UHGV virus genome: UHGV-0207004 | Length of the DNA stretch: 16,978 bases | Source: a virus | Reading direction: 5' to 3' (one strand) | In this document: positions 1 through 16,978 of the stretch, in pieces | Numbering within the stretch: the first letter of the stretch is position 1 | How the letters are laid out: each line of letters opens with the position of its first letter | Made by a program: the position numbers and the translations under genes | The notes under the pieces: generated by a model | Database searches by the model: none | What the model was told of the DNA's origin: nothing | What the model saw: only the letters and a program-made list of their open reading frames with translations

Positions 1-765
1 ATGAGACTGACTAAAGACATTAAAAACCAGATTCTGGCTAACATCCTGCGCGACCACGAAATCGCTACCGAAGCTAAAAAAATCATGATGGACTCTCGCA
101 ACCTGGCGTATGACATTACGTTGCGCTGTATGCCGGTAGGCATTCATTCGTTCGCCGAGCTACGTGCTCACATTGAAGCAATCAACGATGACCCGTCGCA
201 GATGTACGGCGTCTGCGTATACACCAACAAGGCGACATATCGTTTCGACTCTGACAGCCCGTATGGTATCGGCAGCGTTTATGACGCCACTTTCGAAATC
301 AACGCAGGCGGAAACGTTCGCACCTTGTCATTGAGCGGTGACGGACTCCAATACCGGGTACATCGCGGATACTGGGAGTATAAATACATGAATAAGTTGT
401 CTCCCGATCTCAGCGATATCGTACCGGGGTATGAGGAAATTATGTTAGCGTCAGTGTGCGAATTGGACGATGATGGAAAAGCGCTGCCGATATATAAGCC
501 ACGCGGTCGTATAGACTACCCGGCGGACCATGATTTCTGTAAGCGCCCAGACCCAAACACACCCAACCGCCGCGAGTTGCGTGCTAAGTATGATGCGTTC
601 AAACTAACTGTTACCGGCGTGCTGGATATGCACAATACCGATAAGAAGCTGATCAAGGCGTGGCCTGAAGTTGAACAGTTCATTCCTTACCCGGACAAGC
701 CGAAGTCCACGGCGGTGGCGCTGGACGTGAAGACGTTAAACGAAATCTGCGGTATTCCGCGCTAA
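1..765 (+). CDS. hypothetical protein (254 aa), convergent with the packaging operon
   Basis: ATG at position 1 (true start could lie upstream of the window); uninterrupted ORF ending TAA 763-765, followed a few nt later by a terminator hairpin; no motif I can assign. Confidence 0.5.
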   Translation: MRLTKDIKNQILANILRDHEIATEAKKIMMDSRNLAYDITLRCMPVGIHSFAELRAHIEAINDDPSQMYGVCVYTNKATYRFDSDSPYGIGSVYDATFEINAGGNVRTLSLSGDGLQYRVHRGYWEYKYMNKLSPDLSDIVPGYEEIMLASVCELDDDGKALPIYKPRGRIDYPADHDFCKRPDPNTPNRRELRAKYDAFKLTVTGVLDMHNTDKKLIKAWPEVEQFIPYPDKPKSTAVALDVKTLNEICGIPR

Positions 766-771
766 CAAAAA

Positions 772-800
772 GGGGGCCATTACGGCCCCCGAATTATTTT
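772..800. terminator. bidirectional rho-independent terminator shared by the convergent genes
   Basis: GGGGGCC (772-778) / GGCCCCC (784-790) perfect 7-bp stem with 5-nt loop; A-run 766-771 gives a T-run for the minus-strand transcript, and ATTATTTT 793-800 follows on the plus strand. Confidence 0.6.
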
Positions 801-1010
801 CTGCAACTCCAGCACCTGCGCCCTTAGCTTAGCCCCGCATTCCATATTTTTAACATCAACCAGCAAGTCTTCGTCTGGATCCGCCGAGGCATTCTCAAAG
901 GTGCAAGGCGGTCTATAGACCGACTCTGTTGGCGGCGTCGATGGCACGTTGCTTGATCCGCACGCGCTCATCATCAAAACTGCAATTAGTACGGTCAGGA
1001 CGCGTAACAT
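780..1010 (-). CDS. o-spanin-like outer-membrane lipoprotein (76 aa)
   Basis: ATG 1010-1008 with AAGAGG 9 nt upstream; N-terminal hydrophobic signal ending in lipobox-like LMMSAC; short Pro-rich mature region (PSTPPTESVYRPPC); overlaps out of frame with the 3-prime part of the upstream TM/coiled-coil protein, as in Rz/Rz1-type spanin pairs. Confidence 0.5.
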   Translation of the reverse strand: MLRVLTVLIAVLMMSACGSSNVPSTPPTESVYRPPCTFENASADPDEDLLVDVKNMECGAKLRAQVLELQKIIRGP

Positions 1011-1221
1011 ATTTCACAACCTCTTTCGTGATGGTCCGGTATTCCACATCGCGGGCTTGTTCGGCCTGCACTGCCCCCTCGACAACCTTAGTTTGCTGCC
1101 GTTGGGCTTTCGCTTGCGCTTCCTGCGCCGCGCTCGCCACAACGCCAGCGCGGTATGAATCGCCCAGCCAGAAGCCAACCGCCAGGCCGATAACCAATCC
1201 AATCGCTGCATACTTAATCAC
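913..1221 (-). CDS. i-spanin-like (Rz-type) protein, ~102 aa
   Basis: Track ORF starts at TTG 1251 with no RBS; GTG 1221-1219 is preceded by a GGGGG Shine-Dalgarno at 8 nt and is the likelier start. N-terminal TM helix (IKYAAIGLVIGLAVGFWLG) followed by a charged Ala/Gln/Glu-rich helical periplasmic domain; embedded lipoprotein gene in another frame. Confidence 0.45.
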   Translation of the reverse strand: MIKYAAIGLVIGLAVGFWLGDSYRAGVVASAAQEAQAKAQRQQTKVVEGAVQAEQARDVEYRTITKEVVKYVTRPDRTNCSFDDERVRIKQRAIDAANRVGL

Positions 1222-2317
1222 GCCATAACCCCCGGTTTTTAAGCTGTGCAATAGTCATTAGTTCGCCTGTGTCGGTGAACATCTTCGGCACTTTCACGCC
1301 GCGCATAATCTGGTCCGCGCGCTGCACCCCGTATAATTCCTCCAGAATATGGCGCGGCTGGCGCTGCACCCATGAGAAGAAATCAGTCTGCGCGTCGACT
1401 TGCTCACTCAGCAATCGACCCGCGTCAGCCTTCAGTGCCGGACGCTTACCACTGGGCCAATCTTCCATACCTTTGACTTTCCACGTCTCAGTCGAACGGC
1501 AGCAATAATGCAGCTTGCCCGGGCCAGCGCCATACTGCGATCCAGCCACCACTTTTCCGCCGCGCTTCCCTTTGGTGTCGGGAGTGACGTCAACAGGATA
1601 AAACAGGCGATCGCGTAGCTGGCACATAGGGGAGGTATGAGTGTCCAATGTAGCCAACCATTGGCGACCTTCGAGAATATCGTCATTTGCTTTCACCATT
1701 AATTCGCGGGCGGTCGCCGCATAGTGGTTGACTGCGGACTTAACCACGCTTGAGATGGCCTGCGCACTACGACCGCCGAGCGCGCGCCTTACGTCCGCAA
1801 TTATTTCCATAGTCGGCTTGCCCTGGATGAAGCCCGCGCGCACCTGATTGCCGATCTGCGTCCTGGCCCACTCAGAGAGTGAGTCAGGCCACTGCATCAT
1901 CGTATTACCCTGGAACGGGTTTTTCATAGCCGTCGCTGCAATCTGCGCACCGGAAACAACGCCCACTACCTCGACAGCAGGCACGGCGACCGCTGGCTGG
2001 ATCGCTGCCGTTAGGGTATCGACAAGATAATCGGCCTCCGAGTCGGCAAACTCCTGAAGGCTTTCCGCCAGCGCCTTAAACTCGGTGCGCAGTTCCGTCT
2101 TAACGGTCCTGTCGAGTTGCGCCAACAGCGTGGTAAGCGCCTTGTTATTCATGGCCTTTTTGCCATCAAGTAACTCGGTCAGCTTCCCCAGTAAAGTGGG
2201 CCGGAACTTCTCCCACATAGTCAGCACCCTTCGCGCCTGGTCATTGCTCAGGCGCTGGGTGAAAATGTGACGGCGGATCATGCGATCCGCCAGATGTTGA
2301 TTAATCGTTCTCGCCAT
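1214..2317 (-). CDS. head morphogenesis / minor capsid protein, Mu F-like (SPP1 gp7 family)
   Basis: 367 aa; ATG 2317-2315; motif TLDTHTSPMCQLRDRLF resembles the conserved core of the Mu F-like domain; sits directly after the portal gene as in many siphoviruses. Confidence 0.7.
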   Translation of the reverse strand: MARTINQHLADRMIRRHIFTQRLSNDQARRVLTMWEKFRPTLLGKLTELLDGKKAMNNKALTTLLAQLDRTVKTELRTEFKALAESLQEFADSEADYLVDTLTAAIQPAVAVPAVEVVGVVSGAQIAATAMKNPFQGNTMMQWPDSLSEWARTQIGNQVRAGFIQGKPTMEIIADVRRALGGRSAQAISSVVKSAVNHYAATARELMVKANDDILEGRQWLATLDTHTSPMCQLRDRLFYPVDVTPDTKGKRGGKVVAGSQYGAGPGKLHYCCRSTETWKVKGMEDWPSGKRPALKADAGRLLSEQVDAQTDFFSWVQRQPRHILEELYGVQRADQIMRGVKVPKMFTDTGELMTIAQLKNRGLWRD

Positions 2318-3821
2318 TGTCCGCTACCTTGTCCGGGTCTTCTTCGGTAGATTCTACCGCATCCGGGGACATTTGAGGCAATGGATTCTGATTTCGCAAT
2401 TCGTCTTCTACCTGCTCGACAGTTTGCGAGTCATCAATGACGCCCTGCGCCATCATCCACTTGATGAAGTCAGAAAGTCGGACCGTACCAGTCTGCACAC
2501 CCGCCATCATTGCAGTCATAAGCTGCGCATCAACCGAGATTTCAGTGTAGAACTTGTTCAGCGTCACGCGCTGGTCCGCAGTGTCGCCCGTGAATAGCTG
2601 GACGATTTGCAGCGCCCGGTTGAAAGCCTTCTCAACGTTACCGGCAATCAGTGACAGGATACTGTTGTCAGTCTGCGCATCGTAGGCCGCTTCGGTTGCC
2701 GTCTTAGGTGCGGTCCCCTTCTCAACCAGGGCCGCGCCAAGTTTAGCCATTTGCAATTCTCGGCGCTCACACAGTGCGACAGACAAGTTGCGCTCCTCGG
2801 CCTGGAGCAGTTTAGCGTCCATGTTCTGCCCCAGGATCACGCCCTTAGTTGCGCCGAGAGCAATGCCGCCCTTCAGGTTCTTGTCCGCCCATGATTGAGT
2901 CAGGCCCGTAGCAACGAGGGTCGGCTGGCCCACAATGTGCGCAATCTCGGCGACGTCCGCTTCGGCGTTGTAGTGCTTAATGTTGATGGACGCAATATCC
3001 GCCAGCGGCGCGGCGTCAGGCGATGCGTTGTTGTCTACCGCGCCACACCAGCAAAATGGTAGTTGCGTAAGCGCATTACCGGCAGCATCCACCAATGGCA
3101 CAAGGTCGGTGCGGGTGAAGCCGCGCGGCAAGTCCATTTGCACCTCGGACGTGTCCGCGTTGTAAAACCAGCGGCGGGCGTGTGCCTTGCCGTCAATCAT
3201 GCGAAGCTCGGTCCATATGGTTACTTCGTGGTTTGCGAAGTCGTCCGGGTCTTCGGTGCTGATTTCGTCCGTTTCCTTCAGCACGATTAGCGTGTCAACA
3301 CCGTGGGTCTGCCGCCAGTTGATGATCTGTTCTGCCGTATACAGGCGGATAAGCGGACGGTGCGCAGCCATCTCGGCGGCGGTCTGCGGCACTACGTTAC
3401 CCAGTTCATCAAAGTGGGCCTGGCGATCGTAGTCCACCATAAAGCCTGCGCGGCCCGATTGCAGAACTTCCGACATAGCGCCGCGCAGGAGTTGCGGCAA
3501 TGGCATACCGCTGCCGTCTACGTCGTCAATCAGGTCAGCCATCGCCCCGGAAAGGTCCAGACTTACCGGTTTTGCAAAGGCAACGCCCAACAGCGCGTTA
3601 AGTGTGCGGGCGGTGGCGTTCAGGAATACAGCGCGTTGCTTATACGCCTTATACCGCGCCCGTGATTTCGGGTCAGTATTGTCGCCGCTGGCGGGATGTG
3701 GCAGGTACAAAGGGCCGCACGCCTTCACGGCGCGCTCCCCTGCTACACAATCCCGGATCATTTTCCACTCTGGCGCGATGCGCGCATAGAGTGGGTGCTG
3801 GTTGTCAACGTTAACGGTCAT
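2301..3821 (-). CDS. portal protein
   Basis: 506 aa; ATG 3821-3819 with AAGGAA SD; lies between the terminase large subunit and the Mu F-like gene; acidic C-terminal tail; call is based on size and synteny, no diagnostic motif seen. Confidence 0.65.
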   Translation of the reverse strand: MTVNVDNQHPLYARIAPEWKMIRDCVAGERAVKACGPLYLPHPASGDNTDPKSRARYKAYKQRAVFLNATARTLNALLGVAFAKPVSLDLSGAMADLIDDVDGSGMPLPQLLRGAMSEVLQSGRAGFMVDYDRQAHFDELGNVVPQTAAEMAAHRPLIRLYTAEQIINWRQTHGVDTLIVLKETDEISTEDPDDFANHEVTIWTELRMIDGKAHARRWFYNADTSEVQMDLPRGFTRTDLVPLVDAAGNALTQLPFCWCGAVDNNASPDAAPLADIASINIKHYNAEADVAEIAHIVGQPTLVATGLTQSWADKNLKGGIALGATKGVILGQNMDAKLLQAEERNLSVALCERRELQMAKLGAALVEKGTAPKTATEAAYDAQTDNSILSLIAGNVEKAFNRALQIVQLFTGDTADQRVTLNKFYTEISVDAQLMTAMMAGVQTGTVRLSDFIKWMMAQGVIDDSQTVEQVEDELRNQNPLPQMSPDAVESTEEDPDKVADNGEND

Positions 3822-3831
3822 GTTCGTTTCC

Positions 3832-5217
3832 TTAGTAGAAGTCTACAGTTGGAACAACGGCGATTGGACGAATCACTGGGAACAGGTGCGCAATTGGATA
3901 GCCCGCGGCATCGTTCATGTGGTCCACCCCAGCGGTTTTATCCGGCTCGCCTTTCTTCAGGTCGTAAACCTGCTGTTCCAGGCATTTCGCTAGTGTAGGG
4001 CATTTATCCAGGTTGACAAAATACTGGCGCACGCCCTTAGCGTTGCACATCATCGTATTCATCGCGATCAATCTGTCTTTCACCGGTGGGTTGACGCTGT
4101 CGTATTCCACCTCGAAGCCCGCGTCTTCCAGTTGCGCGATATCCGACGACGATGCGTTTACGGTCTTACGAGACTTGCCACTGCTGTCCGGGTAAACGAC
4201 AACACGACCGGCAGCGCAATGATCGGGGTAGCGCTCCTCGATCGCCTCAATCATAGCCGGGGTATCAAACAAGTCCACAAATTCATCCACTGCGTGAATC
4301 TCGTCGCGGAACTCCTTATTCTCGGTAGTGCGCTGCCGTCTGACGTACACAACCGCCGCCATTTTCGTGACGTTAAAGTCCATTCCGATAATCAGCGTGT
4401 CATCCGGCTGCACTTCCTCGGTGCTGGCGTTCTCCTCACGGTTAAACATCTTGTAGACTGCGCCAGACGTGAGGTTTACAAACAAGCCGTTAAGATATGC
4501 GTCAATCAGGTTTGCAGGGTACTGGCTTCGCAGCGTGTCGATAAAGTCTGCCGGTAAGTGGTGGTTGTCGGTGGTCTTCGCCCGGATCAACCGTTTTTGG
4601 TTATCCTTCTCCACTTCGAAAATCTGATACATTGCCCGGAAGCCTTCCGGCGTGGACACGATGACAAACTGGCGCACCAGGCCCGCACGCAGACGACCGA
4701 GCAATTTGTGATACGCCGCCATTGCAACGTCTTGCTTCGTGGTGTCGAACTCATCGGCAACAATCCACGCGGCGTTAACACCGATAAGACGCGTGTAGTT
4801 CTCCATTGACTCGCAGATTACGCGGGTCCATTTGCCTTTCACCAGCACGCTATAGATCTTGTCCTGCTTGTTGAACTTCCACCGGAAGCCTGCCTCGTCG
4901 AAAGCCTTCTCCAGCTCCGGGTACATGATTTTCACCAGGAGTGGGATAGTCGGCTCGGTCACAATGCCGTCATGACCTGGGTTCAGTGTCAGAAGCTGGA
5001 TGACCTTACGCGCCGCGACCCATGACTTGCCGCCGCCGAAGCCGGAACACAGGCCGAGGATTTTGGTCTTTGTGTCGCGCAGTAGTTCTACCTGGTGCGG
5101 AAGGCAATCAGGTTGATACAGGCGGACGGCCTGGGCAACGCGCGTTGGGCGCGGTGGTCGGTTGCGCTTTGCAATCGCGCGTTCAAGTGCGCGGTTTTCT
5201 GCCGCATAGTTACGCAT
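3832..5217 (-). CDS. terminase large subunit
   Basis: 461 aa; ATG 5217-5215 overlapping the TerS stop (TAATG); Walker A-like GLCSGFGGGKS, Walker B-like WIVADEFD, C-terminal nuclease-like region (IIGMDFN...); position upstream of portal. Confidence 0.8.
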   Translation of the reverse strand: MRNYAAENRALERAIAKRNRPPRPTRVAQAVRLYQPDCLPHQVELLRDTKTKILGLCSGFGGGKSWVAARKVIQLLTLNPGHDGIVTEPTIPLLVKIMYPELEKAFDEAGFRWKFNKQDKIYSVLVKGKWTRVICESMENYTRLIGVNAAWIVADEFDTTKQDVAMAAYHKLLGRLRAGLVRQFVIVSTPEGFRAMYQIFEVEKDNQKRLIRAKTTDNHHLPADFIDTLRSQYPANLIDAYLNGLFVNLTSGAVYKMFNREENASTEEVQPDDTLIIGMDFNVTKMAAVVYVRRQRTTENKEFRDEIHAVDEFVDLFDTPAMIEAIEERYPDHCAAGRVVVYPDSSGKSRKTVNASSSDIAQLEDAGFEVEYDSVNPPVKDRLIAMNTMMCNAKGVRQYFVNLDKCPTLAKCLEQQVYDLKKGEPDKTAGVDHMNDAAGYPIAHLFPVIRPIAVVPTVDFY

Positions 5218-5768
5218 TACTCACCCTGGCCTTTGCCGATAGGTTCGACAACAACGTCGCCGTTATCATCTTCGTCATCATCCAGCGGAGCATCGTCGCG
5301 GACGCCGTGATTGGCTTTAAGCAGGAACGCAGCGAAGCCCGCCGCGATGGTGATGCCGCCCGCTTCCATCAGGAAAGTTTTCTGCAGCTCCATTGCGTCA
5401 GCCATCGCCTCGGCGAACTCCTCATGTGCGCGCGCCCAGCGGTACAGGCAGGCAATGCCTACACCAATATCCGCAGCAAAGCGACCGAGAGTCGGCATCT
5501 TATGGCGGGGGATGACTTGCGCAGCGCCCTTGTCGGAGTAGTTGATCTGCCAGGCTACGGCATCGGCAAAATAGCGGCGAAGCTGGTCGCAATACACAGT
5601 GCGGTAGTCGGTCGGGCGTCCACATTTGCCGCCTTTACGACGCTTGCCGTATTCGATCTCAGGTCCAAGATTGGTATGTTCGGTTTGCTCGCCTGGTTTA
5701 CGGCGCGGGGTGACTGCCACTCGACCGTCCAGTTTGGCGCGACGGCCCTTAACTCTGATTTCTGCCAT
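5217..5768 (-). CDS. terminase small subunit (183 aa)
   Basis: Track ORF (start 5867) trimmed to ATG 5768-5766, which has an AAGGG SD; basic N-terminus, HTH-like segment (TLGRFAADIGVGIACLYRWARAHEEF), acidic C-terminal tail; stop overlaps the TerL start. Confidence 0.55.
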   Translation of the reverse strand: MAEIRVKGRRAKLDGRVAVTPRRKPGEQTEHTNLGPEIEYGKRRKGGKCGRPTDYRTVYCDQLRRYFADAVAWQINYSDKGAAQVIPRHKMPTLGRFAADIGVGIACLYRWARAHEEFAEAMADAMELQKTFLMEAGGITIAAGFAAFLLKANHGVRDDAPLDDDEDDNGDVVVEPIGKGQGE

Positions 5769-5838
5769 GATATAAGCCCTTTTATGCATATGCGCCGACC
5801 ATCGGCAACATAGGAGACGGCCCTGCCATCTAAGGTGG

Positions 5839-5867
5839 ATTATAACAGGCACAAAAAAGCCCACCAA
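5839..5867 (-). promoter_or_regulatory. candidate sigma70-type promoter for the packaging operon (extended -10)
   Basis: Minus-strand reading: TTGGTG (5867-5862), 17-bp spacer, TGT-TATAAT (-10 at 5844-5839); overlaps the preceding terminator hairpin. Confidence 0.3.
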
Positions 5868-5878
5868 ATCGGCGGGCT
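5851..5878 (-). terminator. rho-independent terminator ending the phosphoesterase module
   Basis: On the minus strand: AGCCCGCC / GGTGGGCT stem (one G-U pair), 5-nt loop, followed by TTTTTTG (complement of 5851-5857); immediately downstream of the stop at 5886. Confidence 0.5.
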
Positions 5879-5885
5879 GGGAGGC

Positions 5886-6098
5886 TTAAACGGCGCGACC
5901 GTAGTATCGGGTTAACATGCTTTCAACTTCGCTTATGGCACCCTCTGTGTAGCGTATTTGAGATAGTATCTCGATCCGCTCACTGATAGACATGCCTATT
6001 GCCGCTGCCGTTCGTTCGAATCGGCGCAAGCCTTCTAGTTGTTTGCGTAGCTCTTTCAGGCGGGTGGCCTGCGTGCTCATGAATACTTGTCTAATCAT
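5886..6098 (-). CDS. hypothetical 70-aa helical protein, translationally coupled to the phosphoesterase gene
   Basis: ATG 6098-6096 overlaps the upstream TGA (ATGA); predicted helical, charged; followed by a terminator. Confidence 0.5.
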   Translation of the reverse strand: MIRQVFMSTQATRLKELRKQLEGLRRFERTAAAIGMSISERIEILSQIRYTEGAISEVESMLTRYYGRAV

Positions 6099-7237
6099 CT
6101 CAACATCTCCGGGCTAATGGTTAGGCGCGCCACTTCGCCGTAGTTGGCGCTATAGGTGATGACGTTAGCACTGCGTCCGGACATCCAACCGCCGCGGCTT
6201 GCGTATGCGTCTTTCGCGGCGAGCGTCCGGTGCTGCTCAACAATCATGTTACGGGATTCTACAATCTTCTGGTGGTGCAAGTGACCAACATGCGCGTAAC
6301 TGTACTCGCTCTCGCCAAATGCTTTCCTGAACTTAGAAATCATTACCGACTCGATGGCGTCAAAGCGTGCTTTGTGACCGTGGTGGAAAAACAGCGTGGT
6401 CTTACCGTGCTGCACCATCTTGTATACGTCCGGTGACGTGTCAACATCGACGCGCGGCTCGTTCTCGTACAGGGTGTTGAACATCTCCGCCAGCCAAATC
6501 ATACCAGACTCGTCATGATTGCCCTGGACGATTAGCAGTTTTACTTTGTGGTGCTTTCGCAGCGCCAGGTCTACTACGTTGCGCACCATGCGAATCATGT
6601 AGCGGACCAACTTCTGGTATCGGGTATCCGCGTCCAGGATATGACCACTGGCTGGAGTGACTGCGTCAAGGCTGTCAAAGTGCGCCATATCGCCGAGGAT
6701 ATTGATGACGGCAGTTCCTGCGTCTGGTGCGCGGGCGAAGGCTTCGACAAACCAGCGGTAAAACAGATCTTCGGCGATTGCCATATCCCAGTCCTCGCCA
6801 GTCTCCTCGCCCCATGCCAGCATTCCCAAGTGGAAGTCTGACACTGTGTACAGGTTGAGTAGGTCAAGTGCCTGGATCGGGACGGGCGGGGCGCTAACTG
6901 GTGCTGCCGGTGTGATTTCGCTGTTCATACCCTCGACAACAGCGAGCATTGCTTCGAGTTGGCGCTCCTTGTCCTGCTCGGTGATAACCCATGACATGAC
7001 CTCTTCGCCATTGCCACGCACCAGGGCGGATACACGCTTGACGCCGAATCCATCGGCAACGCGCTTACGGATCACAGCATCGTTGCCGTGCCCAATGCCT
7101 TTCTTCGACAGCCTGGCTTTGCGCATATAGACATTTCGAAGAGCAATGCCATATTTCTTCGCAATCTCTTTCGATGTAGTGCCAGCTTGCAATTCAGCGA
7201 TCAATTGCTCGTCGGTGATTTTAGTTTGCGGATGCAT
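6095..7237 (-). CDS. N-terminal HTH domain fused to a calcineurin-like metallophosphoesterase (380 aa)
   Basis: ATG 7237-7235. N-terminal HTH-like segment (TSKEIAKKYGIALRNVYMRKARL). Metallophosphoesterase motif set seen in the translation: SDFHLG (D-x-H), ILGDMAHFD (GD), QGNHDE (GNHD/E), HHGH, GHLHH (GH-x-H). Confidence 0.75.
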   Translation of the reverse strand: MHPQTKITDEQLIAELQAGTTSKEIAKKYGIALRNVYMRKARLSKKGIGHGNDAVIRKRVADGFGVKRVSALVRGNGEEVMSWVITEQDKERQLEAMLAVVEGMNSEITPAAPVSAPPVPIQALDLLNLYTVSDFHLGMLAWGEETGEDWDMAIAEDLFYRWFVEAFARAPDAGTAVINILGDMAHFDSLDAVTPASGHILDADTRYQKLVRYMIRMVRNVVDLALRKHHKVKLLIVQGNHDESGMIWLAEMFNTLYENEPRVDVDTSPDVYKMVQHGKTTLFFHHGHKARFDAIESVMISKFRKAFGESEYSYAHVGHLHHQKIVESRNMIVEQHRTLAAKDAYASRGGWMSGRSANVITYSANYGEVARLTISPEMLR

Positions 7238-7286
7238 ATTAATTTAATTCCTGATTGAGAGGACCTAGGACAATATACCACGGTCG

Positions 7287-7367
7287 CTATAGTAATTCGC
7301 AAATAACCATACCGACGAATGCGGCGGCGGACCAGATCGCTAATACCCAAATATCATTGCGTGCCAT
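7287..7367 (-). CDS. putative 26-aa hydrophobic micro-protein (MARNDIWVLAIWSAAAFVGMVICELL)
   Basis: ATG 7367-7365 preceded by GGAAGGAG at ~9 nt; single predicted TM helix; sits between the TTGGTTGCA promoter region and the phosphoesterase gene; below the ORF-track size cut-off, so hand-translated. Confidence 0.25.
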   Translation of the reverse strand: MARNDIWVLAIWSAAAFVGMVICELL

Positions 7368-7390
7368 AGTGTGTTACTCCTTCCCGTTGA

Positions 7391-7428
7391 TTGGTTGCAG
7401 TATGGCCTCTATGTTGGTTGCAAGTCAA
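7391..7428 (-). promoter_or_regulatory. promoter/operator region with two TTGGTTGCA 9-mers
   Basis: Perfect TTGGTTGCA at 7391-7399 and 7414-7422; on the minus strand TTGACT (-35, complement of 7423-7428) and a weak CATACT -10 at 18-bp spacing; directly after a terminator and before the micro-ORF and phosphoesterase gene. Confidence 0.4.
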
Positions 7429-7430
7429 GC

Positions 7431-7457
7431 AATAAAAAGCCCGGATAATTCCGGGCT
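7431..7457 (-). terminator. rho-independent terminator ending the lysis unit
   Basis: AGCCCGGA (7438-7445) / TCCGGGCT (7450-7457) 8-bp stem, 4-nt loop; on the minus strand followed by TTTTATT (complement of 7431-7437); 7 nt after the stop at 7464. Confidence 0.6.
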
Positions 7458-7463
7458 TCATGT

Positions 7464-7634
7464 TTACGCCTCCGGTTCTGCCGGTGGTTCCGGTGCCGCT
7501 GGTTCTGGCAGCTTCGCATCAAAAACACCAGCATGACTGATAGTGTCGGCGATAATGGCGCGTGCGCCAGGGTCTTCGGTTTTAGCCAGCGCGGCGAGCG
7601 CGTCGGCGTTATGATCAAGAATGCTTTTTAACAT
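7464..7634 (-). CDS. small protein with Pro-Glu-rich C-terminal tail (56 aa)
   Basis: Track ORF trimmed to ATG 7634-7632, preceded by GAGGAG at 7 nt; sequence MLKSILDHNADALAALAKTEDPGARAIIADTISHAGVFDAKLPEPAAPEPPAEPEA; no TM segment or lipobox, so not a spanin. Confidence 0.5.
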   Translation of the reverse strand: MLKSILDHNADALAALAKTEDPGARAIIADTISHAGVFDAKLPEPAAPEPPAEPEA

Positions 7635-7650
7635 ACTGTGTCTCCTCGTA

Positions 7651-8142
7651 TTACACTGCGTTACGTCCGATTTTCTCGGCAACGTCCCACTGCTTACCAT
7701 CGAATAGTGCCTGCCGACCGATTGCACGGCGGACAAGCCCCTTGAGCACTACCCCACCCTGCTTGCGGAATTGCGGCAGTGTAGCACGTACCTTCGCCCA
7801 GTCACCCAGGCGGACCGCATCATCGAAGTCACCGGCAATGTTGTCCGGCGTGATCGGGCCAGGACCGGTATTGATAACCAGATCCACCAGCGCGTCGAAT
7901 TGCGCCTGATTAATGCTCGGGTGTGCGTACTTGTTCACACAACTTTCGGCATACTCCACATCTCGCTTGAGTAGCTCCAGCGCTTCCGCACGGGTAATGC
8001 TCCGCGGCGGATTTGTGCCGGTGTGTCCATAGCCCCAGGTGTACAGGCCGCGGGCCTGCTCTTTCTTAGTCGCGAAATACGGCACTGGGCTGAATTGCTC
8101 CCATGCTGCCGTGAATCTTAGACCGTTGTCACTGAATCGCAT
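7651..8142 (-). CDS. endolysin, GH24 (T4/P22-lysozyme-like) muramidase
   Basis: 163 aa; ATG 8142-8140 with GGGG SD; from memory of P22 gp19-type lysozymes the translation shares SxNG...GxGHTG...NQxQFDAL...FNxG-type blocks; position after holin-like genes. Confidence 0.8.
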   Translation of the reverse strand: MRFSDNGLRFTAAWEQFSPVPYFATKKEQARGLYTWGYGHTGTNPPRSITRAEALELLKRDVEYAESCVNKYAHPSINQAQFDALVDLVINTGPGPITPDNIAGDFDDAVRLGDWAKVRATLPQFRKQGGVVLKGLVRRAIGRQALFDGKQWDVAEKIGRNAV

Positions 8143-8374
8143 GTTTTACCCCATTCAAAACAGCATTACGCAGTGTGCGCAATGCAAACAGCCAGATTAA
8201 CGCGGTCCAGGTGGCGTCAGATACGTCTCCCGTTTGCAACAGACCGACAATACAGGTCATTGCCGTTAGCAGATACAACACCCGACCGAAGAAGCCATCC
8301 TGAACGGATGGCGCGTACACGTTAAACAGGGACGATGCCCCGATAATCACAAACAACAGGACGGTGATAATCAT
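8129..8374 (-). CDS. holin/antiholin-like small membrane protein (81 aa)
   Basis: Track ORF (171 aa) trimmed to ATG 8374-8372, which overlaps the upstream TGA (ATGA) and has a GGGGGG SD; three hydrophobic segments; 3-prime end overlaps the endolysin start. Confidence 0.5.
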   Translation of the reverse strand: MIITVLLFVIIGASSLFNVYAPSVQDGFFGRVLYLLTAMTCIVGLLQTGDVSDATWTALIWLFALRTLRNAVLNGVKHAIQ

Positions 8375-8661
8375 TTTGCGCCCCCCGGAAGGCGGAACGA
8401 CGCAATCGTCTCCCTGATCCGGGCGGCGATTGGCATCCAGAAGATGGCTGTTACGAAGCCCAATCCGGCGACAGTTCGCTCGCCAGATAGGCCAGCCCAC
8501 TCGGCAATCGCTGGCGCACCGAAAATGGCACACAAGAAGCCGACCACGATGTATAACACGAAGTTTAATGGCCCTTTCGTGGCCTCGCCATGAATGCGAG
8601 CGCCAACGAATCCGCCTGCAAGGCACGCTAGGGCGAATAACCATTCGTTCAGCTTTTCCAT
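8371..8661 (-). CDS. holin-like membrane protein (96 aa, three predicted TM segments)
   Basis: ATG 8661-8659; hydrophobic segments WLFALACLAGGFVGARI, FVLYIVVGFLCAIFGAPAIA, GLGFVTAIFWMPIAA; charged C-terminus; first gene of the holin-holin-endolysin block. Confidence 0.55.
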   Translation of the reverse strand: MEKLNEWLFALACLAGGFVGARIHGEATKGPLNFVLYIVVGFLCAIFGAPAIAEWAGLSGERTVAGLGFVTAIFWMPIAARIRETIASFRLPGGAK

Positions 8662-8695
8662 AAAAAAGTCCCAGTAAGTTTTAGCTCACTGGGAC
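8662..8695 (-). terminator. hairpin plus T6 immediately abutting the holin start codon (tR-prime-like terminator or translational control element)
   Basis: GTCCCAGT (8668-8675) / ACTGGGAC (8688-8695) perfect 8-bp stem, 12-nt loop; on the minus strand followed by TTTTTT (complement of 8662-8667) and then directly ATG 8661. Confidence 0.5.
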
Positions 8696-8713
8696 TATAT
8701 CACGCTTGCATAG

Positions 8714-9001
8714 TTAATCGAAAATGGACCACTTACCGACGCCTTTCCATTCCCACCCTTCCGATCGGACGGCCTCGAACATACGGCCCCCGATCATATC
8801 CCGATACCACAGCCACCACATGCGCAGCTTGGTTGGGTGTTCGGTAATGCCGCGGCGCTTGTATATCTGGAACGTCATCCGGGTAATGCTGGCAGCTTCC
8901 ACGGCAGGCCATACCAGGAATACCCAAATAACTAACAACACTGCCGCGATAAGGCATAGTCCGCAGGCCAGCCCAAACCAATATATCATTTCGTGTAACA
9001 T
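8714..9001 (-). CDS. small membrane protein (95 aa), function unknown
   Basis: ATG 9001-8999 with AAGGGG SD at 8 nt; N-terminal TM helix, Trp-rich C-terminal half; caveat: two other frames are also open here, so coding status is uncertain. Confidence 0.4.
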   Translation of the reverse strand: MLHEMIYWFGLACGLCLIAAVLLVIWVFLVWPAVEAASITRMTFQIYKRRGITEHPTKLRMWWLWYRDMIGGRMFEAVRSEGWEWKGVGKWSIFD

Positions 9002-9122
9002 CGTATTGCCCCTTCTGGTTGTCCGATGTGGCGCGCCCAGGCACGCGCCACGAAGTAATTGCGGAACACTCGCCCGCCTATCTCAAAGCGGTTGTGCATG
9101 AGTATATCGCGGATGGTCGCAC

Positions 9123-9695
9123 TCATTTCAGAATCACCGAGCGCGGGTCGATGACGGTCATGTTGCCGTCCGGTTCGACACGGATGAATCCAACGCCATA
9201 CTCTTTAGCGTGGCGCTGTGCATTCGTCACGGCGTCAAAGCGATTGATGATTTCACGCGTTGCCTGGCGGATCGGCTCCATCACTTTGCTCGCGTCGTAG
9301 GCTGCATAGGCGGTCTGTGACTTGCGGAACTCAACGCGCTCATGTGGCTGGCGGATGCGCAGGCAGTATTTACGCCCCACTCGCTCGTAGTTGACCAGCC
9401 CGAAGTAAGCCACGCTCTTAACCATGTTGCCGGTACCGCCCTCCTTGCGGGTCTGCATACGAATGCAATAAAAACCAACATTCTCCACAATCCACAGCTG
9501 CCCGTCGCGAATATCCCGCAGCACATCGCCGCGCTCAATATCGTGGGTGAGTACGTCGAAGTTTTCCGACAGCTTGTCTTTCTTCGCCCACCACACCCGA
9601 CTACCTGCCGCGTTTTGCAAGCGGACGTAGGAATCCAGGGTCTGGATCGGCTTCAGGATGCATCCATCCCATTTACGGCGGAATAGTAATTTCAT
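9123..9695 (-). CDS. hypothetical protein (190 aa)
   Basis: ATG 9695-9693 overlapping the upstream TGA (ATGA); no motif recognised; last gene before the late leader and holin genes. Confidence 0.55.
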   Translation of the reverse strand: MKLLFRRKWDGCILKPIQTLDSYVRLQNAAGSRVWWAKKDKLSENFDVLTHDIERGDVLRDIRDGQLWIVENVGFYCIRMQTRKEGGTGNMVKSVAYFGLVNYERVGRKYCLRIRQPHERVEFRKSQTAYAAYDASKVMEPIRQATREIINRFDAVTNAQRHAKEYGVGFIRVEPDGNMTVIDPRSVILK

Positions 9696-9961
9696 TTGCT
9701 CAGTCTCCAGTGTTTGCCTGCCCGCTCAATGGCAGGCTTTCGGCGTAATGTAATACGGATCCCCATTGGTTGCAAGGAAGTCCGCACCCTGAAATCATGT
9801 TGTGCTGCGAACTGGTGCAGGTAGCGAGTCTGCGTAAGTGGCTTCGCATCATCGCGATAGCTCCAGTACACAGAATCGCCCTCAATCGCATTCTGCGCCC
9901 ATATTCGTATGCAATGCAGGGGAATGCCCCATGAAAGCTGTTTAGCTCGCCTCCGGCTCAT
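9692..9961 (-). CDS. hypothetical basic protein (89 aa)
   Basis: ATG 9961-9959 with AAGGGG SD; Arg/Trp-rich; translationally coupled to the downstream gene; contains an internal TTGGTTGCA at 9766-9774. Confidence 0.45.
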   Translation of the reverse strand: MSRRRAKQLSWGIPLHCIRIWAQNAIEGDSVYWSYRDDAKPLTQTRYLHQFAAQHDFRVRTSLQPMGIRITLRRKPAIERAGKHWRLSK

Positions 9962-9970
9962 TTTGGCCCC

Positions 9971-10276
9971 TTATTTCGCAAGCTGGGCGAATAGTTCGCG
10001 CTGGGCTTTAATCCGGGCGACGTTTGTCACTGCCGTCTCCCCGATCCCGAAGCGATAAGCCAGGCGCTCACGGGAGAATGCCATCGCATATTCGCAGATT
10101 GCCACGCGCAGCGGCTCCAGTTCGTCCAGGCTGGCAAACATATCGTCGAACGCGTTCATGATCGCCTGCTGGGTCAGGATGACTACCTCGCGCGCTTCGT
10201 CTGCGTTGCCGTTTAGTGCCTTCGCTTCGTCCAGCTTTGCCACGGCCAGGGTGTAATTCCAGATTAGTGCTTTCAT
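9971..10276 (-). CDS. hypothetical protein with C-terminal HTH-like segment (101 aa); candidate small regulator
   Basis: ATG 10276-10274 overlapping the upstream TGA; C-terminal RLAYRFGIGETAVTNVARIKAQRE resembles a helix-turn-helix. Confidence 0.5.
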   Translation of the reverse strand: MKALIWNYTLAVAKLDEAKALNGNADEAREVVILTQQAIMNAFDDMFASLDELEPLRVAICEYAMAFSRERLAYRFGIGETAVTNVARIKAQRELFAQLAK

Positions 10277-10470
10277 CGTTCAGTCCTCTTCGTGATGGTT
10301 ACGCTATCCAGGAATTGCAGCAAGGCCTCTTGCGCCTTTACACGCAATCCGGCGTAGTGGCGCGATTTCTTAATGTCGCCGACCATGTACGCTGCGCGTG
10401 CTTGCAAATCAGCTTTGTTCTCGGCCTCAATCAGTTCCAGCAGTTCGTCTACCAGGTCTTCGTGGTCCAT
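10273..10470 (-). CDS. hypothetical acidic helical protein (65 aa)
   Basis: ATG 10470-10468 with GAGGA SD at ~10 nt; first gene downstream of the promoter and repeat region. Confidence 0.5.
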   Translation of the reverse strand: MDHEDLVDELLELIEAENKADLQARAAYMVGDIKKSRHYAGLRVKAQEALLQFLDSVTITKRTER

Positions 10471-10485
10471 TGTTCAATCCTCATG

Positions 10486-10531
10486 TTGGTGTGCAACCAA
10501 TATATCAGTGTGCCCGGCCGGATGCAACCAA
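10486..10531 (-). promoter_or_regulatory. sigma70-like promoter overlapped by two TTGGTTGCA sites
   Basis: Minus-strand reading: -35 TTGCAT (complement of 10522-10527), 17-bp spacer, -10 TATATT (complement of 10499-10504); 9-mer copies at 10523-10531 and 10492-10500 (complement); the 21-mer TATATTGGTTGCACACCAACA is shared with 16579-16599. Confidence 0.45.
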
Positions 10532-10680
10532 TATTAATCACGCGCATGAAAAAGTTGATCGCTATCTGCTGCAACTGCAAACTGCATTTTTCACTCTCCA
10601 TTCTGCAACTCGCATTGGTTGCCGAGTTCATCGACGACCGCAATTTGCATCATGTTGCCGTGGATTATGCAATCCTGGAT

Positions 10681-11000
10681 TTTATGCAGTCTCAGACGAG
10701 GGGGGTGCCAGACCCCCCGTCTAGTCTGAAAGACTGGGGTGCTGTCCCGCTGTCCCGATCGGCTAAAACCCGCGGCAGCACTGGCGGGGACGGGGTGCTG
10801 TCCCGCTTTGTCCCGCCTCAATTTTGTCCCGCTTTTGTCCCGTTTGTTTTATGCATGAAAACTGAATAGGTATGCACTTTTCAGAGGGGTGCCAGATCGG
10901 GACGTCCCGCCTGTCCCGCTTTTAGTTTATGCAATAAAAGTAAATAGGTATGCAGTTTTTGAGGGGCGGGACAAAACGGGACGTCCCGCTTGTCCCGCTT
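10681..11000. repeat. ORF-free iteron array: three imperfect ~75-bp tandem modules carrying GTCCCGC heptamers (~10 direct, 3-4 inverted copies)
   Basis: GTCCCG(C) at 10744, 10752, 10800, 10810, 10826, 10837, 10904, 10913, 10983, 10992 (pairs 8-11 bp apart); inverted CGGGAC at 10898, 10967, 10977; modules start TTTATGCA at 10681, 10849, 10926 and share GAGGGG(TGCCAGA) and AATAGGTATGCA blocks; no ORF of 60 aa or more on either strand. Confidence 0.7.
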
Positions 11001-11002
11001 CA

Positions 11003-11679
11003 TTATGCGGGGTTTTGTTGCGCCATTTCATCGAGCGCGATTCGTTCCATTAGCTTGATATCTTTAAACGCGCGCTGCTCGTTTTCGATACCGTGCATCT
11101 TAAATAACCATTCCAGCACGCCATAGTCGATGCCGTATGCGCCACCGAATCCGGTGCGCCATTGCGTAGAGCAATCTGTGAAGACTGCGACTACCTTCGC
11201 GTTGTCGGGCCATAGCGCAACAGGCGGGCAAACGTCTTCAGGTGCCGCGCCCCATAAACTCGCGGCTAAGTCCTCTGATGGTGGCGGCGGACCGTAAAAT
11301 CGCCTCGCCGCCTCAATTAGTTTTTTTCACGCAGTCCCATCAGTTCGAGATAGTACGAGGTGTGGAACACGCCAAACGCGCGCGGATAGTTTACCACCAG
11401 GCGGCGAACGTTCTCCGCGTTAAATTCGTCCGGCAGGTTCCAGCCTTCAGCGACGTGCATGATGGCCTCAACCATAACGTTAAAGCCATCCGGGTCGTTG
11501 TCGTCATATTCTGATAGCTTGCGTTCCGTTTCCTGCATGGTCTGCGAAAATTCGTCAATCGGGCGGTGGCGGACGGTAAACGTCATCTTGCCTGGTTCGT
11601 TCTCACCAGGGCGCGGGATCTCAATCGGCAGCTTAAAGGTCGGCTTAGGGTCAAGTGTGAAGAGTGGTGCTTTAGCCAT
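11003..11679 (-). CDS. tail assembly chaperone GT fusion (predicted -1 programmed frameshift product)
   Basis: Slippery run GAAAAAAAC (complement of 11320-11328) at the last codons of G; the -1 frame has a stop 2 codons upstream of the slip site, then stays open for ~105 codons to TAA 11005-11003 with no plausible start codon or SD of its own. Confidence 0.45.
11317..11679 (-). CDS. tail assembly chaperone G (120 aa)
   Basis: Track ORF (TTG 11694) trimmed to ATG 11679-11677 with GGAG SD; small acidic protein directly downstream of the major tail protein gene and ending in a slippery A-run. Confidence 0.55.
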   Translation of the reverse strand: MAKAPLFTLDPKPTFKLPIEIPRPGENEPGKMTFTVRHRPIDEFSQTMQETERKLSEYDDNDPDGFNVMVEAIMHVAEGWNLPDEFNAENVRRLVVNYPRAFGVFHTSYYLELMGLREKN

Positions 11680-11692
11680 TGTAATATTCTCC

Positions 11693-11718
11693 AATAAAAA
11701 AGGGGCCGTGCTGGCCCC
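11693..11718 (-). terminator. rho-independent terminator after the major tail protein gene
   Basis: GGGGCC (11702-11707) / GGCCCC (11713-11718) stem, 5-nt loop; on the minus strand followed by TTTTTTATT (complement of 11693-11701). Confidence 0.6.
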
Positions 11719-11748
11719 ATATTATCACTCGCTATTTAAGCGACCAAA

Positions 11749-12474
11749 TCAGGCGAGTGCCTCGACCAGGTCCTTACGGTAGATGACCATATCAGACTGC
11801 ATGGTCAGAGTGGATTGTACCGTTTCCACGTTGTTTACTTCAGCGGACGGAATCTTCTGGAAAGATACCTTAGCCGGGTAAATACGAATTTCACCTTTGC
11901 CGCTTGCTGCCGCTGGGTTAGTGAACTTAATCACAGTGGTTTTCTGTGTGTCGTCCAGGTCTTCCAGGATTGGGCGGATCGGGTCTTCTTCGTCGTGGGT
12001 GAAGGTGTAAGTCTGGACCAACGGGTTTTTCGTGGTGTTCAGACTGATCGCGGTGTTCACCTGCAACGGCTGGAAGGTAGTCGTCTGCTGGTCACCACCA
12101 GAAACAGCAACGTTAGTGATAAACGGGAAGTCGATAAAGTTAGCCACCTTAACCACTTCGCCAGGTGTACCCGCTGCAAAAGCCCCCGCCGGATATTTGG
12201 TCACATCCGAGGTGTCGAAGCGCGCGAGCGTGACGTCGTTGGTAGCCACTTTACCCACGATGAACGCGCGGTTCTGCGCGCGGACCCACGGAGATTTAGT
12301 GAACATTACCACGTCGCCAACTTTCAGACCGTGAGACGCCGCGCAGGTGATTACGCAACCAGTGGTAAGGTTGGAGATCGACGCGGTGGCGTTGGAAGCT
12401 GCCGTAACAGCGATGCCGCTGCCCAGTACGGACCCAATCTGGACGCTGGACCCGTTAGGAAGTTGATAACCCAT
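11749..12474 (-). CDS. major tail (tube) protein
   Basis: 241 aa; ATG 12474-12472 with AGGAG SD; Gly/Ser/Thr/Val-rich beta-type composition; followed by a terminator and a chaperone gene with a frameshift, the canonical siphovirus arrangement. Confidence 0.55.
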   Translation of the reverse strand: MGYQLPNGSSVQIGSVLGSGIAVTAASNATASISNLTTGCVITCAASHGLKVGDVVMFTKSPWVRAQNRAFIVGKVATNDVTLARFDTSDVTKYPAGAFAAGTPGEVVKVANFIDFPFITNVAVSGGDQQTTTFQPLQVNTAISLNTTKNPLVQTYTFTHDEEDPIRPILEDLDDTQKTTVIKFTNPAAASGKGEIRIYPAKVSFQKIPSAEVNNVETVQSTLTMQSDMVIYRKDLVEALA

Positions 12475-12534
12475 AATGAAGCTCCTGTTTAGATATACGG
12501 ATTAATGATACAGCACGCGCAGAATTGCGCCAAA

Positions 12535-12957
12535 TCAGGCGCAACAGCTATACATGATTGATACCACGATGCGGGCGCGGTCAACATCCTCGACCACAGA
12601 ACTGGTATATGGCGCGTCCTGAAGCTGGAAAGCCGCGCCATCGATCTTGACGCCATGCCATTTGTCAGACGTCGCGATGGCGTCCGCCAGTTCGCTCGCG
12701 TACTGTGTGCCCGTGCCCGCAGGGAACACAACGGCAACCTGGTAAACGCCTGCATAGATCCGGCCTTTCTGCTGAAGGCCAGCAAACTGGGTCGGGGCCG
12801 GTAGCAGGTACGGCTCCAGGTAGACGCCATTACCGTTTGCGTGGTCGCCCTTCACGTTCTCCCAGTTAACCTGGATCGGACGCTGGTTAGTGCTCAGGCT
12901 AACCGCCAATTCTTCTACTACGCTGTTAAGCGCCTTGCGGATTAGAGTATTGCTCAT
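12535..12957 (-). CDS. head-tail joining / tail terminator-like protein (140 aa)
   Basis: ATG 12957-12955 overlapping the upstream stop; call is from position between head-tail connector genes and the major tail protein only. Confidence 0.4.
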   Translation of the reverse strand: MSNTLIRKALNSVVEELAVSLSTNQRPIQVNWENVKGDHANGNGVYLEPYLLPAPTQFAGLQQKGRIYAGVYQVAVVFPAGTGTQYASELADAIATSDKWHGVKIDGAAFQLQDAPYTSSVVEDVDRARIVVSIMYSCCA

Positions 12958-13550
12958 TATTTCACCTTAGAATTGATTTCTGCCGCCACAACGCGAACAA
13001 TCCCCGCTGGCGCTTGTTTACTCCAGCCATACTCCAGTCGCTGCGCATACGGCACATTATTAGTAAACCAGATCGATCCGTATTCGCCAGAATCGTAATG
13101 CGCCAGCACGTCACGCCCTGCGGCTAATGTTGCCGTTCCAGCCTTGTCCACTCTGTCGATAGCGCCGACAGCCGGACGGTCGAAAGTCACCTGCCAGTTT
13201 CCCCGGAAGCGTCCGCCGGTGTAATTCTTCGCGGCCCAGCCACGCTGGCGAAATGTGACGTTGCCGTCTTTAGTCTTAAACGAGACGAGCACACTTGCGT
13301 GTTTCTTCTGCCCGCGCTTCAGTTTGCCGCCATTCTTGCGGCGCTGTGCGGCGTTCACCTTGTTCGCGTGCTGGCGGGCCATCGCGAACGCCCTGTTAAT
13401 CTTCCACCGGCGGGGGTCGCCCACCGGGGAAATCTCAATCAGGCGTCCGAGTATTTGCATACCGGTCGCCCGCACCGCCTTGTCGTTATTCTCCTTCGTC
13501 TTTTCCACCCAGGTGGCGATGGTGGCGGCGAACGAGTAGACCTCAGCCAC
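12957..13550 (-). CDS. head-tail connector family protein (197 aa), possibly HK97 gp10-like
   Basis: GTG 13550-13548 with AAGGGG SD at ~5 nt; synteny between capsid and tail genes; family assignment is from recollection, not a search. Confidence 0.4.
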   Translation of the reverse strand: MAEVYSFAATIATWVEKTKENNDKAVRATGMQILGRLIEISPVGDPRRWKINRAFAMARQHANKVNAAQRRKNGGKLKRGQKKHASVLVSFKTKDGNVTFRQRGWAAKNYTGGRFRGNWQVTFDRPAVGAIDRVDKAGTATLAAGRDVLAHYDSGEYGSIWFTNNVPYAQRLEYGWSKQAPAGIVRVVAAEINSKVK

Positions 13551-13551
13551 A

Positions 13552-13905
13552 TTAGCCCCTTAGCTGTAATTGAAACAGCATGGTAGTTCCCGCCGGTTGC
13601 AGTGGATTTGGATTGATAACACGGTAGTCCGTGCTATTCAGGTTGACCAGATCGCCTACCTGCACTTGCTCCGATGCCTGGCATAAGAACTTAACGTCAC
13701 CGGCAATGATACGAGTCCCGTCGATCTCGCTGGGCTTGTACTCCTCGCGAAGACCGATGACATCAAACGACGTTGGCGGGATAACCACTTCTTCGCCGCC
13801 TACGCGGTCAACAGACCCCGGACGCGTCACCTTAACGGTCATGCCGTATTTTTTAATCAGCGGATTTACTTTCCGCTTCAAGCCTGCGTAGTTAAAGCCC
13901 GCCAT
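13552..13905 (-). CDS. head closure / head-tail adaptor-like protein (117 aa)
   Basis: Track start GTG 13914 abuts the SD; ATG 13905-13903 has GGAGGG at ~9 nt and is preferred; synteny. Confidence 0.45.
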   Translation of the reverse strand: MAGFNYAGLKRKVNPLIKKYGMTVKVTRPGSVDRVGGEEVVIPPTSFDVIGLREEYKPSEIDGTRIIAGDVKFLCQASEQVQVGDLVNLNSTDYRVINPNPLQPAGTTMLFQLQLRG

Positions 13906-13906
13906 T

Positions 13907-14002
13907 TTATTCACCCTCCGGCGCTGGTTCTGGTTCTGGTTCTGGTTCTGGTGGCTGTTTGGTATTTGCGGCGATAACAGCCGCGAGTAATGCAGGATTC
14001 AT
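13907..14002 (-). CDS. 31-aa mini-protein with (Pro-Glu)4 repeat (MNPALLAAVIAANTKQPPEPEPEPEPAPEGE)
   Basis: ATG 14002-14000 one nt after the upstream TAA, AGGGG SD at ~5 nt; stop TAA 13909-13907 one nt before the next ATG; fills an otherwise unexplained 97-nt gap; resembles the C-terminus of the 56-aa protein at 7464-7634. Confidence 0.3.
   Translation of the reverse strand: MNPALLAAVIAANTKQPPEPEPEPEPAPEGE
13925..13953. repeat. hexanucleotide tandem repeat (TGGTTC) x4 plus a partial copy
   Basis: TGGTTC at 13925, 13931, 13937, 13943, then TGGTG; encodes the PEPEPEPE stretch on the minus strand. Confidence 0.85.
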
Positions 14003-14003
14003 A

Positions 14004-14504
14004 TTAGCCCCTGTACACGTCAAAGTTACCGGCGGCGTTGCCGTCTGTGTTCACCCAGTAGCCCAGCAGGCCATCCCACCACGGGAAAGACACACCACTA
14101 CCAATCGACGCAGCGTCATACTCCATCGTGATCGGGCCTACCGTTTCGCGGATAGTCTCCTTTCCATCGCCGATCGGAGAAATATCAACATCGTCAGCCA
14201 CCAGCATTGCCAGCCGGTAAACGGCTTGTTCAACGGCAACGGGGATTGATGCGAAGTCTACAATCTGCCCAGCAGGTACTACTGCCAAATCTTCGGTAAG
14301 CGTGTTCAGTACCGGCTTACCGTCTGATGGGTAGTTGATGCGGGGCCATGCGTCAATTCCGGTCGGGTCCGCCGGTTCGCCGATCCAGGCGATGCCGTTG
14401 AGGAAATCATTAACTATGGTAAGGTGTCGCGTTGCATCGCCCTGCGTAATTTCAACGCCTCGCGCCGCGGCATAAACAACGAAGGTTTGCGGGTCGCCAT
14501 ACAT
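14004..14504 (-). CDS. head-tail connector / head completion candidate (166 aa)
   Basis: ATG 14504-14502 with AGGAG SD at 8 nt; first gene after the capsid terminator; synteny only. Confidence 0.45.
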   Translation of the reverse strand: MYGDPQTFVVYAAARGVEITQGDATRHLTIVNDFLNGIAWIGEPADPTGIDAWPRINYPSDGKPVLNTLTEDLAVVPAGQIVDFASIPVAVEQAVYRLAMLVADDVDISPIGDGKETIRETVGPITMEYDAASIGSGVSFPWWDGLLGYWVNTDGNAAGNFDVYRG

Positions 14505-14517
14505 TTTATTTGCTCCT

Positions 14518-14543
14518 ATAAAAAAGGCGGGCTTATGCCCGCC
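14518..14543 (-). terminator. rho-independent terminator after the major capsid gene
   Basis: GGCGGGC (14526-14532) / GCCCGCC (14537-14543) 7-bp stem, 4-nt loop; on the minus strand followed by TTTTTT (complement of 14520-14525). Confidence 0.6.
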
Positions 14544-14562
14544 CCTTTGGGATTTGCGCCGA

Positions 14563-15663
14563 TCAGGACGCTGTGGTCGCAGTCAGCGTAACCAGTACGC
14601 CAGCCGTTTCCTTGATGTTACGGGTCGGCACTTCCTGCGCGGCCTGGGTCTTACGACGGCCTTTAGTATCGCCATCACCCACCGCGCCAACATCCTGAAC
14701 GGTTGCCGGTGCGTTGTCTACTTGGCCCTGGTCCAGTTCCCAGTTTGCGGAAGTGGTAATATCGCTCAGTTTGAACGAGCGTACACCTTCGATCGGGGTG
14801 CGAGCGGACGCCTTCAGACGGTAGCCTTTAACAGCCACGTTGAAGTCGAACTCACCCTGCCACCAGCGTTCGATGTTCTCGTTACCGCCTTTTTCCTGCG
14901 CCAGCATATCAAGGCCGTTGGTGGTAACTGCAACCGCGCCAGGGACCAGACCCAGCATTTTACCCGCGCCCATAGCATCGGCAGCGGCATCGGAGATAAT
15001 GAAACGACGACCCAGGCCGTCACCCATTACCTGCAGATCGCCGATCGCAAATACCTGCTCGGCAGACGGGAGCGCCTGGTACGCAATGAAGTTTGCCCAG
15101 GTAACGCCGTCCATAAACCAGGATTTAATCAAAGACGCCTGATCGCCGAACTTAGAAGCCGCCAGCGGGAAGTCTGCCAGGGTCGGGAAGGTACGACCGC
15201 CAACACCGTCAACACGCGCCGGTTGGGTGTATGCTGCCGCTGGGTTGCTCTCGATCGCCGCTTTACTTGCGCCGATACCGGCCTTCAGGTAATGCAGCAT
15301 AATCGCTTGAGTAGCCTGTGCCGCAATCTCAGCCGCAACGCTGTTAACGTTGGTTTCGATCTTAGCCATCATAGCCTTAGTGATTGCCACCGGACCCACT
15401 TTCGCGGAGAGGTTGACCGAGTTGGTCAGCATACGCGCCAGCACTTTAGCGGTCGCCGGAGTACCGACAGGGGCATATGCGTTACGGTCAGTAACGAGGT
15501 TGGCGATCAAGCCTACGGACATTTTTTCTACAACGTCCTTCAGCACTTCACCTGTACCGAGAACAACAGCGCCGTTCGCGGCAGCGTTGAACACGTTCAG
15601 GTTGTCGGGGATCATTTGCGTAACCGCGGTAACGAGTTTACGCTGGAACACTGTTAAAGACAT
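14563..15663 (-). CDS. major capsid protein
   Basis: 366 aa; ATG 15663-15661 with AAGGA SD; immediately downstream of the scaffold gene and followed by a strong terminator; Ala/Gly/Val-rich; call from size, position and expression signals. Confidence 0.7.
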   Translation of the reverse strand: MSLTVFQRKLVTAVTQMIPDNLNVFNAAANGAVVLGTGEVLKDVVEKMSVGLIANLVTDRNAYAPVGTPATAKVLARMLTNSVNLSAKVGPVAITKAMMAKIETNVNSVAAEIAAQATQAIMLHYLKAGIGASKAAIESNPAAAYTQPARVDGVGGRTFPTLADFPLAASKFGDQASLIKSWFMDGVTWANFIAYQALPSAEQVFAIGDLQVMGDGLGRRFIISDAAADAMGAGKMLGLVPGAVAVTTNGLDMLAQEKGGNENIERWWQGEFDFNVAVKGYRLKASARTPIEGVRSFKLSDITTSANWELDQGQVDNAPATVQDVGAVGDGDTKGRRKTQAAQEVPTRNIKETAGVLVTLTATTAS

Positions 15664-15730
15664 ATCGAAATCCTTTGAGTTGTGAGCATTCGCCCAGTGA
15701 CGTTAATGTTACCTTAGATTTACGCGCTCG

Positions 15731-15756
15731 CAAAATCGCCCGCTTTCGCGGGCGAT
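15731..15756 (-). terminator. attenuator-like hairpin between scaffold and capsid genes
   Basis: ATCGCCCGC (15735-15743) / GCGGGCGAT (15748-15756) perfect 9-bp stem, 4-nt loop; on the minus strand followed by only TTTTG (complement of 15731-15734). Confidence 0.35.
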
Positions 15757-15760
15757 CTGC

Positions 15761-16465
15761 TTACTCGTCGTCGCCCATTTTAGCGATGATTTCACCGGCC
15801 TGTTTTGTCAGGTCTGTAATACCAAAGCTATGGCCCATCGAGATTTTCGGCTTCGCATCTTCAATAACCTGTGTCGGTTTGCTCGGAGCGCCACCTGCTG
15901 GCGTGCCTGCTAGTACGGATGCAAAATCGGCGTTACTACGGAACTCTTTTTCAAGCTCTTCCATAGTAAGGGCGGACGGTTTGCCATCCTTCAACACCCG
16001 CAATTTCAAGCTGCCGTCTTCGCCGTCTTCCAGCGCGAGTCGGTCCATTACGTGGCGTTGCATGATGCCCGCATTCTTACCGAACAGCTTCGACGCCAGG
16101 TCTTTGGCAGCGCTGCCGATGGTTAGATCGTGGATCTGCTTGCGGTAGGCTTCGATTTTACCCGATGTGTCTGCTTCGTGTTTTGCAAACTTATCCTTCC
16201 AGGATTTATCGATCGCTTCGAGGTCGCCATTTTTGCGCGCGGCGGCTTCCTCTTTCTCTTTCGCAAGGCGCTCGGCTTCGGCGCGGCGTTCGGCTTCTGC
16301 TTTCTTCTCGCTCACCAGCTTTGCGTTGTTGTCTTTCAGACCCTTGATTTCCGCCTGCACTTCGTCAGCGGTCATAAATGTTGACTTATACCCGTCGCCA
16401 TCGGCAACAAAAAGCGCCTTCATACCTTCTGGCAACGCGTCGTATTCTGCTTTGGTAAGTTTCAT
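15761..16465 (-). CDS. scaffolding protein (234 aa)
   Basis: Track ORF (start 16699) trimmed to ATG 16465-16463 with AGGGGGA SD; Lys/Glu/Ala-rich coiled-coil-like central region (KKAEAERRAEAERLAKEKEEAAARK); directly upstream of the capsid gene. Confidence 0.6.
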   Translation of the reverse strand: MKLTKAEYDALPEGMKALFVADGDGYKSTFMTADEVQAEIKGLKDNNAKLVSEKKAEAERRAEAERLAKEKEEAAARKNGDLEAIDKSWKDKFAKHEADTSGKIEAYRKQIHDLTIGSAAKDLASKLFGKNAGIMQRHVMDRLALEDGEDGSLKLRVLKDGKPSALTMEELEKEFRSNADFASVLAGTPAGGAPSKPTQVIEDAKPKISMGHSFGITDLTKQAGEIIAKMGDDE

Positions 16466-16555
16466 GCTATCCCCCTGGGATTGTGGCAGAGCGGGCCACC
16501 CGCTCGACTTCACGCCTCTAATATTATCAGCGATAAAAATAATCGCAAAATTCGC

Positions 16556-16599
16556 TTGCAATCCTGGTGTTGGTTGCATATATTGGTTGCACACCAACA
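16556..16599 (+). promoter_or_regulatory. plus-strand sigma70-like promoter overlapped by two TTGGTTGCA sites, in a divergent intergenic region
   Basis: -35 TTGCAA (16556-16561), 17-bp spacer, -10 TATATT (16579-16584); 9-mer copies at 16570-16578 and 16583-16591; the 21-mer 16579-16599 is the reverse complement of 10484-10504; a GAGCGGG/CCCGCTC hairpin at 16489-16505 lies in the scaffold gene leader. Confidence 0.45.
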
Positions 16600-16619
16600 G
16601 AGATATGAAGGAAAACAAG

Positions 16620-16934
16620 ATGACTAACATGACCGTAGCAACTCCAGTAGACGTAGCAATGACCCGTTTCAATAAAGCTACCGTAGCTAAAACCTTCACC
16701 TTTCATGCTATGCGTAACGCCGAAGCGCTGAATCTGTGCCAGAGCATGAATGCTACTGAAGCAGCGAAGGCCGCAATCAATTCCGCATCCTTCGATAACC
16801 CGGCTTGCGGTCTGGTTCCGGCATCTTTCATCAAATCCCTGGTAGAAGCCTTTAACGATTTCATGTGCGTCGATGCCGTTGAAGCCGTATGCGCTCGCTT
16901 AACTTCCACCGGTGGCAACATCAAGTTTAACTAA
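16620..16934 (+). CDS. hypothetical protein (104 aa), divergent from the structural operon
   Basis: ATG 16620 with AAGGA SD at 7 nt (in-frame ATG 16605 lacks an SD); ends TAA 16932-16934; followed by a GGGGC-GAAA-GCCCC hairpin near the window edge. Confidence 0.5.
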   Translation: MTNMTVATPVDVAMTRFNKATVAKTFTFHAMRNAEALNLCQSMNATEAAKAAINSASFDNPACGLVPASFIKSLVEAFNDFMCVDAVEAVCARLTSTGGNIKFN

Positions 16935-16978
16935 ACTAAACCAAACGGGGCGAAAGCCCCAACCACGAGGACACAAAA

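Follow-up and report, generated by a model that had tools for sequence, protein, structure and literature searches.

A probable overlapped spanin pair of the Jersey family, set downstream of the MuF-like gene and apart from holin and endolysin, in a Dhillonvirus-like phage sequence

Two overlapping genes occupy positions 780–1221 on the minus strand of the 16,978-nucleotide phage sequence analysed here (UHGV-0207004; the whole stretch is referred to as the window). The i-spanin gene (913–1221, minus strand) starts with a GTG at position 1221 and encodes 102 amino acids; it was assigned from a match to PHROG 2536, 'Rz-like spanin' (E = 1.4e-35), a membrane anchor and conservation in 20/20 Dhillonvirus sequences. 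The o-spanin gene (780–1010, minus strand, ATG start, 76 amino acids) was assigned from a lipobox, matches to PHROG 5672 (E = 1.2e-25) and PHROG 1267 (E = 2.9e-12), both named spanin, and equally complete conservation. A Pfam search with both proteins matched no model and returned only a sub-threshold match to DUF6919. The o-spanin ATG lies 211 nt downstream of the i-spanin GTG and is therefore in the +1 frame, and the gene runs 133 nt beyond the i-spanin stop. The 98 nt shared by the two genes (913–1010, minus strand) are dual-coding, specifying the C terminus of the i-spanin together with the signal peptide and linker of the o-spanin.

Each gene is preceded on the minus strand by a Shine–Dalgarno-like motif: GGGGG at 1229–1233, 7 nt upstream of the i-spanin GTG and within the 3′ end of the MuF-like gene, and AGAGG at 1020–1024, 9 nt upstream of the o-spanin ATG and within the i-spanin gene. 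The first 8 nt of the i-spanin gene also belong to the MuF-like gene, whose stop codon is at 1214–1216. At the other end of the pair, 3′ of the o-spanin stop, a GC-rich hairpin with T-runs on both strands (772–790; −18.3 kcal/mol, z = −3.26) is terminator-like for both the spanin transcript and the convergent Nmad5 gene.

The Kyte–Doolittle profile of the i-spanin (19-residue window) peaks at 2.02 over residues 1–19 (MIKYAAIGLVIGLAVGFWL), where Lys3 precedes an N-terminal membrane anchor of approximately residues 4–20 (1162–1212, minus strand), and the same scan of all 102 residues revealed no second hydrophobic stretch. Beyond the anchor, Ala, Gln, Arg and Glu are abundant and there is a single Cys. 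An AF2 single-sequence model of low confidence (mean pLDDT 62.7), used for secondary structure only, places helices at residues 4–72 and 82–99, with a break at 73–81 around the Cys; residues 24–48 were favourable in a crude heptad count, which is not a validated coiled-coil predictor. In the o-spanin, a PROSITE PS51257-style rule identified the lipobox VLIAVLMMSA↓C, with Arg3 in the n-region, Cys17 (codon at 960–962, minus strand) and Gly at +2. The mature part of the o-spanin comprises 60 residues, including Cys36, Cys58 and 7 Pro; it is Pro-rich towards its N-terminal end and has no hydrophobic segment after Cys17 (19-residue Kyte–Doolittle maximum 0.48). The periplasmic cysteines (one in the i-spanin, Cys36 and Cys58 in the o-spanin) are invariant across the Dhillonvirus set. 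The pair thus has the anchor, the lipobox and the +1 overlap by which overlapped two-component spanins are recognized (Summer et al. 2007; Kongari et al. 2018). The sequence-only reading had described a transmembrane protein with an out-of-frame, Pro-rich lipoprotein gene overlapping its 3′ end; its coordinates were exact, and the description is confirmed.

To assess conservation, we compared the window with 19 further Dhillonvirus copies of the pair (4 GenBank loci and 15 IMG/VR loci), giving 20 distinct sequences. All 20 keep both ORFs, the GTG start, the 76-aa length of the o-spanin, its Cys17, Cys36 and Cys58, and the i-spanin Cys. The i-spanin occurs as two alleles, of 102 aa in 6/20 genomes and 109 aa in the other 14; the overlap with the o-spanin measures 98 nt in the shorter allele, which the window carries, and 119 nt in the commoner, longer one. 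Across the 20 sequences, nucleotide diversity at codon positions 1, 2 and 3 was 0.069, 0.038 and 0.217 in the i-only part (i-frame) and 0.081, 0.050 and 0.233 in the o-only part (o-frame), and was flattened across codon positions in the overlap. This pattern is the signature of two real overlapping coding genes under purifying selection in both frames.

At the nucleotide level, the window spanins are 91–92% identical to those of most short-allele genomes, 76.5% identical to those of the divergent locus L020 and 83–87% identical to those of long-allele genomes. The window MuF-like gene is 90–93% identical to its counterparts in the short- and long-allele groups alike (83% for L020), and pairwise identities of spanins and MuF correlate (r = 0.61). 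The allele pattern within Dhillonvirus is ordinary local mosaicism.

The sequence-only reading had also held this to be the only spanin-like pair, and six-frame scans agree, having turned up no further candidate and no canonical spanin in the rest of the window or in Pandora71, a relative with a complete genome. A scan for ORFs with a lipobox left the 76-aa gene as the sole candidate among real genes of the window: the three other lipobox ORFs are short; two run antisense to portal and terminase, and the third occupies another frame of a gene whose function is unknown. In neither the window nor Pandora71 did the scan find an ORF combining a lipobox with a C-terminal anchor, as in u-spanins of the T1 gp11 type. 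Pandora71 has only one other genuine lipoprotein, the 73-aa product of ECPH3_37, which was rejected as an o-spanin: it lies among tail genes, has only a weak Cor-like signal-peptide match, and adjoins a gene matching a PHROG described as a membrane protein in the moron/host-takeover category.

Two other window genes were considered for a part in lysis. The 95-aa membrane protein (8714–9001) was rejected as an i-spanin, having no paired lipoprotein; it matches PHROG 2531, of unknown function, and a terminator-like hairpin lies between its gene and the holin genes. Disruptins of the phiKT gp28 type are small cationic amphipathic peptides encoded in the lysis cassette. The 56-aa ORF that follows the endolysin gene (7464–7634) was rejected as a spanin or disruptin substitute because it is acidic (4 K/R versus 10 D/E) and has neither an anchor nor a lipobox; it shows no hydrophobic segment, in keeping with the sequence-only reading, which had noted the absence of a transmembrane segment and a lipobox, and matches only PHROG 11068, of unknown function.

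To place the pair in its genomic setting, we searched positions 1–9000 of the window by megablast. The search returned 158 phage records. Query coverage was 80% or more, at about 90% identity, for 96 of these, almost all of them siphophages of Escherichia or Shigella in the genus Dhillonvirus (HK578-like). Between 780 and about 9700, every gene lies on the minus strand. In order of transcription, the 95-aa membrane protein gene is followed by two holin-family genes (a holin at 8371–8661 and a second holin or antiholin at 8129–8374), a soluble lysozyme-type endolysin gene (7651–8142; Pfam Phage_lysozyme, E = 3e-21; the holins and the endolysin together match PHROGs 2359, 2508 and 7), the 56-aa ORF and a calcineurin-like phosphoesterase gene (6095–7237). 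There follow a 70-aa ORF, terS, terL (3832–5217), the portal gene (2301–3821), the MuF-like head morphogenesis gene directly upstream of the i-spanin (1214–2317; PHROG 241, E = 1.1e-115) and the i-/o-spanin pair.

From the endolysin stop (7651) to the i-spanin start (1221), we measured 6,429 nt, with six or seven genes between, in line with the proposal that the spanins follow a Mu F-like gene some 6 kb from the holin and endolysin. The same proposal had the holin and endolysin genes ending at a terminator. A terminator-like hairpin does exist (7436–7459), but it comes after the 56-aa ORF, not after the endolysin gene itself; a second such hairpin between endolysin and spanins lies at 5858–5878. 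A scan for sigma-70 promoters yielded 7 promoter-like sites against 6.1 expected, which is not above chance. To judge by strand, spacing and hairpins only, the spanin genes would be co-transcribed with the packaging genes.

The window and full-length Dhillonvirus genomes are not colinear. Positions 11749–16699 encode scaffold, major head, adaptor, head closure, neck and major tail proteins, and this run of genes, which follows the spanins in the reference genomes, precedes the early small genes in the window. In a blastn comparison with Pandora71, window positions 10682–16599 correspond to reference positions 16669–10745 and window positions 10574–10876 to reference positions 44694–44391, so that the two matches overlap. 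The references contain a direct repeat of about 195 bp in two copies (84.6% identical), one between the tail chaperone and tape measure genes and the other ahead of the early genes. A single, hybrid copy of this repeat is present in the window, which lacks the approximately 28 kb between the copies, a stretch holding tape measure, tail tip, fibre and replication genes. The repeat is packed with the octamer GCGGGACA, present in 7 copies in the window versus 0.86 expected; wherever the sequence retrieved spans both sites, the octamer forms two clusters, as it does in Pandora71 (complete genome) and in 9 of the 15 IMG/VR loci.

The end of the window, 16978, maps to position 5771 of phage SM_A2, and its first base is that of the Nmad5 ATG, which would lie at about 5770 by analogy with SM_S22. 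If this Nmad5 position holds, the window looks like a rotated circle of 16,978 bp joined across the approximately 195-bp repeat, either through assembly collapse or as a real recombination product. GenBank OK272475.1 (Escherichia phage JLBYU27, 'complete genome'), at 16,547 bp, shares this topology, with about 88% identity at the junction. A 49-nt sequence spanning the junction had no match in collections of viral and metagenome contigs, nor did megablast against E. coli genomes and plasmids yield one. The conclusion on the spanins is unaffected by the circle because their 6.4-kb separation from the endolysin is the same in full-length genomes.

For HK578-like phages, the pair has already been published, as have the overlapped layout and the separation from holin and endolysin; none of this is new. 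Kongari et al. (2018, PMC6139136) placed HK578, JL1, SSL-2009a, EP23, EK99P-1 and SO-1 in the overlapped Jersey i-spanin and o-spanin families, which have 27 members and also include Jersey, SETP3 and K1G. They distinguished a shorter subfamily, 'EP23 to SO-1', in which a linker joins two helices, and noted two constant Cys and conserved prolines in the o-spanins. The window pair is a direct member of this family, being overlapped and having a short-subfamily i-spanin, whose low-confidence two-helix prediction agrees with the published description, and an o-spanin with two conserved non-lipid Cys. We found no substantial difference, the window having the 102-aa/98-nt allele and not the commoner 109-aa/119-nt one. 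Protein identity is 86% (i-spanin) and 79% (o-spanin) to the pair of locus L017 (43,741 bp; putative HK578), and 44% and 40%, respectively, to that of Jersey. For the Dhillonvirus vB_EcoS_P78, a 2025 paper reports holins as genes 0031 and 0032, the endolysin as 0033 and an Rz-like spanin as 0040, which is the same spacing as in the window. The genome announcement of the Kagunavirus Schulenburg likewise describes holin/antiholin and endolysin genes that are genetically separate from the spanins.

The window pair departs from the canonical contiguous lysis cassette (lambda S-R-Rz/Rz1), in which the spanins directly follow the endolysin. Like lambda Rz/Rz1, it combines a type II inner-membrane protein with an outer-membrane lipoprotein encoded in the +1 frame, periplasmic Cys and a Pro-rich o-spanin, and the membrane-fusion mechanism is presumed to be alike. 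However, lambda Rz1 is wholly embedded in Rz, whereas the window o-spanin gene extends past the i-spanin stop; the lambda pair comes directly after the endolysin gene R, whereas the window pair lies 6.4 kb downstream of the endolysin stop; and we saw no significant sequence similarity between the two pairs (no Pfam match). The LysB/LysC pair of P2 sits in the lysis cassette and belongs to a different sequence family. Its architecture is overlapped, as is that of the window pair (Kongari et al. 2018 tables). In T4, PseT.3/PseT.2 have a separated architecture, in contrast to the overlapped window pair, belong to a different family and are not embedded in a head-gene operon. The T4 spanin genes are also not near t and e (Kongari et al. 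2018 Fig. 8 legend, PMC6139136), so unlinked spanins are an established situation.

On these grounds, we consider that positions 780–1221 in all probability encode a functional overlapped two-component spanin of the Jersey family, HK578/EP23 subfamily, at the MuF/scaffold position typical of the lineage. The spanin function, which is very likely, is read from sequence features and from homology to families that were themselves defined bioinformatically. That the role of the family was defined in this way, and that the genes are not beside the endolysin, would fit a membrane protein and a lipoprotein with another job, such as superinfection exclusion or receptor masking, while something else disrupts the outer membrane; phage lipoproteins such as Cor and Llp have exclusion roles. 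We regard this as very improbable, given that the pair has the full spanin feature set (type II anchor, +1 overlapped lipoprotein gene, periplasmic Cys and Pro-rich linker), that both proteins match spanin PHROGs with homologues in canonical cassettes, and that the six-frame scans turned up no alternative spanin or u-spanin, the acidic 56-aa ORF not being disruptin-like.

As a spanin, the pair may be expected to act along the lines of lambda Rz/Rz1, by analogy with which we infer transcription, sorting, complex formation and fusion. The two genes would be transcribed late, with the packaging and head genes, and translation of the i-spanin is probably coupled to that of the MuF-like gene, since its start overlaps the MuF stop. 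The N-terminal anchor of the i-spanin would enter the inner membrane, leaving the helical domain in the periplasm. After export, the o-spanin would receive its lipid at Cys17 and undergo cleavage by signal peptidase II; its +2 residue is Gly and not Asp, so sorting to the outer membrane is expected, and the Lol pathway should take it to the inner leaflet of that membrane. The C-terminal regions of the two proteins would then pair across the periplasm, with homotypic disulfides formed through the conserved Cys. Once holin and endolysin have removed the peptidoglycan, the spanin complexes would fuse the inner and outer membranes and so finish lysis.

To understand how the spanins came to be separated from the holin and endolysin, we compared gene order across related genera. 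In Jersey, the holin, a second holin-like gene, lysin, five small genes, terS, terL and portal are followed by head morphogenesis, decoration, a small ORF, the i/o-spanin pair, scaffold and major capsid; extra reverse-strand genes lie between terL and portal (a homing endonuclease) and between portal and head morphogenesis (a hypothetical gene). The holins, lysin, terL, MuF and spanins of Jersey are all homologous to those of the window. Dhillonvirus and Jerseyvirus thus have in common the order holin-holin-endolysin-[variable small genes]-terS-terL-portal-MuF-[0–2 genes]-i/o-spanin-scaffold-major capsid, and the Kagunavirus Schulenburg shares with the window the part from terS to scaffold. 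Schulenburg has a homologous i/o-spanin pair between its capsid morphogenesis and scaffold genes, although an HNH endonuclease gene, a decoration gene and a reverse-strand sliding-clamp gene separate MuF from the spanins there, whereas MuF and the i-spanin gene overlap in the window. The split is found in at least three genera, Dhillonvirus, Jerseyvirus and Kagunavirus, and therefore predates them. Judging by gene order, the separation is long-standing and conserved in Dhillonvirus and Guernseyvirinae, not the outcome of a recent disruption.

The sequence-only reading had suggested that a block of phosphoesterase and packaging genes was inserted into an ancestral lysis cassette, splitting a contiguous holin-endolysin-spanin arrangement. 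Such an ancestor is conceivable for the spanin module, in that a PHROG 2536 i-spanin directly follows the lysozyme in Klebsiella phage 2 LV-2017. However, the terS-terL-portal-MuF block is core and homologous in Jersey, where it has the same order, as does the terS-to-scaffold part in Schulenburg, and inserting four essential packaging/head genes into a lysis cassette is not parsimonious. The phosphoesterase had no tblastn match in the Dhillonvirus loci L013 and L019, both of which are still split, and its 75%-identical copy in Jersey is at another position. Without a match in two loci where the split persists and located elsewhere in Jersey, it is a mobile, variable accessory gene and not the cause of the split. 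The comparisons make block insertion highly unlikely, and for any recent event it is already contradicted.

The spanin module itself has moved between contexts at some point, because the PHROG 2536 i-spanin is found in differing surroundings. In the lambdoid Klebsiella phage 2 LV-2017, the lysozyme and then the spanin precede the terminase; Vibrio phage pYD38-A has its endolysin, holin and PHROG 2536 i-spanin downstream of portal and MuF, from which three reverse-strand genes separate them. These unrelated contexts are one argument for the idea that the module reached the MuF–scaffold slot by modular exchange in the common ancestor of Dhillonvirus and Guernseyvirinae, with allele exchange continuing since. 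Others are the two segregating spanin alleles (6/20 versus 14/20), by which spanin identity differs and MuF identity does not, and the varying content of the adjacent slot, where the reverse-strand gene is Nmad5 in the window, one annotated as sliding clamp or DNA polymerase III beta in some relatives and another ORF in HK578. Nevertheless, the correlation of spanin and MuF identities and the homology of the Jersey holins and endolysin to those of the window mean that all the lysis genes may have co-descended in their present places. We hold modular exchange to be a possible origin, though on balance an unlikely one; it concerns origin only and is compatible with spanin function.

A further reading of the split sets the lysis genes after MuF in pYD38-A beside those before the terminase in the Klebsiella phage. 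The split might then be a remnant of two ancestral positions of the lysis cassette, Dhillonvirus and Guernseyvirinae descending from a recombinant that kept the holin and endolysin of one and the spanins of the other. We think this improbable; if true, the conserved placement of the spanins between MuF and scaffold, together with the overlap of MuF stop and i-spanin start seen in the window, would tie spanin dosage to head assembly.

The pair at 780–1221 offers little new biology, and its value lies in annotation: of the five related GenBank records that we opened, none has it complete, the i-spanin with its GTG start being absent from three, the o-spanin absent from one and a 52-aa truncated o-spanin given in the fifth. 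Distance from the endolysin is evidence neither against spanin identity nor for recent rearrangement. Where Dhillonvirus phages are to be engineered, or their lysis modules judged for completeness, the spanins should be looked for downstream of the MuF-like gene.

The gene order of the window was not colinear with that of full Dhillonvirus genomes. Positions 10682–16599 comprise a head-to-major-tail block that is fused to the leader of the early genes; the junction (10574–10876) runs through a ~195-bp direct repeat present only once, as a hybrid copy. In reference genomes this repeat is present in two copies with ~28 kb between them. The window lacks the genes for the tape measure, the tail tip and replication. 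Window positions 1 and 16978 are apparently neighbours in the reference genomes, and the window therefore resembles a rotated circle of 16,978 bp. We observed the same topology in the GenBank record of phage JLBYU27 (OK272475.1), a 'complete genome' of 16,547 bp. The circle may have originated by assembly collapse across the repeat, or it may be a real, repeat-mediated subgenomic circle.

The octamer GCGGGACA was clustered at 10743–10998, with seven copies observed versus 0.86 expected. Its copies lie mostly in one orientation and are irregularly spaced, about 10–90 bp apart; repeat units of ~78 bp with TGCATA...TGCATAAA motifs interleave the cluster, and a hairpin follows. Dhillonvirus genomes have two GCGGGACA clusters each, one 5' of the early genes and the other separating the tail chaperone gene from the tape measure gene, a pattern that held wherever the fetched sequence covered both sites. 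These clusters may represent operator, iteron or promoter arrays.

The calcineurin-like phosphoesterase gene (6095–7237, minus strand), whose product has a weak N-terminal HTH-like match, is an accessory gene. A tblastn search with the phosphoesterase gave no match in the fetched stretches of two Dhillonvirus loci (L013 and L019). Salmonella phage Jersey encodes a homologue (Jersey_24) that is 75% identical, on the other strand and at a different position. A slot whose content varies across relatives separates the spanin pair from the scaffold gene. In the window, this slot holds a gene for a nucleotide modification associated domain 5 (Nmad5) protein (1–765, plus strand; Pfam E = 9.7e-54), which is on the opposite strand to the spanins and convergent with them, with one hairpin common to both. 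In some relatives the slot is occupied by a gene whose annotation reads sliding clamp or DNA polymerase III beta subunit, and HK578 has a different reverse ORF of 155 aa.

Two small minus-strand genes lie on either side of the holin and endolysin genes. Directly upstream of the holin genes, and separated from them by a strong terminator-like hairpin (8667–8696), is a gene for a 95-aa protein of PHROG 2531 (8714–9001; function not assigned). The protein has a membrane segment at its N-terminus, and its C-terminus is rich in Trp. Possible roles for this membrane protein are regulation of lysis or exclusion. After the endolysin gene comes a 56-aa ORF (7464–7634; PHROG 11068, function not assigned), beyond which lies the lysis block's terminator-like hairpin (7436–7459). 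The product of this ORF is acidic, with a tail rich in Pro, Glu and Ala (PEPAAPEPPAEPEA). Its first ~42 residues are kept in most relatives (several tblastn matches were identical), and the tail is variable.

None of the five related GenBank records examined (comparison loci L001, L002, L003, L005 and L025) annotates the spanin pair completely. Pandora71, mckay and SM_S22 lack an annotation for the i-spanin and Shigella phage 1b lacks one for the o-spanin, and in the JLBYU27 record the o-spanin was called as a truncated protein of 52 aa. PHROG 5672, a spanin family matching the o-spanin, is short (47 positions) and covers just o-spanin residues 32–76; its alignment may therefore have been built from truncated calls of this kind.

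Comparison of window positions 913–1010 with the same region in loci L001–L023 revealed two spanin alleles circulating in Dhillonvirus. The allele carried by the window has an i-spanin of 102 aa ending in ...RVGL and a gene overlap of 98 nt; the second has an i-spanin of 109 aa ending in ...GVGTATAVQVR and an overlap of 119 nt. The o-spanin linker differs accordingly, reading VPSTPPTESVY with the 102-aa i-spanin versus VPLMPLTESAL with the 109-aa form. The identity of the spanin allele is decoupled from that of the neighbouring MuF gene.

The Roufvirus Vibrio phage pYD38-A (L007, 4250–9234) has an endolysin, a holin and a PHROG 2536 (Rz-like spanin) i-spanin downstream of its portal gene and head morphogenesis gene, with three reverse-strand genes in between. 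The position that holds only the spanins in Dhillonvirus can thus accommodate a full lysis cassette.

Follow-up and report, generated by a model that had tools for sequence, protein, structure and literature searches.

In phage T4 the lysozyme gene e, like soc, gene 49 and I-TevI, carries a hairpin that sequesters the ribosome-binding site on early read-through RNA, and a late promoter lies inside the hairpin (PMC3014915, PMC2988022). The junction that we describe here stands in front of a holin gene and is predicted to resemble the one at gene e, in that the Shine-Dalgarno (SD) sequence and/or the AUG of a lysis gene is paired in a helix on upstream transcripts. The two also differ. The T4 promoter is a gp55 late promoter (TATAAATA), whereas the promoter-like element here has the look of a host sigma-70 promoter of the extended -10 type; gene e encodes an endolysin, whereas the gene here encodes a holin in an unrelated siphovirus and its control is predicted from sequence. 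Furthermore, in the Dhillonviruses and in the lineage of Klebsiella phage KLB22 the helix also carries a U-tract and should terminate transcription. To our knowledge, termination by the same helix has not been described for the T4 cases.

In IS10 and IS50, translation of the transposase from RNA that begins at an outside promoter is reportedly subject to fold-back inhibition. As would be the case here, the extra 5' segment of the read-through RNA pairs with the ribosome site, and a transcript from the promoter of the element itself begins within the paired stretch. Unlike the present locus, however, IS10 and IS50 are mobile elements and not phage lysis genes, and they have no superimposed terminator. 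In lambda gene S, the sdi stem-loop provides dual-start holin/antiholin control by choosing between two start codons. The likeness is that an RNA stem at the start of a holin gene influences, or here would influence, translation initiation. The holin studied here, in contrast, has a single start (MEK.../MDK...): we looked for a second in-frame start near the N-terminus and found none, the next Met being at about residue 76.

The original prediction compared the locus with the lambda pR'-6S leader-tR'/Q system. In both, a terminator precedes the holin, endolysin, terminase and head genes, and a gene in a regulatory position lies just upstream. Unlike lambda, the present locus has no non-coding leader and no Q-family protein. 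The lambda promoter lies ~190 nt upstream of the terminator, whereas the promoter-like element here overlaps it, and the related hairpin of the Kagunaviruses, unlike tR', is not a terminator. The comparisons reported below suggest that the element is best described as a new and more compact version of gene e-type control that is conserved across several lineages of siphophages.

Results

Gene order around the junction

The window, by which we mean the whole stretch of 16,978 nucleotides that was analysed (UHGV-0207004), was identified as a Dhillonvirus (HK578-like E. coli siphophage). The region was 85-88% identical to many Dhillonvirus genomes, e.g. those of KarlBarth and WF5505, which are HK578-like virulent E. 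coli siphophages. All relevant genes were carried on the minus strand, in the transcription order 89-aa, 190-aa, 46-aa and 95-aa genes, 52-nt spacer, holin, second holin-like gene and endolysin. The features were as follows.

9961-9692, minus strand: 89-aa gene, first of the block in transcription order
9123-9695, minus strand: 190-aa gene, phrog_10243, function unknown (ORF and PHROG match)
8986-9126, minus strand: 46-aa gene, phrog_13628 (PHROG match, E 7e-36)
8714-9001, minus strand: 95-aa gene, phrog_2531, product with an N-terminal hydrophobic segment (PHROG match, E 1e-36)
8662-8713, minus strand: intergenic junction of 52 nt that holds all signals (conservation)
8371-8661, minus strand: holin gene, 96 aa, phrog_2359, opening the lysis cassette (ORF and PHROG)
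8374-8129, minus strand: second holin-like gene (ORF)
8142-7651, minus strand: endolysin gene (Pfam Phage_lysozyme)
7437-7458, minus strand: terminator at the end of the lysis cassette, followed by the promoter-like TTGACT-18-CATACT (hairpin and promoter scans)

In complete relatives the terminase, portal and head genes came next on the same strand. Because of this gene order, the spacer forms the boundary between a group of small genes without assigned function and those for lysis and morphogenesis. A regulatory junction ahead of the lysis and late genes had been proposed from the window, and this was right, as the order after it is holin, holin, endolysin and then terminase and head genes. 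Several database records placed the holin start or its ribosome-binding site inconsistently around the element.

Coding capacity upstream of the junction

The stretch before the terminator had been read as a non-coding leader similar to that of lambda pR'/tR'. Instead, it consisted of two genes under purifying selection (288 nt and 141 nt). Three open frames were confirmed, at 8714-9001 (minus strand, 95 aa), 8733-9044 (minus strand, 103 aa) and 8724-9101 (plus strand, 125 aa). The 95-aa frame, which the original prediction considered dubious, proved to be a real conserved gene, with its phrog_2531 match, a pN/pS of 0.26 and a frame that was open in every relative. Codon periodicity and conservation marked it as coding: of its 95 codons, 73 varied at the third position, compared with 37 at the first and 33 at the second. 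The other two frames were rejected, since both were interrupted in relatives and their pN/pS was 1.8 (103-aa frame) and 0.58 (antisense 125-aa frame). We also rejected a candidate leader promoter inside the 95-aa gene, TGATATATT at 8988, which has a good extended -10 in the window but loses A-11 in most relatives (TTTATT).

The 46-aa gene was overlooked in the earlier reading and is conserved. Its start overlaps the stop codon of the 190-aa gene (ATGA), it was found in 17 of 17 relatives, including the divergent L016, and the alignment of relatives gave a pN/pS of 0.13 with variable third positions in 33 of 46 codons. It contains the perfect 8-bp hairpin that had been reported for this region.

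9028-9051, minus strand: perfect 8-bp stem GTGGCGCG/CGCGCCAC with an 8-nt loop, within the 46-aa gene, encoding the near-palindromic peptide VARAWARH (fold and alignment)

The fold energy of this hairpin was modestly unusual (z = -2.4; 3 of 200 shuffles folded as well). Its changes in the 17 relatives were synonymous and uncompensated: GTG>GTT disrupts a pair in three of them (L013, L016 and L017), and CAC>CAT gives a G.U pair in most. The informative third positions, read from the alignment, varied at 4 of 7 within the hairpin compared with the 33 of 46 gene-wide. With no compensatory change and with third-position variability the same as in the rest of the gene, the hairpin was rejected as a regulatory structure, and the 17 aligned relatives gave no evidence of structural selection on it.

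Terminator hairpin and Shine-Dalgarno sequence

A strong hairpin with a T6 run touching the holin ATG at 8661, as described in the original prediction, was present on the minus strand. The signals in this part of the spacer were as follows.

8667-8696, minus strand: 12-bp hairpin, with the 5' arm (anti-SD) at 8696-8685, the loop at 8684-8679 and the 3' arm at 8678-8667
8662-8667, minus strand: T6 run, predicted to be both the terminator U-tract and the SD-to-AUG spacer, directly abutting the ATG at 8661
8669-8672, minus strand: Shine-Dalgarno-like GGGA inside the 3' arm, ending 7 nt before the ATG

The 12-bp hairpin has a 6-nt loop, one G.U pair and 6 G-C pairs. Its folding energy of -24.1 kcal/mol (z = -6.5; 0 of 200 shuffles as stable) made it the strongest hairpin of the scan. 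Together with the T6 run it is predicted to be a genuine intrinsic terminator: a stable GC-containing hairpin is followed by a T-run, the structure is kept with compensatory change in relatives, and the GenBank record of phage WF5505 annotates the same site as a putative terminator. Among relatives the T-run varied from T6 to T7, and SO-1 has an A inserted between the stem and the T-run. The element shares with ordinary intrinsic terminators the GC-rich stem, the short loop, the U-run and the co-directional position at an operon end, and is so annotated in related GenBank records. It differs from them in that the whole 52-nt spacer is conserved far beyond the needs of a terminator, and in that the U-run abuts the next start codon while the 3' arm is the SD of that gene.

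It had been thought that the T-run leaves no room for an SD sequence. This was wrong, because GGGA (8672-8669) lies within the 3' arm of the hairpin. The GGGA is weak: its duplex with the anti-SD of the 16S tail has an energy of -3.9 kcal/mol, and among the 16 genes checked only one had a weaker duplex. In partition-function folds, the probability that it is unpaired was 0.000 for a long read-through RNA, whereas RNA beginning at the predicted start described below gave 0.53. On the long RNA the corresponding SD value was 0.000 in L016, 0.002 in the Kagunavirus K1ind3 and 0.007 in KLB22, and the contrast between long and short RNA held in all three. The contrast was absent in Serratia phage Scapp, where the values were 0.18 and 0.17 for long and short RNA alike. 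The pairing of the SD on upstream transcripts that characterizes T4 gene e was therefore predicted in all of these, less completely in Scapp. That the hairpin controls initiation of holin translation, which was the fallback of the original prediction, is supported by the comparative evidence.

Conservation within Dhillonvirus

Among 17 Dhillonviruses, the 52-nt spacer showed a mean pairwise identity of 97.8%, compared with 75.9% at the third codon positions of the flanking genes, and the hairpin arms were 99.5% conserved within the genus. Within the spacer, the only variable features were the loop with its closing pair, the length of the T-run and the base that follows the stop codon. In L016, whose holin is 71% identical, the hairpin was kept by altered, compensated arms (AGTCCCCAGTGAG / CTTACTGGGGCT) with a different loop, and CGTGATATAGT was retained unchanged. 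The hairpin, the U-tract, the position of the SD, the conservation and the covariation are all direct observations on the sequence and its comparison. The conservation of primary sequence exceeds what a simple terminator needs.

A promoter-like element overlapping the hairpin

The scan for promoters used a rough sigma-70 weight matrix built from approximate consensus frequencies. It pointed to a promoter-like site in the spacer with the following parts.

8694-8702, minus strand: extended -10 TG-A-TATAGT (TGATATAGT) of the putative promoter (invariant in the alignment)
8716-8721, minus strand: weak candidate -35-like hexamer TCGATT, with a 16-nt spacer (position-weight scan)
8686-8687, minus strand: predicted transcription start, 7-8 nt after the -10 and in the last 3 nt of the 5' arm (geometry)

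The site ranked 18th among the 33,860 positions of the window, and in L016 it took first place among 10,480. Higher-ranking sites in the window were mostly located just upstream of genes, after terminators, e.g. TGTTATAAT before the small terminase gene. In the extended -10, TG stands at -15/-14 and the hexamer carries T-12, A-11 and T-7. Its nine bases were invariant in all 18 sequences (the window and 17 relatives), including L016 despite its changed stem and loop. Between genera, the base 'n' and positions -9/-8 differed, and TG, TAT and T-7 stayed. A natural Dhillonvirus variant (L069-L071) changes TATAGT to the consensus TATAAT, at the cost of one stem pair. Because the predicted start lies in the last 3 nt of the 5' arm, RNA that begins there could not form the hairpin.

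Several points count against a promoter at this site. The -35 in the window (TCGATT) is poor. The bases CGUGA, which precede the stem, are able to pair with UUAUG at the start codon, so RNA-level selection could explain part of the conservation of the '-10'. Positions 8712-8703 (TATGCAAGCG), in the promoter spacer, are nearly invariant, and neither a simple promoter nor a terminator explains this. A constitutive sigma-70 promoter alone gives no obvious reason for late timing. Two further Dhillonvirus terminators, one after the major tail gene and one after the tape-measure gene, follow TGATAA-type motifs. At the tape-measure site the TGA is the stop codon of that gene, and at the major-tail site TGA TAA is in frame, eight codons past the stop; these motifs may be a by-product of tandem stop codons. 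Midway through the tail operon, the look-alike that follows the tape-measure gene consists of a hairpin with GGGGG in its 3' arm and a T-run that touches the ATG. A search of the literature on transcription, promoters and terminators of Dhillonvirus and Kagunavirus found only genome-announcement papers and an automated terminator prediction.

Other phage lineages with a homologous holin

Kagunaviruses and a Jerseyvirus had holins that were 46-50% identical to that of the window. Their spacer reads TTAGGATAATTCCTA(C/A)CCGTG(G/C)TATCCTCCAG, loop, CTGGAGGATTCATC-TTG. In it, TTAGGA-16-TG(G/C)TATCCT overlaps the 5' arm of a 9-13-bp hairpin, the 3' arm is a strong SD (GGAGGA), and there is no T-run. 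This spacer was nearly invariant in 33 IMG/VR loci, even with a differing upstream gene. In IMG/VR, a query with the holin alignment gave the same 15 loci as a query with a single sequence.

In Serratia phage Scapp, TTTACC-18-TAATCT is followed directly by GGCCCC...GGGGCT and a TTG start. Klebsiella phage KLB22 showed TTGACC-17-TACTAT, a hairpin, T7 and an ATG, and the site was the top-ranked promoter-like site of 7,590 positions in the locus. Across six sequences of this lineage (KLB22 and five further), TTTGACC and TAnnAT were invariant, and the spacer between -35 and -10 kept its length of 17-18 nt with a sequence that was unrelated between phages. The stem occurred in compensated versions (CCCCGGA/TTCGGGG, GCCCCGGTAA/TTATCGGGG and CCCCAAA/TTTGGGG), and the T-run persisted. 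This pattern looks like the footprint typically left by a sigma-70 promoter directly next to a structured element.

The best partner of every 5' arm was the 3' arm from the same group; the Kagunavirus and Jerseyvirus arms were nearly interchangeable. In the sequence prediction, the -10 abutted or overlapped the 5' arm in the window, L016, the Kagunaviruses and Jerseyvirus, KLB22 and Scapp. In every hairpin-bearing lineage, the predicted start lay where the 5' arm ends or slightly beyond, and the 3' arm coincided with the SD and ended 6-7 nt before the start codon. The arrangement was absent from Pantoea MED16, a holin relative in which the SD is normal and a separate terminator lies ~85 nt upstream, and from Erwinia RF1, which has a divergent promoter region; Pectobacterium Arno162 showed neither feature. 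The design is therefore not universal in the holin family.

As the homologous hairpin of the Kagunaviruses and Jerseyvirus has no T-run, termination or antitermination is not the conserved role of the hairpin. The core common to these phages is predicted to be a nested promoter combined with sequestration of the SD. Termination, which depends on the T-run, would be an addition in the Dhillonviruses and the KLB22 lineage, and the T-run is less strictly kept, as in SO-1.

The 190-aa protein

The 190-aa protein had 422 homologues, of which the best 120 were 69-96% identical, the named ones coming from Dhillonvirus-type phages. It evolves fast, with 38% identity between the window and L016 compared with 64-84% for its neighbours. 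Searches of Pfam, NCBIfam and PDB with the protein and its 23-sequence alignment returned no family even at E <= 5, and none of the Q families. The AlphaFold model was beta-rich and of low confidence (pLDDT 57). Its best Foldseek matches were Spt5 KOW, the RapA N-terminus and Tudor/MBT repeats, all non-significant (E > 0.02, TM about 0.2; E 0.03-0.1 for Spt5 and RapA). The fold matches are unreliable because of the pLDDT, and the resemblance to KOW/Tudor-like domains of RNA-polymerase-binding proteins is a lead only.

None of the 190-, 46- and 95-aa proteins had a homologue in one complete Kagunavirus genome (K1ind3) or in the KLB22 and Scapp loci, whose sequence covered 1.1-1.8 kb ahead of the holin. 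From these absences, the element goes with the holin and not with the 190-, 46- and 95-aa genes. The suggestion that the 190-aa protein is a Q-like antiterminator is not supported, given that it matches no Q family and is absent from this Kagunavirus genome and these two loci, which have a homologous hairpin. An Rfam search gave nothing at the gathering score, and a sub-threshold NsiR1 match at 8660-8712 reflected the hairpin and U-tail.

Discussion

We propose that the 52-nt spacer is a terminator/anti-SD hairpin with a nested host-type promoter, and that the holin is made only from its own promoter; we give this reading a probability of roughly 0.55. Promoter activity, the start site, the efficiency of termination and the effect on translation are what we infer from the sequence features. 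The hairpin and U6 would act as an intrinsic terminator ending the upstream operon of the 190-, 46- and 95-aa genes. Upstream transcripts, for which the strong promoter-like TTGCAT-17-TG-TATATT at 10504 is the likely source, would mostly terminate at the U-run. The 3' arm appears to hold the only SD-like sequence of the holin, with the U-tract as spacer to the AUG, and on read-through RNA this ribosome site would be locked in a helix of about -20 kcal/mol and be poorly translated. The extended -10 sigma-70 promoter overlapping the 5' arm would start RNA at about 8687. Such RNA would be without the anti-SD arm, would form no terminator, and would enter the lysis cassette with an open ribosome site. 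The holin would in this way be doubly insulated from upstream (earlier) transcription. The U-run may perhaps also serve as an S1-binding, U-rich leader.

A bolder version of the nested-promoter reading, which we consider unlikely, is that the superimposed signals form a transcription-interference timer, and that terminate-and-restart modules are general to late transcription in Dhillonvirus. Polymerases from upstream would cross the holin promoter and stop about 20 nt into its transcribed region, occluding it, and any leaked RNA would be untranslatable. The holin promoter would then fire only once the upstream promoters are shut off, for which a factor binding the TTGGTTGCA repeats is a candidate. 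These repeats decorate other promoter-like sites and not the holin promoter. Because look-alikes follow the major tail and tape-measure genes, such modules would be a general building block.

The main rival to an internal promoter is a plain leaky attenuator, in which the lysis genes depend wholly on read-through from upstream and the occluded weak SD sets late lysis through slow accumulation of the holin. We regard this as plausible, if on balance improbable. It builds on the terminator and the SD occlusion, which are the solidly shown parts, and holins are needed in small amounts. The poor -35 of the window, the upstream bases able to pair with the start codon, and the tape-measure look-alike, which lies mid tail operon where a mere attenuator is plausible, all agree with it. 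However, it leaves three observations unexplained: in the KLB22 lineage the hairpin adjoins the TTTGACC / variable 17-18-nt spacer / TAnnAT footprint, in four lineages the top promoter-like site keeps a fixed place with respect to the 5' arm, and the TATAGT>TATAAT variant weakens the stem. In the Kagunaviruses it also faces a read-through RNA on which GGAGGA is locked in the stem, with no evident route to translation. The same Kagunavirus and Jerseyvirus hairpins, having no T-run, count against antitermination, in which upstream transcription would halt at the terminator and pass it only once a phage product, be it the 190-aa protein or not, has made the polymerase terminator-resistant, as lambda Q does. 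A strong terminator right before holin, endolysin, terminase and head genes is indeed the lambda gene order, the 190-aa protein has no assigned function, and the best matches of its model, although non-significant, are the KOW/Tudor-like domains of Spt5 and the RapA N-terminus. Nevertheless we judge antitermination very unlikely. The two selected genes upstream leave no non-coding leader, the Q-family searches were without signal, the model is too poor for its fold matches to be relied on, and Rfam detected no put-like or other known RNA. The 190-aa protein is missing beside homologous hairpins in the Kagunavirus genome, in Scapp and in KLB22, which has the terminator form, and the SD would still be sequestered on read-through RNA.

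It has the lowest probability, in our estimate, that the hairpin is mainly an RNA processing or stability element, i.e. an RNase III site or a structure that protects the upstream mRNA at its 3' end, and that it plays no part in translation of the holin; we consider this highly improbable. The stem is conserved, and every hairpin that terminates transcription also gives protection to the 3' end of its RNA. But RNase III needs roughly two helical turns, and the stems of 9-13 bp are shorter than this, for which reason an RNase III site was rejected. A stability element would also not require the 3' arm to be the SD and to end at a set distance of 6-7 nt from the start codon.

If the nested-promoter reading is true, phages unrelated to T4 silence a lethal lysis gene by the gene e trick, using host-type promoters. 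The compaction would be extreme, with one hairpin acting as terminator, anti-SD clamp and promoter discriminator. For annotators, a terminator touching a start codon with no apparent ribosome-binding site can be a functional design and not an error, and calls of the holin start and ribosome-binding site around this element deserve attention in the database records where they disagree. The element would further provide a testable handle on lysis timing in Dhillonviruses and Guernseyvirinae, which are common in phage-therapy collections.

Genome Structure and a Possible 17-kb Circle

We compared the window with Dhillonvirus genomes, and gene order was the same throughout, with the exception of one jump (window 10468-11400). 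At the jump, sequence from upstream of the tape-measure gene is joined to sequence lying past the helicase-primase gene, so that the window is without approximately 27 kb, comprising the tape measure, the tail tip and fibres, and the entire replication module. The junction lies inside a sequence of approximately 200 bp (10682-10878). In the relative KarlBarth this sequence can be aligned at both places, and the annotation of Sodalis phage SO-1 calls them "repeat regions A and B". The ends of the window (16599-16978 and 1) are adjoining sequence in relatives, where the end runs into the start. With approximately 27 kb missing at the repeat and the end joined to the start in relatives, the window looks like a 17-kb circle, produced either by assembly collapse via the repeat or as a natural deletion mini-genome. 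Approximately 359 nt at 16600-16958, in the divergent intergenic stretch that separates the scaffold-like gene from the plus-strand gene at 1-765, had no equivalent in KarlBarth or in a second relative, rolling.

Lysis Region and Holin Starts

A 10-bp hairpin is located within the second holin-like gene, in its 3'-terminal part, just upstream of the Shine-Dalgarno sequence and ATG of the endolysin:

8163-8185, GCATTGCGCA..TGCGTAATGC, then TGTTTTGAAT

The hairpin is kept in relatives with a varying loop, and in phage rolling a G.U pair is replaced by A-U. It could act in translation or serve as an internal attenuator. Separately, some Dhillonviruses (L003, L005, L006, and L015) have a 98-nt insertion where the 46-aa gene meets the 95-aa gene (the counterpart of window position ~8995). 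The insertion codes for an additional hydrophobic peptide of 33 aa, MLYVFAVVCGGSLAALVLLASVISLVKYLWGRL, with stop and start codons that overlap.

Among the Kagunaviruses (L019-L056), many have a perfect inverted repeat, TTAGGA-TAAT-TCCTAA, approximately 50-65 nt ahead of the holin start, where it overlaps with the putative holin promoter at its -35 position; others have the repeat with a one-base variant in one arm. This repeat could function as an operator or form a small hairpin. In Salmonella phage TU03 (L063) and Raoultella phage RP180 (L064) the holin start is annotated at a downstream ATG or GTG. Judged from sequence, the more likely start in both is the conserved TTG, which has GGAGGA upstream with correct spacing.

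Candidate Protein-Binding Sites

In the spacer before the holin start (the holin junction), TATGCAAGCG (window 8703-8712) sits between the -35-like element and the -10 and is near-invariant across relatives, the sole deviating relative being L016, with 2 bases changed. This conservation is beyond the needs of a promoter spacer or terminator, and TATGCAAGCG could be a protein-binding site.

The 9-mer TTGGTTGCA occurs in 7 copies in the window against an expected 0.2, a count reached in 0 of 200 shuffles:

7391-7422
9766-9774
10492-10531
16570-16591

The copies are mostly paired and lie over the -35 and -10/+1 of promoter-like sites at 10504, 7404, and 16579; no copy was found at the holin junction. 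The 9-mer is probably the operator of a phage regulator.

Terminators and Adjacent Promoter-Like Sites

Beyond the holin junction, TGnTAnAnT directly precedes two more Dhillonvirus terminators (L018 14416-14456, L058 14238-14279, and L059 35374-35415 in relatives):

11727-11696, 3' of the major tail gene, TTGGTC-17-TG(A/T)TAATAT, then GGGGCC..GGCCCC and T6
in relatives, 3' of the tape-measure gene, TGATAAAAT, then GGCCCTCAC..GTGGGGGCT and T4-5

At the tape-measure site the T4-5 runs up to the start codon (ATG) of the following tail gene and the 3' arm holds GGGGG. Both sites may be further "terminate-and-restart" modules, in which upstream transcription would stop at the hairpin and a nested promoter restart it, or may have arisen incidentally from tandem stop codons.

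The terminators ending the lysis cassette and the subsequent two-gene unit each have a strong promoter-like site no more than 30 nt downstream:

5844-5878, terminator and promoter-like region
7404-7458, terminator and promoter-like region

These sites include TTGACT-18-CATACT at 7404 and TGTTATAAT, a perfect extended -10 upstream of the small terminase gene. With such sites past both terminators, the genome appears to be composed of short terminator-to-promoter units, the promoters being predicted.

Follow-up and report, generated by a model that had tools for sequence, protein, structure and literature searches.

The block of small genes upstream of the lysis genes in the 16,978-nt window (the whole stretch of DNA analyzed here, UHGV virus genome UHGV-0207004) is one translationally coupled operon of six genes, A to F, which occupies 10470..8714 on the minus strand of a Dhillonvirus genome. 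On balance, we consider it probable that this is an early-class operon encoding genus-specific, nonstructural accessory proteins and containing a swap slot, with host interaction or regulation the most likely role of its products. The genes themselves are already known, with more than 150 genomes listing their products as conserved hypothetical proteins, and annotation of the repeats upstream of them exists for phage SO-1; what is new here is a member of the block with the rare gene A. Essentially all dhillonviruses encode B, C, and D; theirs is a genus much used in defense-system research (SECphi18 and BASEL phages Bas14-18) and in phage therapy, and the cassette, as one promoter-to-terminator unit of what seems to be the phage's early-type promoter class, offers concrete targets for deletion and expression.

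A translationally coupled operon of six genes

All four open reading frames listed in the initial annotation (65, 101, 89, and 190 amino acids) were found at exactly those sizes, and they lie on the minus strand, which that annotation did not mention (Table 1). The linkage it described is also present, with ATGA overlaps between A and B and between C and D and with 9 nt between B and C, as are the good ribosome-binding sequences, a GAGGA, AAGGGG, or GGAGA Shine-Dalgarno site preceding each gene. The four genes are coupled as proposed, but the chain does not end with them: D overlaps E by ATGA and E overlaps F by 16 nt, giving six genes in all. Comparison with phage KarlBarth yielded dN/dS ratios of 0.30 for B, 0.18 for C, 0.19 for D, 0.09 for E, and 0.08 for F, indicating purifying selection. 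It is hardly credible that some of these frames, A above all, are open merely by chance within a leader. The short length of A, its lack of a PHROG match, and its absence from most genomes would fit such a view; against this, four independent clusters contain it at full length and 62-95% identity, the substitutions being conservative, a GAGGA site of its own precedes it, and an ATGA junction ties it to B, while the ratios of 0.08-0.30 argue for B to F. These ratios, the full-length conservation of A, and the overlaps show that A to F are real genes and constitute one translationally coupled operon running from a conserved promoter to an intrinsic terminator.

TABLE 1 Features of the window and its BLASTN matches to phage KarlBarth
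Feature	Position	Strand	Description
BLASTN piece 1	1..5768		KarlBarth 5768-1
BLASTN piece 2	5769..10878		KarlBarth 43104-38818
BLASTN piece 3, after jump	10682..16599		KarlBarth 11712-5783
Upstream repeat module	10687..10998	-	GCGGGACA arrays, 79-bp tandem units (~10743-10998), and ~50-nt conserved hairpin (10736..10687)
Operon promoter (predicted)	10492..10534	-	-35 TTGCAT (10527-10522), 17-nt spacer, -10 TATATT (10504-10499)
Gene A	10273..10470	-	65 aa, acidic, pI 5.3; variable first slot
Gene B	9971..10276	-	101 aa, acidic, pI 5.1; phrog_9839, E 8e-54
Gene C	9692..9961	-	89 aa, very basic, pI 11.3; phrog_12533, E 4.7e-56
Gene D	9123..9695	-	190 aa, basic, pI 9.7; PHROG 10243, E 9e-93
Gene E	8986..9126	-	46 aa, basic; phrog_13628, E 7e-36
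Gene F	8714..9001	-	95 aa, hydrophobic N-terminal segment, last gene of the operon; phrog_2531, E 1e-36
Intrinsic terminator (predicted)	8661..8702	-	12-bp stem (8696..8667) and U-run; from terminator scan

The window is a Dhillonvirus assembly arc

A megablast search with positions 8000-12000 of the window returned 159 phage records, essentially all Dhillonvirus, at 85-88% identity. By this measure, the window derives from a virulent Dhillonvirus, an HK578/SO-1-like siphophage of Escherichia coli, and not from a lambdoid phage. The lambdoid setting in which the cassette was first placed has to be abandoned, since the phage is a virulent one with its own polymerase and helicases and nothing Q-like.

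BLASTN of the whole window against KarlBarth (Bas17; 43,104 bp) gave three colinear pieces. Relative to KarlBarth, approximately 27 kb, encoding the tape measure, tail tip, fibers, methyltransferases, DNA polymerase, SSB, and helicases, is missing from the window at the repeat upstream of the cassette. Pieces 2 and 3 overlap at window positions 10682-10878, where complete genomes have a two-copy repeat module. The KarlBarth copies, at 11518-11712 and 38819-39014, are 82% identical to each other, and the GenBank record of SO-1 already annotates both as repeat regions A and B. Region A lies between the tail chaperone and tape-measure genes and region B after the helicase-primase gene; the array in the window is mostly the tail-side copy, region A. 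The natural order upstream of the cassette, as seen in complete genomes, is helicase-primase gene, region B, cassette. The statement that the cassette sits between iterons and lysis genes is therefore true of the window as assembled but is in part an artifact of that assembly.

The end of the window joins its start, with GAGGA at 16968-16972 serving the ATG at position 1. Many Logan contigs that bear the cassette are 16-17 kb long, and one of them (ERR14760860_25793; 16,918 nt) starts in the repeat hairpin and ends in the same repeat past the tail chaperone gene; when its ends are joined, exactly the junction of the window results. In a 44-kb contig with an identical major tail protein, the repeat runs on into the tape-measure gene. 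Because the shorter contig ends within the repeat and the longer one continues into the tape-measure gene, we take the window to be an assembly arc of approximately 17 kb that was closed into a false circle at the upstream repeat. A real 17-kb mini-genome or satellite was ruled out, as it would be without tape measure, tail tip, fibers, and all replication genes and as the contig ends rebuild the junction. JLBYU27 (OK272475), a 16,547-bp “complete genome,” is another assembly arc, falsely circularized in the same way. At the repeat preceding the cassette, Dhillonvirus assemblies break into arcs of approximately 17 kb and 27 kb, and such arcs can give rise to false “complete circular” genomes, of which this window and GenBank OK272475 are examples.

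A conserved promoter of a putative phage-specific class

The initial annotation had placed an operator-controlled promoter in front of the cassette, and a conserved promoter with repeated operator-like 12-mers is indeed present there. The 12-mer ATATTGGTTGCA is present as two direct copies, one (10534-10523) overlapping the -35 and the other (10503-10492) the -10/+1 positions, and the first Shine-Dalgarno sequence downstream of the promoter is GAGGA at 10482-10478. In an alignment of seven Dhillonviruses, the hexamers and the 12-mers are invariant, and the spacer varies in sequence while always measuring 17 nt. This is the pattern of conservation expected of a working sigma-70 promoter, which supports the assignment, and transcription would start at the predicted promoter.

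The promoter also contains a motif that recurs in the genome. The ATTGGTTGC core occurs 14 times in KarlBarth, against 0.54 occurrences expected, and these sites are mostly intergenic and mostly in the same orientation as the genes downstream of them. They lie upstream of the Nmad5 gene (gene 7), of genes 27, 34, and 39 (the modification/replication region), of helicase genes 51/52, and of the cassette. Sites in the structural block face only leftward toward the Nmad5 gene or lie upstream of gene 27; none is in the late direction. The cassette and the Nmad5 DNA-modification gene have in common the -10 element, the 5' untranslated region or leader, and the Shine-Dalgarno string TATATTGGTTGCACACCAACA..GAGGA. 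These data suggest that the promoter is of a phage-specific ATTGGTTGC(A) class common to replication and modification genes. Since the ATTGGTTGC(A) motif also precedes replication genes and since the cassette has a module in common with the Nmad5 promoter, the operon would belong to the early or middle class in its expression.

A terminator that runs into the holin gene

The predicted terminator begins 18 nt past F, and its U-run continues straight into the holin ATG at 8661. The fold has a z score of -5.7, and the 83-nt stretch containing the terminator and the start of holin shows 98% identity among seven phages, one of which is Sodalis phage SO-1. The hairpin also appears to hide the ribosome-binding site of holin. 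A possible extended -10 element, TGaTATAGT, is seen at 8702-8694, over the 5' arm of the terminator. An Rfam search returned no family at gathering score; one match below threshold, to NsiR1, falls on the terminator hairpin. As a counterpoint to an accessory reading of the cassette, it may be noted that the lysis genes follow the operon directly and that these genes, all structural genes, and the operon share one strand, a setting that a late-regulatory or lysis-related role would also fit.

Distribution and dispensability of the cassette genes

In tblastn searches of 50,697 phage records, B was found in 157 records, all of them Dhillonvirus, C in 157, mostly at 80-95% identity, which makes it the most conserved protein of the cassette, and D in 156. 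The records with B, C, and D are all Dhillonvirus-like, and every match is annotated “hypothetical protein.” Each of the three matches a whole PHROG profile (9839, 12533, and 10243, respectively), and these PHROGs, like those of E and F (13628 and 2531), are of unknown function. The cassette is syntenic with those of KarlBarth, SO-1, rolling, and Maverick. Judged by this distribution, B and C are core orphan genes confined to the genus, and near-core status applies to D, E, and F. The cassette proteins gave no significant match in Pfam, NCBIfam, or PADLOC, and for B, C, and D, sequence and profile searches of the PDB were empty or nonsignificant. Sequence and profile searches, and fold searches with B and D, thus yielded no function for any cassette protein, in agreement with the initial statement that none has a motif that can be named. 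The profile and structure-based homology check that had been proposed likewise returned no match to a well-characterized core phage function.

Natural deletions bear on the second half of the operon. Isolate Teewinot (41.8 kb) has only a broken N-terminal piece of D and is without E and part of F, JL1 has only the C-terminal 83 residues of D left, and protein P0242 is a natural fusion of the N-terminal domain of D to the C terminus of F. Viable isolates thus lack D, E, and F in whole or in part, and all three genes are dispensable for plaque formation. No natural loss of B or C was seen among the genomes, essentially all of which carry both, and these two genes could be essential. When the cassette as first described is scored for presence in relatives, then, B and C prove to be genus core, A is instead rare and occupies a swap slot, and D to F are near-core but dispensable. 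The virion/lysate proteome of phage EE09 comprised structural proteins, lysin, terminase, and phosphoesterase and no cassette product (PMC10673088); as few nonstructural proteins were detected there, this absence carries little weight. Dhillonvirus lies outside the coverage of the essentiality screens (HIDEN-SEQ and transposon mutagenesis).

Predicted properties of B, C, D, and F

The 101-amino-acid protein, B, had been described as having an HTH-like C terminus. Its best Pfam HTH scores are below threshold (HTH_Tnp_4, E 0.05, 13.7 bits, cutoff 27; Cro, E 0.17, 12.3 bits, cutoff 32.7), and the AlphaFold (AF2) model (pLDDT 96.8) consists of four long helices, at residues 2-20, 25-44, 50-76, and 81-100, with lengths of 19-27 residues. 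Foldseek retrieved no structural or PDB relative for this fold (best PDB match, E 0.41, TM-score 0.42) and no DNA-binding protein among the 50 matches listed. An HTH regulator was rejected on these three lines of evidence, and the description is not supported. On the model, B is an acidic four-helix protein that likely binds other proteins.

C, a very basic small protein, is a candidate nucleic acid binder. In D, an SH3-like beta-barrel N-terminal domain (residues 1-115) is joined by a variable linker to a helical C-terminal part predicted with low confidence. The N-terminal domain has the features of a five-stranded small-barrel fold (SH3/Tudor/KOW-like), which suggests that D is an adaptor. 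For two barrels in D, there was no sequence signal of internal duplication. An HMMER search of 1.84 billion representative proteins found just 19 relatives of D, all of them close relatives or fragments. Compared with SH3/Tudor/KOW barrels, among them the RNA polymerase-binding domains of UvrD/PcrA, CarD, and Mfd and the KOW domains of NusG/Spt5, the D barrel shows 4-18% identity, with scores at the generic level of a very common fold that ribosomal proteins, NdhS, FeoA, and eukaryotic SH3 domains equal. F appears to be membrane anchored, as judged from its sequence and GRAVY score rather than from a prediction tool.

What the operon may do

In the reading that we favor, that of an early-class accessory operon, the promoter with the phage's own ATTGGTTGC(A) motif would turn the operon on in the early or middle phase, so that it is transcribed before the lysis and structural genes beyond the terminator. 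The products would act on host or phage gene expression (takeover, antidefense, or regulation) and would not be core replication, morphogenesis, or lysis functions. The earlier suggestion of a home for regulatory, accessory, or antidefense genes thus remains the best guess, shorn of its nin/Q framing, for which there is no Q likeness.

A different account, which we regard as unlikely, makes the operon the switch for late genes: B or C (less probably D) would act on host RNA polymerase at the terminator, and read-through of the terminator, or initiation at it, would turn on the late unit of lysis genes, cos, head, and tail by Q-like logic with unrelated proteins. The layout, with small genes, terminator, holin and endolysin, cos, and structural genes in that order on one strand, does resemble that of lambda nin/Q and PR'-tR' late control; the conserved terminator/holin start leaves no room for a separate promoter downstream, the absence of late-facing ATTGGTTGC sites from the structural block fits, and C is very basic. 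However, a Q-like antiterminator was rejected on homology, no sequence or fold match to Q or other antiterminator families being found; nothing links B or C to DNA, RNA, or polymerase; and the loss or truncation of D in viable phages means that D is not an essential late switch. Unlike lambda, moreover, this phage is virulent and can do without D to F. In a test of Q-type position, the terminator does precede holin, but six genes, not a short leader, come before it, and neither a late promoter nor a Q-binding element was demonstrable. We think it improbable that B and C, possibly with D, form a new transcription switch, unrelated to Q, that times the whole late unit via the terminator hairpin; in that event, host RNA polymerase would pass, or initiate within, the invariant hairpin.

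A lysis or envelope module, in which D, E, and F (perhaps the whole operon) tune holin timing or superinfection exclusion, would explain the place of the operon beside two holins and an endolysin. F, with its hydrophobic N-terminal segment, ends 52 nt upstream of the holin gene, E and F are under the strongest purifying selection, and D, E, and F are lost jointly in natural deletions, as a dispensable functional unit would be. Such a role is nevertheless rather unlikely, given the strong terminator between F and holin, the lack of similarity to any holin, antiholin, spanin, or exclusion protein, the annotation of spanins elsewhere in the genome, and the soluble, charged character of A, B, C, and D. 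Replication is very doubtful as the role of B and C, which would then be origin-binding or helicase-loading factors. The order in complete genomes, in which helicase-primase and the repeat-rich region B, which could be an origin, precede the cassette, points that way, as do the promoter class common to replication genes and the universal conservation of the pair of acidic B and basic C; yet no similarity to replication proteins was found, the origin role of the repeats is putative, and the second copy of the module between the tail chaperone and tape-measure genes is a poor fit to a simple origin. Early accessory functions at the phage-host interface or in regulation remain our preferred reading.

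Comparison with known systems

The closest counterpart of the cassette is the hypothetical block of other dhillonviruses (bas17_0054-0059 of KarlBarth, gp49-gp53 of SO-1, and gp55-58 of SSL-2009a), which has the same genes, order, promoter, and terminator; the proteins of the KarlBarth block are 75-91% identical to those of the window. What sets the window apart is that rare gene A occupies its first slot and that a small gene found between C and D in KarlBarth and L007 is missing. The strings of small, coupled, lineage-specific genes with strong host-type promoters and interchangeable members that make up T7 class I and T5 pre-early genes are similar in organization to the cassette, with no sequence relationship, the early timing of the cassette being a prediction.

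Two small Dhillonvirus proteins have roles at the interface of phage and host defense and can be deleted from the phage (PMC11564622, PMC11846954). Ksap1, the trigger of KpAvs2, has 74 amino acids and is encoded between methyltransferase and phosphatase genes (PMC11564622), and anti-Tmn is ORF35 of phage SMS22 (PMC11846954), whose locus, going by the numbering, is expected at some distance upstream of the cassette. Both resemble the cassette products in being small and genus restricted but differ in locus and size, by which identity of either with a cassette gene was ruled out. The SECphi18 triggers of RAZR, Retron-Eco8, and Borvo were also rejected as candidates, as they are portal, SSB, and polymerase.

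Gene A and the swap slots

Gene A was found by tblastn in 5 of the 50,697 phage records, over residues 18-65 only; a database of 5.8 billion proteins contains 4 clusters in which it is conserved over its full length. Neither PHROGs nor Pfam gave a match to it. The slot that it occupies is empty in KarlBarth and L005. L007, HK578, and SO-1 have a 59-amino-acid gene there (MKTEMV...), with relatives in 425 records from many phage genera, and other phages have a 57-amino-acid gene (MKFPV...), found in 26 records that include Aeromonas and Klebsiella phages; both are unrelated to A. From this pattern, A is best described as a rare accessory gene; the swap slot that it occupies, directly behind the promoter, takes any of at least three small genes. 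As a swap site for mobile small genes, this first slot is a place to look for antidefense genes. Some phages have another small variable slot, between C and D: KarlBarth and L007 carry a gene of 44-50 amino acids at this position, which the window lacks.

Origin of the window and the repeat module

The window (16,978 bp) is one arc of a Dhillonvirus assembly, wrongly closed into a circle; the whole phage genome is about 44 kb, and the roughly 27 kb absent from the window run from the tape measure to the helicase. The same structure is found in GenBank OK272475 (JLBYU27, 16,547 bp), which is labelled "complete genome," and many of the contigs in the Logan collection that bear the cassette genes measure 16 to 17 kb. 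Of these 16- to 17-kb Logan contigs, three were examined: each begins at the repeat, and for one the other end was also traced to it.

The repeat module is present in two copies per genome, one before the tape-measure gene and one before the cassette, and the GenBank record of the Sodalis phage SO-1 names the two copies repeat regions A and B. It contains paired GCGGGACA boxes, the palindrome CGGGACGTCCCG, and 79-bp units of the form TGCATACCTATT..TGCATAAA. The module also includes a hairpin of about 50 nt in which the stem is nearly invariant and the loop variable, which lacks a U-run, and for which the computed fold has an energy of -38 kcal/mol (z = -3.0). An origin, an RNA processing site, and a put-like element are all possible roles for this module.

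Coordinates of features in the window and in related phages
Feature	Sequence	Position	Strand	Remark
Repeat module	Window	10687-10998	-	
Repeat module	KarlBarth (L003)	11395-11712 and 38819-39014		
Junctions of the false circle	Window	about 10687-10760 and 16978/1		
ATTGGTTGC sites	Window	7390-7421, 9765-9773, 10492-10534, 10614-10622, 16570-16591		9-mer
Antisense copy of ATTGGTTGCA	Window	9765-9773	+	Inside gene C
Nmad5 gene locus	Window	16620-16935 and 1-765	+	Nmad5 254 aa, PF18757
Calcineurin-like phosphoesterase	Window	6095-7237	-	380 aa, phrog_704
Terminator/holin-start element	Window	8661-8702	-	
Natural D/E/F deletion or fusion	Teewinot (L013)	1731-2079		
Natural D/E/F deletion or fusion	JL1 (L014)	1658-2052		
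Natural D/E/F deletion or fusion	P0242			Protein

A promoter or operator class shared with the Nmad5 locus

The 9-mer ATTGGTTGC is the hallmark of a class of phage-specific promoters or operators. Phage KarlBarth (Bas17) carries 14 copies against 0.54 expected, an enrichment of about 26-fold, and the copies often lie in tandem, 13 to 31 nt apart. The antisense copy of ATTGGTTGCA within gene C is kept in KarlBarth (39731), and synonymous divergence in gene C is the lowest in the operon (dS 0.27). Together, these two observations hint at overlapping nucleotide-level constraint on gene C, perhaps from an antisense promoter or operator.

The promoter and leader module that drives the gene for Nmad5, a protein reported to be the trigger of Tmn, is the same as that of the cassette. 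In the window, a 104-aa gene (phrog_24635) lies between this promoter and Nmad5; at the equivalent position there is a 104-aa gene in another relative, L005, and none in KarlBarth. Behind this type of promoter, the Nmad5 locus provides another first slot that varies, in addition to that of the cassette.

Natural variants of the cassette and elements downstream

Isolated phages include natural variants in which independent deletions and fusions have removed portions of D, E, and F. In many relatives, the open reading frame in the first slot is in the same frame as B with no intervening stop codon, and gene callers therefore report apparent "fusions" of the two, 145 to 159 aa in length (proteins P0122 to P0163, for example MAVERICK_033 of Maverick). 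In these relatives, B may be translated as part of such a fusion or from its own ATG. The N-terminal motif is duplicated in P0257, a homologue of the gene A product.

Downstream of the cassette, the terminator U-run directly adjoins the holin ATG, and the sole purine-rich stretch upstream of that ATG apparently lies within the terminator hairpin. A possible extended -10 element (TGaTATAGT) overlaps the 5' arm of the hairpin, and transcripts begun at this candidate would lack the terminator hairpin. The element as a whole shows 98% conservation within the genus. In the neighbouring phosphoesterase, residues 8 to 48 give weak matches to HTH-type Pfam families (GerE, HTH_28, and HTH_24; E values of 0.02 to 0.2); this stretch is a candidate for a DNA-binding domain.

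Follow-up and report, generated by a model that had tools for sequence, protein, structure and literature searches.

A 17-kb circular virome genome whose tail module ends after G/GT is probably a falsely closed arc of a normal Dhillonvirus genome

The virus genome UHGV-0207004 was analysed as one stretch of 16,978 bp (hereafter the window). In the ORF listing of these 16,978 bp, nearly all genes are carried on the minus strand, and the largest ORF encodes the 506-aa portal protein. Along the direction of transcription, the genes encoding the scaffold, the major capsid protein, the connector proteins, the tail terminator (a phrog_179 match in the PHROG comparison), the tail tube and the tail assembly chaperone G follow one another. 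The tail tube gene (11749..12474, minus strand; 241 aa) was identified by its match to Pfam PF08813 Phage_tail_3 (8.3e-33); it lies immediately upstream of G and is syntenic with the gene for the major tail protein of the phages PaulFeyerabend and rolling. The ORF listing of the window contained no tape-measure, tail-tip or fibre gene, the tape measure of relatives being ~880 aa long. The observation of the initial annotation that the tail module stops after G/GT therefore holds for the window, which has no ORF above 506 aa and no tape measure.

The 120-aa G protein (11317..11679, minus strand) matched Pfam Phage_TAC_4 over residues 1-120 (4.8e-23). The exact G protein occurs on many Dhillonvirus contigs. 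A slippery heptamer, A AAA AAC (11320..11326, minus strand), lies at the end of G in the X XXY YYZ phase, its first base being codon position 3 of the G frame. A predicted -1 shift would lead into the T extension (11003..11326, minus strand) and yield a GT product of 225 aa that ends at the stop codon 11005-11003. Pfam assigned DUF1799 to residues 143-219, on the T extension (1.3e-20). The heptamer, the 225-aa fusion and the two domain matches bear out both the earlier G/GT call and the end of GT at 11003. These results indicate that the G/GT pair of the window is real, with -1 frameshifting as a prediction.

Downstream of GT lies a non-coding, repeat-rich stretch (10471-11002). Its existence had been claimed before, and the CGGGAC array, the 78-79-bp units and the hairpin found within it agree with that claim; 13 of the 15 CGGGAC sites of the window fall within 10744-10997. 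We refer to the repeat element in this stretch as R. The left part of R (10758..11002) contains CGGGAC/GTCCCG arrays, two 78-79-bp units and the palindromes CGGGACGTCCCG. It is followed by a 71-nt block (10687..10757) that includes a 50-nt hairpin (10687-10736; -28.4 kcal/mol, z = -2.6), and then by a right flank (10471..10686) with two TGCAACCAATAT repeats. An Rfam search of 10300-11800 returned nothing significant. As to the promoter proposed after GT, a promoter-like TTGCAT-17-TATATT is present in the right flank (10527-10499, minus strand) as a candidate from sequence alone; the consensus promoter scan did not flag it.

Past R, in the direction of transcription, four small genes encode products of 65, 101, 89 and 190 aa. 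None of the four had a Pfam match and their PHROG matches were only of unknown function, so the earlier label of regulators was not upheld. The first of these ORFs (10273..10470, minus strand; 65 aa), which the Pfam and PHROG comparison placed in no family, is not in PaulFeyerabend and was found in reads of the same virome (SRR7892431). The small genes are followed by those for a holin, an endolysin, a 380-aa metallophosphatase-like protein, the terminase, the portal and a 367-aa protein that is a head morphogenesis or minor capsid protein by the annotation of relatives. The map of the window thus contains the odd module order pointed out in the initial annotation, with the scaffold-to-GT unit upstream of the lysis and packaging genes. 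No integrase, att site, replication initiator or primase was seen among the profiled ORFs or by synteny with annotated relatives.

By megablast, the window was placed in the genus Dhillonvirus, the HK578-like siphoviruses of E. coli with genomes of 43-47 kb. Its nucleotide identity to complete phages was 89-95% over 11-16 kb with synteny kept, the comparison set being PaulFeyerabend (MZ501097), rolling (MN850575), KarlBarth (MZ501088) and 44-kb metagenome contigs. Three segments of the window were mapped onto PaulFeyerabend: 1-5768 corresponds to 5768-1, 5769-10855 to 44550-39587, and 10682-16599 to 11713-5783. Window positions 10682-10855 align twice and in the same orientation, to 11540-11713 (copy A) and to 39587-39760 (copy B). 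PaulFeyerabend 11714-39586 has no counterpart in the window. According to the PaulFeyerabend annotation, these missing ~28 kb contain the tape measure, four minor tail proteins, a J-like tip, a lateral fibre and the entire replication module. By this mapping, the whole window (1..16978) is a circularly permuted arc, termed S1, with a single R copy; S1 holds late genes of unknown function and the lysis, terminase, portal, head, connector, tube and G/GT genes. In the comparison of synteny with relatives, which the initial annotation had proposed as a check, the window is a permuted Dhillonvirus genome without ~28 kb.

The two ends of the window are contiguous. Logan contig SRR7892431_4225, from a human-virome run, runs unbroken from 16978 into 1 and is 100% identical to the window except for one variable patch. 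Two further Logan contigs of SRR7892431 match window 4649-7725 and 7757-10413 at 100% identity. None of the Logan contigs of this run covers the junction in R (window 10414-12409).

Complete Dhillonviruses, including Sodalis phage SO-1 (GQ502199), share with the window the gene order, G/GT and the repeat-rich spacer. They differ in what follows: region A leads to the tape measure, the tail tip, the fibres and the replication module and then to region B, whereas the window, at 16,978 bp, jumps from A to B and misses ~28 kb. In all complete relatives examined, the tape measure comes after region A, and in every complete Dhillonvirus examined the tail-tip genes come after the tape measure. Relatives 94-96% identical to the window have the same hairpin, then AATAAGGTTTG and the sequence that follows it, and then a tape-measure gene of 873-883 aa. 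Whether a tape measure is contiguous with GT in the real genome had been named as a check on the truncation. The outcome goes against a biological truncation, since a gene of 873-883 aa follows the spacer in all complete relatives; this contiguity was judged in relatives, including contigs 94-96% identical, not in the same strain. Among the readings offered in the initial annotation, the one that placed the remaining tail genes elsewhere comes nearest. They would lie in the lost 28-kb arc and not, as it had supposed, beyond the edges of the window, because the ends join.

Complete Dhillonviruses contain two direct copies of R: one, copy A, separates G/GT from the tape-measure gene, and the other, copy B, separates the primase/helicase gene from the late genes. 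In the three complete genomes scanned, CGGGAC arrays are confined to sites A and B, with 7 CGGGAC sites at B and 12-14 at A, some of them spaced by 9-12 bp; a long conserved hairpin, variable in its loop, closes each array. The GenBank record of SO-1 annotates a 'region A' and a 'region B' and notes their mutual similarity, and papers citing SO-1 contained no discussion of these regions. After R at site A comes an extended -10-like TGATACAAT, directly ahead of the start of the tape-measure gene; after R at site B comes TTGCAT-17-TATATT. The R hairpin has no canonical U tract and is therefore not a standard intrinsic terminator. Taken together, these features suggest that R may be a protein-bound boundary cassette at which one operon ends and transcription restarts, and that the copy at site A might divide the tail operon, with GT on one side and the tape measure on the other.

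We further examined where the window departs from its relatives. Among the 159 phage records matching across window 9000-13000, colinearity is broken at 10682 in 158, and the other side of this break matches site B in 97 records. The left part of R, up to 10757, is of A type: 10758-11002 aligns to the A copies of complete genomes and not to the left flank of B. To the right of 10687, the window is of B type, and its right flank (10471..10686) has a form seen at site B alone, ahead of the late genes. The switch, and with it the zone of closure or crossover, thus falls in the 71-nt block. The window shares this block without a mismatch with the A copy of contig L018 (44.7 kb) and the B copy of contig L039 (44.2 kb), and from these two different relatives the parent of the window would be expected to carry an exact repeat of 71 nt. 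In three GenBank genomes, the longest exact match between A and B is 27-52 nt. In L039, the centre of the B copy is A-like, which indicates that A and B copies exchange sequence in nature.

The single record colinear across 9000-13000 (1/159) is Escherichia phage JLBYU27 (OK272475.1), 16,547 bp long and deposited as a complete genome. Like the window, it carries an R that is A on the left and B on the right, and no other public record is colinear over the junction. This record, too, is circularly permuted, and the gene boundary at which it is cut differs from that of the window: its two ends meet where the major capsid gene starts, at the start codon. JLBYU27 was plaque-isolated on E. coli, yet its record has no tail-tip, receptor-binding or replication genes. 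A literature search on JLBYU27 found no paper. Its identity to the window was 89.3%, compared with 89.6-95.0% for complete phages. The window is thus no closer to JLBYU27 than to complete phages, indicating that the two closures arose separately and that there is no mini-genome lineage. An 8-nt microhomology crossover common to the window and JLBYU27, which would have favoured common descent, was considered and dropped, because the A copies of closer relatives already have the B-like CGGGACAGCGGGACAGCACCCC.

Most probably, the window is a falsely closed arc, that is, an assembly or circularisation artefact of a normal Dhillonvirus genome of ~45 kb, and we infer that this closure is computational, not physical. 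The S1 arc (~16.9 kb) would have been joined to itself through R. If the left half of A is fused with the right half of B, the 28-kb S2 arc drops out, with the tape measure, the tail tip, the fibres and all replication genes, and the scaffold-to-GT unit comes to lie immediately before the lysis and packaging genes. Where the exact A/B block is longer than the k of the assembler, both termini of S1 would end in R and form a direct terminal repeat. A circularity caller would then presumably trim off this repeat, treat the contig as a circle and set its start at an ORF boundary. A procedure in which terminal direct repeats lead to circularisation, and the start is moved until the wrap point cuts no ORF, is used in at least one virus pipeline (10.1101/2020.09.15.298943). 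As for the window, it begins exactly with the ATG of a gene and carries no terminal repeat.

The data from other assemblies and from a simulation were consistent with this explanation. Breaks at R recur in public short-read assemblies: S1-type contigs of 16.1-16.9 kb were obtained from at least 6 samples, and the one examined end to end has both termini inside R. Logan contigs, built at k=31, end exactly 30 nt (k-1) into the 71-nt block. The complementary half was also found, as a 27,250-nt contig of S2 type that begins within the hairpin, just ahead of the tape measure; two more contigs begin 95-168 nt upstream of the tape-measure gene. The simulation used a pseudo-parent containing two copies of the 71-nt block, from which unitigs were built at k=31, 55 and 77. 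At k=55, the S1 unitig had a direct terminal repeat of 32 nt; at k=31, there was no terminal repeat, and at k=77 the repeat was resolved. The S2 partner arc was sought in SRR7892431 via tape-measure homologues, and the contigs found came from other samples. Further points count against an artefact: A/B matches of 27-52 nt can be resolved by many assemblers; the sample is one of virus particles, in which a real encapsidated deletion product would have an identical sequence; and the natural exchange of sequence between A and B makes recombination possible.

The leading alternative is a physical product of homologous recombination between R copies A and B, either a sub-genomic 17-kb circle or a deleted genome. 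We consider it unlikely. In its favour, the junction lies in a direct repeat with a 71-nt block that one A copy and one B copy from relatives share exactly, gene conversion is seen between A and B copies, and Dhillonviruses are annotated with a PD-(D/E)XK nuclease and a Gam-like inhibitor, which are recombination functions. Moreover, the same closure is present in two independent sequences, the window and JLBYU27, and the sample was particle-enriched. A circle with the head, packaging, lysis and tube genes could be replicated in trans by a helper and packaged as multimers in the manner of a defective-interfering or mini-phage, and, being abundant enough in the virome, it would assemble alone; this form of the alternative is improbable to the same degree. 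On the other side, the arc has no replication genes, and the simulation gives the same topology by assembly alone. The cos decamer reported for phage EE09 (PMC10673088) does not place the packaging site: it is not in the window, and it is absent from three complete genomes too.

Searches for the junction elsewhere also argue against a physical circle. The hybrid junction pattern had 0 matches in IMG/VR, in which 11 normal A junctions were found, all on contigs of 42.5-45.2 kb. The JGI/ENA metagenome collection likewise yielded no contig with this junction, the sole match to the hybrid pattern there being a normal B copy with an A-like centre on a 44-kb contig. An exact-sequence look-up among 15 billion proteins had no junction-spanning ORF on record. 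As for the reciprocal S2 circle, a synthetic query covered no record across the join in the phage collection. A more far-reaching proposal, that the 17-kb circle is physical, repeatedly thrown off by recombination between the two R copies and both replicated and encapsidated by complete Dhillonviruses, is doubtful at best. If true, such a circle would explain both the presence of the window in virome particles and that of JLBYU27 in a phage lysate, and R would be a recombination hot spot doubling as a regulatory cassette.

The junction could instead have arisen in the library, by a template switch that joined the R copies during whole-genome amplification and was then assembled faithfully. Amplification is, as a general statement, frequent for viromes and favours circular templates (10.1101/2020.09.15.298943), and the repeat at the junction contains a strong hairpin. 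Any one chimera of this kind is rare, however, and seldom dominates an assembly, and JLBYU27, which comes from an isolate, has the same closure, making this origin very improbable. Least credible of all is the satellite-like element or defective prophage of the initial annotation, which would make capsid and tail tube itself and take the tape measure, tail tip and fibres from a helper: although a set of capsid, packaging, connector, tube, chaperone and lysis genes without a tail tip superficially resembles the capsid-forming satellites, the window was matched by none of 5,426 complete E. coli genomes and 72,556 plasmids, lacks an integrase, att site and replication initiator or primase among the examined ORFs, is 89-95% identical in nucleotide sequence to complete lytic phages along its whole length, does not form a lineage with JLBYU27, and has its boundary exactly at an assembly-breaking repeat.

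With the falsely closed arc as the preferred reading, the truncation is most likely true of the window and not of the phage, which almost certainly has a normal tail module. The biological weight of this finding is small, and its value lies in quality control. Dhillonvirus assemblies recurrently fall into the same two halves at a conserved dispersed repeat, and either half can pass as a 'complete circular genome'. JLBYU27 (16.5 kb) is labelled complete in GenBank, and the window seems to be a second such case, from a human virome. Such halves will go on being picked up by scans in which a 'circular contig with incomplete gene set' is taken as the mark of a satellite or mini-phage. The genuine oddity is the repeat cassette between GT and the tape measure in Dhillonviruses, whose regions A and B had already been annotated in SO-1.

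Compared with known systems, the G/GT pair of the window resembles that of lambda in its TAC domain, in the in-phase heptamer at the end of G, in the conserved T extension (DUF1799) and in its place right after the tube gene. In lambda, the tape-measure gene directly follows T. In contrast to lambda, Dhillonviruses have a repeat-rich spacer of ~370-700 bp (region A) between GT and the tape measure, and the window has the tube gene adjoining G/GT and no tape-measure gene. PICI and cf-PICI satellites are similar to the window in having head and packaging genes without tail-tip and fibre genes. Unlike PICI, cf-PICI and P4-like satellites, the window has no chromosomal residence, integrase or replication gene of its own that could be seen, and its sequence is not distinct from that of complete phages. 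The deletion derivatives known as defective-interfering or mini-phages likewise have end points in direct repeats, which an artefact also predicts. False 'circular complete' viral contigs offer the remaining parallel: there, a repeat-bounded contig gains identical ends and is closed by terminal-repeat tools. Such contigs are usually discussed for tandem or low-complexity repeats. The window differs from these usual false circles in that its repeat is conserved and dispersed, so that the same two halves recur across many samples.

Among the records related to the window, JLBYU27 (OK272475.1) is deposited in GenBank as a 16,547-bp 'complete genome'. It comprises the same sub-genomic arc as the window, closed through the repeat and opened at the capsid start codon. 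The record is without tape measure, tail tip, fibre and replication genes, and is therefore probably an incomplete assembly.

Two small accessory segments of the window (10273-10470 and 16600-16978) are missing from the Dhillonvirus PaulFeyerabend (MZ501097). The first is a 65-aa ORF with no family assignment and lies directly after the junction, the place within the repeat where one genomic context passes to the other. The second is a 379-bp insert carrying a 104-aa ORF on the plus strand (16620-16934); at the same site several metagenome contigs have a 104-aa ORF and phage Bas85 has one of comparable size (330 bp). Variation was also found within the 254-aa gene (1-765, plus strand), for which precomputed Pfam matches to Nmad5 are available. 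Compared with a human-virome Logan contig of run SRR7892431 that is otherwise identical to it, the window shows 38 differences, all of them clustered in a 250-bp patch of this gene (318-566). Local divergence there is about 15%, and the patch has the appearance of either strain polymorphism or recombination.

The i-spanin and o-spanin annotations of PaulFeyerabend follow the gene for the minor capsid (head morphogenesis) protein. Judged by this position, the corresponding window ORFs (about 780-1251, minus strand) and the genes for holin and endolysin (7651-8661) are separated by about 6.5 kb, in which the packaging genes lie. The gene for a 380-aa metallophosphatase-like protein (6095-7237, minus strand) has the lysis genes on one side and the gene for the small terminase subunit on the other; its product matches phrog_704 ('DNA repair exonuclease') and, weakly, Pfam Metallophos. 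Since one UniRef entry names a homologue an HTH LuxR-type protein, a role in DNA binding is conceivable for the 380-aa protein.

The tail assembly chaperone G (11317-11679) matched PHROG 569 at 1.2e-40, a family labelled 'tail length tape measure protein'. The 363-bp G gene of Bas85 carries a tape measure annotation, which probably stems from this label.

The window has a cassette of a CGGGAC array plus a hairpin at 10687-11002, and Dhillonviruses keep this cassette in two copies, located at 11400-11713 and 39587-39760 in PaulFeyerabend and at 11214-11597 and 40178-40657 in Sodalis phage SO-1 (GQ502199). One of them, copy A, separates GT from the tape-measure gene, where a non-coding spacer, here about 370-700 bp long, is unusual. 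The copies swap sequence, as the B copy, between primase/helicase and late genes, has an A-like centre in metagenome contig ERZ1034962 NODE_129.

Follow-up and report, generated by a model that had tools for sequence, protein, structure and literature searches.

Organization of the locus

The stretch of DNA analyzed here (16,978 bp in full; hereafter, the window) is Dhillonvirus sequence, i.e., that of an HK578/SO-1-like coliphage, whose full-length relatives are ~44.5 kb. It contains an array of short repeats that lies, as the initial annotation had placed it, directly past the gene for the G/GT tail assembly chaperone, with its edge 5 bp beyond the GT stop codon (11005-11003), and ~4.8 kb from terS (5217-5867). 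The chaperone components correspond to Phage_TAC_4 (G) and DUF1799 (T), and the -1 slippery site A AAA AAC is at 11320-11326. In full-length relatives the array occurs in two versions, termed here sites A and B, of which the window carries a hybrid. The features are as follows:

9971..10470, minus strand: first genes downstream of the array in the circle, a 65-aa ORF (10470-10273) and a gp53 homologue (10276-9971)
10471..10681, minus strand: site-B-type flank with the promoter-associated motif ATTGGTTGC
10682..11002: hybrid iteron element with 13 iterons; left part (10682-10757) common to sites A and B, centre and right part of site-A type
10687..10736: imperfect 19-bp hairpin, CAGTCTCAGACGAGGGGGG, loop TGCCAGA, CCCCCCGTCTAGTCTGAAAGACTG
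10744..10757, plus strand: two iterons in tandem, the first such pair, GTCCCGCTGTCCCG, with a spacing of 8 bp
10758..10791: central segment of site-A type, ATCGGCTAAAACCCGCGGCAGCACTGGCGGGGAC; site B usually has CTCCTCTCCAGGCCGCGTCATCCGGGGCGGGACA here
10800..10842, plus strand: four direct iterons with spacings of 10, 16 and 11 bp; positions fixed in 37/37 sites examined
10843..10885: AT-rich block 1, TTTTATGCA...TGAATAGGTATGCAC
10898..10918: module 2, palindrome CGGGACGTCCCG and one direct iteron
10919..10962: AT-rich block 2, TTTAGTTTATGCAATAAAAGTAAATAGGTATGCAG, repeating block 1 at 78-79 bp
10965..10998: four iterons forming two inverted tandem pairs, GGCGGGACAAAACGGGAC and GTCCCGCTTGTCCCGC
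11003..11694, minus strand: gene for tail assembly chaperone G (11694-11317) and, by -1 frameshift, GT; on the late strand this gene directly precedes the array

The hexamer GTCCCG occurs 15 times on the two strands of the window, and 13 of these sites fall within the 254 bp from 10744 to 10997, where ~0.15 would be expected (shuffles of the whole window gave 9.8 per 16,978 bp). Ten copies are direct (plus strand: 10744, 10752, 10800, 10810, 10826, 10837, 10904, 10913, 10983 and 10992) and three inverted (10898, 10967 and 10977), in line with the roughly ten and three to four recorded initially; likewise as described, there are five tandem pairs (spacings 8, 10, 11, 9 and 9 bp) and two copies of the palindrome CGGGACGTCCCG (10898-10909 and 10977-10988). 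The full iteron is 10 bp long, with the late-strand consensus RRGCGGGACA derived from 353 copies. The proposed division into three ~75-bp modules holds for two genuine repeats (10826-10881/10904-10959 and 10878-10921/10957-11000; 77-82% identity, 78-79 bp apart); the supposed third, 10682-10757, is instead the 19-bp hairpin with an iteron pair. The motif GAGGGG(TGCCAGA), taken to be part of each module, is not conserved: at 10885-10896 most relatives have an inverted fourth iteron (GGGGYGGGACAGA), mutated in the window to GGGGTGCCAGA, and the second occurrence is the variable hairpin loop (10706-10712). The hairpin stems are near-invariant across all A and B sites, and their core (GACGGGGG...CCCCTCGTC) is also found upstream of the tape-measure gene in the Eiauvirus eiAU-183. 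AT-rich block 1 is related to AATAGTTATGCA, which adjoins the helicase-primase gene in PaulFeyerabend (site B) and in the Salmonella phage vB_STM-ZS.

In agreement with the initial annotation the array is not a promoter: a scan found no sigma-70 consensus within 10682-11002, and the lone sigma-70 call in the scanned region (11031-11002, late strand) straddles the right edge of the array, with its -35 element within the GT coding sequence. In the flank, ATTGGTTGC occurs in late-strand sense at 10493-10501 and 10524-10532 and in the opposite sense at 10614-10622, and a sigma-70-like promoter, TTGCAT (10527-10522), 17 nt, TATATT (10504-10499), points into the downstream genes; it was read by eye, with 8/12 matches, and falls under the scan threshold. 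Since a separate sigma-70-like promoter stands between the array and the next gene both in the window and in vB_STM-ZS, the array is not the promoter of these genes. The parallel statement that it is not a terminator stands for the long hairpin (10687-10736), which has no T-run or U-tract 3' to it on either strand, but less clearly for the GT-proximal palindrome, which has TTTT after it on the late strand and which the HK578 record annotates as a rho-independent terminator; it would be a weak one, and our late-strand scan did not call it. Strong intrinsic terminators of the late region lie at 11718-11702, 8696-8667, 7459-7436, 5878-5858 and 790-772. An Rfam scan of 9900-11800 gave best E-values of 0.5-0.7, far under the gathering scores, a tRNA/tmRNA scan of the same interval found none, and the array had no match in E. 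coli genomes and plasmids. Several candidate identities were considered and dropped: DnaA boxes, because the TTATGCA core is conserved while the final two box positions of the TATGCA-containing blocks are not; IHF sites, rejected by eye; a PhoB box, suggested by the TGTC core and the pst-phoU host of JLBYU27, for which there was no real match; and a CsrA-type GGA sponge RNA, for which the GGA context is wrong and the use of inverted copies is a further objection.

The two proteins offered earlier as HTH candidates for binding the array are not supported in that role: 9971-10276, the gp53 homologue, belongs to a family with no assigned function (phrog_9839), and 6095-7237 encodes a calcineurin-like phosphoesterase/exonuclease. 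Pfam and PDB searches with the gp53 homologue and the 65-aa ORF gave no match, and a single-sequence AF2 model of the gp53 homologue was of low confidence (pLDDT 59). The 65-aa ORF is missing from PaulFeyerabend and JLBYU27. The assertion that the array contains no ORF is literally incorrect, as mechanical ORFs cross it (e.g., 10591-10821, minus strand), but none is conserved in frame among relatives. Among 18 site-A sequences the longest stop-free stretch shifts strand, frame and length (61 and 55 codons in the window), and 1-nt indels separate close relatives within the array; nothing in it is thus conserved as coding sequence.

Two copies of the element and the join of the 17-kb circle

In full-length Dhillonvirus genomes the element is present twice, as direct repeats in one orientation. 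Site A lies between the G/GT chaperone and tape-measure genes, and site B directly downstream of the helicase-primase gene; in PaulFeyerabend they span 11392-11713 and 39587-39760, respectively, and share a core of 175 bp with 84.6% identity. The genes of the interval 9971-10470 follow site B, not site A, in these genomes. Every full-length relative has the array between GT and the tape-measure gene, which begins 64 bp past the left edge of the array (PaulFeyerabend 11713 versus 11777). Hence, the earlier view that the array occupies the place of a tape-measure gene is wrong—relatives carry the array and, beyond it, the gene. All Dhillonvirus contigs of IMG/VR measure ~44 kb, and from most of them an A-type as well as a B-type site was recovered with an exact 25-mer.

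The iterons occupy the same positions in 37/37 sites (+195, +207, +223, +233, +281 and +289/290), while spacers and hairpin loop vary. The distances between neighbors (8 bp in 16 cases, 9 in 40, 10 in 38, 11 in 3, 12 in 33 and 16 in 30) place adjacent iterons about one helical turn apart, as had been claimed, but no global helical phase runs through the 37 sites. GCGGGAC is restricted to sites A and B. The two copies evolve in concert, and one metagenome site B has an A-type centre, which indicates gene conversion between them. The AT-block element of site A is inverted relative to that of site B, and the element stands where the structural half of the genome meets the tail/replication half. 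From this alignment of near-invariant iteron cores and spacings set in drifting spacers, the array is a conserved non-coding element and looks like a site for several copies of one DNA-binding protein, consistent with the multimer-binding architecture proposed initially. We found no description of it in the literature searched, and matches to the hairpin pattern outside Dhillonvirus and eiAU in an IMG/VR scan appear to be fortuitous (coding sequence, tRNA arms, terminators).

Closed into a circle of 16,978 bp, the window consists of the 16.7-kb segment that runs from site B through terS, capsid and GT genes to site A, joined through the hybrid A/B array. Window positions 10468-10855 match PaulFeyerabend 39976-39587, and 10682-16599 match 11713-5783; the window ends are contiguous when set against full-length genomes. 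What the window lacks is 28 kb comprising the tape measure, the tail tip and all replication genes. The tape-measure gene is thus absent because the window is joined across two element copies 28 kb apart; the join excises this DNA, so that the array does not replace the gene. If the centres of the parental A and B sites were standard, the crossover would lie left of or inside the first tandem iteron pair (10744-10757). The GenBank record JLBYU27 has the same join, and it and the window are the only hybrids among the IMG/VR Dhillonvirus contigs and records compared.

It is more likely that such a contig was closed on two repeat copies by the assembler or a circularity check. Kente lacks ~80 bp of site A and ends exactly at the point where A and B diverge, the HH3 and Maverick records are linearised at the repeat, and the JLBYU phages were assembled in Geneious at medium-low sensitivity and accepted once circularised; JLBYU27 itself is not mentioned in the JLBYU assembly paper or in other literature searched. 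Against an artefact, exact A/B identity at the crossover extends over at most ~50-85 bp, which paired reads would normally resolve. Given this short identity and the gene conversion that occurs between A and B in nature, a real deletion circle arising by recombination between the copies is possible, if the less likely of the two. The reciprocal junction (A flank with the right part of B, 28 kb; searched with a synthetic query) is absent from 159 Dhillonvirus records, and an exact-pattern scan of IMG/VR for further junctions of B flank and A palindrome returned 0 matches. A metagenome scan for a B flank with an A centre retrieved one contig only, the true site B with an A-type centre and not a mini-genome, and PEC14 (37 kb) was rejected as a deletion variant, being a truncated assembly.

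We regard it as rather doubtful that the 17-kb circle is a "mini-Dhillonvirus" repeatedly shed by recombination between the origin-like copies, i.e., a defective interfering or satellite-like genome comparable to IncQ satellite plasmids or the f1 miniphage. Such a genome would retain a single hybrid origin together with the terminase/pac region and the genes for head, major tail and lysis, would obtain replication functions and tails from a co-infecting full-length phage, and might be packaged as ~2.7-mer headfuls; if real, it would provide genetic evidence for the array as a cis-acting origin. Direct repeats of 175 bp can mislead both assembly and "circular = complete" calls: the 28 kb are missing from no fewer than two deposited or derived "complete" genomes of ~17 kb (the window and JLBYU27), and breaks at the repeats are seen in several further records. 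When Dhillonviruses are engineered, recombination or deletion between sites A and B should be expected.

A candidate replication origin and its rivals

The Dhillonvirus replication module comprises the helicase-primase (AAA_25), Pol I, a SNF2 helicase, an Enc34-type ssDNA-binding protein and a DUF2800 nuclease. In Dhillonvirus, and likewise in a sister lineage (68-69% protein identity) with the same iteron and the same spacing, the array starts 40-160 nt past the helicase-primase stop codon. In vB_STM-ZS, whose helicase-primase is 43.6% identical, 7 of the 11 genomic copies of GGGGAGA fall within 145 bp after this gene and flank an AT block with the 12-mer AATAGTTATGCA, which is shared with PaulFeyerabend site B and is unique in both genomes. 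In eiAU-183 a 52-bp element with a CGCCCCG repeat follows the helicase-primase gene and is found again in the interval from GT to the tape-measure gene. Iterons thus follow the helicase-primase gene in at least four lineages, as GCGGGACA (Dhillonvirus and sister), CGCCCCG (eiAU) or GGGGAGA (STM-ZS), so that its sequence differs among lineages while position and AT block persist. A layout with two sites is not universal, given that the Serratia phage Smarc3 lacks an array altogether and that STM-ZS has no second one.

The helicase-primase is classified by PHROG as a replicative helicase-primase and by Pfam as AAA_25; the best Foldseek PDB matches of its model are to RSF1010 RepA (1nlf, 1g8y, 1olo; E-values 5e-11 to 1e-10, TMt 0.66-0.70). 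Between genera, identity is only 17-34% over the C-terminal 95 residues, versus 60-78% in the helicase core; these residues are predicted to form a helix-helix-helix-strand-strand unit. By this predicted order of secondary structures the domain may be winged-helix-like; the fold search itself was dominated by the helicase domain. The small HTH proteins encoded upstream of the helicase-primase are non-homologous between genera, and in the three lineages where they are of the Cro/C1 type they are more likely early regulators.

Of the readings considered, we rank highest, though tentatively, that the element is an iteron-type replication origin present in two copies, by analogy with SPP1 oriL/oriR or P4 ori/crr; a replication origin was also the first option of the initial annotation. 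A phage protein would bind the iterons cooperatively, the best candidate being the divergent winged-helix-like C-terminal domain of the helicase-primase, with the small HTH protein encoded upstream of it as an alternative. The adjoining AT-rich block would then melt and the RepA-like helicase load, and the conserved hairpin, once single-stranded, may signal priming or loading in the manner of the IncQ ssi hairpins. The primary origin would be site B, with site A as a second copy among the late genes, like SPP1 oriR or P4 crr. This proposal is consistent with the clustering of a short motif in a non-coding stretch, with AT-rich blocks beside the iterons (10843-10885 and 10919-10962), with the lowest-GC 40-bp window of the PaulFeyerabend genome (GC 0.20) adjoining the site-B iterons, and with the linkage in relatives of lineage-specific iterons to a helicase gene, which is itself absent from the window. 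Against it, GC/AT skew follows gene orientation only and gives no origin signal, and the iterons are short (10 bp) and unevenly phased (12, 16, 10, 48, 8-9) compared with classical iterons of 17-22 bp.

Moreover, both sites stand at plausible starts of late transcription units, and given the several strong intrinsic terminators of the late region, a transcriptional role fits their positions equally well. The iterons might bind a phage regulator—an activator, a roadblock or an antiterminator loader—at the head of two late units, with site B heading gp53, lysis, terS, head and GT genes and site A the tape-measure and tail genes, and in the transcript the hairpin might stabilise the 5' end, be cut by RNase III or mediate antitermination in a put/nut-like way. 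Both sites are oriented with late transcription and precede gene blocks, and the terminators would suit antitermination; in eiAU, where GT is followed by a strong terminator, transcription of the tape-measure gene has to start anew, and the element directly precedes this gene. At PaulFeyerabend site A a sigma-70-like sequence (CTGAGA, 17 nt, TAAAAT) overlaps the 3' arm of the hairpin, and the terminator annotated in HK578 points the same way. The combination of invariant stems and variable loop is as expected of a structured RNA, and the array folds better than shuffled sequence (z = -4.5), but Rfam is empty and there is no covariation because the stems never vary. Nine to 13 sites over 320 bp in both orientations would be unusual for an activator and meaningless for an RNA signal, and the inversion of the AT-block element between the two sites is likewise unexpected. 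The capsid-to-GT block, presumably the most expressed, has no upstream iterons, and the promoter-type motifs (ATTGGTTGC; TTGCAT-17-TATATT) are separate, lying between the array and the next gene. As it also fails to explain why, in four lineages, the array is tied so closely to the helicase-primase 3' end, we consider control of late transcription unlikely, albeit the strongest competitor of the origin reading.

A pac site, another of the options raised initially, is improbable. TerS rings would here bind the phased short repeats and TerL make its first cut nearby, giving two headful entry points. The terminase is indeed of the headful type (TerS Sf6/P22 gp3-like, TerL Terminase_6N), and the SPP1 pacL/pacR and P1 pac sites are arrays of short repeats; like the present element, these sites are clusters of repeats about one helical turn apart that act as multimer sites of headful phages. 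Pac sites of the Sf6/P22 type are inside or adjoin terS, and those of SPP1 and P1 are single and at or in the terminase genes, whereas the element is duplicated, lies 4.8 kb from terS and travels across lineages with the helicase-primase gene, not with the terminase genes. A pac site is annotated in Smarc3 in the equivalent intergenic region after the helicase-primase gene, which also counts against the origin, but that position has no iterons. In GenBank, several records begin close to or at the arrays—PTXU06 and BMA1 have their first base in common, 116 bp beyond the hairpin of site B, and HH3 starts directly past the hairpin—and such starts are equally explained by assembly breaks at the repeat or by a copied reference start.

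We give slightly less weight still to a nucleoprotein site of some other kind that plays no part in initiation, be it solely a fork barrier or theta-to-sigma switch, a centromere-like or condensing site, a decoy for a host protein, or a homology patch for module exchange. Concerted evolution and gene conversion between A and B, and the position at the boundaries of the genome halves, would suit such a site, as would the precedent of SPP1 oriR, for which a fork-barrier function is proposed (PMC6316719). Neither plasmids nor E. coli genomes gave a match to the array, and a pure homology patch would not fix iteron positions to the base while the spacers drift. In their direct and inverted short repeats, the plasmid binding arrays of omega and ParR recall the present one. 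However, the annotations of these virulent phages include no ParA/ParB, omega-like or recombinase genes, leaving the partition centromere and arm-type recombinase site proposed earlier without support.

If the origin reading is true, it would provide a mapped origin for widely used coliphages, including BASEL phages, SECphi18 and FhuA-dependent phages, and a testable system of 10-bp iterons, AT-rich block and hairpin with a fused RepA-like helicase-primase. With two sites it would match SPP1 and P4 in layout, and one could then ask why a second origin is placed among late genes, e.g., as a fork barrier or as a switch to concatemer synthesis.

Comparison with known origins

As in phage lambda, phage-encoded iterons adjoin an AT-rich region in or beside a replication gene, but the lambda origin is a single copy inside gene O with four O-protein iterons of 18-19 bp, each an inverted repeat, and its initiator is of another family. 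The P4 ori and crr consist of 8-bp iterons, direct and inverted, at two separate loci, and the P4 alpha protein (777 aa) unites primase, helicase and a C-terminal winged-helix origin-binding domain in one polypeptide. The Dhillonviruses likewise have their 10-bp iterons at two loci in both orientations, and a helicase-primase of ~755 aa with a putative winged helix, assigned by predicted secondary-structure order. The P4 alpha helicase belongs to superfamily 3, whereas the one here is RepA/RecA-like (AAA_25), and the iteron sequences are unrelated.

In RSF1010, an initiator on iterons, the RepA helicase and hairpin priming signals cooperate (PMC8567376). The element resembles this oriV in its iterons, AT-rich block and conserved hairpin, in which the stem is weightier than the loop (PMC8567376), and a RepA-type hexameric helicase is present according to Foldseek. 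In the RSF1010 oriV, however, the iterons number 3.5 and are 20 bp long, and the two ssi hairpins lie on opposite strands; a Dhillonvirus site has 6-13 iterons, each 10 bp long, and a single long inverted repeat, of which either strand could fold. Searches with the proteins of the Dhillonvirus replication module showed no match to RepC or RepB', and the RepB' primase is separate, whereas the Dhillonvirus primase is fused to the helicase.

SPP1, a lytic siphovirus of ~44 kb with headful packaging and two elements of repeats plus AT-rich DNA (PMC6316719), offers a close parallel in layout. It has two origins of direct repeats with an AT-rich unwinding element, one in a replication gene and the other intergenic amid late genes (PMC6316719), and the Dhillonviruses too have one copy in the replication module and one among late genes. 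The SPP1 copies are ~13 kb apart on the circular map versus 16.7 kb here (PMC6316719), and oriL is inside gene 38, while site B comes after the helicase-primase gene. There is no sequence or protein homology between the systems: SPP1 uses the binder gp38, the loader gp39, the DnaB-type helicase gp40 and a host polymerase, of which no homologous set is found in the Dhillonviruses with their fused helicase-primase and Pol I. For the SPP1 origins binding and initiation are proven, whereas for the Dhillonvirus element they are predicted. By this analogy, the element would work like the SPP1 origins without being a member of the SPP1 family.

Anatomy of the iteron cluster

The hexamer GTCCCG occurs 15 times on the two strands of the window, and 13 of these copies fall within 10744-10997, where whole-window shuffles (9.8 per 16,978 bp) predict about 0.15 per 254 bp. 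By this count the motif cluster of the initial annotation is genuine; its five tandem pairs (spacings 8, 10, 11, 9 and 9 bp) and the palindrome CGGGACGTCCCG, found at 10898-10909 and 10977-10988, were likewise recovered, with ten copies of the array direct and three inverted. The proposed series of three ~75-bp modules holds in part: two modules of 78-79 bp are true repeats, whereas the third is an imperfect hairpin followed by an iteron pair. The GT stop lies 5 bp before the array, and the surrounding genes are on the minus (late) strand.

10687-10736: 19-bp imperfect hairpin
11694-11317, minus: tail assembly chaperone G (Phage_TAC_4)
11005-11003, minus: stop of GT, the -1 frameshift product (DUF1799; slippery site A AAA AAC)

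Over 353 copies from 37 sites, the late-strand iteron consensus is RRGCGGGACA. Full-length Dhillonvirus genomes carry the element twice, as sites A and B, and in the core common to both the iteron offsets are constant in every genome (+195, +207, +223, +233, +281 and +289/290), unlike the spacers between them, which drift across the 37 sites. Most B sites have an extra inverted iteron at +248, and site A adds two modules, each with four iterons in inverted tandem pairs and an AT-rich block. The hairpin stems are invariant, and the loops fall into two families, CCRYTGA and TGMCAGA. A terminator scan found no U-tract after the hairpin, Rfam and tRNA scans of the array were empty, and no ORF is conserved across it among the relatives compared.

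Two sites per genome and the join in the window

Matches to the array region came from 159 Dhillonvirus records (80-93% identity) and from no E. coli genome. Against the reference phage PaulFeyerabend (44,550 bp) the window aligns as follows.

10682-16599: PaulFeyerabend 11713-5783
1-5768: PaulFeyerabend 5768-1
5769-10855: PaulFeyerabend 44550-39587, in pieces

Two of these alignments overlap on window 10682-10855; hence, in the full-length genome a ~175-bp core is present twice in direct orientation, the copies being 84.6% identical. GT and the tape-measure gene, which starts 64 bp past the array, flank site A; the helicase-primase gene and gp53 flank site B. The array thus does not stand in for a tape-measure gene, as had been supposed, since in relatives it lies between GT and that gene. 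The IMG/VR Dhillonvirus contigs retrieved by an invariant 25-mer are all ~44 kb, and most gave one A-type and one B-type site, which their flanks separate cleanly. A B-type left flank joined to an A-type centre and right part occurs only in the window and in GenBank JLBYU27 (OK272475; 16,547 bp, labelled 'complete genome'), which has the same topology. The last and first 600 nt of the window align contiguously to full-length genomes, so its 16,978 bp form a closed circle. The circle runs from site B through lysis, terS, head, tail tube and GT to site A, omitting 28 kb with the tape-measure gene, tail tip, fibres and entire replication module.

This join is probably an artefact. Other records break at the repeat: Kente (OX460974.1) runs from within the hairpin loop to the exact point of divergence between A and B, with ~80 bp of site A absent, and Maverick and HH3 are linearised there. 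Further, window position 1 is exactly the ATG of ORF 1-765, which looks like the output of a pipeline rotating contigs called circular, and autonomy is impossible for a phage that lacks tape-measure, tail-tip and replication genes. For the JLBYU phages, assembly was done in Geneious at medium-low sensitivity, and assemblies were accepted once 'circularized'; the paper on them does not mention JLBYU27. In favor of a real deletion, the two hybrids are ~88% identical to each other and each 90-92% to its nearest full-length phage, which makes them independent, and the 159 records hold no reciprocal 28-kb junction. Natural recombination between the sites also points this way: A and B sites have variable sub-segments in common, and a metagenomic site B (OERD01001008.1, 1-2531) has B flanks on both sides of a 34-bp central segment that otherwise typifies site A, which we read as evidence for gene conversion. 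A recurrent, packaged 17-kb defective genome seems unlikely.

Three deposited Dhillonvirus records are incomplete: Kente, a genome assembly; BEK2-2 (MN158213.1), labelled complete, in which ~540 bp are absent, taking in the bulk of gene G and the beginning of the T part; and PEC14 (NC_073051.1), labelled complete at 37 kb and cut short inside the DNA polymerase and helicase-primase genes. Elsewhere in the window, a 178-bp insertion that PaulFeyerabend and JLBYU27 lack here carries a 65-aa ORF (10273-10470, minus), for which Pfam, PHROG and PDB gave no match. Between divergent gp07-like and gp08-like genes, ~380 bp (16600-16978) not in PaulFeyerabend include a 73-aa ORF (16703-16924, minus); BEK2-2, Kente and one further record (L025) align contiguously across this segment. 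The gp08-like ORF is longer too, with 312 aa in the window versus 234 aa.

Putative promoters and terminators around the array

PaulFeyerabend has 16 copies of the motif ATTGGTTGC, where 0.2 would be expected. They are intergenic, mostly oriented with transcription, present on both sides of site B, and overlap -35-like TTGCAT/TTGCAC hexamers; a promoter or operator motif of early or middle type is therefore probable. In the window ATTGGTTGC occurs at:

10493-10501 and 10524-10532, late-strand sense
10614-10622
about 16557-16590

The motif explains window 10471-10681, in which a sigma-70-like TTGCAT-17-TATATT can also be read by eye; the promoters are therefore distinct from the array. Comparable directional intergenic repeats have been reported in T1-like phages (PMC11447400), and GTTGGTTGC plays the corresponding part in eiAU. 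Serratia phage Smarc3 (MT980832.1) has a 33-bp promoter-like element (TTGCGT-17-TAGAAT) three times, at 79-111, 3780-3812 and 27538-27572.

Strong intrinsic-terminator-like hairpins, all on the minus strand, punctuate the late block:

11702-11718: after the major tail gene
8667-8696: before the holins
7436-7459: after the endolysin region
5858-5878: just before terS
772-790: after the spanins

These five suggest that late transcription is modular or that antitermination is needed. Control of late transcription by the array would fit them, as well as the positions of the two sites; however, the capsid block has no iterons, inverted iterons and an inverted AT element are in use, and separate promoters exist, making this role rather doubtful.

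The helicase-primase link and a possible origin

Comparison across lineages links the array to the 3' end of the helicase-primase gene. In a sister lineage (helicase-primase 68-69% identical) it begins 40 nt past the stop codon, with iteron, 12/16 spacing and hairpin all as in Dhillonvirus. In Salmonella phage vB_STM-ZS (NC_069150.1; helicase-primase 43.6% identical), seven of the 11 GGGGAGA copies of the genome fall, an inverted pair included, in 145 bp directly after this gene (4228-4372). They surround two GAATAGTTAT repeats and an AT block whose 12-mer AATAGTTATGCA recurs in PaulFeyerabend site B and occurs once in each of the two genomes. Next comes a separate strong promoter, and the genome has no second copy; this array looks like a single-copy counterpart of site B. 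In Eiauvirus eiAU-183, a 52-bp element containing CGCCCCG repeats follows the helicase-primase gene and recurs between GT and the tape-measure gene, where the hairpin core is retained as well. Smarc3 has no array. Thus, iteron sequence varies by lineage while position and AT block persist; the site-B AT block is the lowest-GC 40-bp stretch of the entire PaulFeyerabend genome.

Near site B, PaulFeyerabend 39439-39560, just past the helicase-primase stop, holds two ~30-bp direct repeats (ATTTTGCGCGCATTGGTTGCC...) around a perfect 20-bp palindrome, GATATGGGAATTCCCATATC. The annotated 'gp52' (39565-39750, 61 aa) overlaps site B and matched neither a PHROG nor a Pfam family; it is unlikely to be a gene. 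A sister-lineage genome has a short microsatellite, (CGCACA)4, in the site-B flank (12590-12613).

A packaging (pac) site is improbable. The terminases are of the headful type, and the leads are record start points and Smarc3, whose position 1, 450 bp downstream of the helicase-primase gene, is annotated 'pac site'; against these stand the array's distance from terS, its occurrence twice per genome and its helicase-primase linkage. Other nucleoprotein roles appear slightly less probable still.

We tentatively propose an iteron-type origin. The iterons would be bound by the helicase-primase through its variable C-terminal domain, or by gp50, a small HTH protein encoded upstream; the AT block would then open and the RepA-like helicase load, with the hairpin as a single-strand priming or loading signal. 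Site B would be primary, and site A a second copy amid late genes. Between genera, the helicase core is 60-78% identical versus 17-34% for the C-terminal ~95 residues, predicted as helix-helix-helix-strand-strand (AF2 model, pLDDT 79); the best PDB matches of the model are to RSF1010 RepA helicase. The upstream HTH proteins are non-homologous between genera and of Cro/C1 type in three lineages.

The searchable literature yielded no description of this element. P4 alpha binds its iterons through its C-terminal domain, and by analogy may model the helicase-primase C-terminus. For the hairpin, ssiA/ssiB of RSF1010 could serve as a model of priming or loading (PMC8567376). The element is provisionally best filed as a candidate iteron-type, two-site phage origin. 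The closest known architecture is that of SPP1, where oriL lies in the replication gene and oriR occupies an intergenic segment splitting assembly genes, each comprising direct repeats together with an AT-rich unwinding element; oriR is thought to stall forks, triggering the switch to concatemer synthesis (PMC6316719). SPP1 and Dhillonvirus have no protein homology, so the element would function like the SPP1 system rather than belong to its family.

Follow-up and report, generated by a model that had tools for sequence, protein, structure and literature searches.

A 31-codon open reading frame (ORF) fills the gap between two head-tail genes in the virus genome UHGV-0207004, and its product ends in an acidic Pro-Glu tail encoded on a tandem repeat of six nucleotides. 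Is this frame a gene, is its product related to that of a 56-aa ORF with a similar tail in the same DNA, and what could so small a protein do for the phage? We analysed these questions in the whole stretch of 16,978 nucleotides, here called the window, and in related phage records and metagenomic contigs. The window belongs to a Dhillonvirus, an HK578-like siphophage of E. coli, and 115-159 phage records match it at 80-95% identity. The natural gene order around the ORF is scaffold, major capsid protein (MCP), head-tail adaptor Ad1, mini-ORF, head closure protein Hc1, a 197-aa neck/tail-completion protein, terminator and tube (Table 1). The window presents a rotated version of the Dhillonvirus order, since positions 10682-16978 align to positions 17013-10708 of phage HH3 and positions 1-10681 to HH3 10707-1. 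Window position 10681 corresponds to the left end of the HH3 genome and is joined to sequence that complete genomes place 17 kb away. Many of the Logan contigs with these genes measure 15.4-17 kb, so the junction 10681/10682 appears to be an artefact of assembly or windowing and not a biological feature. As a separate observation, all nine copies of GTCCCGC in the window (eight on the plus strand and one on the minus strand) lie within 260 bp at 10740-11000, with shorter GTCCCG variants nearby. The cluster follows closely on the tail assembly chaperone genes, contains a 79-bp tandem repeat (x1.9, 10848-11000), adjoins a GC-rich hairpin at about 10695-10720 and looks like a candidate iteron or operator array.

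On the minus strand, the mini-gene reads ATG AAT CCT ... GGT GAA TAA from 14002 to 13907 and encodes MNPALLAAVIAANTKQPPEPEPEPEPAPEGE*. Its ATG (14000-14002) is separated by a single base from the TAA of Ad1 (14004-14006), and its own TAA (13907-13909) by a single base from the ATG of Hc1 (13903-13905), just as the preliminary description of this DNA had reported for a 31-codon ORF placed between two head-tail genes. The automatic ORF list gave Hc1 an upstream GTG start; the annotation of the relatives uses the ATG, which was adopted here. The Shine-Dalgarno-like AGGGG of the mini-gene is built from the last two codons of Ad1 (Arg-Gly) and is kept among the relatives as AGGGG, CGGGGG or AGAGG with a spacing of 5-8 nt. 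The penultimate Ad1 codon is AGG, AGA or CGG and is followed by GGN, both in the window (14007-14012, minus strand) and in the relatives. AGG and AGA are rare arginine codons in E. coli. Since the last two Ad1 codons make up the Shine-Dalgarno site of the mini-gene, their choice looks driven by the downstream start. At the other end, the relatives carry GGAGG or GGGGAG at the place equivalent to the Hc1 Shine-Dalgarno sequence, and most of them show a 14-nt overlap between the mini-gene and Hc1. The usual C-terminal ...GGL of the mini-protein results from this overlap, with the Hc1 Shine-Dalgarno sequence lying in the last codons. The mini-protein of the window is five codons shorter at its C-terminus than those of its closest protein relatives (P0029 and P0034, ending in ...EGEENGGL), and a single GAA to TAA change would explain the early stop. 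No promoter-like sites were found around the mini-gene, terminator-like matches there were weak and at background level only, and an Rfam scan of the window gave no match. The mini-gene is a genuine gene: it has an ATG and a Shine-Dalgarno site of its own and is coupled to Ad1 on its upstream side and to Hc1 on its downstream side.

Table 1. Coordinates of the features discussed in the text (window positions).
Feature	Position	Strand	Remarks
Sigma-70-like promoter, TTGACT, 18 nt, CATACT	7428-7399	-	Directly after the terminator
Intrinsic terminator closing the lysis/decoration operon	7436..7459	-	10-bp stem and T run; annotated in WFI
56-aa capsid decoration protein, phrog_11068	7464..7634	-	Homolog of PDB 9zys chain H, gp64
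197-aa 'tail completion/Neck1' protein	12957-13550	-	
Head closure/stopper Hc1, 117 aa	13552..13905	-	phrog_161, E=7e-30; downstream neighbour
Mini-gene (31 codons + stop)	13907..14002	-	Member of phrog_11158 / HK578_010
Codons 16-31, QPPEPEPEPEPAPEGE, acidic Pro-Glu tail	13910..13957	-	No predicted secondary structure; length hypervariable in relatives
Shine-Dalgarno GGAGGG of Hc1	13914..13919	-	Inside the last codons of the mini-gene; constrains C-terminal ...EGE
Perfect hexanucleotide tandem repeat, CCAGAA on the coding strand, x4.8	13924..13952		Tandem Repeats Finder: period 6, 100% matches
Codons 1-15, MNPALLAAVIAANTK, conserved N-terminal helix, putative anchor	13958..14002	-	
Head-tail adaptor Ad1, 166 aa	14004..14504	-	phrog_477, E=1.3e-35; Pfam PF20557; upstream neighbour
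Shine-Dalgarno-like AGGGG of the mini-gene	14008..14012	-	5 nt 5' of the ATG

The mini-protein matched phrog_11158, a family of unknown function (E=3.3e-15, residues 1-28), and its location between Ad1 and Hc1 is also that of the phrog_11158 / HK578_010 family. The gene is already annotated as hypothetical in HK578 (HK578_010), SSL-2009a, YD-2008.s, HH3 and other phages. It was present at the same position in 41 out of 41 related loci retrieved (25 distinct DNA sequences), so that no locus was seen in which the flanking genes persist and the ORF is missing. Codons 1-15 showed a pooled pN/pS of 0.16, with 12 of the 23 variable sites falling on third codon positions, a substitution pattern indicating that this part of the gene is under purifying selection. 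The early proposal that the 31 codons form a gene was therefore right. A profile search recovered at least 36 clusters at E<=2.4e-7, all of 34-44 aa and all from Dhillonvirus-like phages; for PE-rich members, this search scored the best 8000 word-sharing candidates, and forms of 56, 72 and 147 aa were missed by it. An exhaustive HMM search of 1.84 billion representatives returned only three clusters at 50% identity, indicating that the family is restricted to this genus. The invariant columns of the mini-protein are M1, N2, P3, A4, A8, A11 and A12. The alanines A4, A8 and A11/A12 are spaced i, i+4 and i+7/8 and would thus occupy one face of a helix. AlphaFold2, when given the family alignment, predicted a helix at residues 3-13, with a pLDDT of about 90 over residues 1-10, and no structure after it.

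The tail behaves quite differently from the helix. The preliminary description had placed 4.8 copies of the hexanucleotide at 13925-13953; the repeat and its copy number stand, and the coordinates were one base off (13924-13952 by Tandem Repeats Finder). The pattern CCNGARCCNGARCC was found only at the mini-gene tail in the window (three overlapping matches, 0.01 expected). Most relatives spell the PE stretch with mixed codons (heterogeneous, for instance, in loci L020, L011 and L009), so the repeat of the window looks like a recent slippage expansion. Different units have expanded independently: the window has (CCAGAA)4, bov22_1 repeats a unit of 18 nt, Teewinot has five copies of a 36-nt unit and SM_A2 a long (GAGCCA)n, the loci with the other expanded units being L004, L003 and L002. 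Mini-proteins without additional domains measured 25, 29, 31, 34-44 (mode 38), 56 and 72 aa, with tails of 10 to 57 residues. For this length survey, 25 distinct DNA sequences, 37 protein clusters and four contigs were used, because a 391-nt megablast query was too insensitive to cover all 115 records.

Length differences were seen even between loci that are otherwise very close. Four contigs encoding an Ad1 protein identical to that of the window had Ad1-Hc1 gaps of 80, 80, 92 and 98 nt, and the gaps of the loci with identical Ad1 differed by 6 to 18 nt, in multiples of six. One of these contigs matched the window at 100% identity for 3.2 kb and had the same 31-aa ORF, while the remaining ones encoded MNPALLAAIIAAKTKQPPEPAPEPEPKGE and MNPALLAAIIAAKTKQPPEPAPKGE, so that the lengths across the set were 25, 29 and 31 aa. 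The preliminary description had held that a 6-bp repeat would give an in-frame, length-variable tail and had proposed comparing the copy number across relatives; the comparison bore this out, with in-frame differences even where Ad1 is identical and not one frame-breaking copy number (25 out of 25 distinct sequences were in frame). Since the repeat units are multiples of three (6, 18 and 36 nt), slippage alters the length of the product and cannot switch the gene off. A tail can be as short as 10 residues, indicating that a length-dependent tail function is probably absent. A possible EF-P stalling motif (PPE) was rejected, as the relatives do not conserve it. As to annotation, the contigs with the 25-31-codon versions (L046-L049) had no gene call at all; ORFs of this size fall below the thresholds of gene callers and are missed. 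In the SM_A2 (L002, PP920552.1) and Teewinot (L003, OK499993.1) records, the long PE-repeat ORF is unannotated and a spurious ORF on the opposite strand is called over the repeat instead.

Some alleles of the mini-gene carry a folded domain as well. In the SM_A2 allele (147 aa), the shared 15 N-terminal residues are followed by a short Pro-rich link, then by an Ig-like domain and finally by a long PE run. The domain matched Pfam Ig_3 with 28.7 bits and the PHROG 'Hoc-like head decoration' with E=8.5e-12. The SM_A2 record also shows a tandem duplication of about 100 bp over the end of the PE repeat and the first 27 nt of Hc1, which is probably a misassembly; because of this apparent duplication, an independent Ig-bearing case was sought. 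It was found in the Logan contig SRR10023924_189, where a 122-aa allele (P0052), flanked by an Ad1 of 166 aa and an Hc1 of 117 aa, matched Pfam Ig_3 with 33.2 bits, above the cut-off of 30. Both alleles were 67% identical without gaps. Their Ig parts differed with a pN of 0.22 against a pS of 0.76, the latter being saturated, and the pS was 0.43 in the flanking Ad1 and 0.34 in Hc1. The low pN relative to pS, together with a pS above that of both neighbours, indicates that the Ig-bearing allele is old and under purifying selection.

By tblastn, the Ig domain shared about 40% identity with its counterparts in T5-like decoration proteins (pb10 type) and in the HK97-type major tail protein. The PHROG and Pfam matches of the long allele were limited to its Ig part (residues 16-112), and the anchor matched only phrog_11158. 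AlphaFold2 without an alignment gave a pLDDT of 48 for P0052, and the Ig identity of the long alleles is based on Pfam, PHROGs and tblastn. Ig-bearing alleles are rare, as they were found in one of the 115 phage records and in one metagenomic contig; a viral contig search for the Ig allele gave no match. The 31-aa mini-protein of the window has no Ig domain and, in this respect, lacks the exposed Ig that characterises T5 pb10 and Hoc-like proteins. Phage Ig-like domains reportedly sit on structural proteins of the virion.

A parallel case was found in the same window. The product of the 56-aa ORF, whose function had been given as unknown along with that of the mini-protein, matched chain H of PDB 9zys, 'Decoration protein gp64', over residues 1-52 of both sequences (E=1.8e-25, 90.6 bits), and phrog_11068 with E=4.8e-33. 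It thus belongs to the gp64 family, and for this protein the earlier statement is outdated. Its helical N-domain of 42 aa is followed by a P/E stub tail that ends in ...DAKLPEPAAPEPPAEPEA, and its gene is the last of a holin-holin-endolysin-decoration operon. A strong intrinsic terminator and a promoter-like sequence (7399-7459, minus strand) separate this lysis/decoration operon from the phosphoesterase-terminase-head genes. In EE09, WFI and PTXU06, the homolog measures 137 aa and is composed of the same 42-residue N-part followed by a Big_2 domain (40.5 bits versus 22.8). The 137-aa form of EE09 (CDS40) has been detected by mass spectrometry in the lysate and in infected cells (PMC10673088). 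Three metagenomic variants (P0043, P0046 and P0048) bore truncated Big_2 remnants and look like decaying Big_2 forms, which suggests repeated loss of the domain. These observations on the 137-aa form and the variants concern 7464-7634 (minus strand) of the window and loci L022, L023 and L024. Two further peculiarities of the records were noted, an internal tandem duplication of the homolog's N-terminal domain in SM_A8 and the label 'major tail protein' given to the homolog in HH3 and HK1.

Particle structures and proteomics offer a view on whether the mini-protein is part of the virion. The MCP of the window matched PDB 9zys_A, 'Major capsid protein gp09', with 766 bits, and Hc1 matched 10lj_A, 'Stopper protein gp12', with 226 bits. 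For a near-identical phage, the PDB contains the capsid with gp64 (9zys), the portal gp03 (10ec) and the stopper gp12, terminator gp14 and tube gp15 (10lj). In the numbering of these entries, Ad1 would be gp10, the mini-protein gp11 and the 197-aa protein gp13. The mini-protein had no PDB match at E<=10 except for a PE low-complexity hit; likewise, Ad1 and the 197-aa protein had no PDB match, although 10ec, 9zys and 10lj come from a near-identical phage. The absence of a matching chain indicates that the mini-protein does not belong to the ordered, modelled portion of either the icosahedral shell or the region from stopper to tube; it might instead sit at the portal-adaptor level or at a symmetry-mismatched site, or act outside the virion. 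No publication on these structures came up in a literature search that covered 9zys, gp64/gp09, decoration proteins of Dhillonvirus and the peptide sequences; a paper on Sf11 that was retrieved deals with an unrelated phage. Proteomics of an EE09 lysate listed 24 detected phage proteins; Ad1 (166 aa, CDS27) gave one peptide, and the 35-aa homolog of the mini-protein, taken to be CDS26 from its locus tag EE09_26, and Hc1 were both unlisted (PMC10673088).

What, then, might the mini-protein do? With moderate confidence, we propose that it is a minimal accessory protein of the virion, of the decoration type, attached either to the capsid or at, or close to, the head-tail junction; its anchoring role, its presence in the virion and its attachment site are what we infer. 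The only conserved and selected element, residues 3-13, would be a short helix whose alanine face is invariant; most likely, it would pack into a groove or onto a helix of a partner protein and so serve as the anchor. The acidic Pro-Glu tail is free in length and grows and shrinks in frame by slippage of 6-, 18- or 36-nt units. In some lineages, a folded Ig-like domain follows the putative anchor, and the phage of the window would carry the domain-less form. The C-terminus tolerates from 10 to about 130 residues, including a folded domain, and must therefore face open solvent. Given that phage Ig-like domains are, as far as known, on virion proteins, a virion accessory protein is the most likely role. 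The Ig-bearing alleles and the precedent of gp64, which in the same genome alternates between a short stub and an Ig-bearing form, favour this minimal accessory protein, while a helix of 11 residues would be very small as an anchor, which speaks against it, as do the lack of a matching PDB chain, the missing entry for the homolog in the EE09 table and the rarity of Ig-bearing alleles. A bolder version of the proposal, to which we assign a rather low probability, is that the Ala-faced helix of 11-13 residues would be a sufficient virion-anchoring tag, a plug-in socket, with gp64 as a second, independent socket of this kind. Repeats coding for Pro-Glu at the flanks of the cargo site might then let lineages insert, swap or delete display modules (the Ig-like domain or an acidic tail, whatever its length) through slippage and recombination.

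Both the mini-protein and the 56-aa protein have been described as paralogs, and an unrecognisably diverged copy of gp64 that binds the capsid in a similar way through an AIIA-type helix would account for the shared order of parts, that is, an Ala/Ile helix, a P/E tail and an optional Ig domain. The string GCTGGTTCTGG, reported as common to both ORFs, indeed has exactly two occurrences in the window (7498 and 13923), and the DNA block shared by both genes amounts to 12 nt, CCAGAACCAGCG, encoding P-E-P-A. When both tails were recoded with the codon usage of the phage, however, a shared 11-mer appeared in 16-24% of the trials and a 12-mer in about 4%, so this block is not strong evidence of common origin. 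A local alignment of the full-length proteins scored slightly above shuffled sequences (p=0.03), but BLASTP between them gave E=69, and hhalign of the two family alignments gave a probability of 2.3% with seven tail columns aligned. In Smith-Waterman comparisons with shuffles, neither the N-terminal parts (p=0.56) nor the tails (p=0.57, a match of composition only) stood out. PHROGs keep both proteins in separate families (phrog_11158 and phrog_11068), the Ig families of their long alleles differ (Ig_3 in the mini-gene and Big_2 in the 56-aa ORF), and 9zys contains gp64 and no chain matching the mini-protein. Paralogy is thus unsupported, and we regard a diverged gp64 copy as improbable. What remains of the earlier comparison is the common architecture of helix and P/E tail, and both proteins also exist elsewhere as Ig-bearing long alleles; at the level of sequence, the likeness is one of architecture and not of ancestry, with the reservation that very short sequences never exclude remote homology.

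A minimal virion accessory protein also has to be weighed against roles that involve no lasting place in the particle. While the head is being completed, the helix could bind briefly to Ad1, Hc1 or the portal and, for instance, time or chaperone the docking of adaptor and stopper; the acidic tail would confer solubility, and the protein would be absent from the finished particle. Such an assembly factor would fit a gene located between Ad1 and Hc1 with translational coupling to either neighbour, a protein without a chain in the PDB entries of the near-identical phage and unlisted in the EE09 lysate, and a tail whose length is irrelevant down to 10 aa. A chaperone would nevertheless have no obvious use for an Ig domain, and two old, selected alleles carry one whose closest counterparts are those of virion decoration and tail-tube proteins, which makes this role unlikely in our view. 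Far less probable is that the ORF only relays ribosomes from Ad1 to Hc1 and encodes a functionless peptide. The 1-nt stop/start spacing on both sides in the window, the 14-nt Hc1 overlap in most relatives and an Hc1 Shine-Dalgarno sequence within the last codons would suit a relay, but it would need neither a conserved helix nor some 100 nt, and it leaves the protein-level selection on codons 1-15 (pN/pS 0.16, third positions free) and the purifying selection on Ig-bearing alleles without a reason. We also considered that the mini-ORF could be a C-terminal extension of Ad1, produced by +1 frameshifting or re-coding at the Ad1 stop. It lies in the +1 frame of Ad1, this frame is open for seven codons upstream of the ATG, a G-rich, Shine-Dalgarno-like run just 5' of the Ad1 stop resembles the prfB shift site, and Ig domains are appended likewise to some phage structural proteins. 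On the other hand, the ATG is invariant and the Shine-Dalgarno site conserved in all relatives, with the 5-8 nt spacing of normal initiation, and the spacer, of 1 nt in most relatives, is 2 nt in the most divergent one (L019), so the frame relation to Ad1 is not conserved as a programmed frameshift would demand; an extension of Ad1 is very hard to credit. A frameshift fusion to Hc1 was rejected, as the Hc1 frame is +1 in the window, bov22_1 and Teewinot and -1 in YD-2008.s.

Part of this picture is already known, since databases list the mini-ORF as hypothetical and the structure of the similar-looking decoration protein has been solved. The extent and manner of the tail variation and the Ig-bearing alleles at this locus appear undescribed in the searchable literature, and so does the parallel alternation between stub and Ig forms in two unrelated tiny proteins of one genus. 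If the helix anchors to the particle, it would be a natural display tag of about 13 residues whose C-terminus accepts extensions as small as 10 residues or as large as a folded domain, and such a tag could be useful for phage display and phage engineering. If the socket reading holds, no smaller natural anchor for phage display would be known. The minimal accessory protein would also be a second one for a phage whose capsid, portal and neck-tail parts are in the PDB. Should the mini-protein turn out to be a transient assembly factor, it would be of ordinary interest.

Several known systems resemble the mini-protein in one aspect or another. Simple-sequence contingency loci share with it a perfect short coding repeat whose copy number differs between very close relatives; unlike them, the mini-gene has units of 6, 18 and 36 nt, and its length changes without on/off switching, so it is not phase-variable in that sense. 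The EP/KP region of TonB and the EP repeats of trypanosome procyclin, as rigid or extended spacers, share with the mini-protein tail an alternation of proline and glutamate that short tandem repeats encode, a likeness of composition only and not of homology. The only Pfam signal of the tail was a sub-threshold match to the procyclin repeat. The Pro-Glu tract can shrink to PEPAP, however, which makes a length-dependent spacer role unlikely. The SM_A2 and P0052 alleles resemble proteins of the T5 pb10 and T4 Hoc type in having an N-terminal helical part followed by an Ig-like domain, T5 pb10 being composed of an alpha-helical anchor domain and a solvent-exposed Ig-like domain (PMC5292684). In contrast to pb10 and Hoc, the anchor of the mini-protein is a single helix of about 11 residues and not a folded domain, and it is not homologous to their anchors. 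A further parallel is gp64 (9zys chain H). Its gene stands at the end of the lysis operon and the mini-gene in the neck module, its anchor measures 42 residues versus about 13, no sequence homology between both proteins is detectable, and its capsid location is established by a solved structure, whereas no PDB chain matches the mini-protein. Even so, gp64 is likewise tiny (55-56 aa), comes from the same genus, has a helical N-part and a short Pro/Glu tail and, like the mini-protein, exists both as a stub and as a long Ig-like form, which carries Big_2 in EE09 and WFI.

Follow-up and report, generated by a model that had tools for sequence, protein, structure and literature searches.

A recurrent 9-bp box at sigma70-type promoters of Dhillonviruses, best read as a protein-binding operator

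A 9-bp box is over-represented in the window

The asymmetric 9-mer TTGGTTGCA is over-represented in a 16,978-nucleotide stretch of Dhillonvirus DNA (UHGV-0207004; hereafter, the window), where it lies in four predicted sigma70-type promoters, and it recurs at predicted promoters throughout the genus, with an orientation and a register that differ between sites. It is best read as an operator, that is, as a site at which a protein would bind. Seven perfect copies are present (7391, 7414, 9766, 16570, and 16583 on the plus strand; 10492 and 10523 on the minus strand), all of which had been listed in a preliminary description of this DNA that was made from the sequence alone. The same description held that less than one copy would be expected by chance, in agreement with 200 dinucleotide-preserving shuffles (mean 0.20, maximum 2), none of which reached seven. 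As a class, matches with one mismatch are not enriched in the window (8 observed vs 4.6 expected), therefore the signal is carried by the perfect copies. The single 1-mismatch copy singled out earlier (TTGGTTGCC at 10615) is indeed present and could be an auxiliary site. The 21-bp block TATATTGGTTGCACACCAACA, said to be common to the 10.5-kb and 16.6-kb promoters in opposite orientation, is exact and occurs only twice (10484–10504, minus strand; 16579–16599, plus strand; 0 expected); it contains a -10 element, one copy of the box, and an inverted partial copy (ACCAA).

The window is probably a segment of a virulent coliphage genome

The window belongs to a Dhillonvirus, an HK578-like virulent E. 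coli siphophage, and shows 83–89% identity to JLBYU27, KarlBarth, SSL-2009a, HK578, and about 155 other records, with no match to E. coli genomes. Genes were named from the annotation of relatives and from family searches (Table 1); no Rfam families or tRNAs were found. Dhillonviruses are virulent and have no lysogeny module in their annotation. DNA modification has not been described for them in the literature examined, despite the Nmad5 gene in the 16.6-kb unit. A GC-rich hairpin (GGGGGCC-ATTAC-GGCCCCC, 772–790) with T-runs on both sides lies between the convergent Nmad5 and spanin genes and looks like a bidirectional terminator.

Dhillonvirus genomes measure 43–46 kb (PMC8594841), and about 27 kb of the complete genomes, from the tape-measure gene to the helicase-primase gene, is missing from the window. 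Two non-coding fields of GTCCCGC-rich repeats, oriented alike and with about 195 bp in common at 82–84% identity, are found in complete relatives, one before the tape-measure gene and the other after the helicase-primase gene. The junction region of the window (10682–10878) aligns to both of these fields in KarlBarth. Contigs of 16–17 kb recur in many independent Logan assemblies, including one of 16,977 bp that stops exactly at the repeat edge. Because the junction aligns to both fields and Logan contigs end at the repeat edge, the window, like the GenBank record of JLBYU27 (OK272475; 16.5 kb, labelled 'complete genome'), is most likely an inter-repeat segment that was circularised by the assembler and not a real mini-phage; a genuine deletion derivative is the less likely alternative. 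Given that only the inter-repeat segment is present, the window misses the best candidate binder and roughly half of the regulon. The repeat field of the window itself comprises nine GTCCCGC words, often 10–11 bp apart, in a tandem array of two or three units that are each about 78 bp long and contain a TATGCA-N16-TATGCA pair and the palindrome CGGGACGTCCCG; origin iterons or the sites of another regulator are possibilities for this structure.

Table 1 Genes, predicted promoters, and copies of the 9-bp box in the window
Feature	Position	Strand	Details
Nmad5 (nucleotide-modification-associated domain 5) protein	1-765	+	Family match E=1e-53
Spanins, head morphogenesis protein, portal, TerL, TerS	780-5867	-	
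70-aa protein and metallophosphoesterase	5886-7237		Metallophosphoesterase at 6095-7237 (-)
Promoter-like site opposite P7.4	7387-7415	+	TTGATT-17-TATGTT; overlaps P7.4 (42 bp in common, 7387-7428)
P7.4 box copy	7391-7399	+	Inverted vs transcription; over last base of -10 CATACT (7404-7399) and start site
P7.4	7428-7399	-	TTGACT-18-CATACT
P7.4 box copy	7414-7422	+	Inverted vs transcription; immediately after -35 TTGACT (7428-7423)
Terminator hairpin of lysis cassette	7436-7459	-	Adjoins P7.4 upstream
Endolysin and holins	7651-8644 and adjacent		
Small proteins	8714-10470		95, 46, 190, 89, 101, and 65 aa
Internal promoter	9775-9747	-	TTGCAA-17-TACATT; inside 89-aa gene (9692-9961); -10 TACATT at 9752-9747
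Box copy of internal promoter	9766-9774	+	Inverted (TTGCAACCAA); provides -35 TTGCAA (9775-9770)
P10.5 second box copy	10492-10500	-	Over end of -10 TATATT (10504-10499) and start site
P10.5	10527-10499	-	TTGCAT-17-TATATT
P10.5 upstream box copy	10523-10531	-	Provides -35 TTGCAT (10527-10522); kept in 19 relatives
1-mismatch copy TTGGTTGCC	10615-10623	+	Inverted vs P10.5, about 95 bp upstream
Non-coding repeat field	10700-11010		
Tail chaperone through major tail, head completion, major capsid, scaffold	11100-16465	-	
P16.6	16556-16584	+	TTGCAA-17-TATATT
P16.6 -35 element	16556-16561	+	TTGCAA, palindromic hexamer
Candidate divergent promoter	-35 at 16556-16561	-	TTGCAA-17-TTTTAT; faces scaffold/capsid operon
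P16.6 box copy 1	16570-16578	+	In spacer, abuts -10; starts at -9 from -10 start
P16.6 -10 element	16579-16584	+	TATATT; promoter tool scan
P16.6 box copy 2	16583-16591	+	Last two -10 bases and predicted start site; +4 from -10 start
104-aa gene	16620-16934	+	

Four predicted promoters of the window carry the box

Promoters were called by consensus, P16.6 and P7.4 from a promoter tool scan and P10.5 and the internal promoter from a weight-matrix scan. Three pairs of boxes had been described as overlapping sigma70-like elements in front of transcription units, and promoters were located at all three places (P16.6, P7.4, and P10.5). With 17–18 bp spacers, the four promoters of the window all score in the top 0.05% of positions, and the ATGs at 16620, 10470, and 7367 are found 25–40 bp downstream of their promoters. 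The fourth promoter was found at the copy at 9766, which had been set aside as intragenic. It does lie inside the 89-aa gene, but it is not a stray copy, as it is part of a strong promoter-like site (score 10.4). All six synonymous sites within this copy and its -10 element are invariant, compared to 55% gene-wide (10 distinct relatives; P about 0.03). Based on this score and on the synonymous-site invariance, it is better stated that the window holds four box-bearing promoters, one of them internal to a gene.

P16.6 serves the 104-aa gene and, if the contig is circular, the Nmad5 gene. The 160-bp divergent region in which it lies is nearly invariant among relatives, and its -35 hexamer, shared with the candidate divergent promoter, could act as a competition switch. 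P10.5 lies upstream of the 65-aa gene (10273–10470) and the 101-aa gene, and downstream of P7.4 are an ORF for a 26-aa peptide (7367–7287) and the phosphoesterase gene. The promoter-like site on the strand opposite P7.4 is probably secondary, because it is degenerate in KarlBarth; it would yield a short antisense transcript that runs into the terminator of the lysis cassette. An RNA-level 5' hairpin (UUGGU...ACCAA) was rejected as an explanation of the box, since the predicted start lies inside the motif and the left arm would not be transcribed.

The box is conserved at predicted promoters throughout the genus

Complete genomes of relatives contain 10 (KarlBarth), 12 (SSL-2009a), and 11 (HK578) perfect copies, with about 0.3 expected in each. 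Their placement with respect to genes is not random: the intergenic fraction of these genomes is 5.5–6.5%, and it holds 9 of 10 copies in KarlBarth (P=4e-11), 7 of 12 in SSL-2009a (P=2e-6), and 8 of 11 in HK578 (P=5e-8). Several of the 'coding' copies fall in doubtful tiny ORFs. Copies with one mismatch are also intergenic above expectation in the complete relatives (6 of 13–16).

The copies form about nine site classes, the same across 20 relatives, and the flanks of different classes are unrelated. Beyond the four classes of the window, these comprise the promoters of cor, the dam operon, ssb/polymerase, and the leftward exonuclease operon, together with an inverted pair in SSL-2009a and HK578. 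Every site class coincides with a sigma70 prediction in the top 0.05%. For example, 10 of the 45 best sigma70 predictions in KarlBarth have the motif between -45 and +25 of the -10 element, compared to about one expected. The HK578 record annotates three consensus-matched promoters, one of which overlaps a box. Near-exclusive intergenic location, synteny in 20 relatives, and coincidence with the best promoter predictions support the suggestion of a family of co-regulated promoters.

Footprints across 10–19 relatives, which are shallow because these genomes have diverged by about 10–25% only, show that the motif copies and the promoter hexamers are invariant. Drifting stretches include the 17 bp between the two P10.5 copies and the sequence before the first P16.6 copy. 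At the 10615 place, GCAACCAA is kept in 15 of 15 IMG/VR relatives. Two or three copies of TTGGTTGCC with common flanks occur in relatives after the helicase-primase gene, beside the repeat field. The KarlBarth region at 38690–38810, which is absent from the window, follows the helicase-primase gene and adjoins the second repeat field. There, the unit AAATTTTGCGCGCATTGGTTGCC is present twice, together with a third TTGGTTGCC and the perfect 20-bp palindrome GATATGGGAATTCCCATATC, and the region may be an origin or have a regulatory role.

Phages from Escherichia, Shigella, Salmonella, and Sodalis hosts all carry the motif in unaltered form. Coliphage T1, which is related and shares the same host, has only two copies, both intragenic and at chance level. 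A scan of IMG/VR for pairs (TTGGTTGCA-N4-30-TTGGTTGCA) returned at least 120 matches in unrelated contigs, which is about the number expected by chance for a collection of this size and thus uninformative on spread beyond Dhillonviruses. Literature searches on the 9-mer, on Dhillonvirus/HK578 promoters, and on transcriptomes returned only primers and unrelated papers, with no published account of the motif, of Dhillonvirus promoters, or of their transcription programme.

The box as a proposed operator

Relative to the start of the -10 element, forward copies occupy registers -27 (where the box provides TTGCAT as the -35 element), -19, -10/-9, and +4, and inverted copies occupy -22 (where it provides TTGCAA), -18, -11/-10, and +5/+6; the two orientations are about equally frequent. 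Predicted operator sites thus overlap core promoter elements in all site classes (registers -27 to +6). Copies outside core promoters are the one about 95 bp upstream of P10.5 and the TTGGTTGCC cluster after the helicase-primase gene of relatives. Strong promoters without the box exist before TerS (TTGGTG-17-TATAAT, from window position 5867), before the major tail gene (TTGGCG-17-TATCAT, from window position 12533), and, in KarlBarth, before the gp51 and helicase-primase genes (TTGACA-17-TAGTTT), therefore the box is not needed for promoter function. It is because the 9-mer is found in either orientation, at or beside polymerase contacts, and is dispensable for promoter strength that we favour the operator reading.

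We propose that a fuller box, (A)TTGGTTGC(A/C), is the operator of one protein, most likely phage-encoded, that controls about nine sigma70-type promoters by repression, and consider this moderately probable. Host RNA polymerase should use the box-bearing promoters unaided, given that each has its own good -35 and -10 elements with a 17–18 bp spacer. A protein bound at the box would then block polymerase. Since the hexamers are good and the boxes lie on them, between them, or over the start site, repression is most likely the mode of regulation, as judged from promoter architecture. Early and middle units would thereby be turned down or shut off in the manner of Cro, namely those for the small early proteins, cor, dam, ssb/polymerase, and the Nmad5 and exonuclease operons. 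The late-gene promoters (terminase and major tail) have no box. The proposed regulon mixes replication, exclusion, and modification genes, which counts against this proposal. Over-representation of the box, its coincidence with predicted promoters, its conservation, and its varied register and orientation are observed; that a protein binds, which protein this might be, and whether it represses are what we infer from them.

Alternative explanations of the box

Because an asymmetric 9-mer follows the logic of DnaA boxes, we considered a dual-function initiator/activator that would mark an origin next to the helicase-primase gene and tune promoters, possibly switching on the late divergent scaffold/capsid promoter while blocking P16.6. 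The two orientations and variable spacing of the box are consistent with such a protein, as are the two or three TTGGTTGCC copies beside the repeat field after the helicase-primase gene in relatives, and the only HTH gene with a significant Pfam match lies directly upstream of that gene. In addition, the P16.6 pair (16570–16591) lies about 40–60 bp upstream of the -10 element of the divergent promoter, which uses the same palindromic TTGCAA. However, at most of the copies a bound protein would stand in the way of polymerase. The divergent TTGCAA-17-TTTTAT is without the key A at -11, and the -35 element of another possible divergent promoter (TTGCGA-16-TAATAT) is not the common one. We therefore regard this explanation as unlikely. 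A more specific version, in which one gp51-type HTH protein uses the 9-mer in a DnaA-like manner at about 15–20 sites, marking the origin region, shutting early and middle promoters, and freeing the TTGCAA at 16.6 kb for the divergent capsid promoter, is quite doubtful.

The preliminary description had left the choice between operator sites and a promoter or initial-transcribed element. The latter would be an extended -35 element or a -10-flanking or initial-transcribed sequence, read by host polymerase that is possibly modified by a phage factor. At P10.5 and the internal promoter, TTGGTTGCAT or TTGCAACCAA gives a -35 element (TTGCAT/TTGCAA) exactly 17 bp from the -10 element, and the motif likewise provides the -35 element in the gp34, cor, and SSL-25185 promoters of relatives. 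Since the motif doubles as the -35 hexamer of four or five promoters, contacts made by RNA polymerase account by themselves for some of its conservation, and the 21-bp block also includes a -10 element and the start site. Operator sites fit better, given that the 9-mer occurs inverted as well as forward and in at least six registers, including mid-spacer and start-site positions where no polymerase contact is known in both orientations. An intrinsic element is also hard to reconcile with the copy some 95 bp upstream of a promoter, with the cluster outside promoters, and with equally strong promoters that lack the motif, and, by sequence reading, no usable second promoter arises from the downstream copies. 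A purely promoter-intrinsic role is thus quite unlikely.

Sites of a host transcription factor, co-opted by the phage, would agree with the window encoding no protein with a significant DNA-binding domain and with the constancy of the motif in phages from four host genera. The half-site ATTGGT resembles those of the GntR family (PdhR/LldR), which we counted in favour of a host factor. Nevertheless, the dyad TTGGT-N3-ACCAA expected for PdhR/GntR has 0 matches in the window with up to one mismatch, and the invariant TGCA part of the box is outside the PdhR/GntR consensus. The lack of enrichment in T1 argues weakly against a widely exploited host factor, and no E. coli factor is known to us that matches the 9-mer. 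We consider a host factor very unlikely. The last alternative, a functionless word left by promoter duplication (which the 21-bp block common to two promoters could reflect) or clustered by chance, is extremely improbable and effectively refuted by the shuffles, the intergenic bias, site classes with unrelated flanks, and footprints in which the copies are invariant across relatives about 15% diverged and neighbouring bases drift.

Candidate binders

Family and structure matches revealed no significant DNA-binding domain or fold in any protein of the window, which weighs against the operator proposal. Two of these proteins had been named as possible binders, and neither is supported. The 101-aa protein (9971–10276, minus strand) was taken for a small HTH protein, but it has no match at the Pfam gathering score, and its model (pLDDT 96) is a bundle of four long helices that matches only Rop-like and other helical bundles, with no HTH fold match and no informative structural neighbour. 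By eye, residues 69–88 fit classical HTH spacing; the Pfam score is far below threshold, and a Cro match is likewise sub-threshold (E=0.17). The protein is acidic (pI 5.1) and its family is restricted to the genus (115 clusters), with 45 C-terminal residues that do not vary and an N-terminal and middle part that does, indels included. The metallophosphoesterase has a weak N-terminal GerE-like HTH match (E=0.0012) and was rejected, because KarlBarth lacks the gene and keeps the motif at all site classes. The 89-aa protein is strongly basic (pI 11.3, net charge +12) and 74–92% conserved across the genus; its model is of moderate quality (pLDDT 78) with an alpha/beta fold, and comparison with the PDB gave nothing significant (best match TusA/IF3-C-like, E=0.04).

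The best candidate for the binder is a gp51-type HTH_23 protein, as judged from family matches and from a C-terminal part as invariant across the genus as the motif. KarlBarth gp51 (36088–36417) exceeds the Pfam thresholds for HTH_23 (30.9 bits), Sigma70_r4_2 (27.7 bits), and HTH_28, and this type is the only stand-alone protein of the genus to pass Pfam HTH thresholds. It is not encoded in the window; its gene lies directly upstream of the helicase-primase gene and has a boxless promoter. Among 17 diverse members of the family, the last 60 residues are invariant and the first 45 hypervariable. The N-terminus is wholly replaced in several lineages, and the HK578 variant, with such a replacement, still keeps the recognition helix. 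One constant and one hypervariable end suggest diversifying selection on a partner-binding end. A profile search of the PDB with this family returned only a designed repeat protein. The 101-aa, 89-aa, and gp51 families are absent outside the genus, and within it neither the motif nor the parts of these proteins that might contact DNA vary, so that motif and candidates offer no co-variation.

Significance of the box

Dhillonviruses are common, easily isolated virulent coliphages that are included in the BASEL collection and used in work on defence systems and phage therapy. A 9–10 bp box that marks essentially all of their non-structural promoters provides a map of transcription units and a testable regulon, and it could be put to use in engineering (regulated or insulated promoters and control of timing). 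If the DnaA-like reading of gp51 were true, it would amount to a one-protein early-to-late switch in a virulent siphophage. Overall, the circuit looks like a real, fairly ordinary kind of phage control that is useful for annotation and overturns no principle.

Comparison with known systems

DnaA boxes are asymmetric 9-mers that occur in both orientations, clustered in a non-coding region and also in promoters, and are bound by an AAA+ initiator. The Dhillonvirus word is unrelated to TTATCCACA, and its candidate binder is a small HTH protein and not an AAA+ initiator. By inspection, neither the DnaA-box nor the sigma54 consensus fits the 9-mer. The MotA boxes of phage T4 are asymmetric 9-bp elements of middle promoters that replace a missing -35 element at a fixed position (about -30) and in a fixed orientation. 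Like them, the Dhillonvirus boxes are asymmetric and 9 bp long, are the mark of one promoter class of a virulent coliphage, and take the place of the -35 region or overlap it; unlike them, they are found in at least six registers and both orientations, and good -35 hexamers are present.

Phage repressors provide further parallels. The OR and OL operators of lambda Cro and CI are 17-bp dyads at two loci over the -35 and -10 elements of early sigma70 promoters, where Cro lowers early transcription in lytic growth. The predicted Dhillonvirus operators likewise lie over strong promoters, with turn-down as the proposed mode, but they are asymmetric 9-mers at about nine loci with a spacing of 13–31 bp. 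The C1 operators of P1 are asymmetric 17-bp sites, scattered singly or in pairs, that overlap the promoters of many units and maintain lysogeny. Scattered, asymmetric, promoter-overlapping sites are common to both systems, although the binder is known for P1 and only a candidate is available here.

Cluster A mycobacteriophages (L5, Bxb1) encode a repressor with 20–30 asymmetric 13-bp operator or 'stoperator' sites (PMC6550527; PMC1934351). Stoperators are found mostly outside promoters, in one direction with respect to transcription, and block elongation (PMC6550527). Both systems use a short asymmetric word that is repeated many times, is mostly intergenic and in some cases in promoters, and is conserved together with an HTH protein, here a candidate. 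The Dhillonvirus word differs in its length (9–10 bp), in being located nearly always in core promoters and in both orientations, and in belonging to a virulent phage; its placement and orientation are not those of stoperators. By analogy, the nearest precedents for the Dhillonvirus box appear to be the phage repressors with many asymmetric sites, namely those of cluster A mycobacteriophages and C1 of P1.
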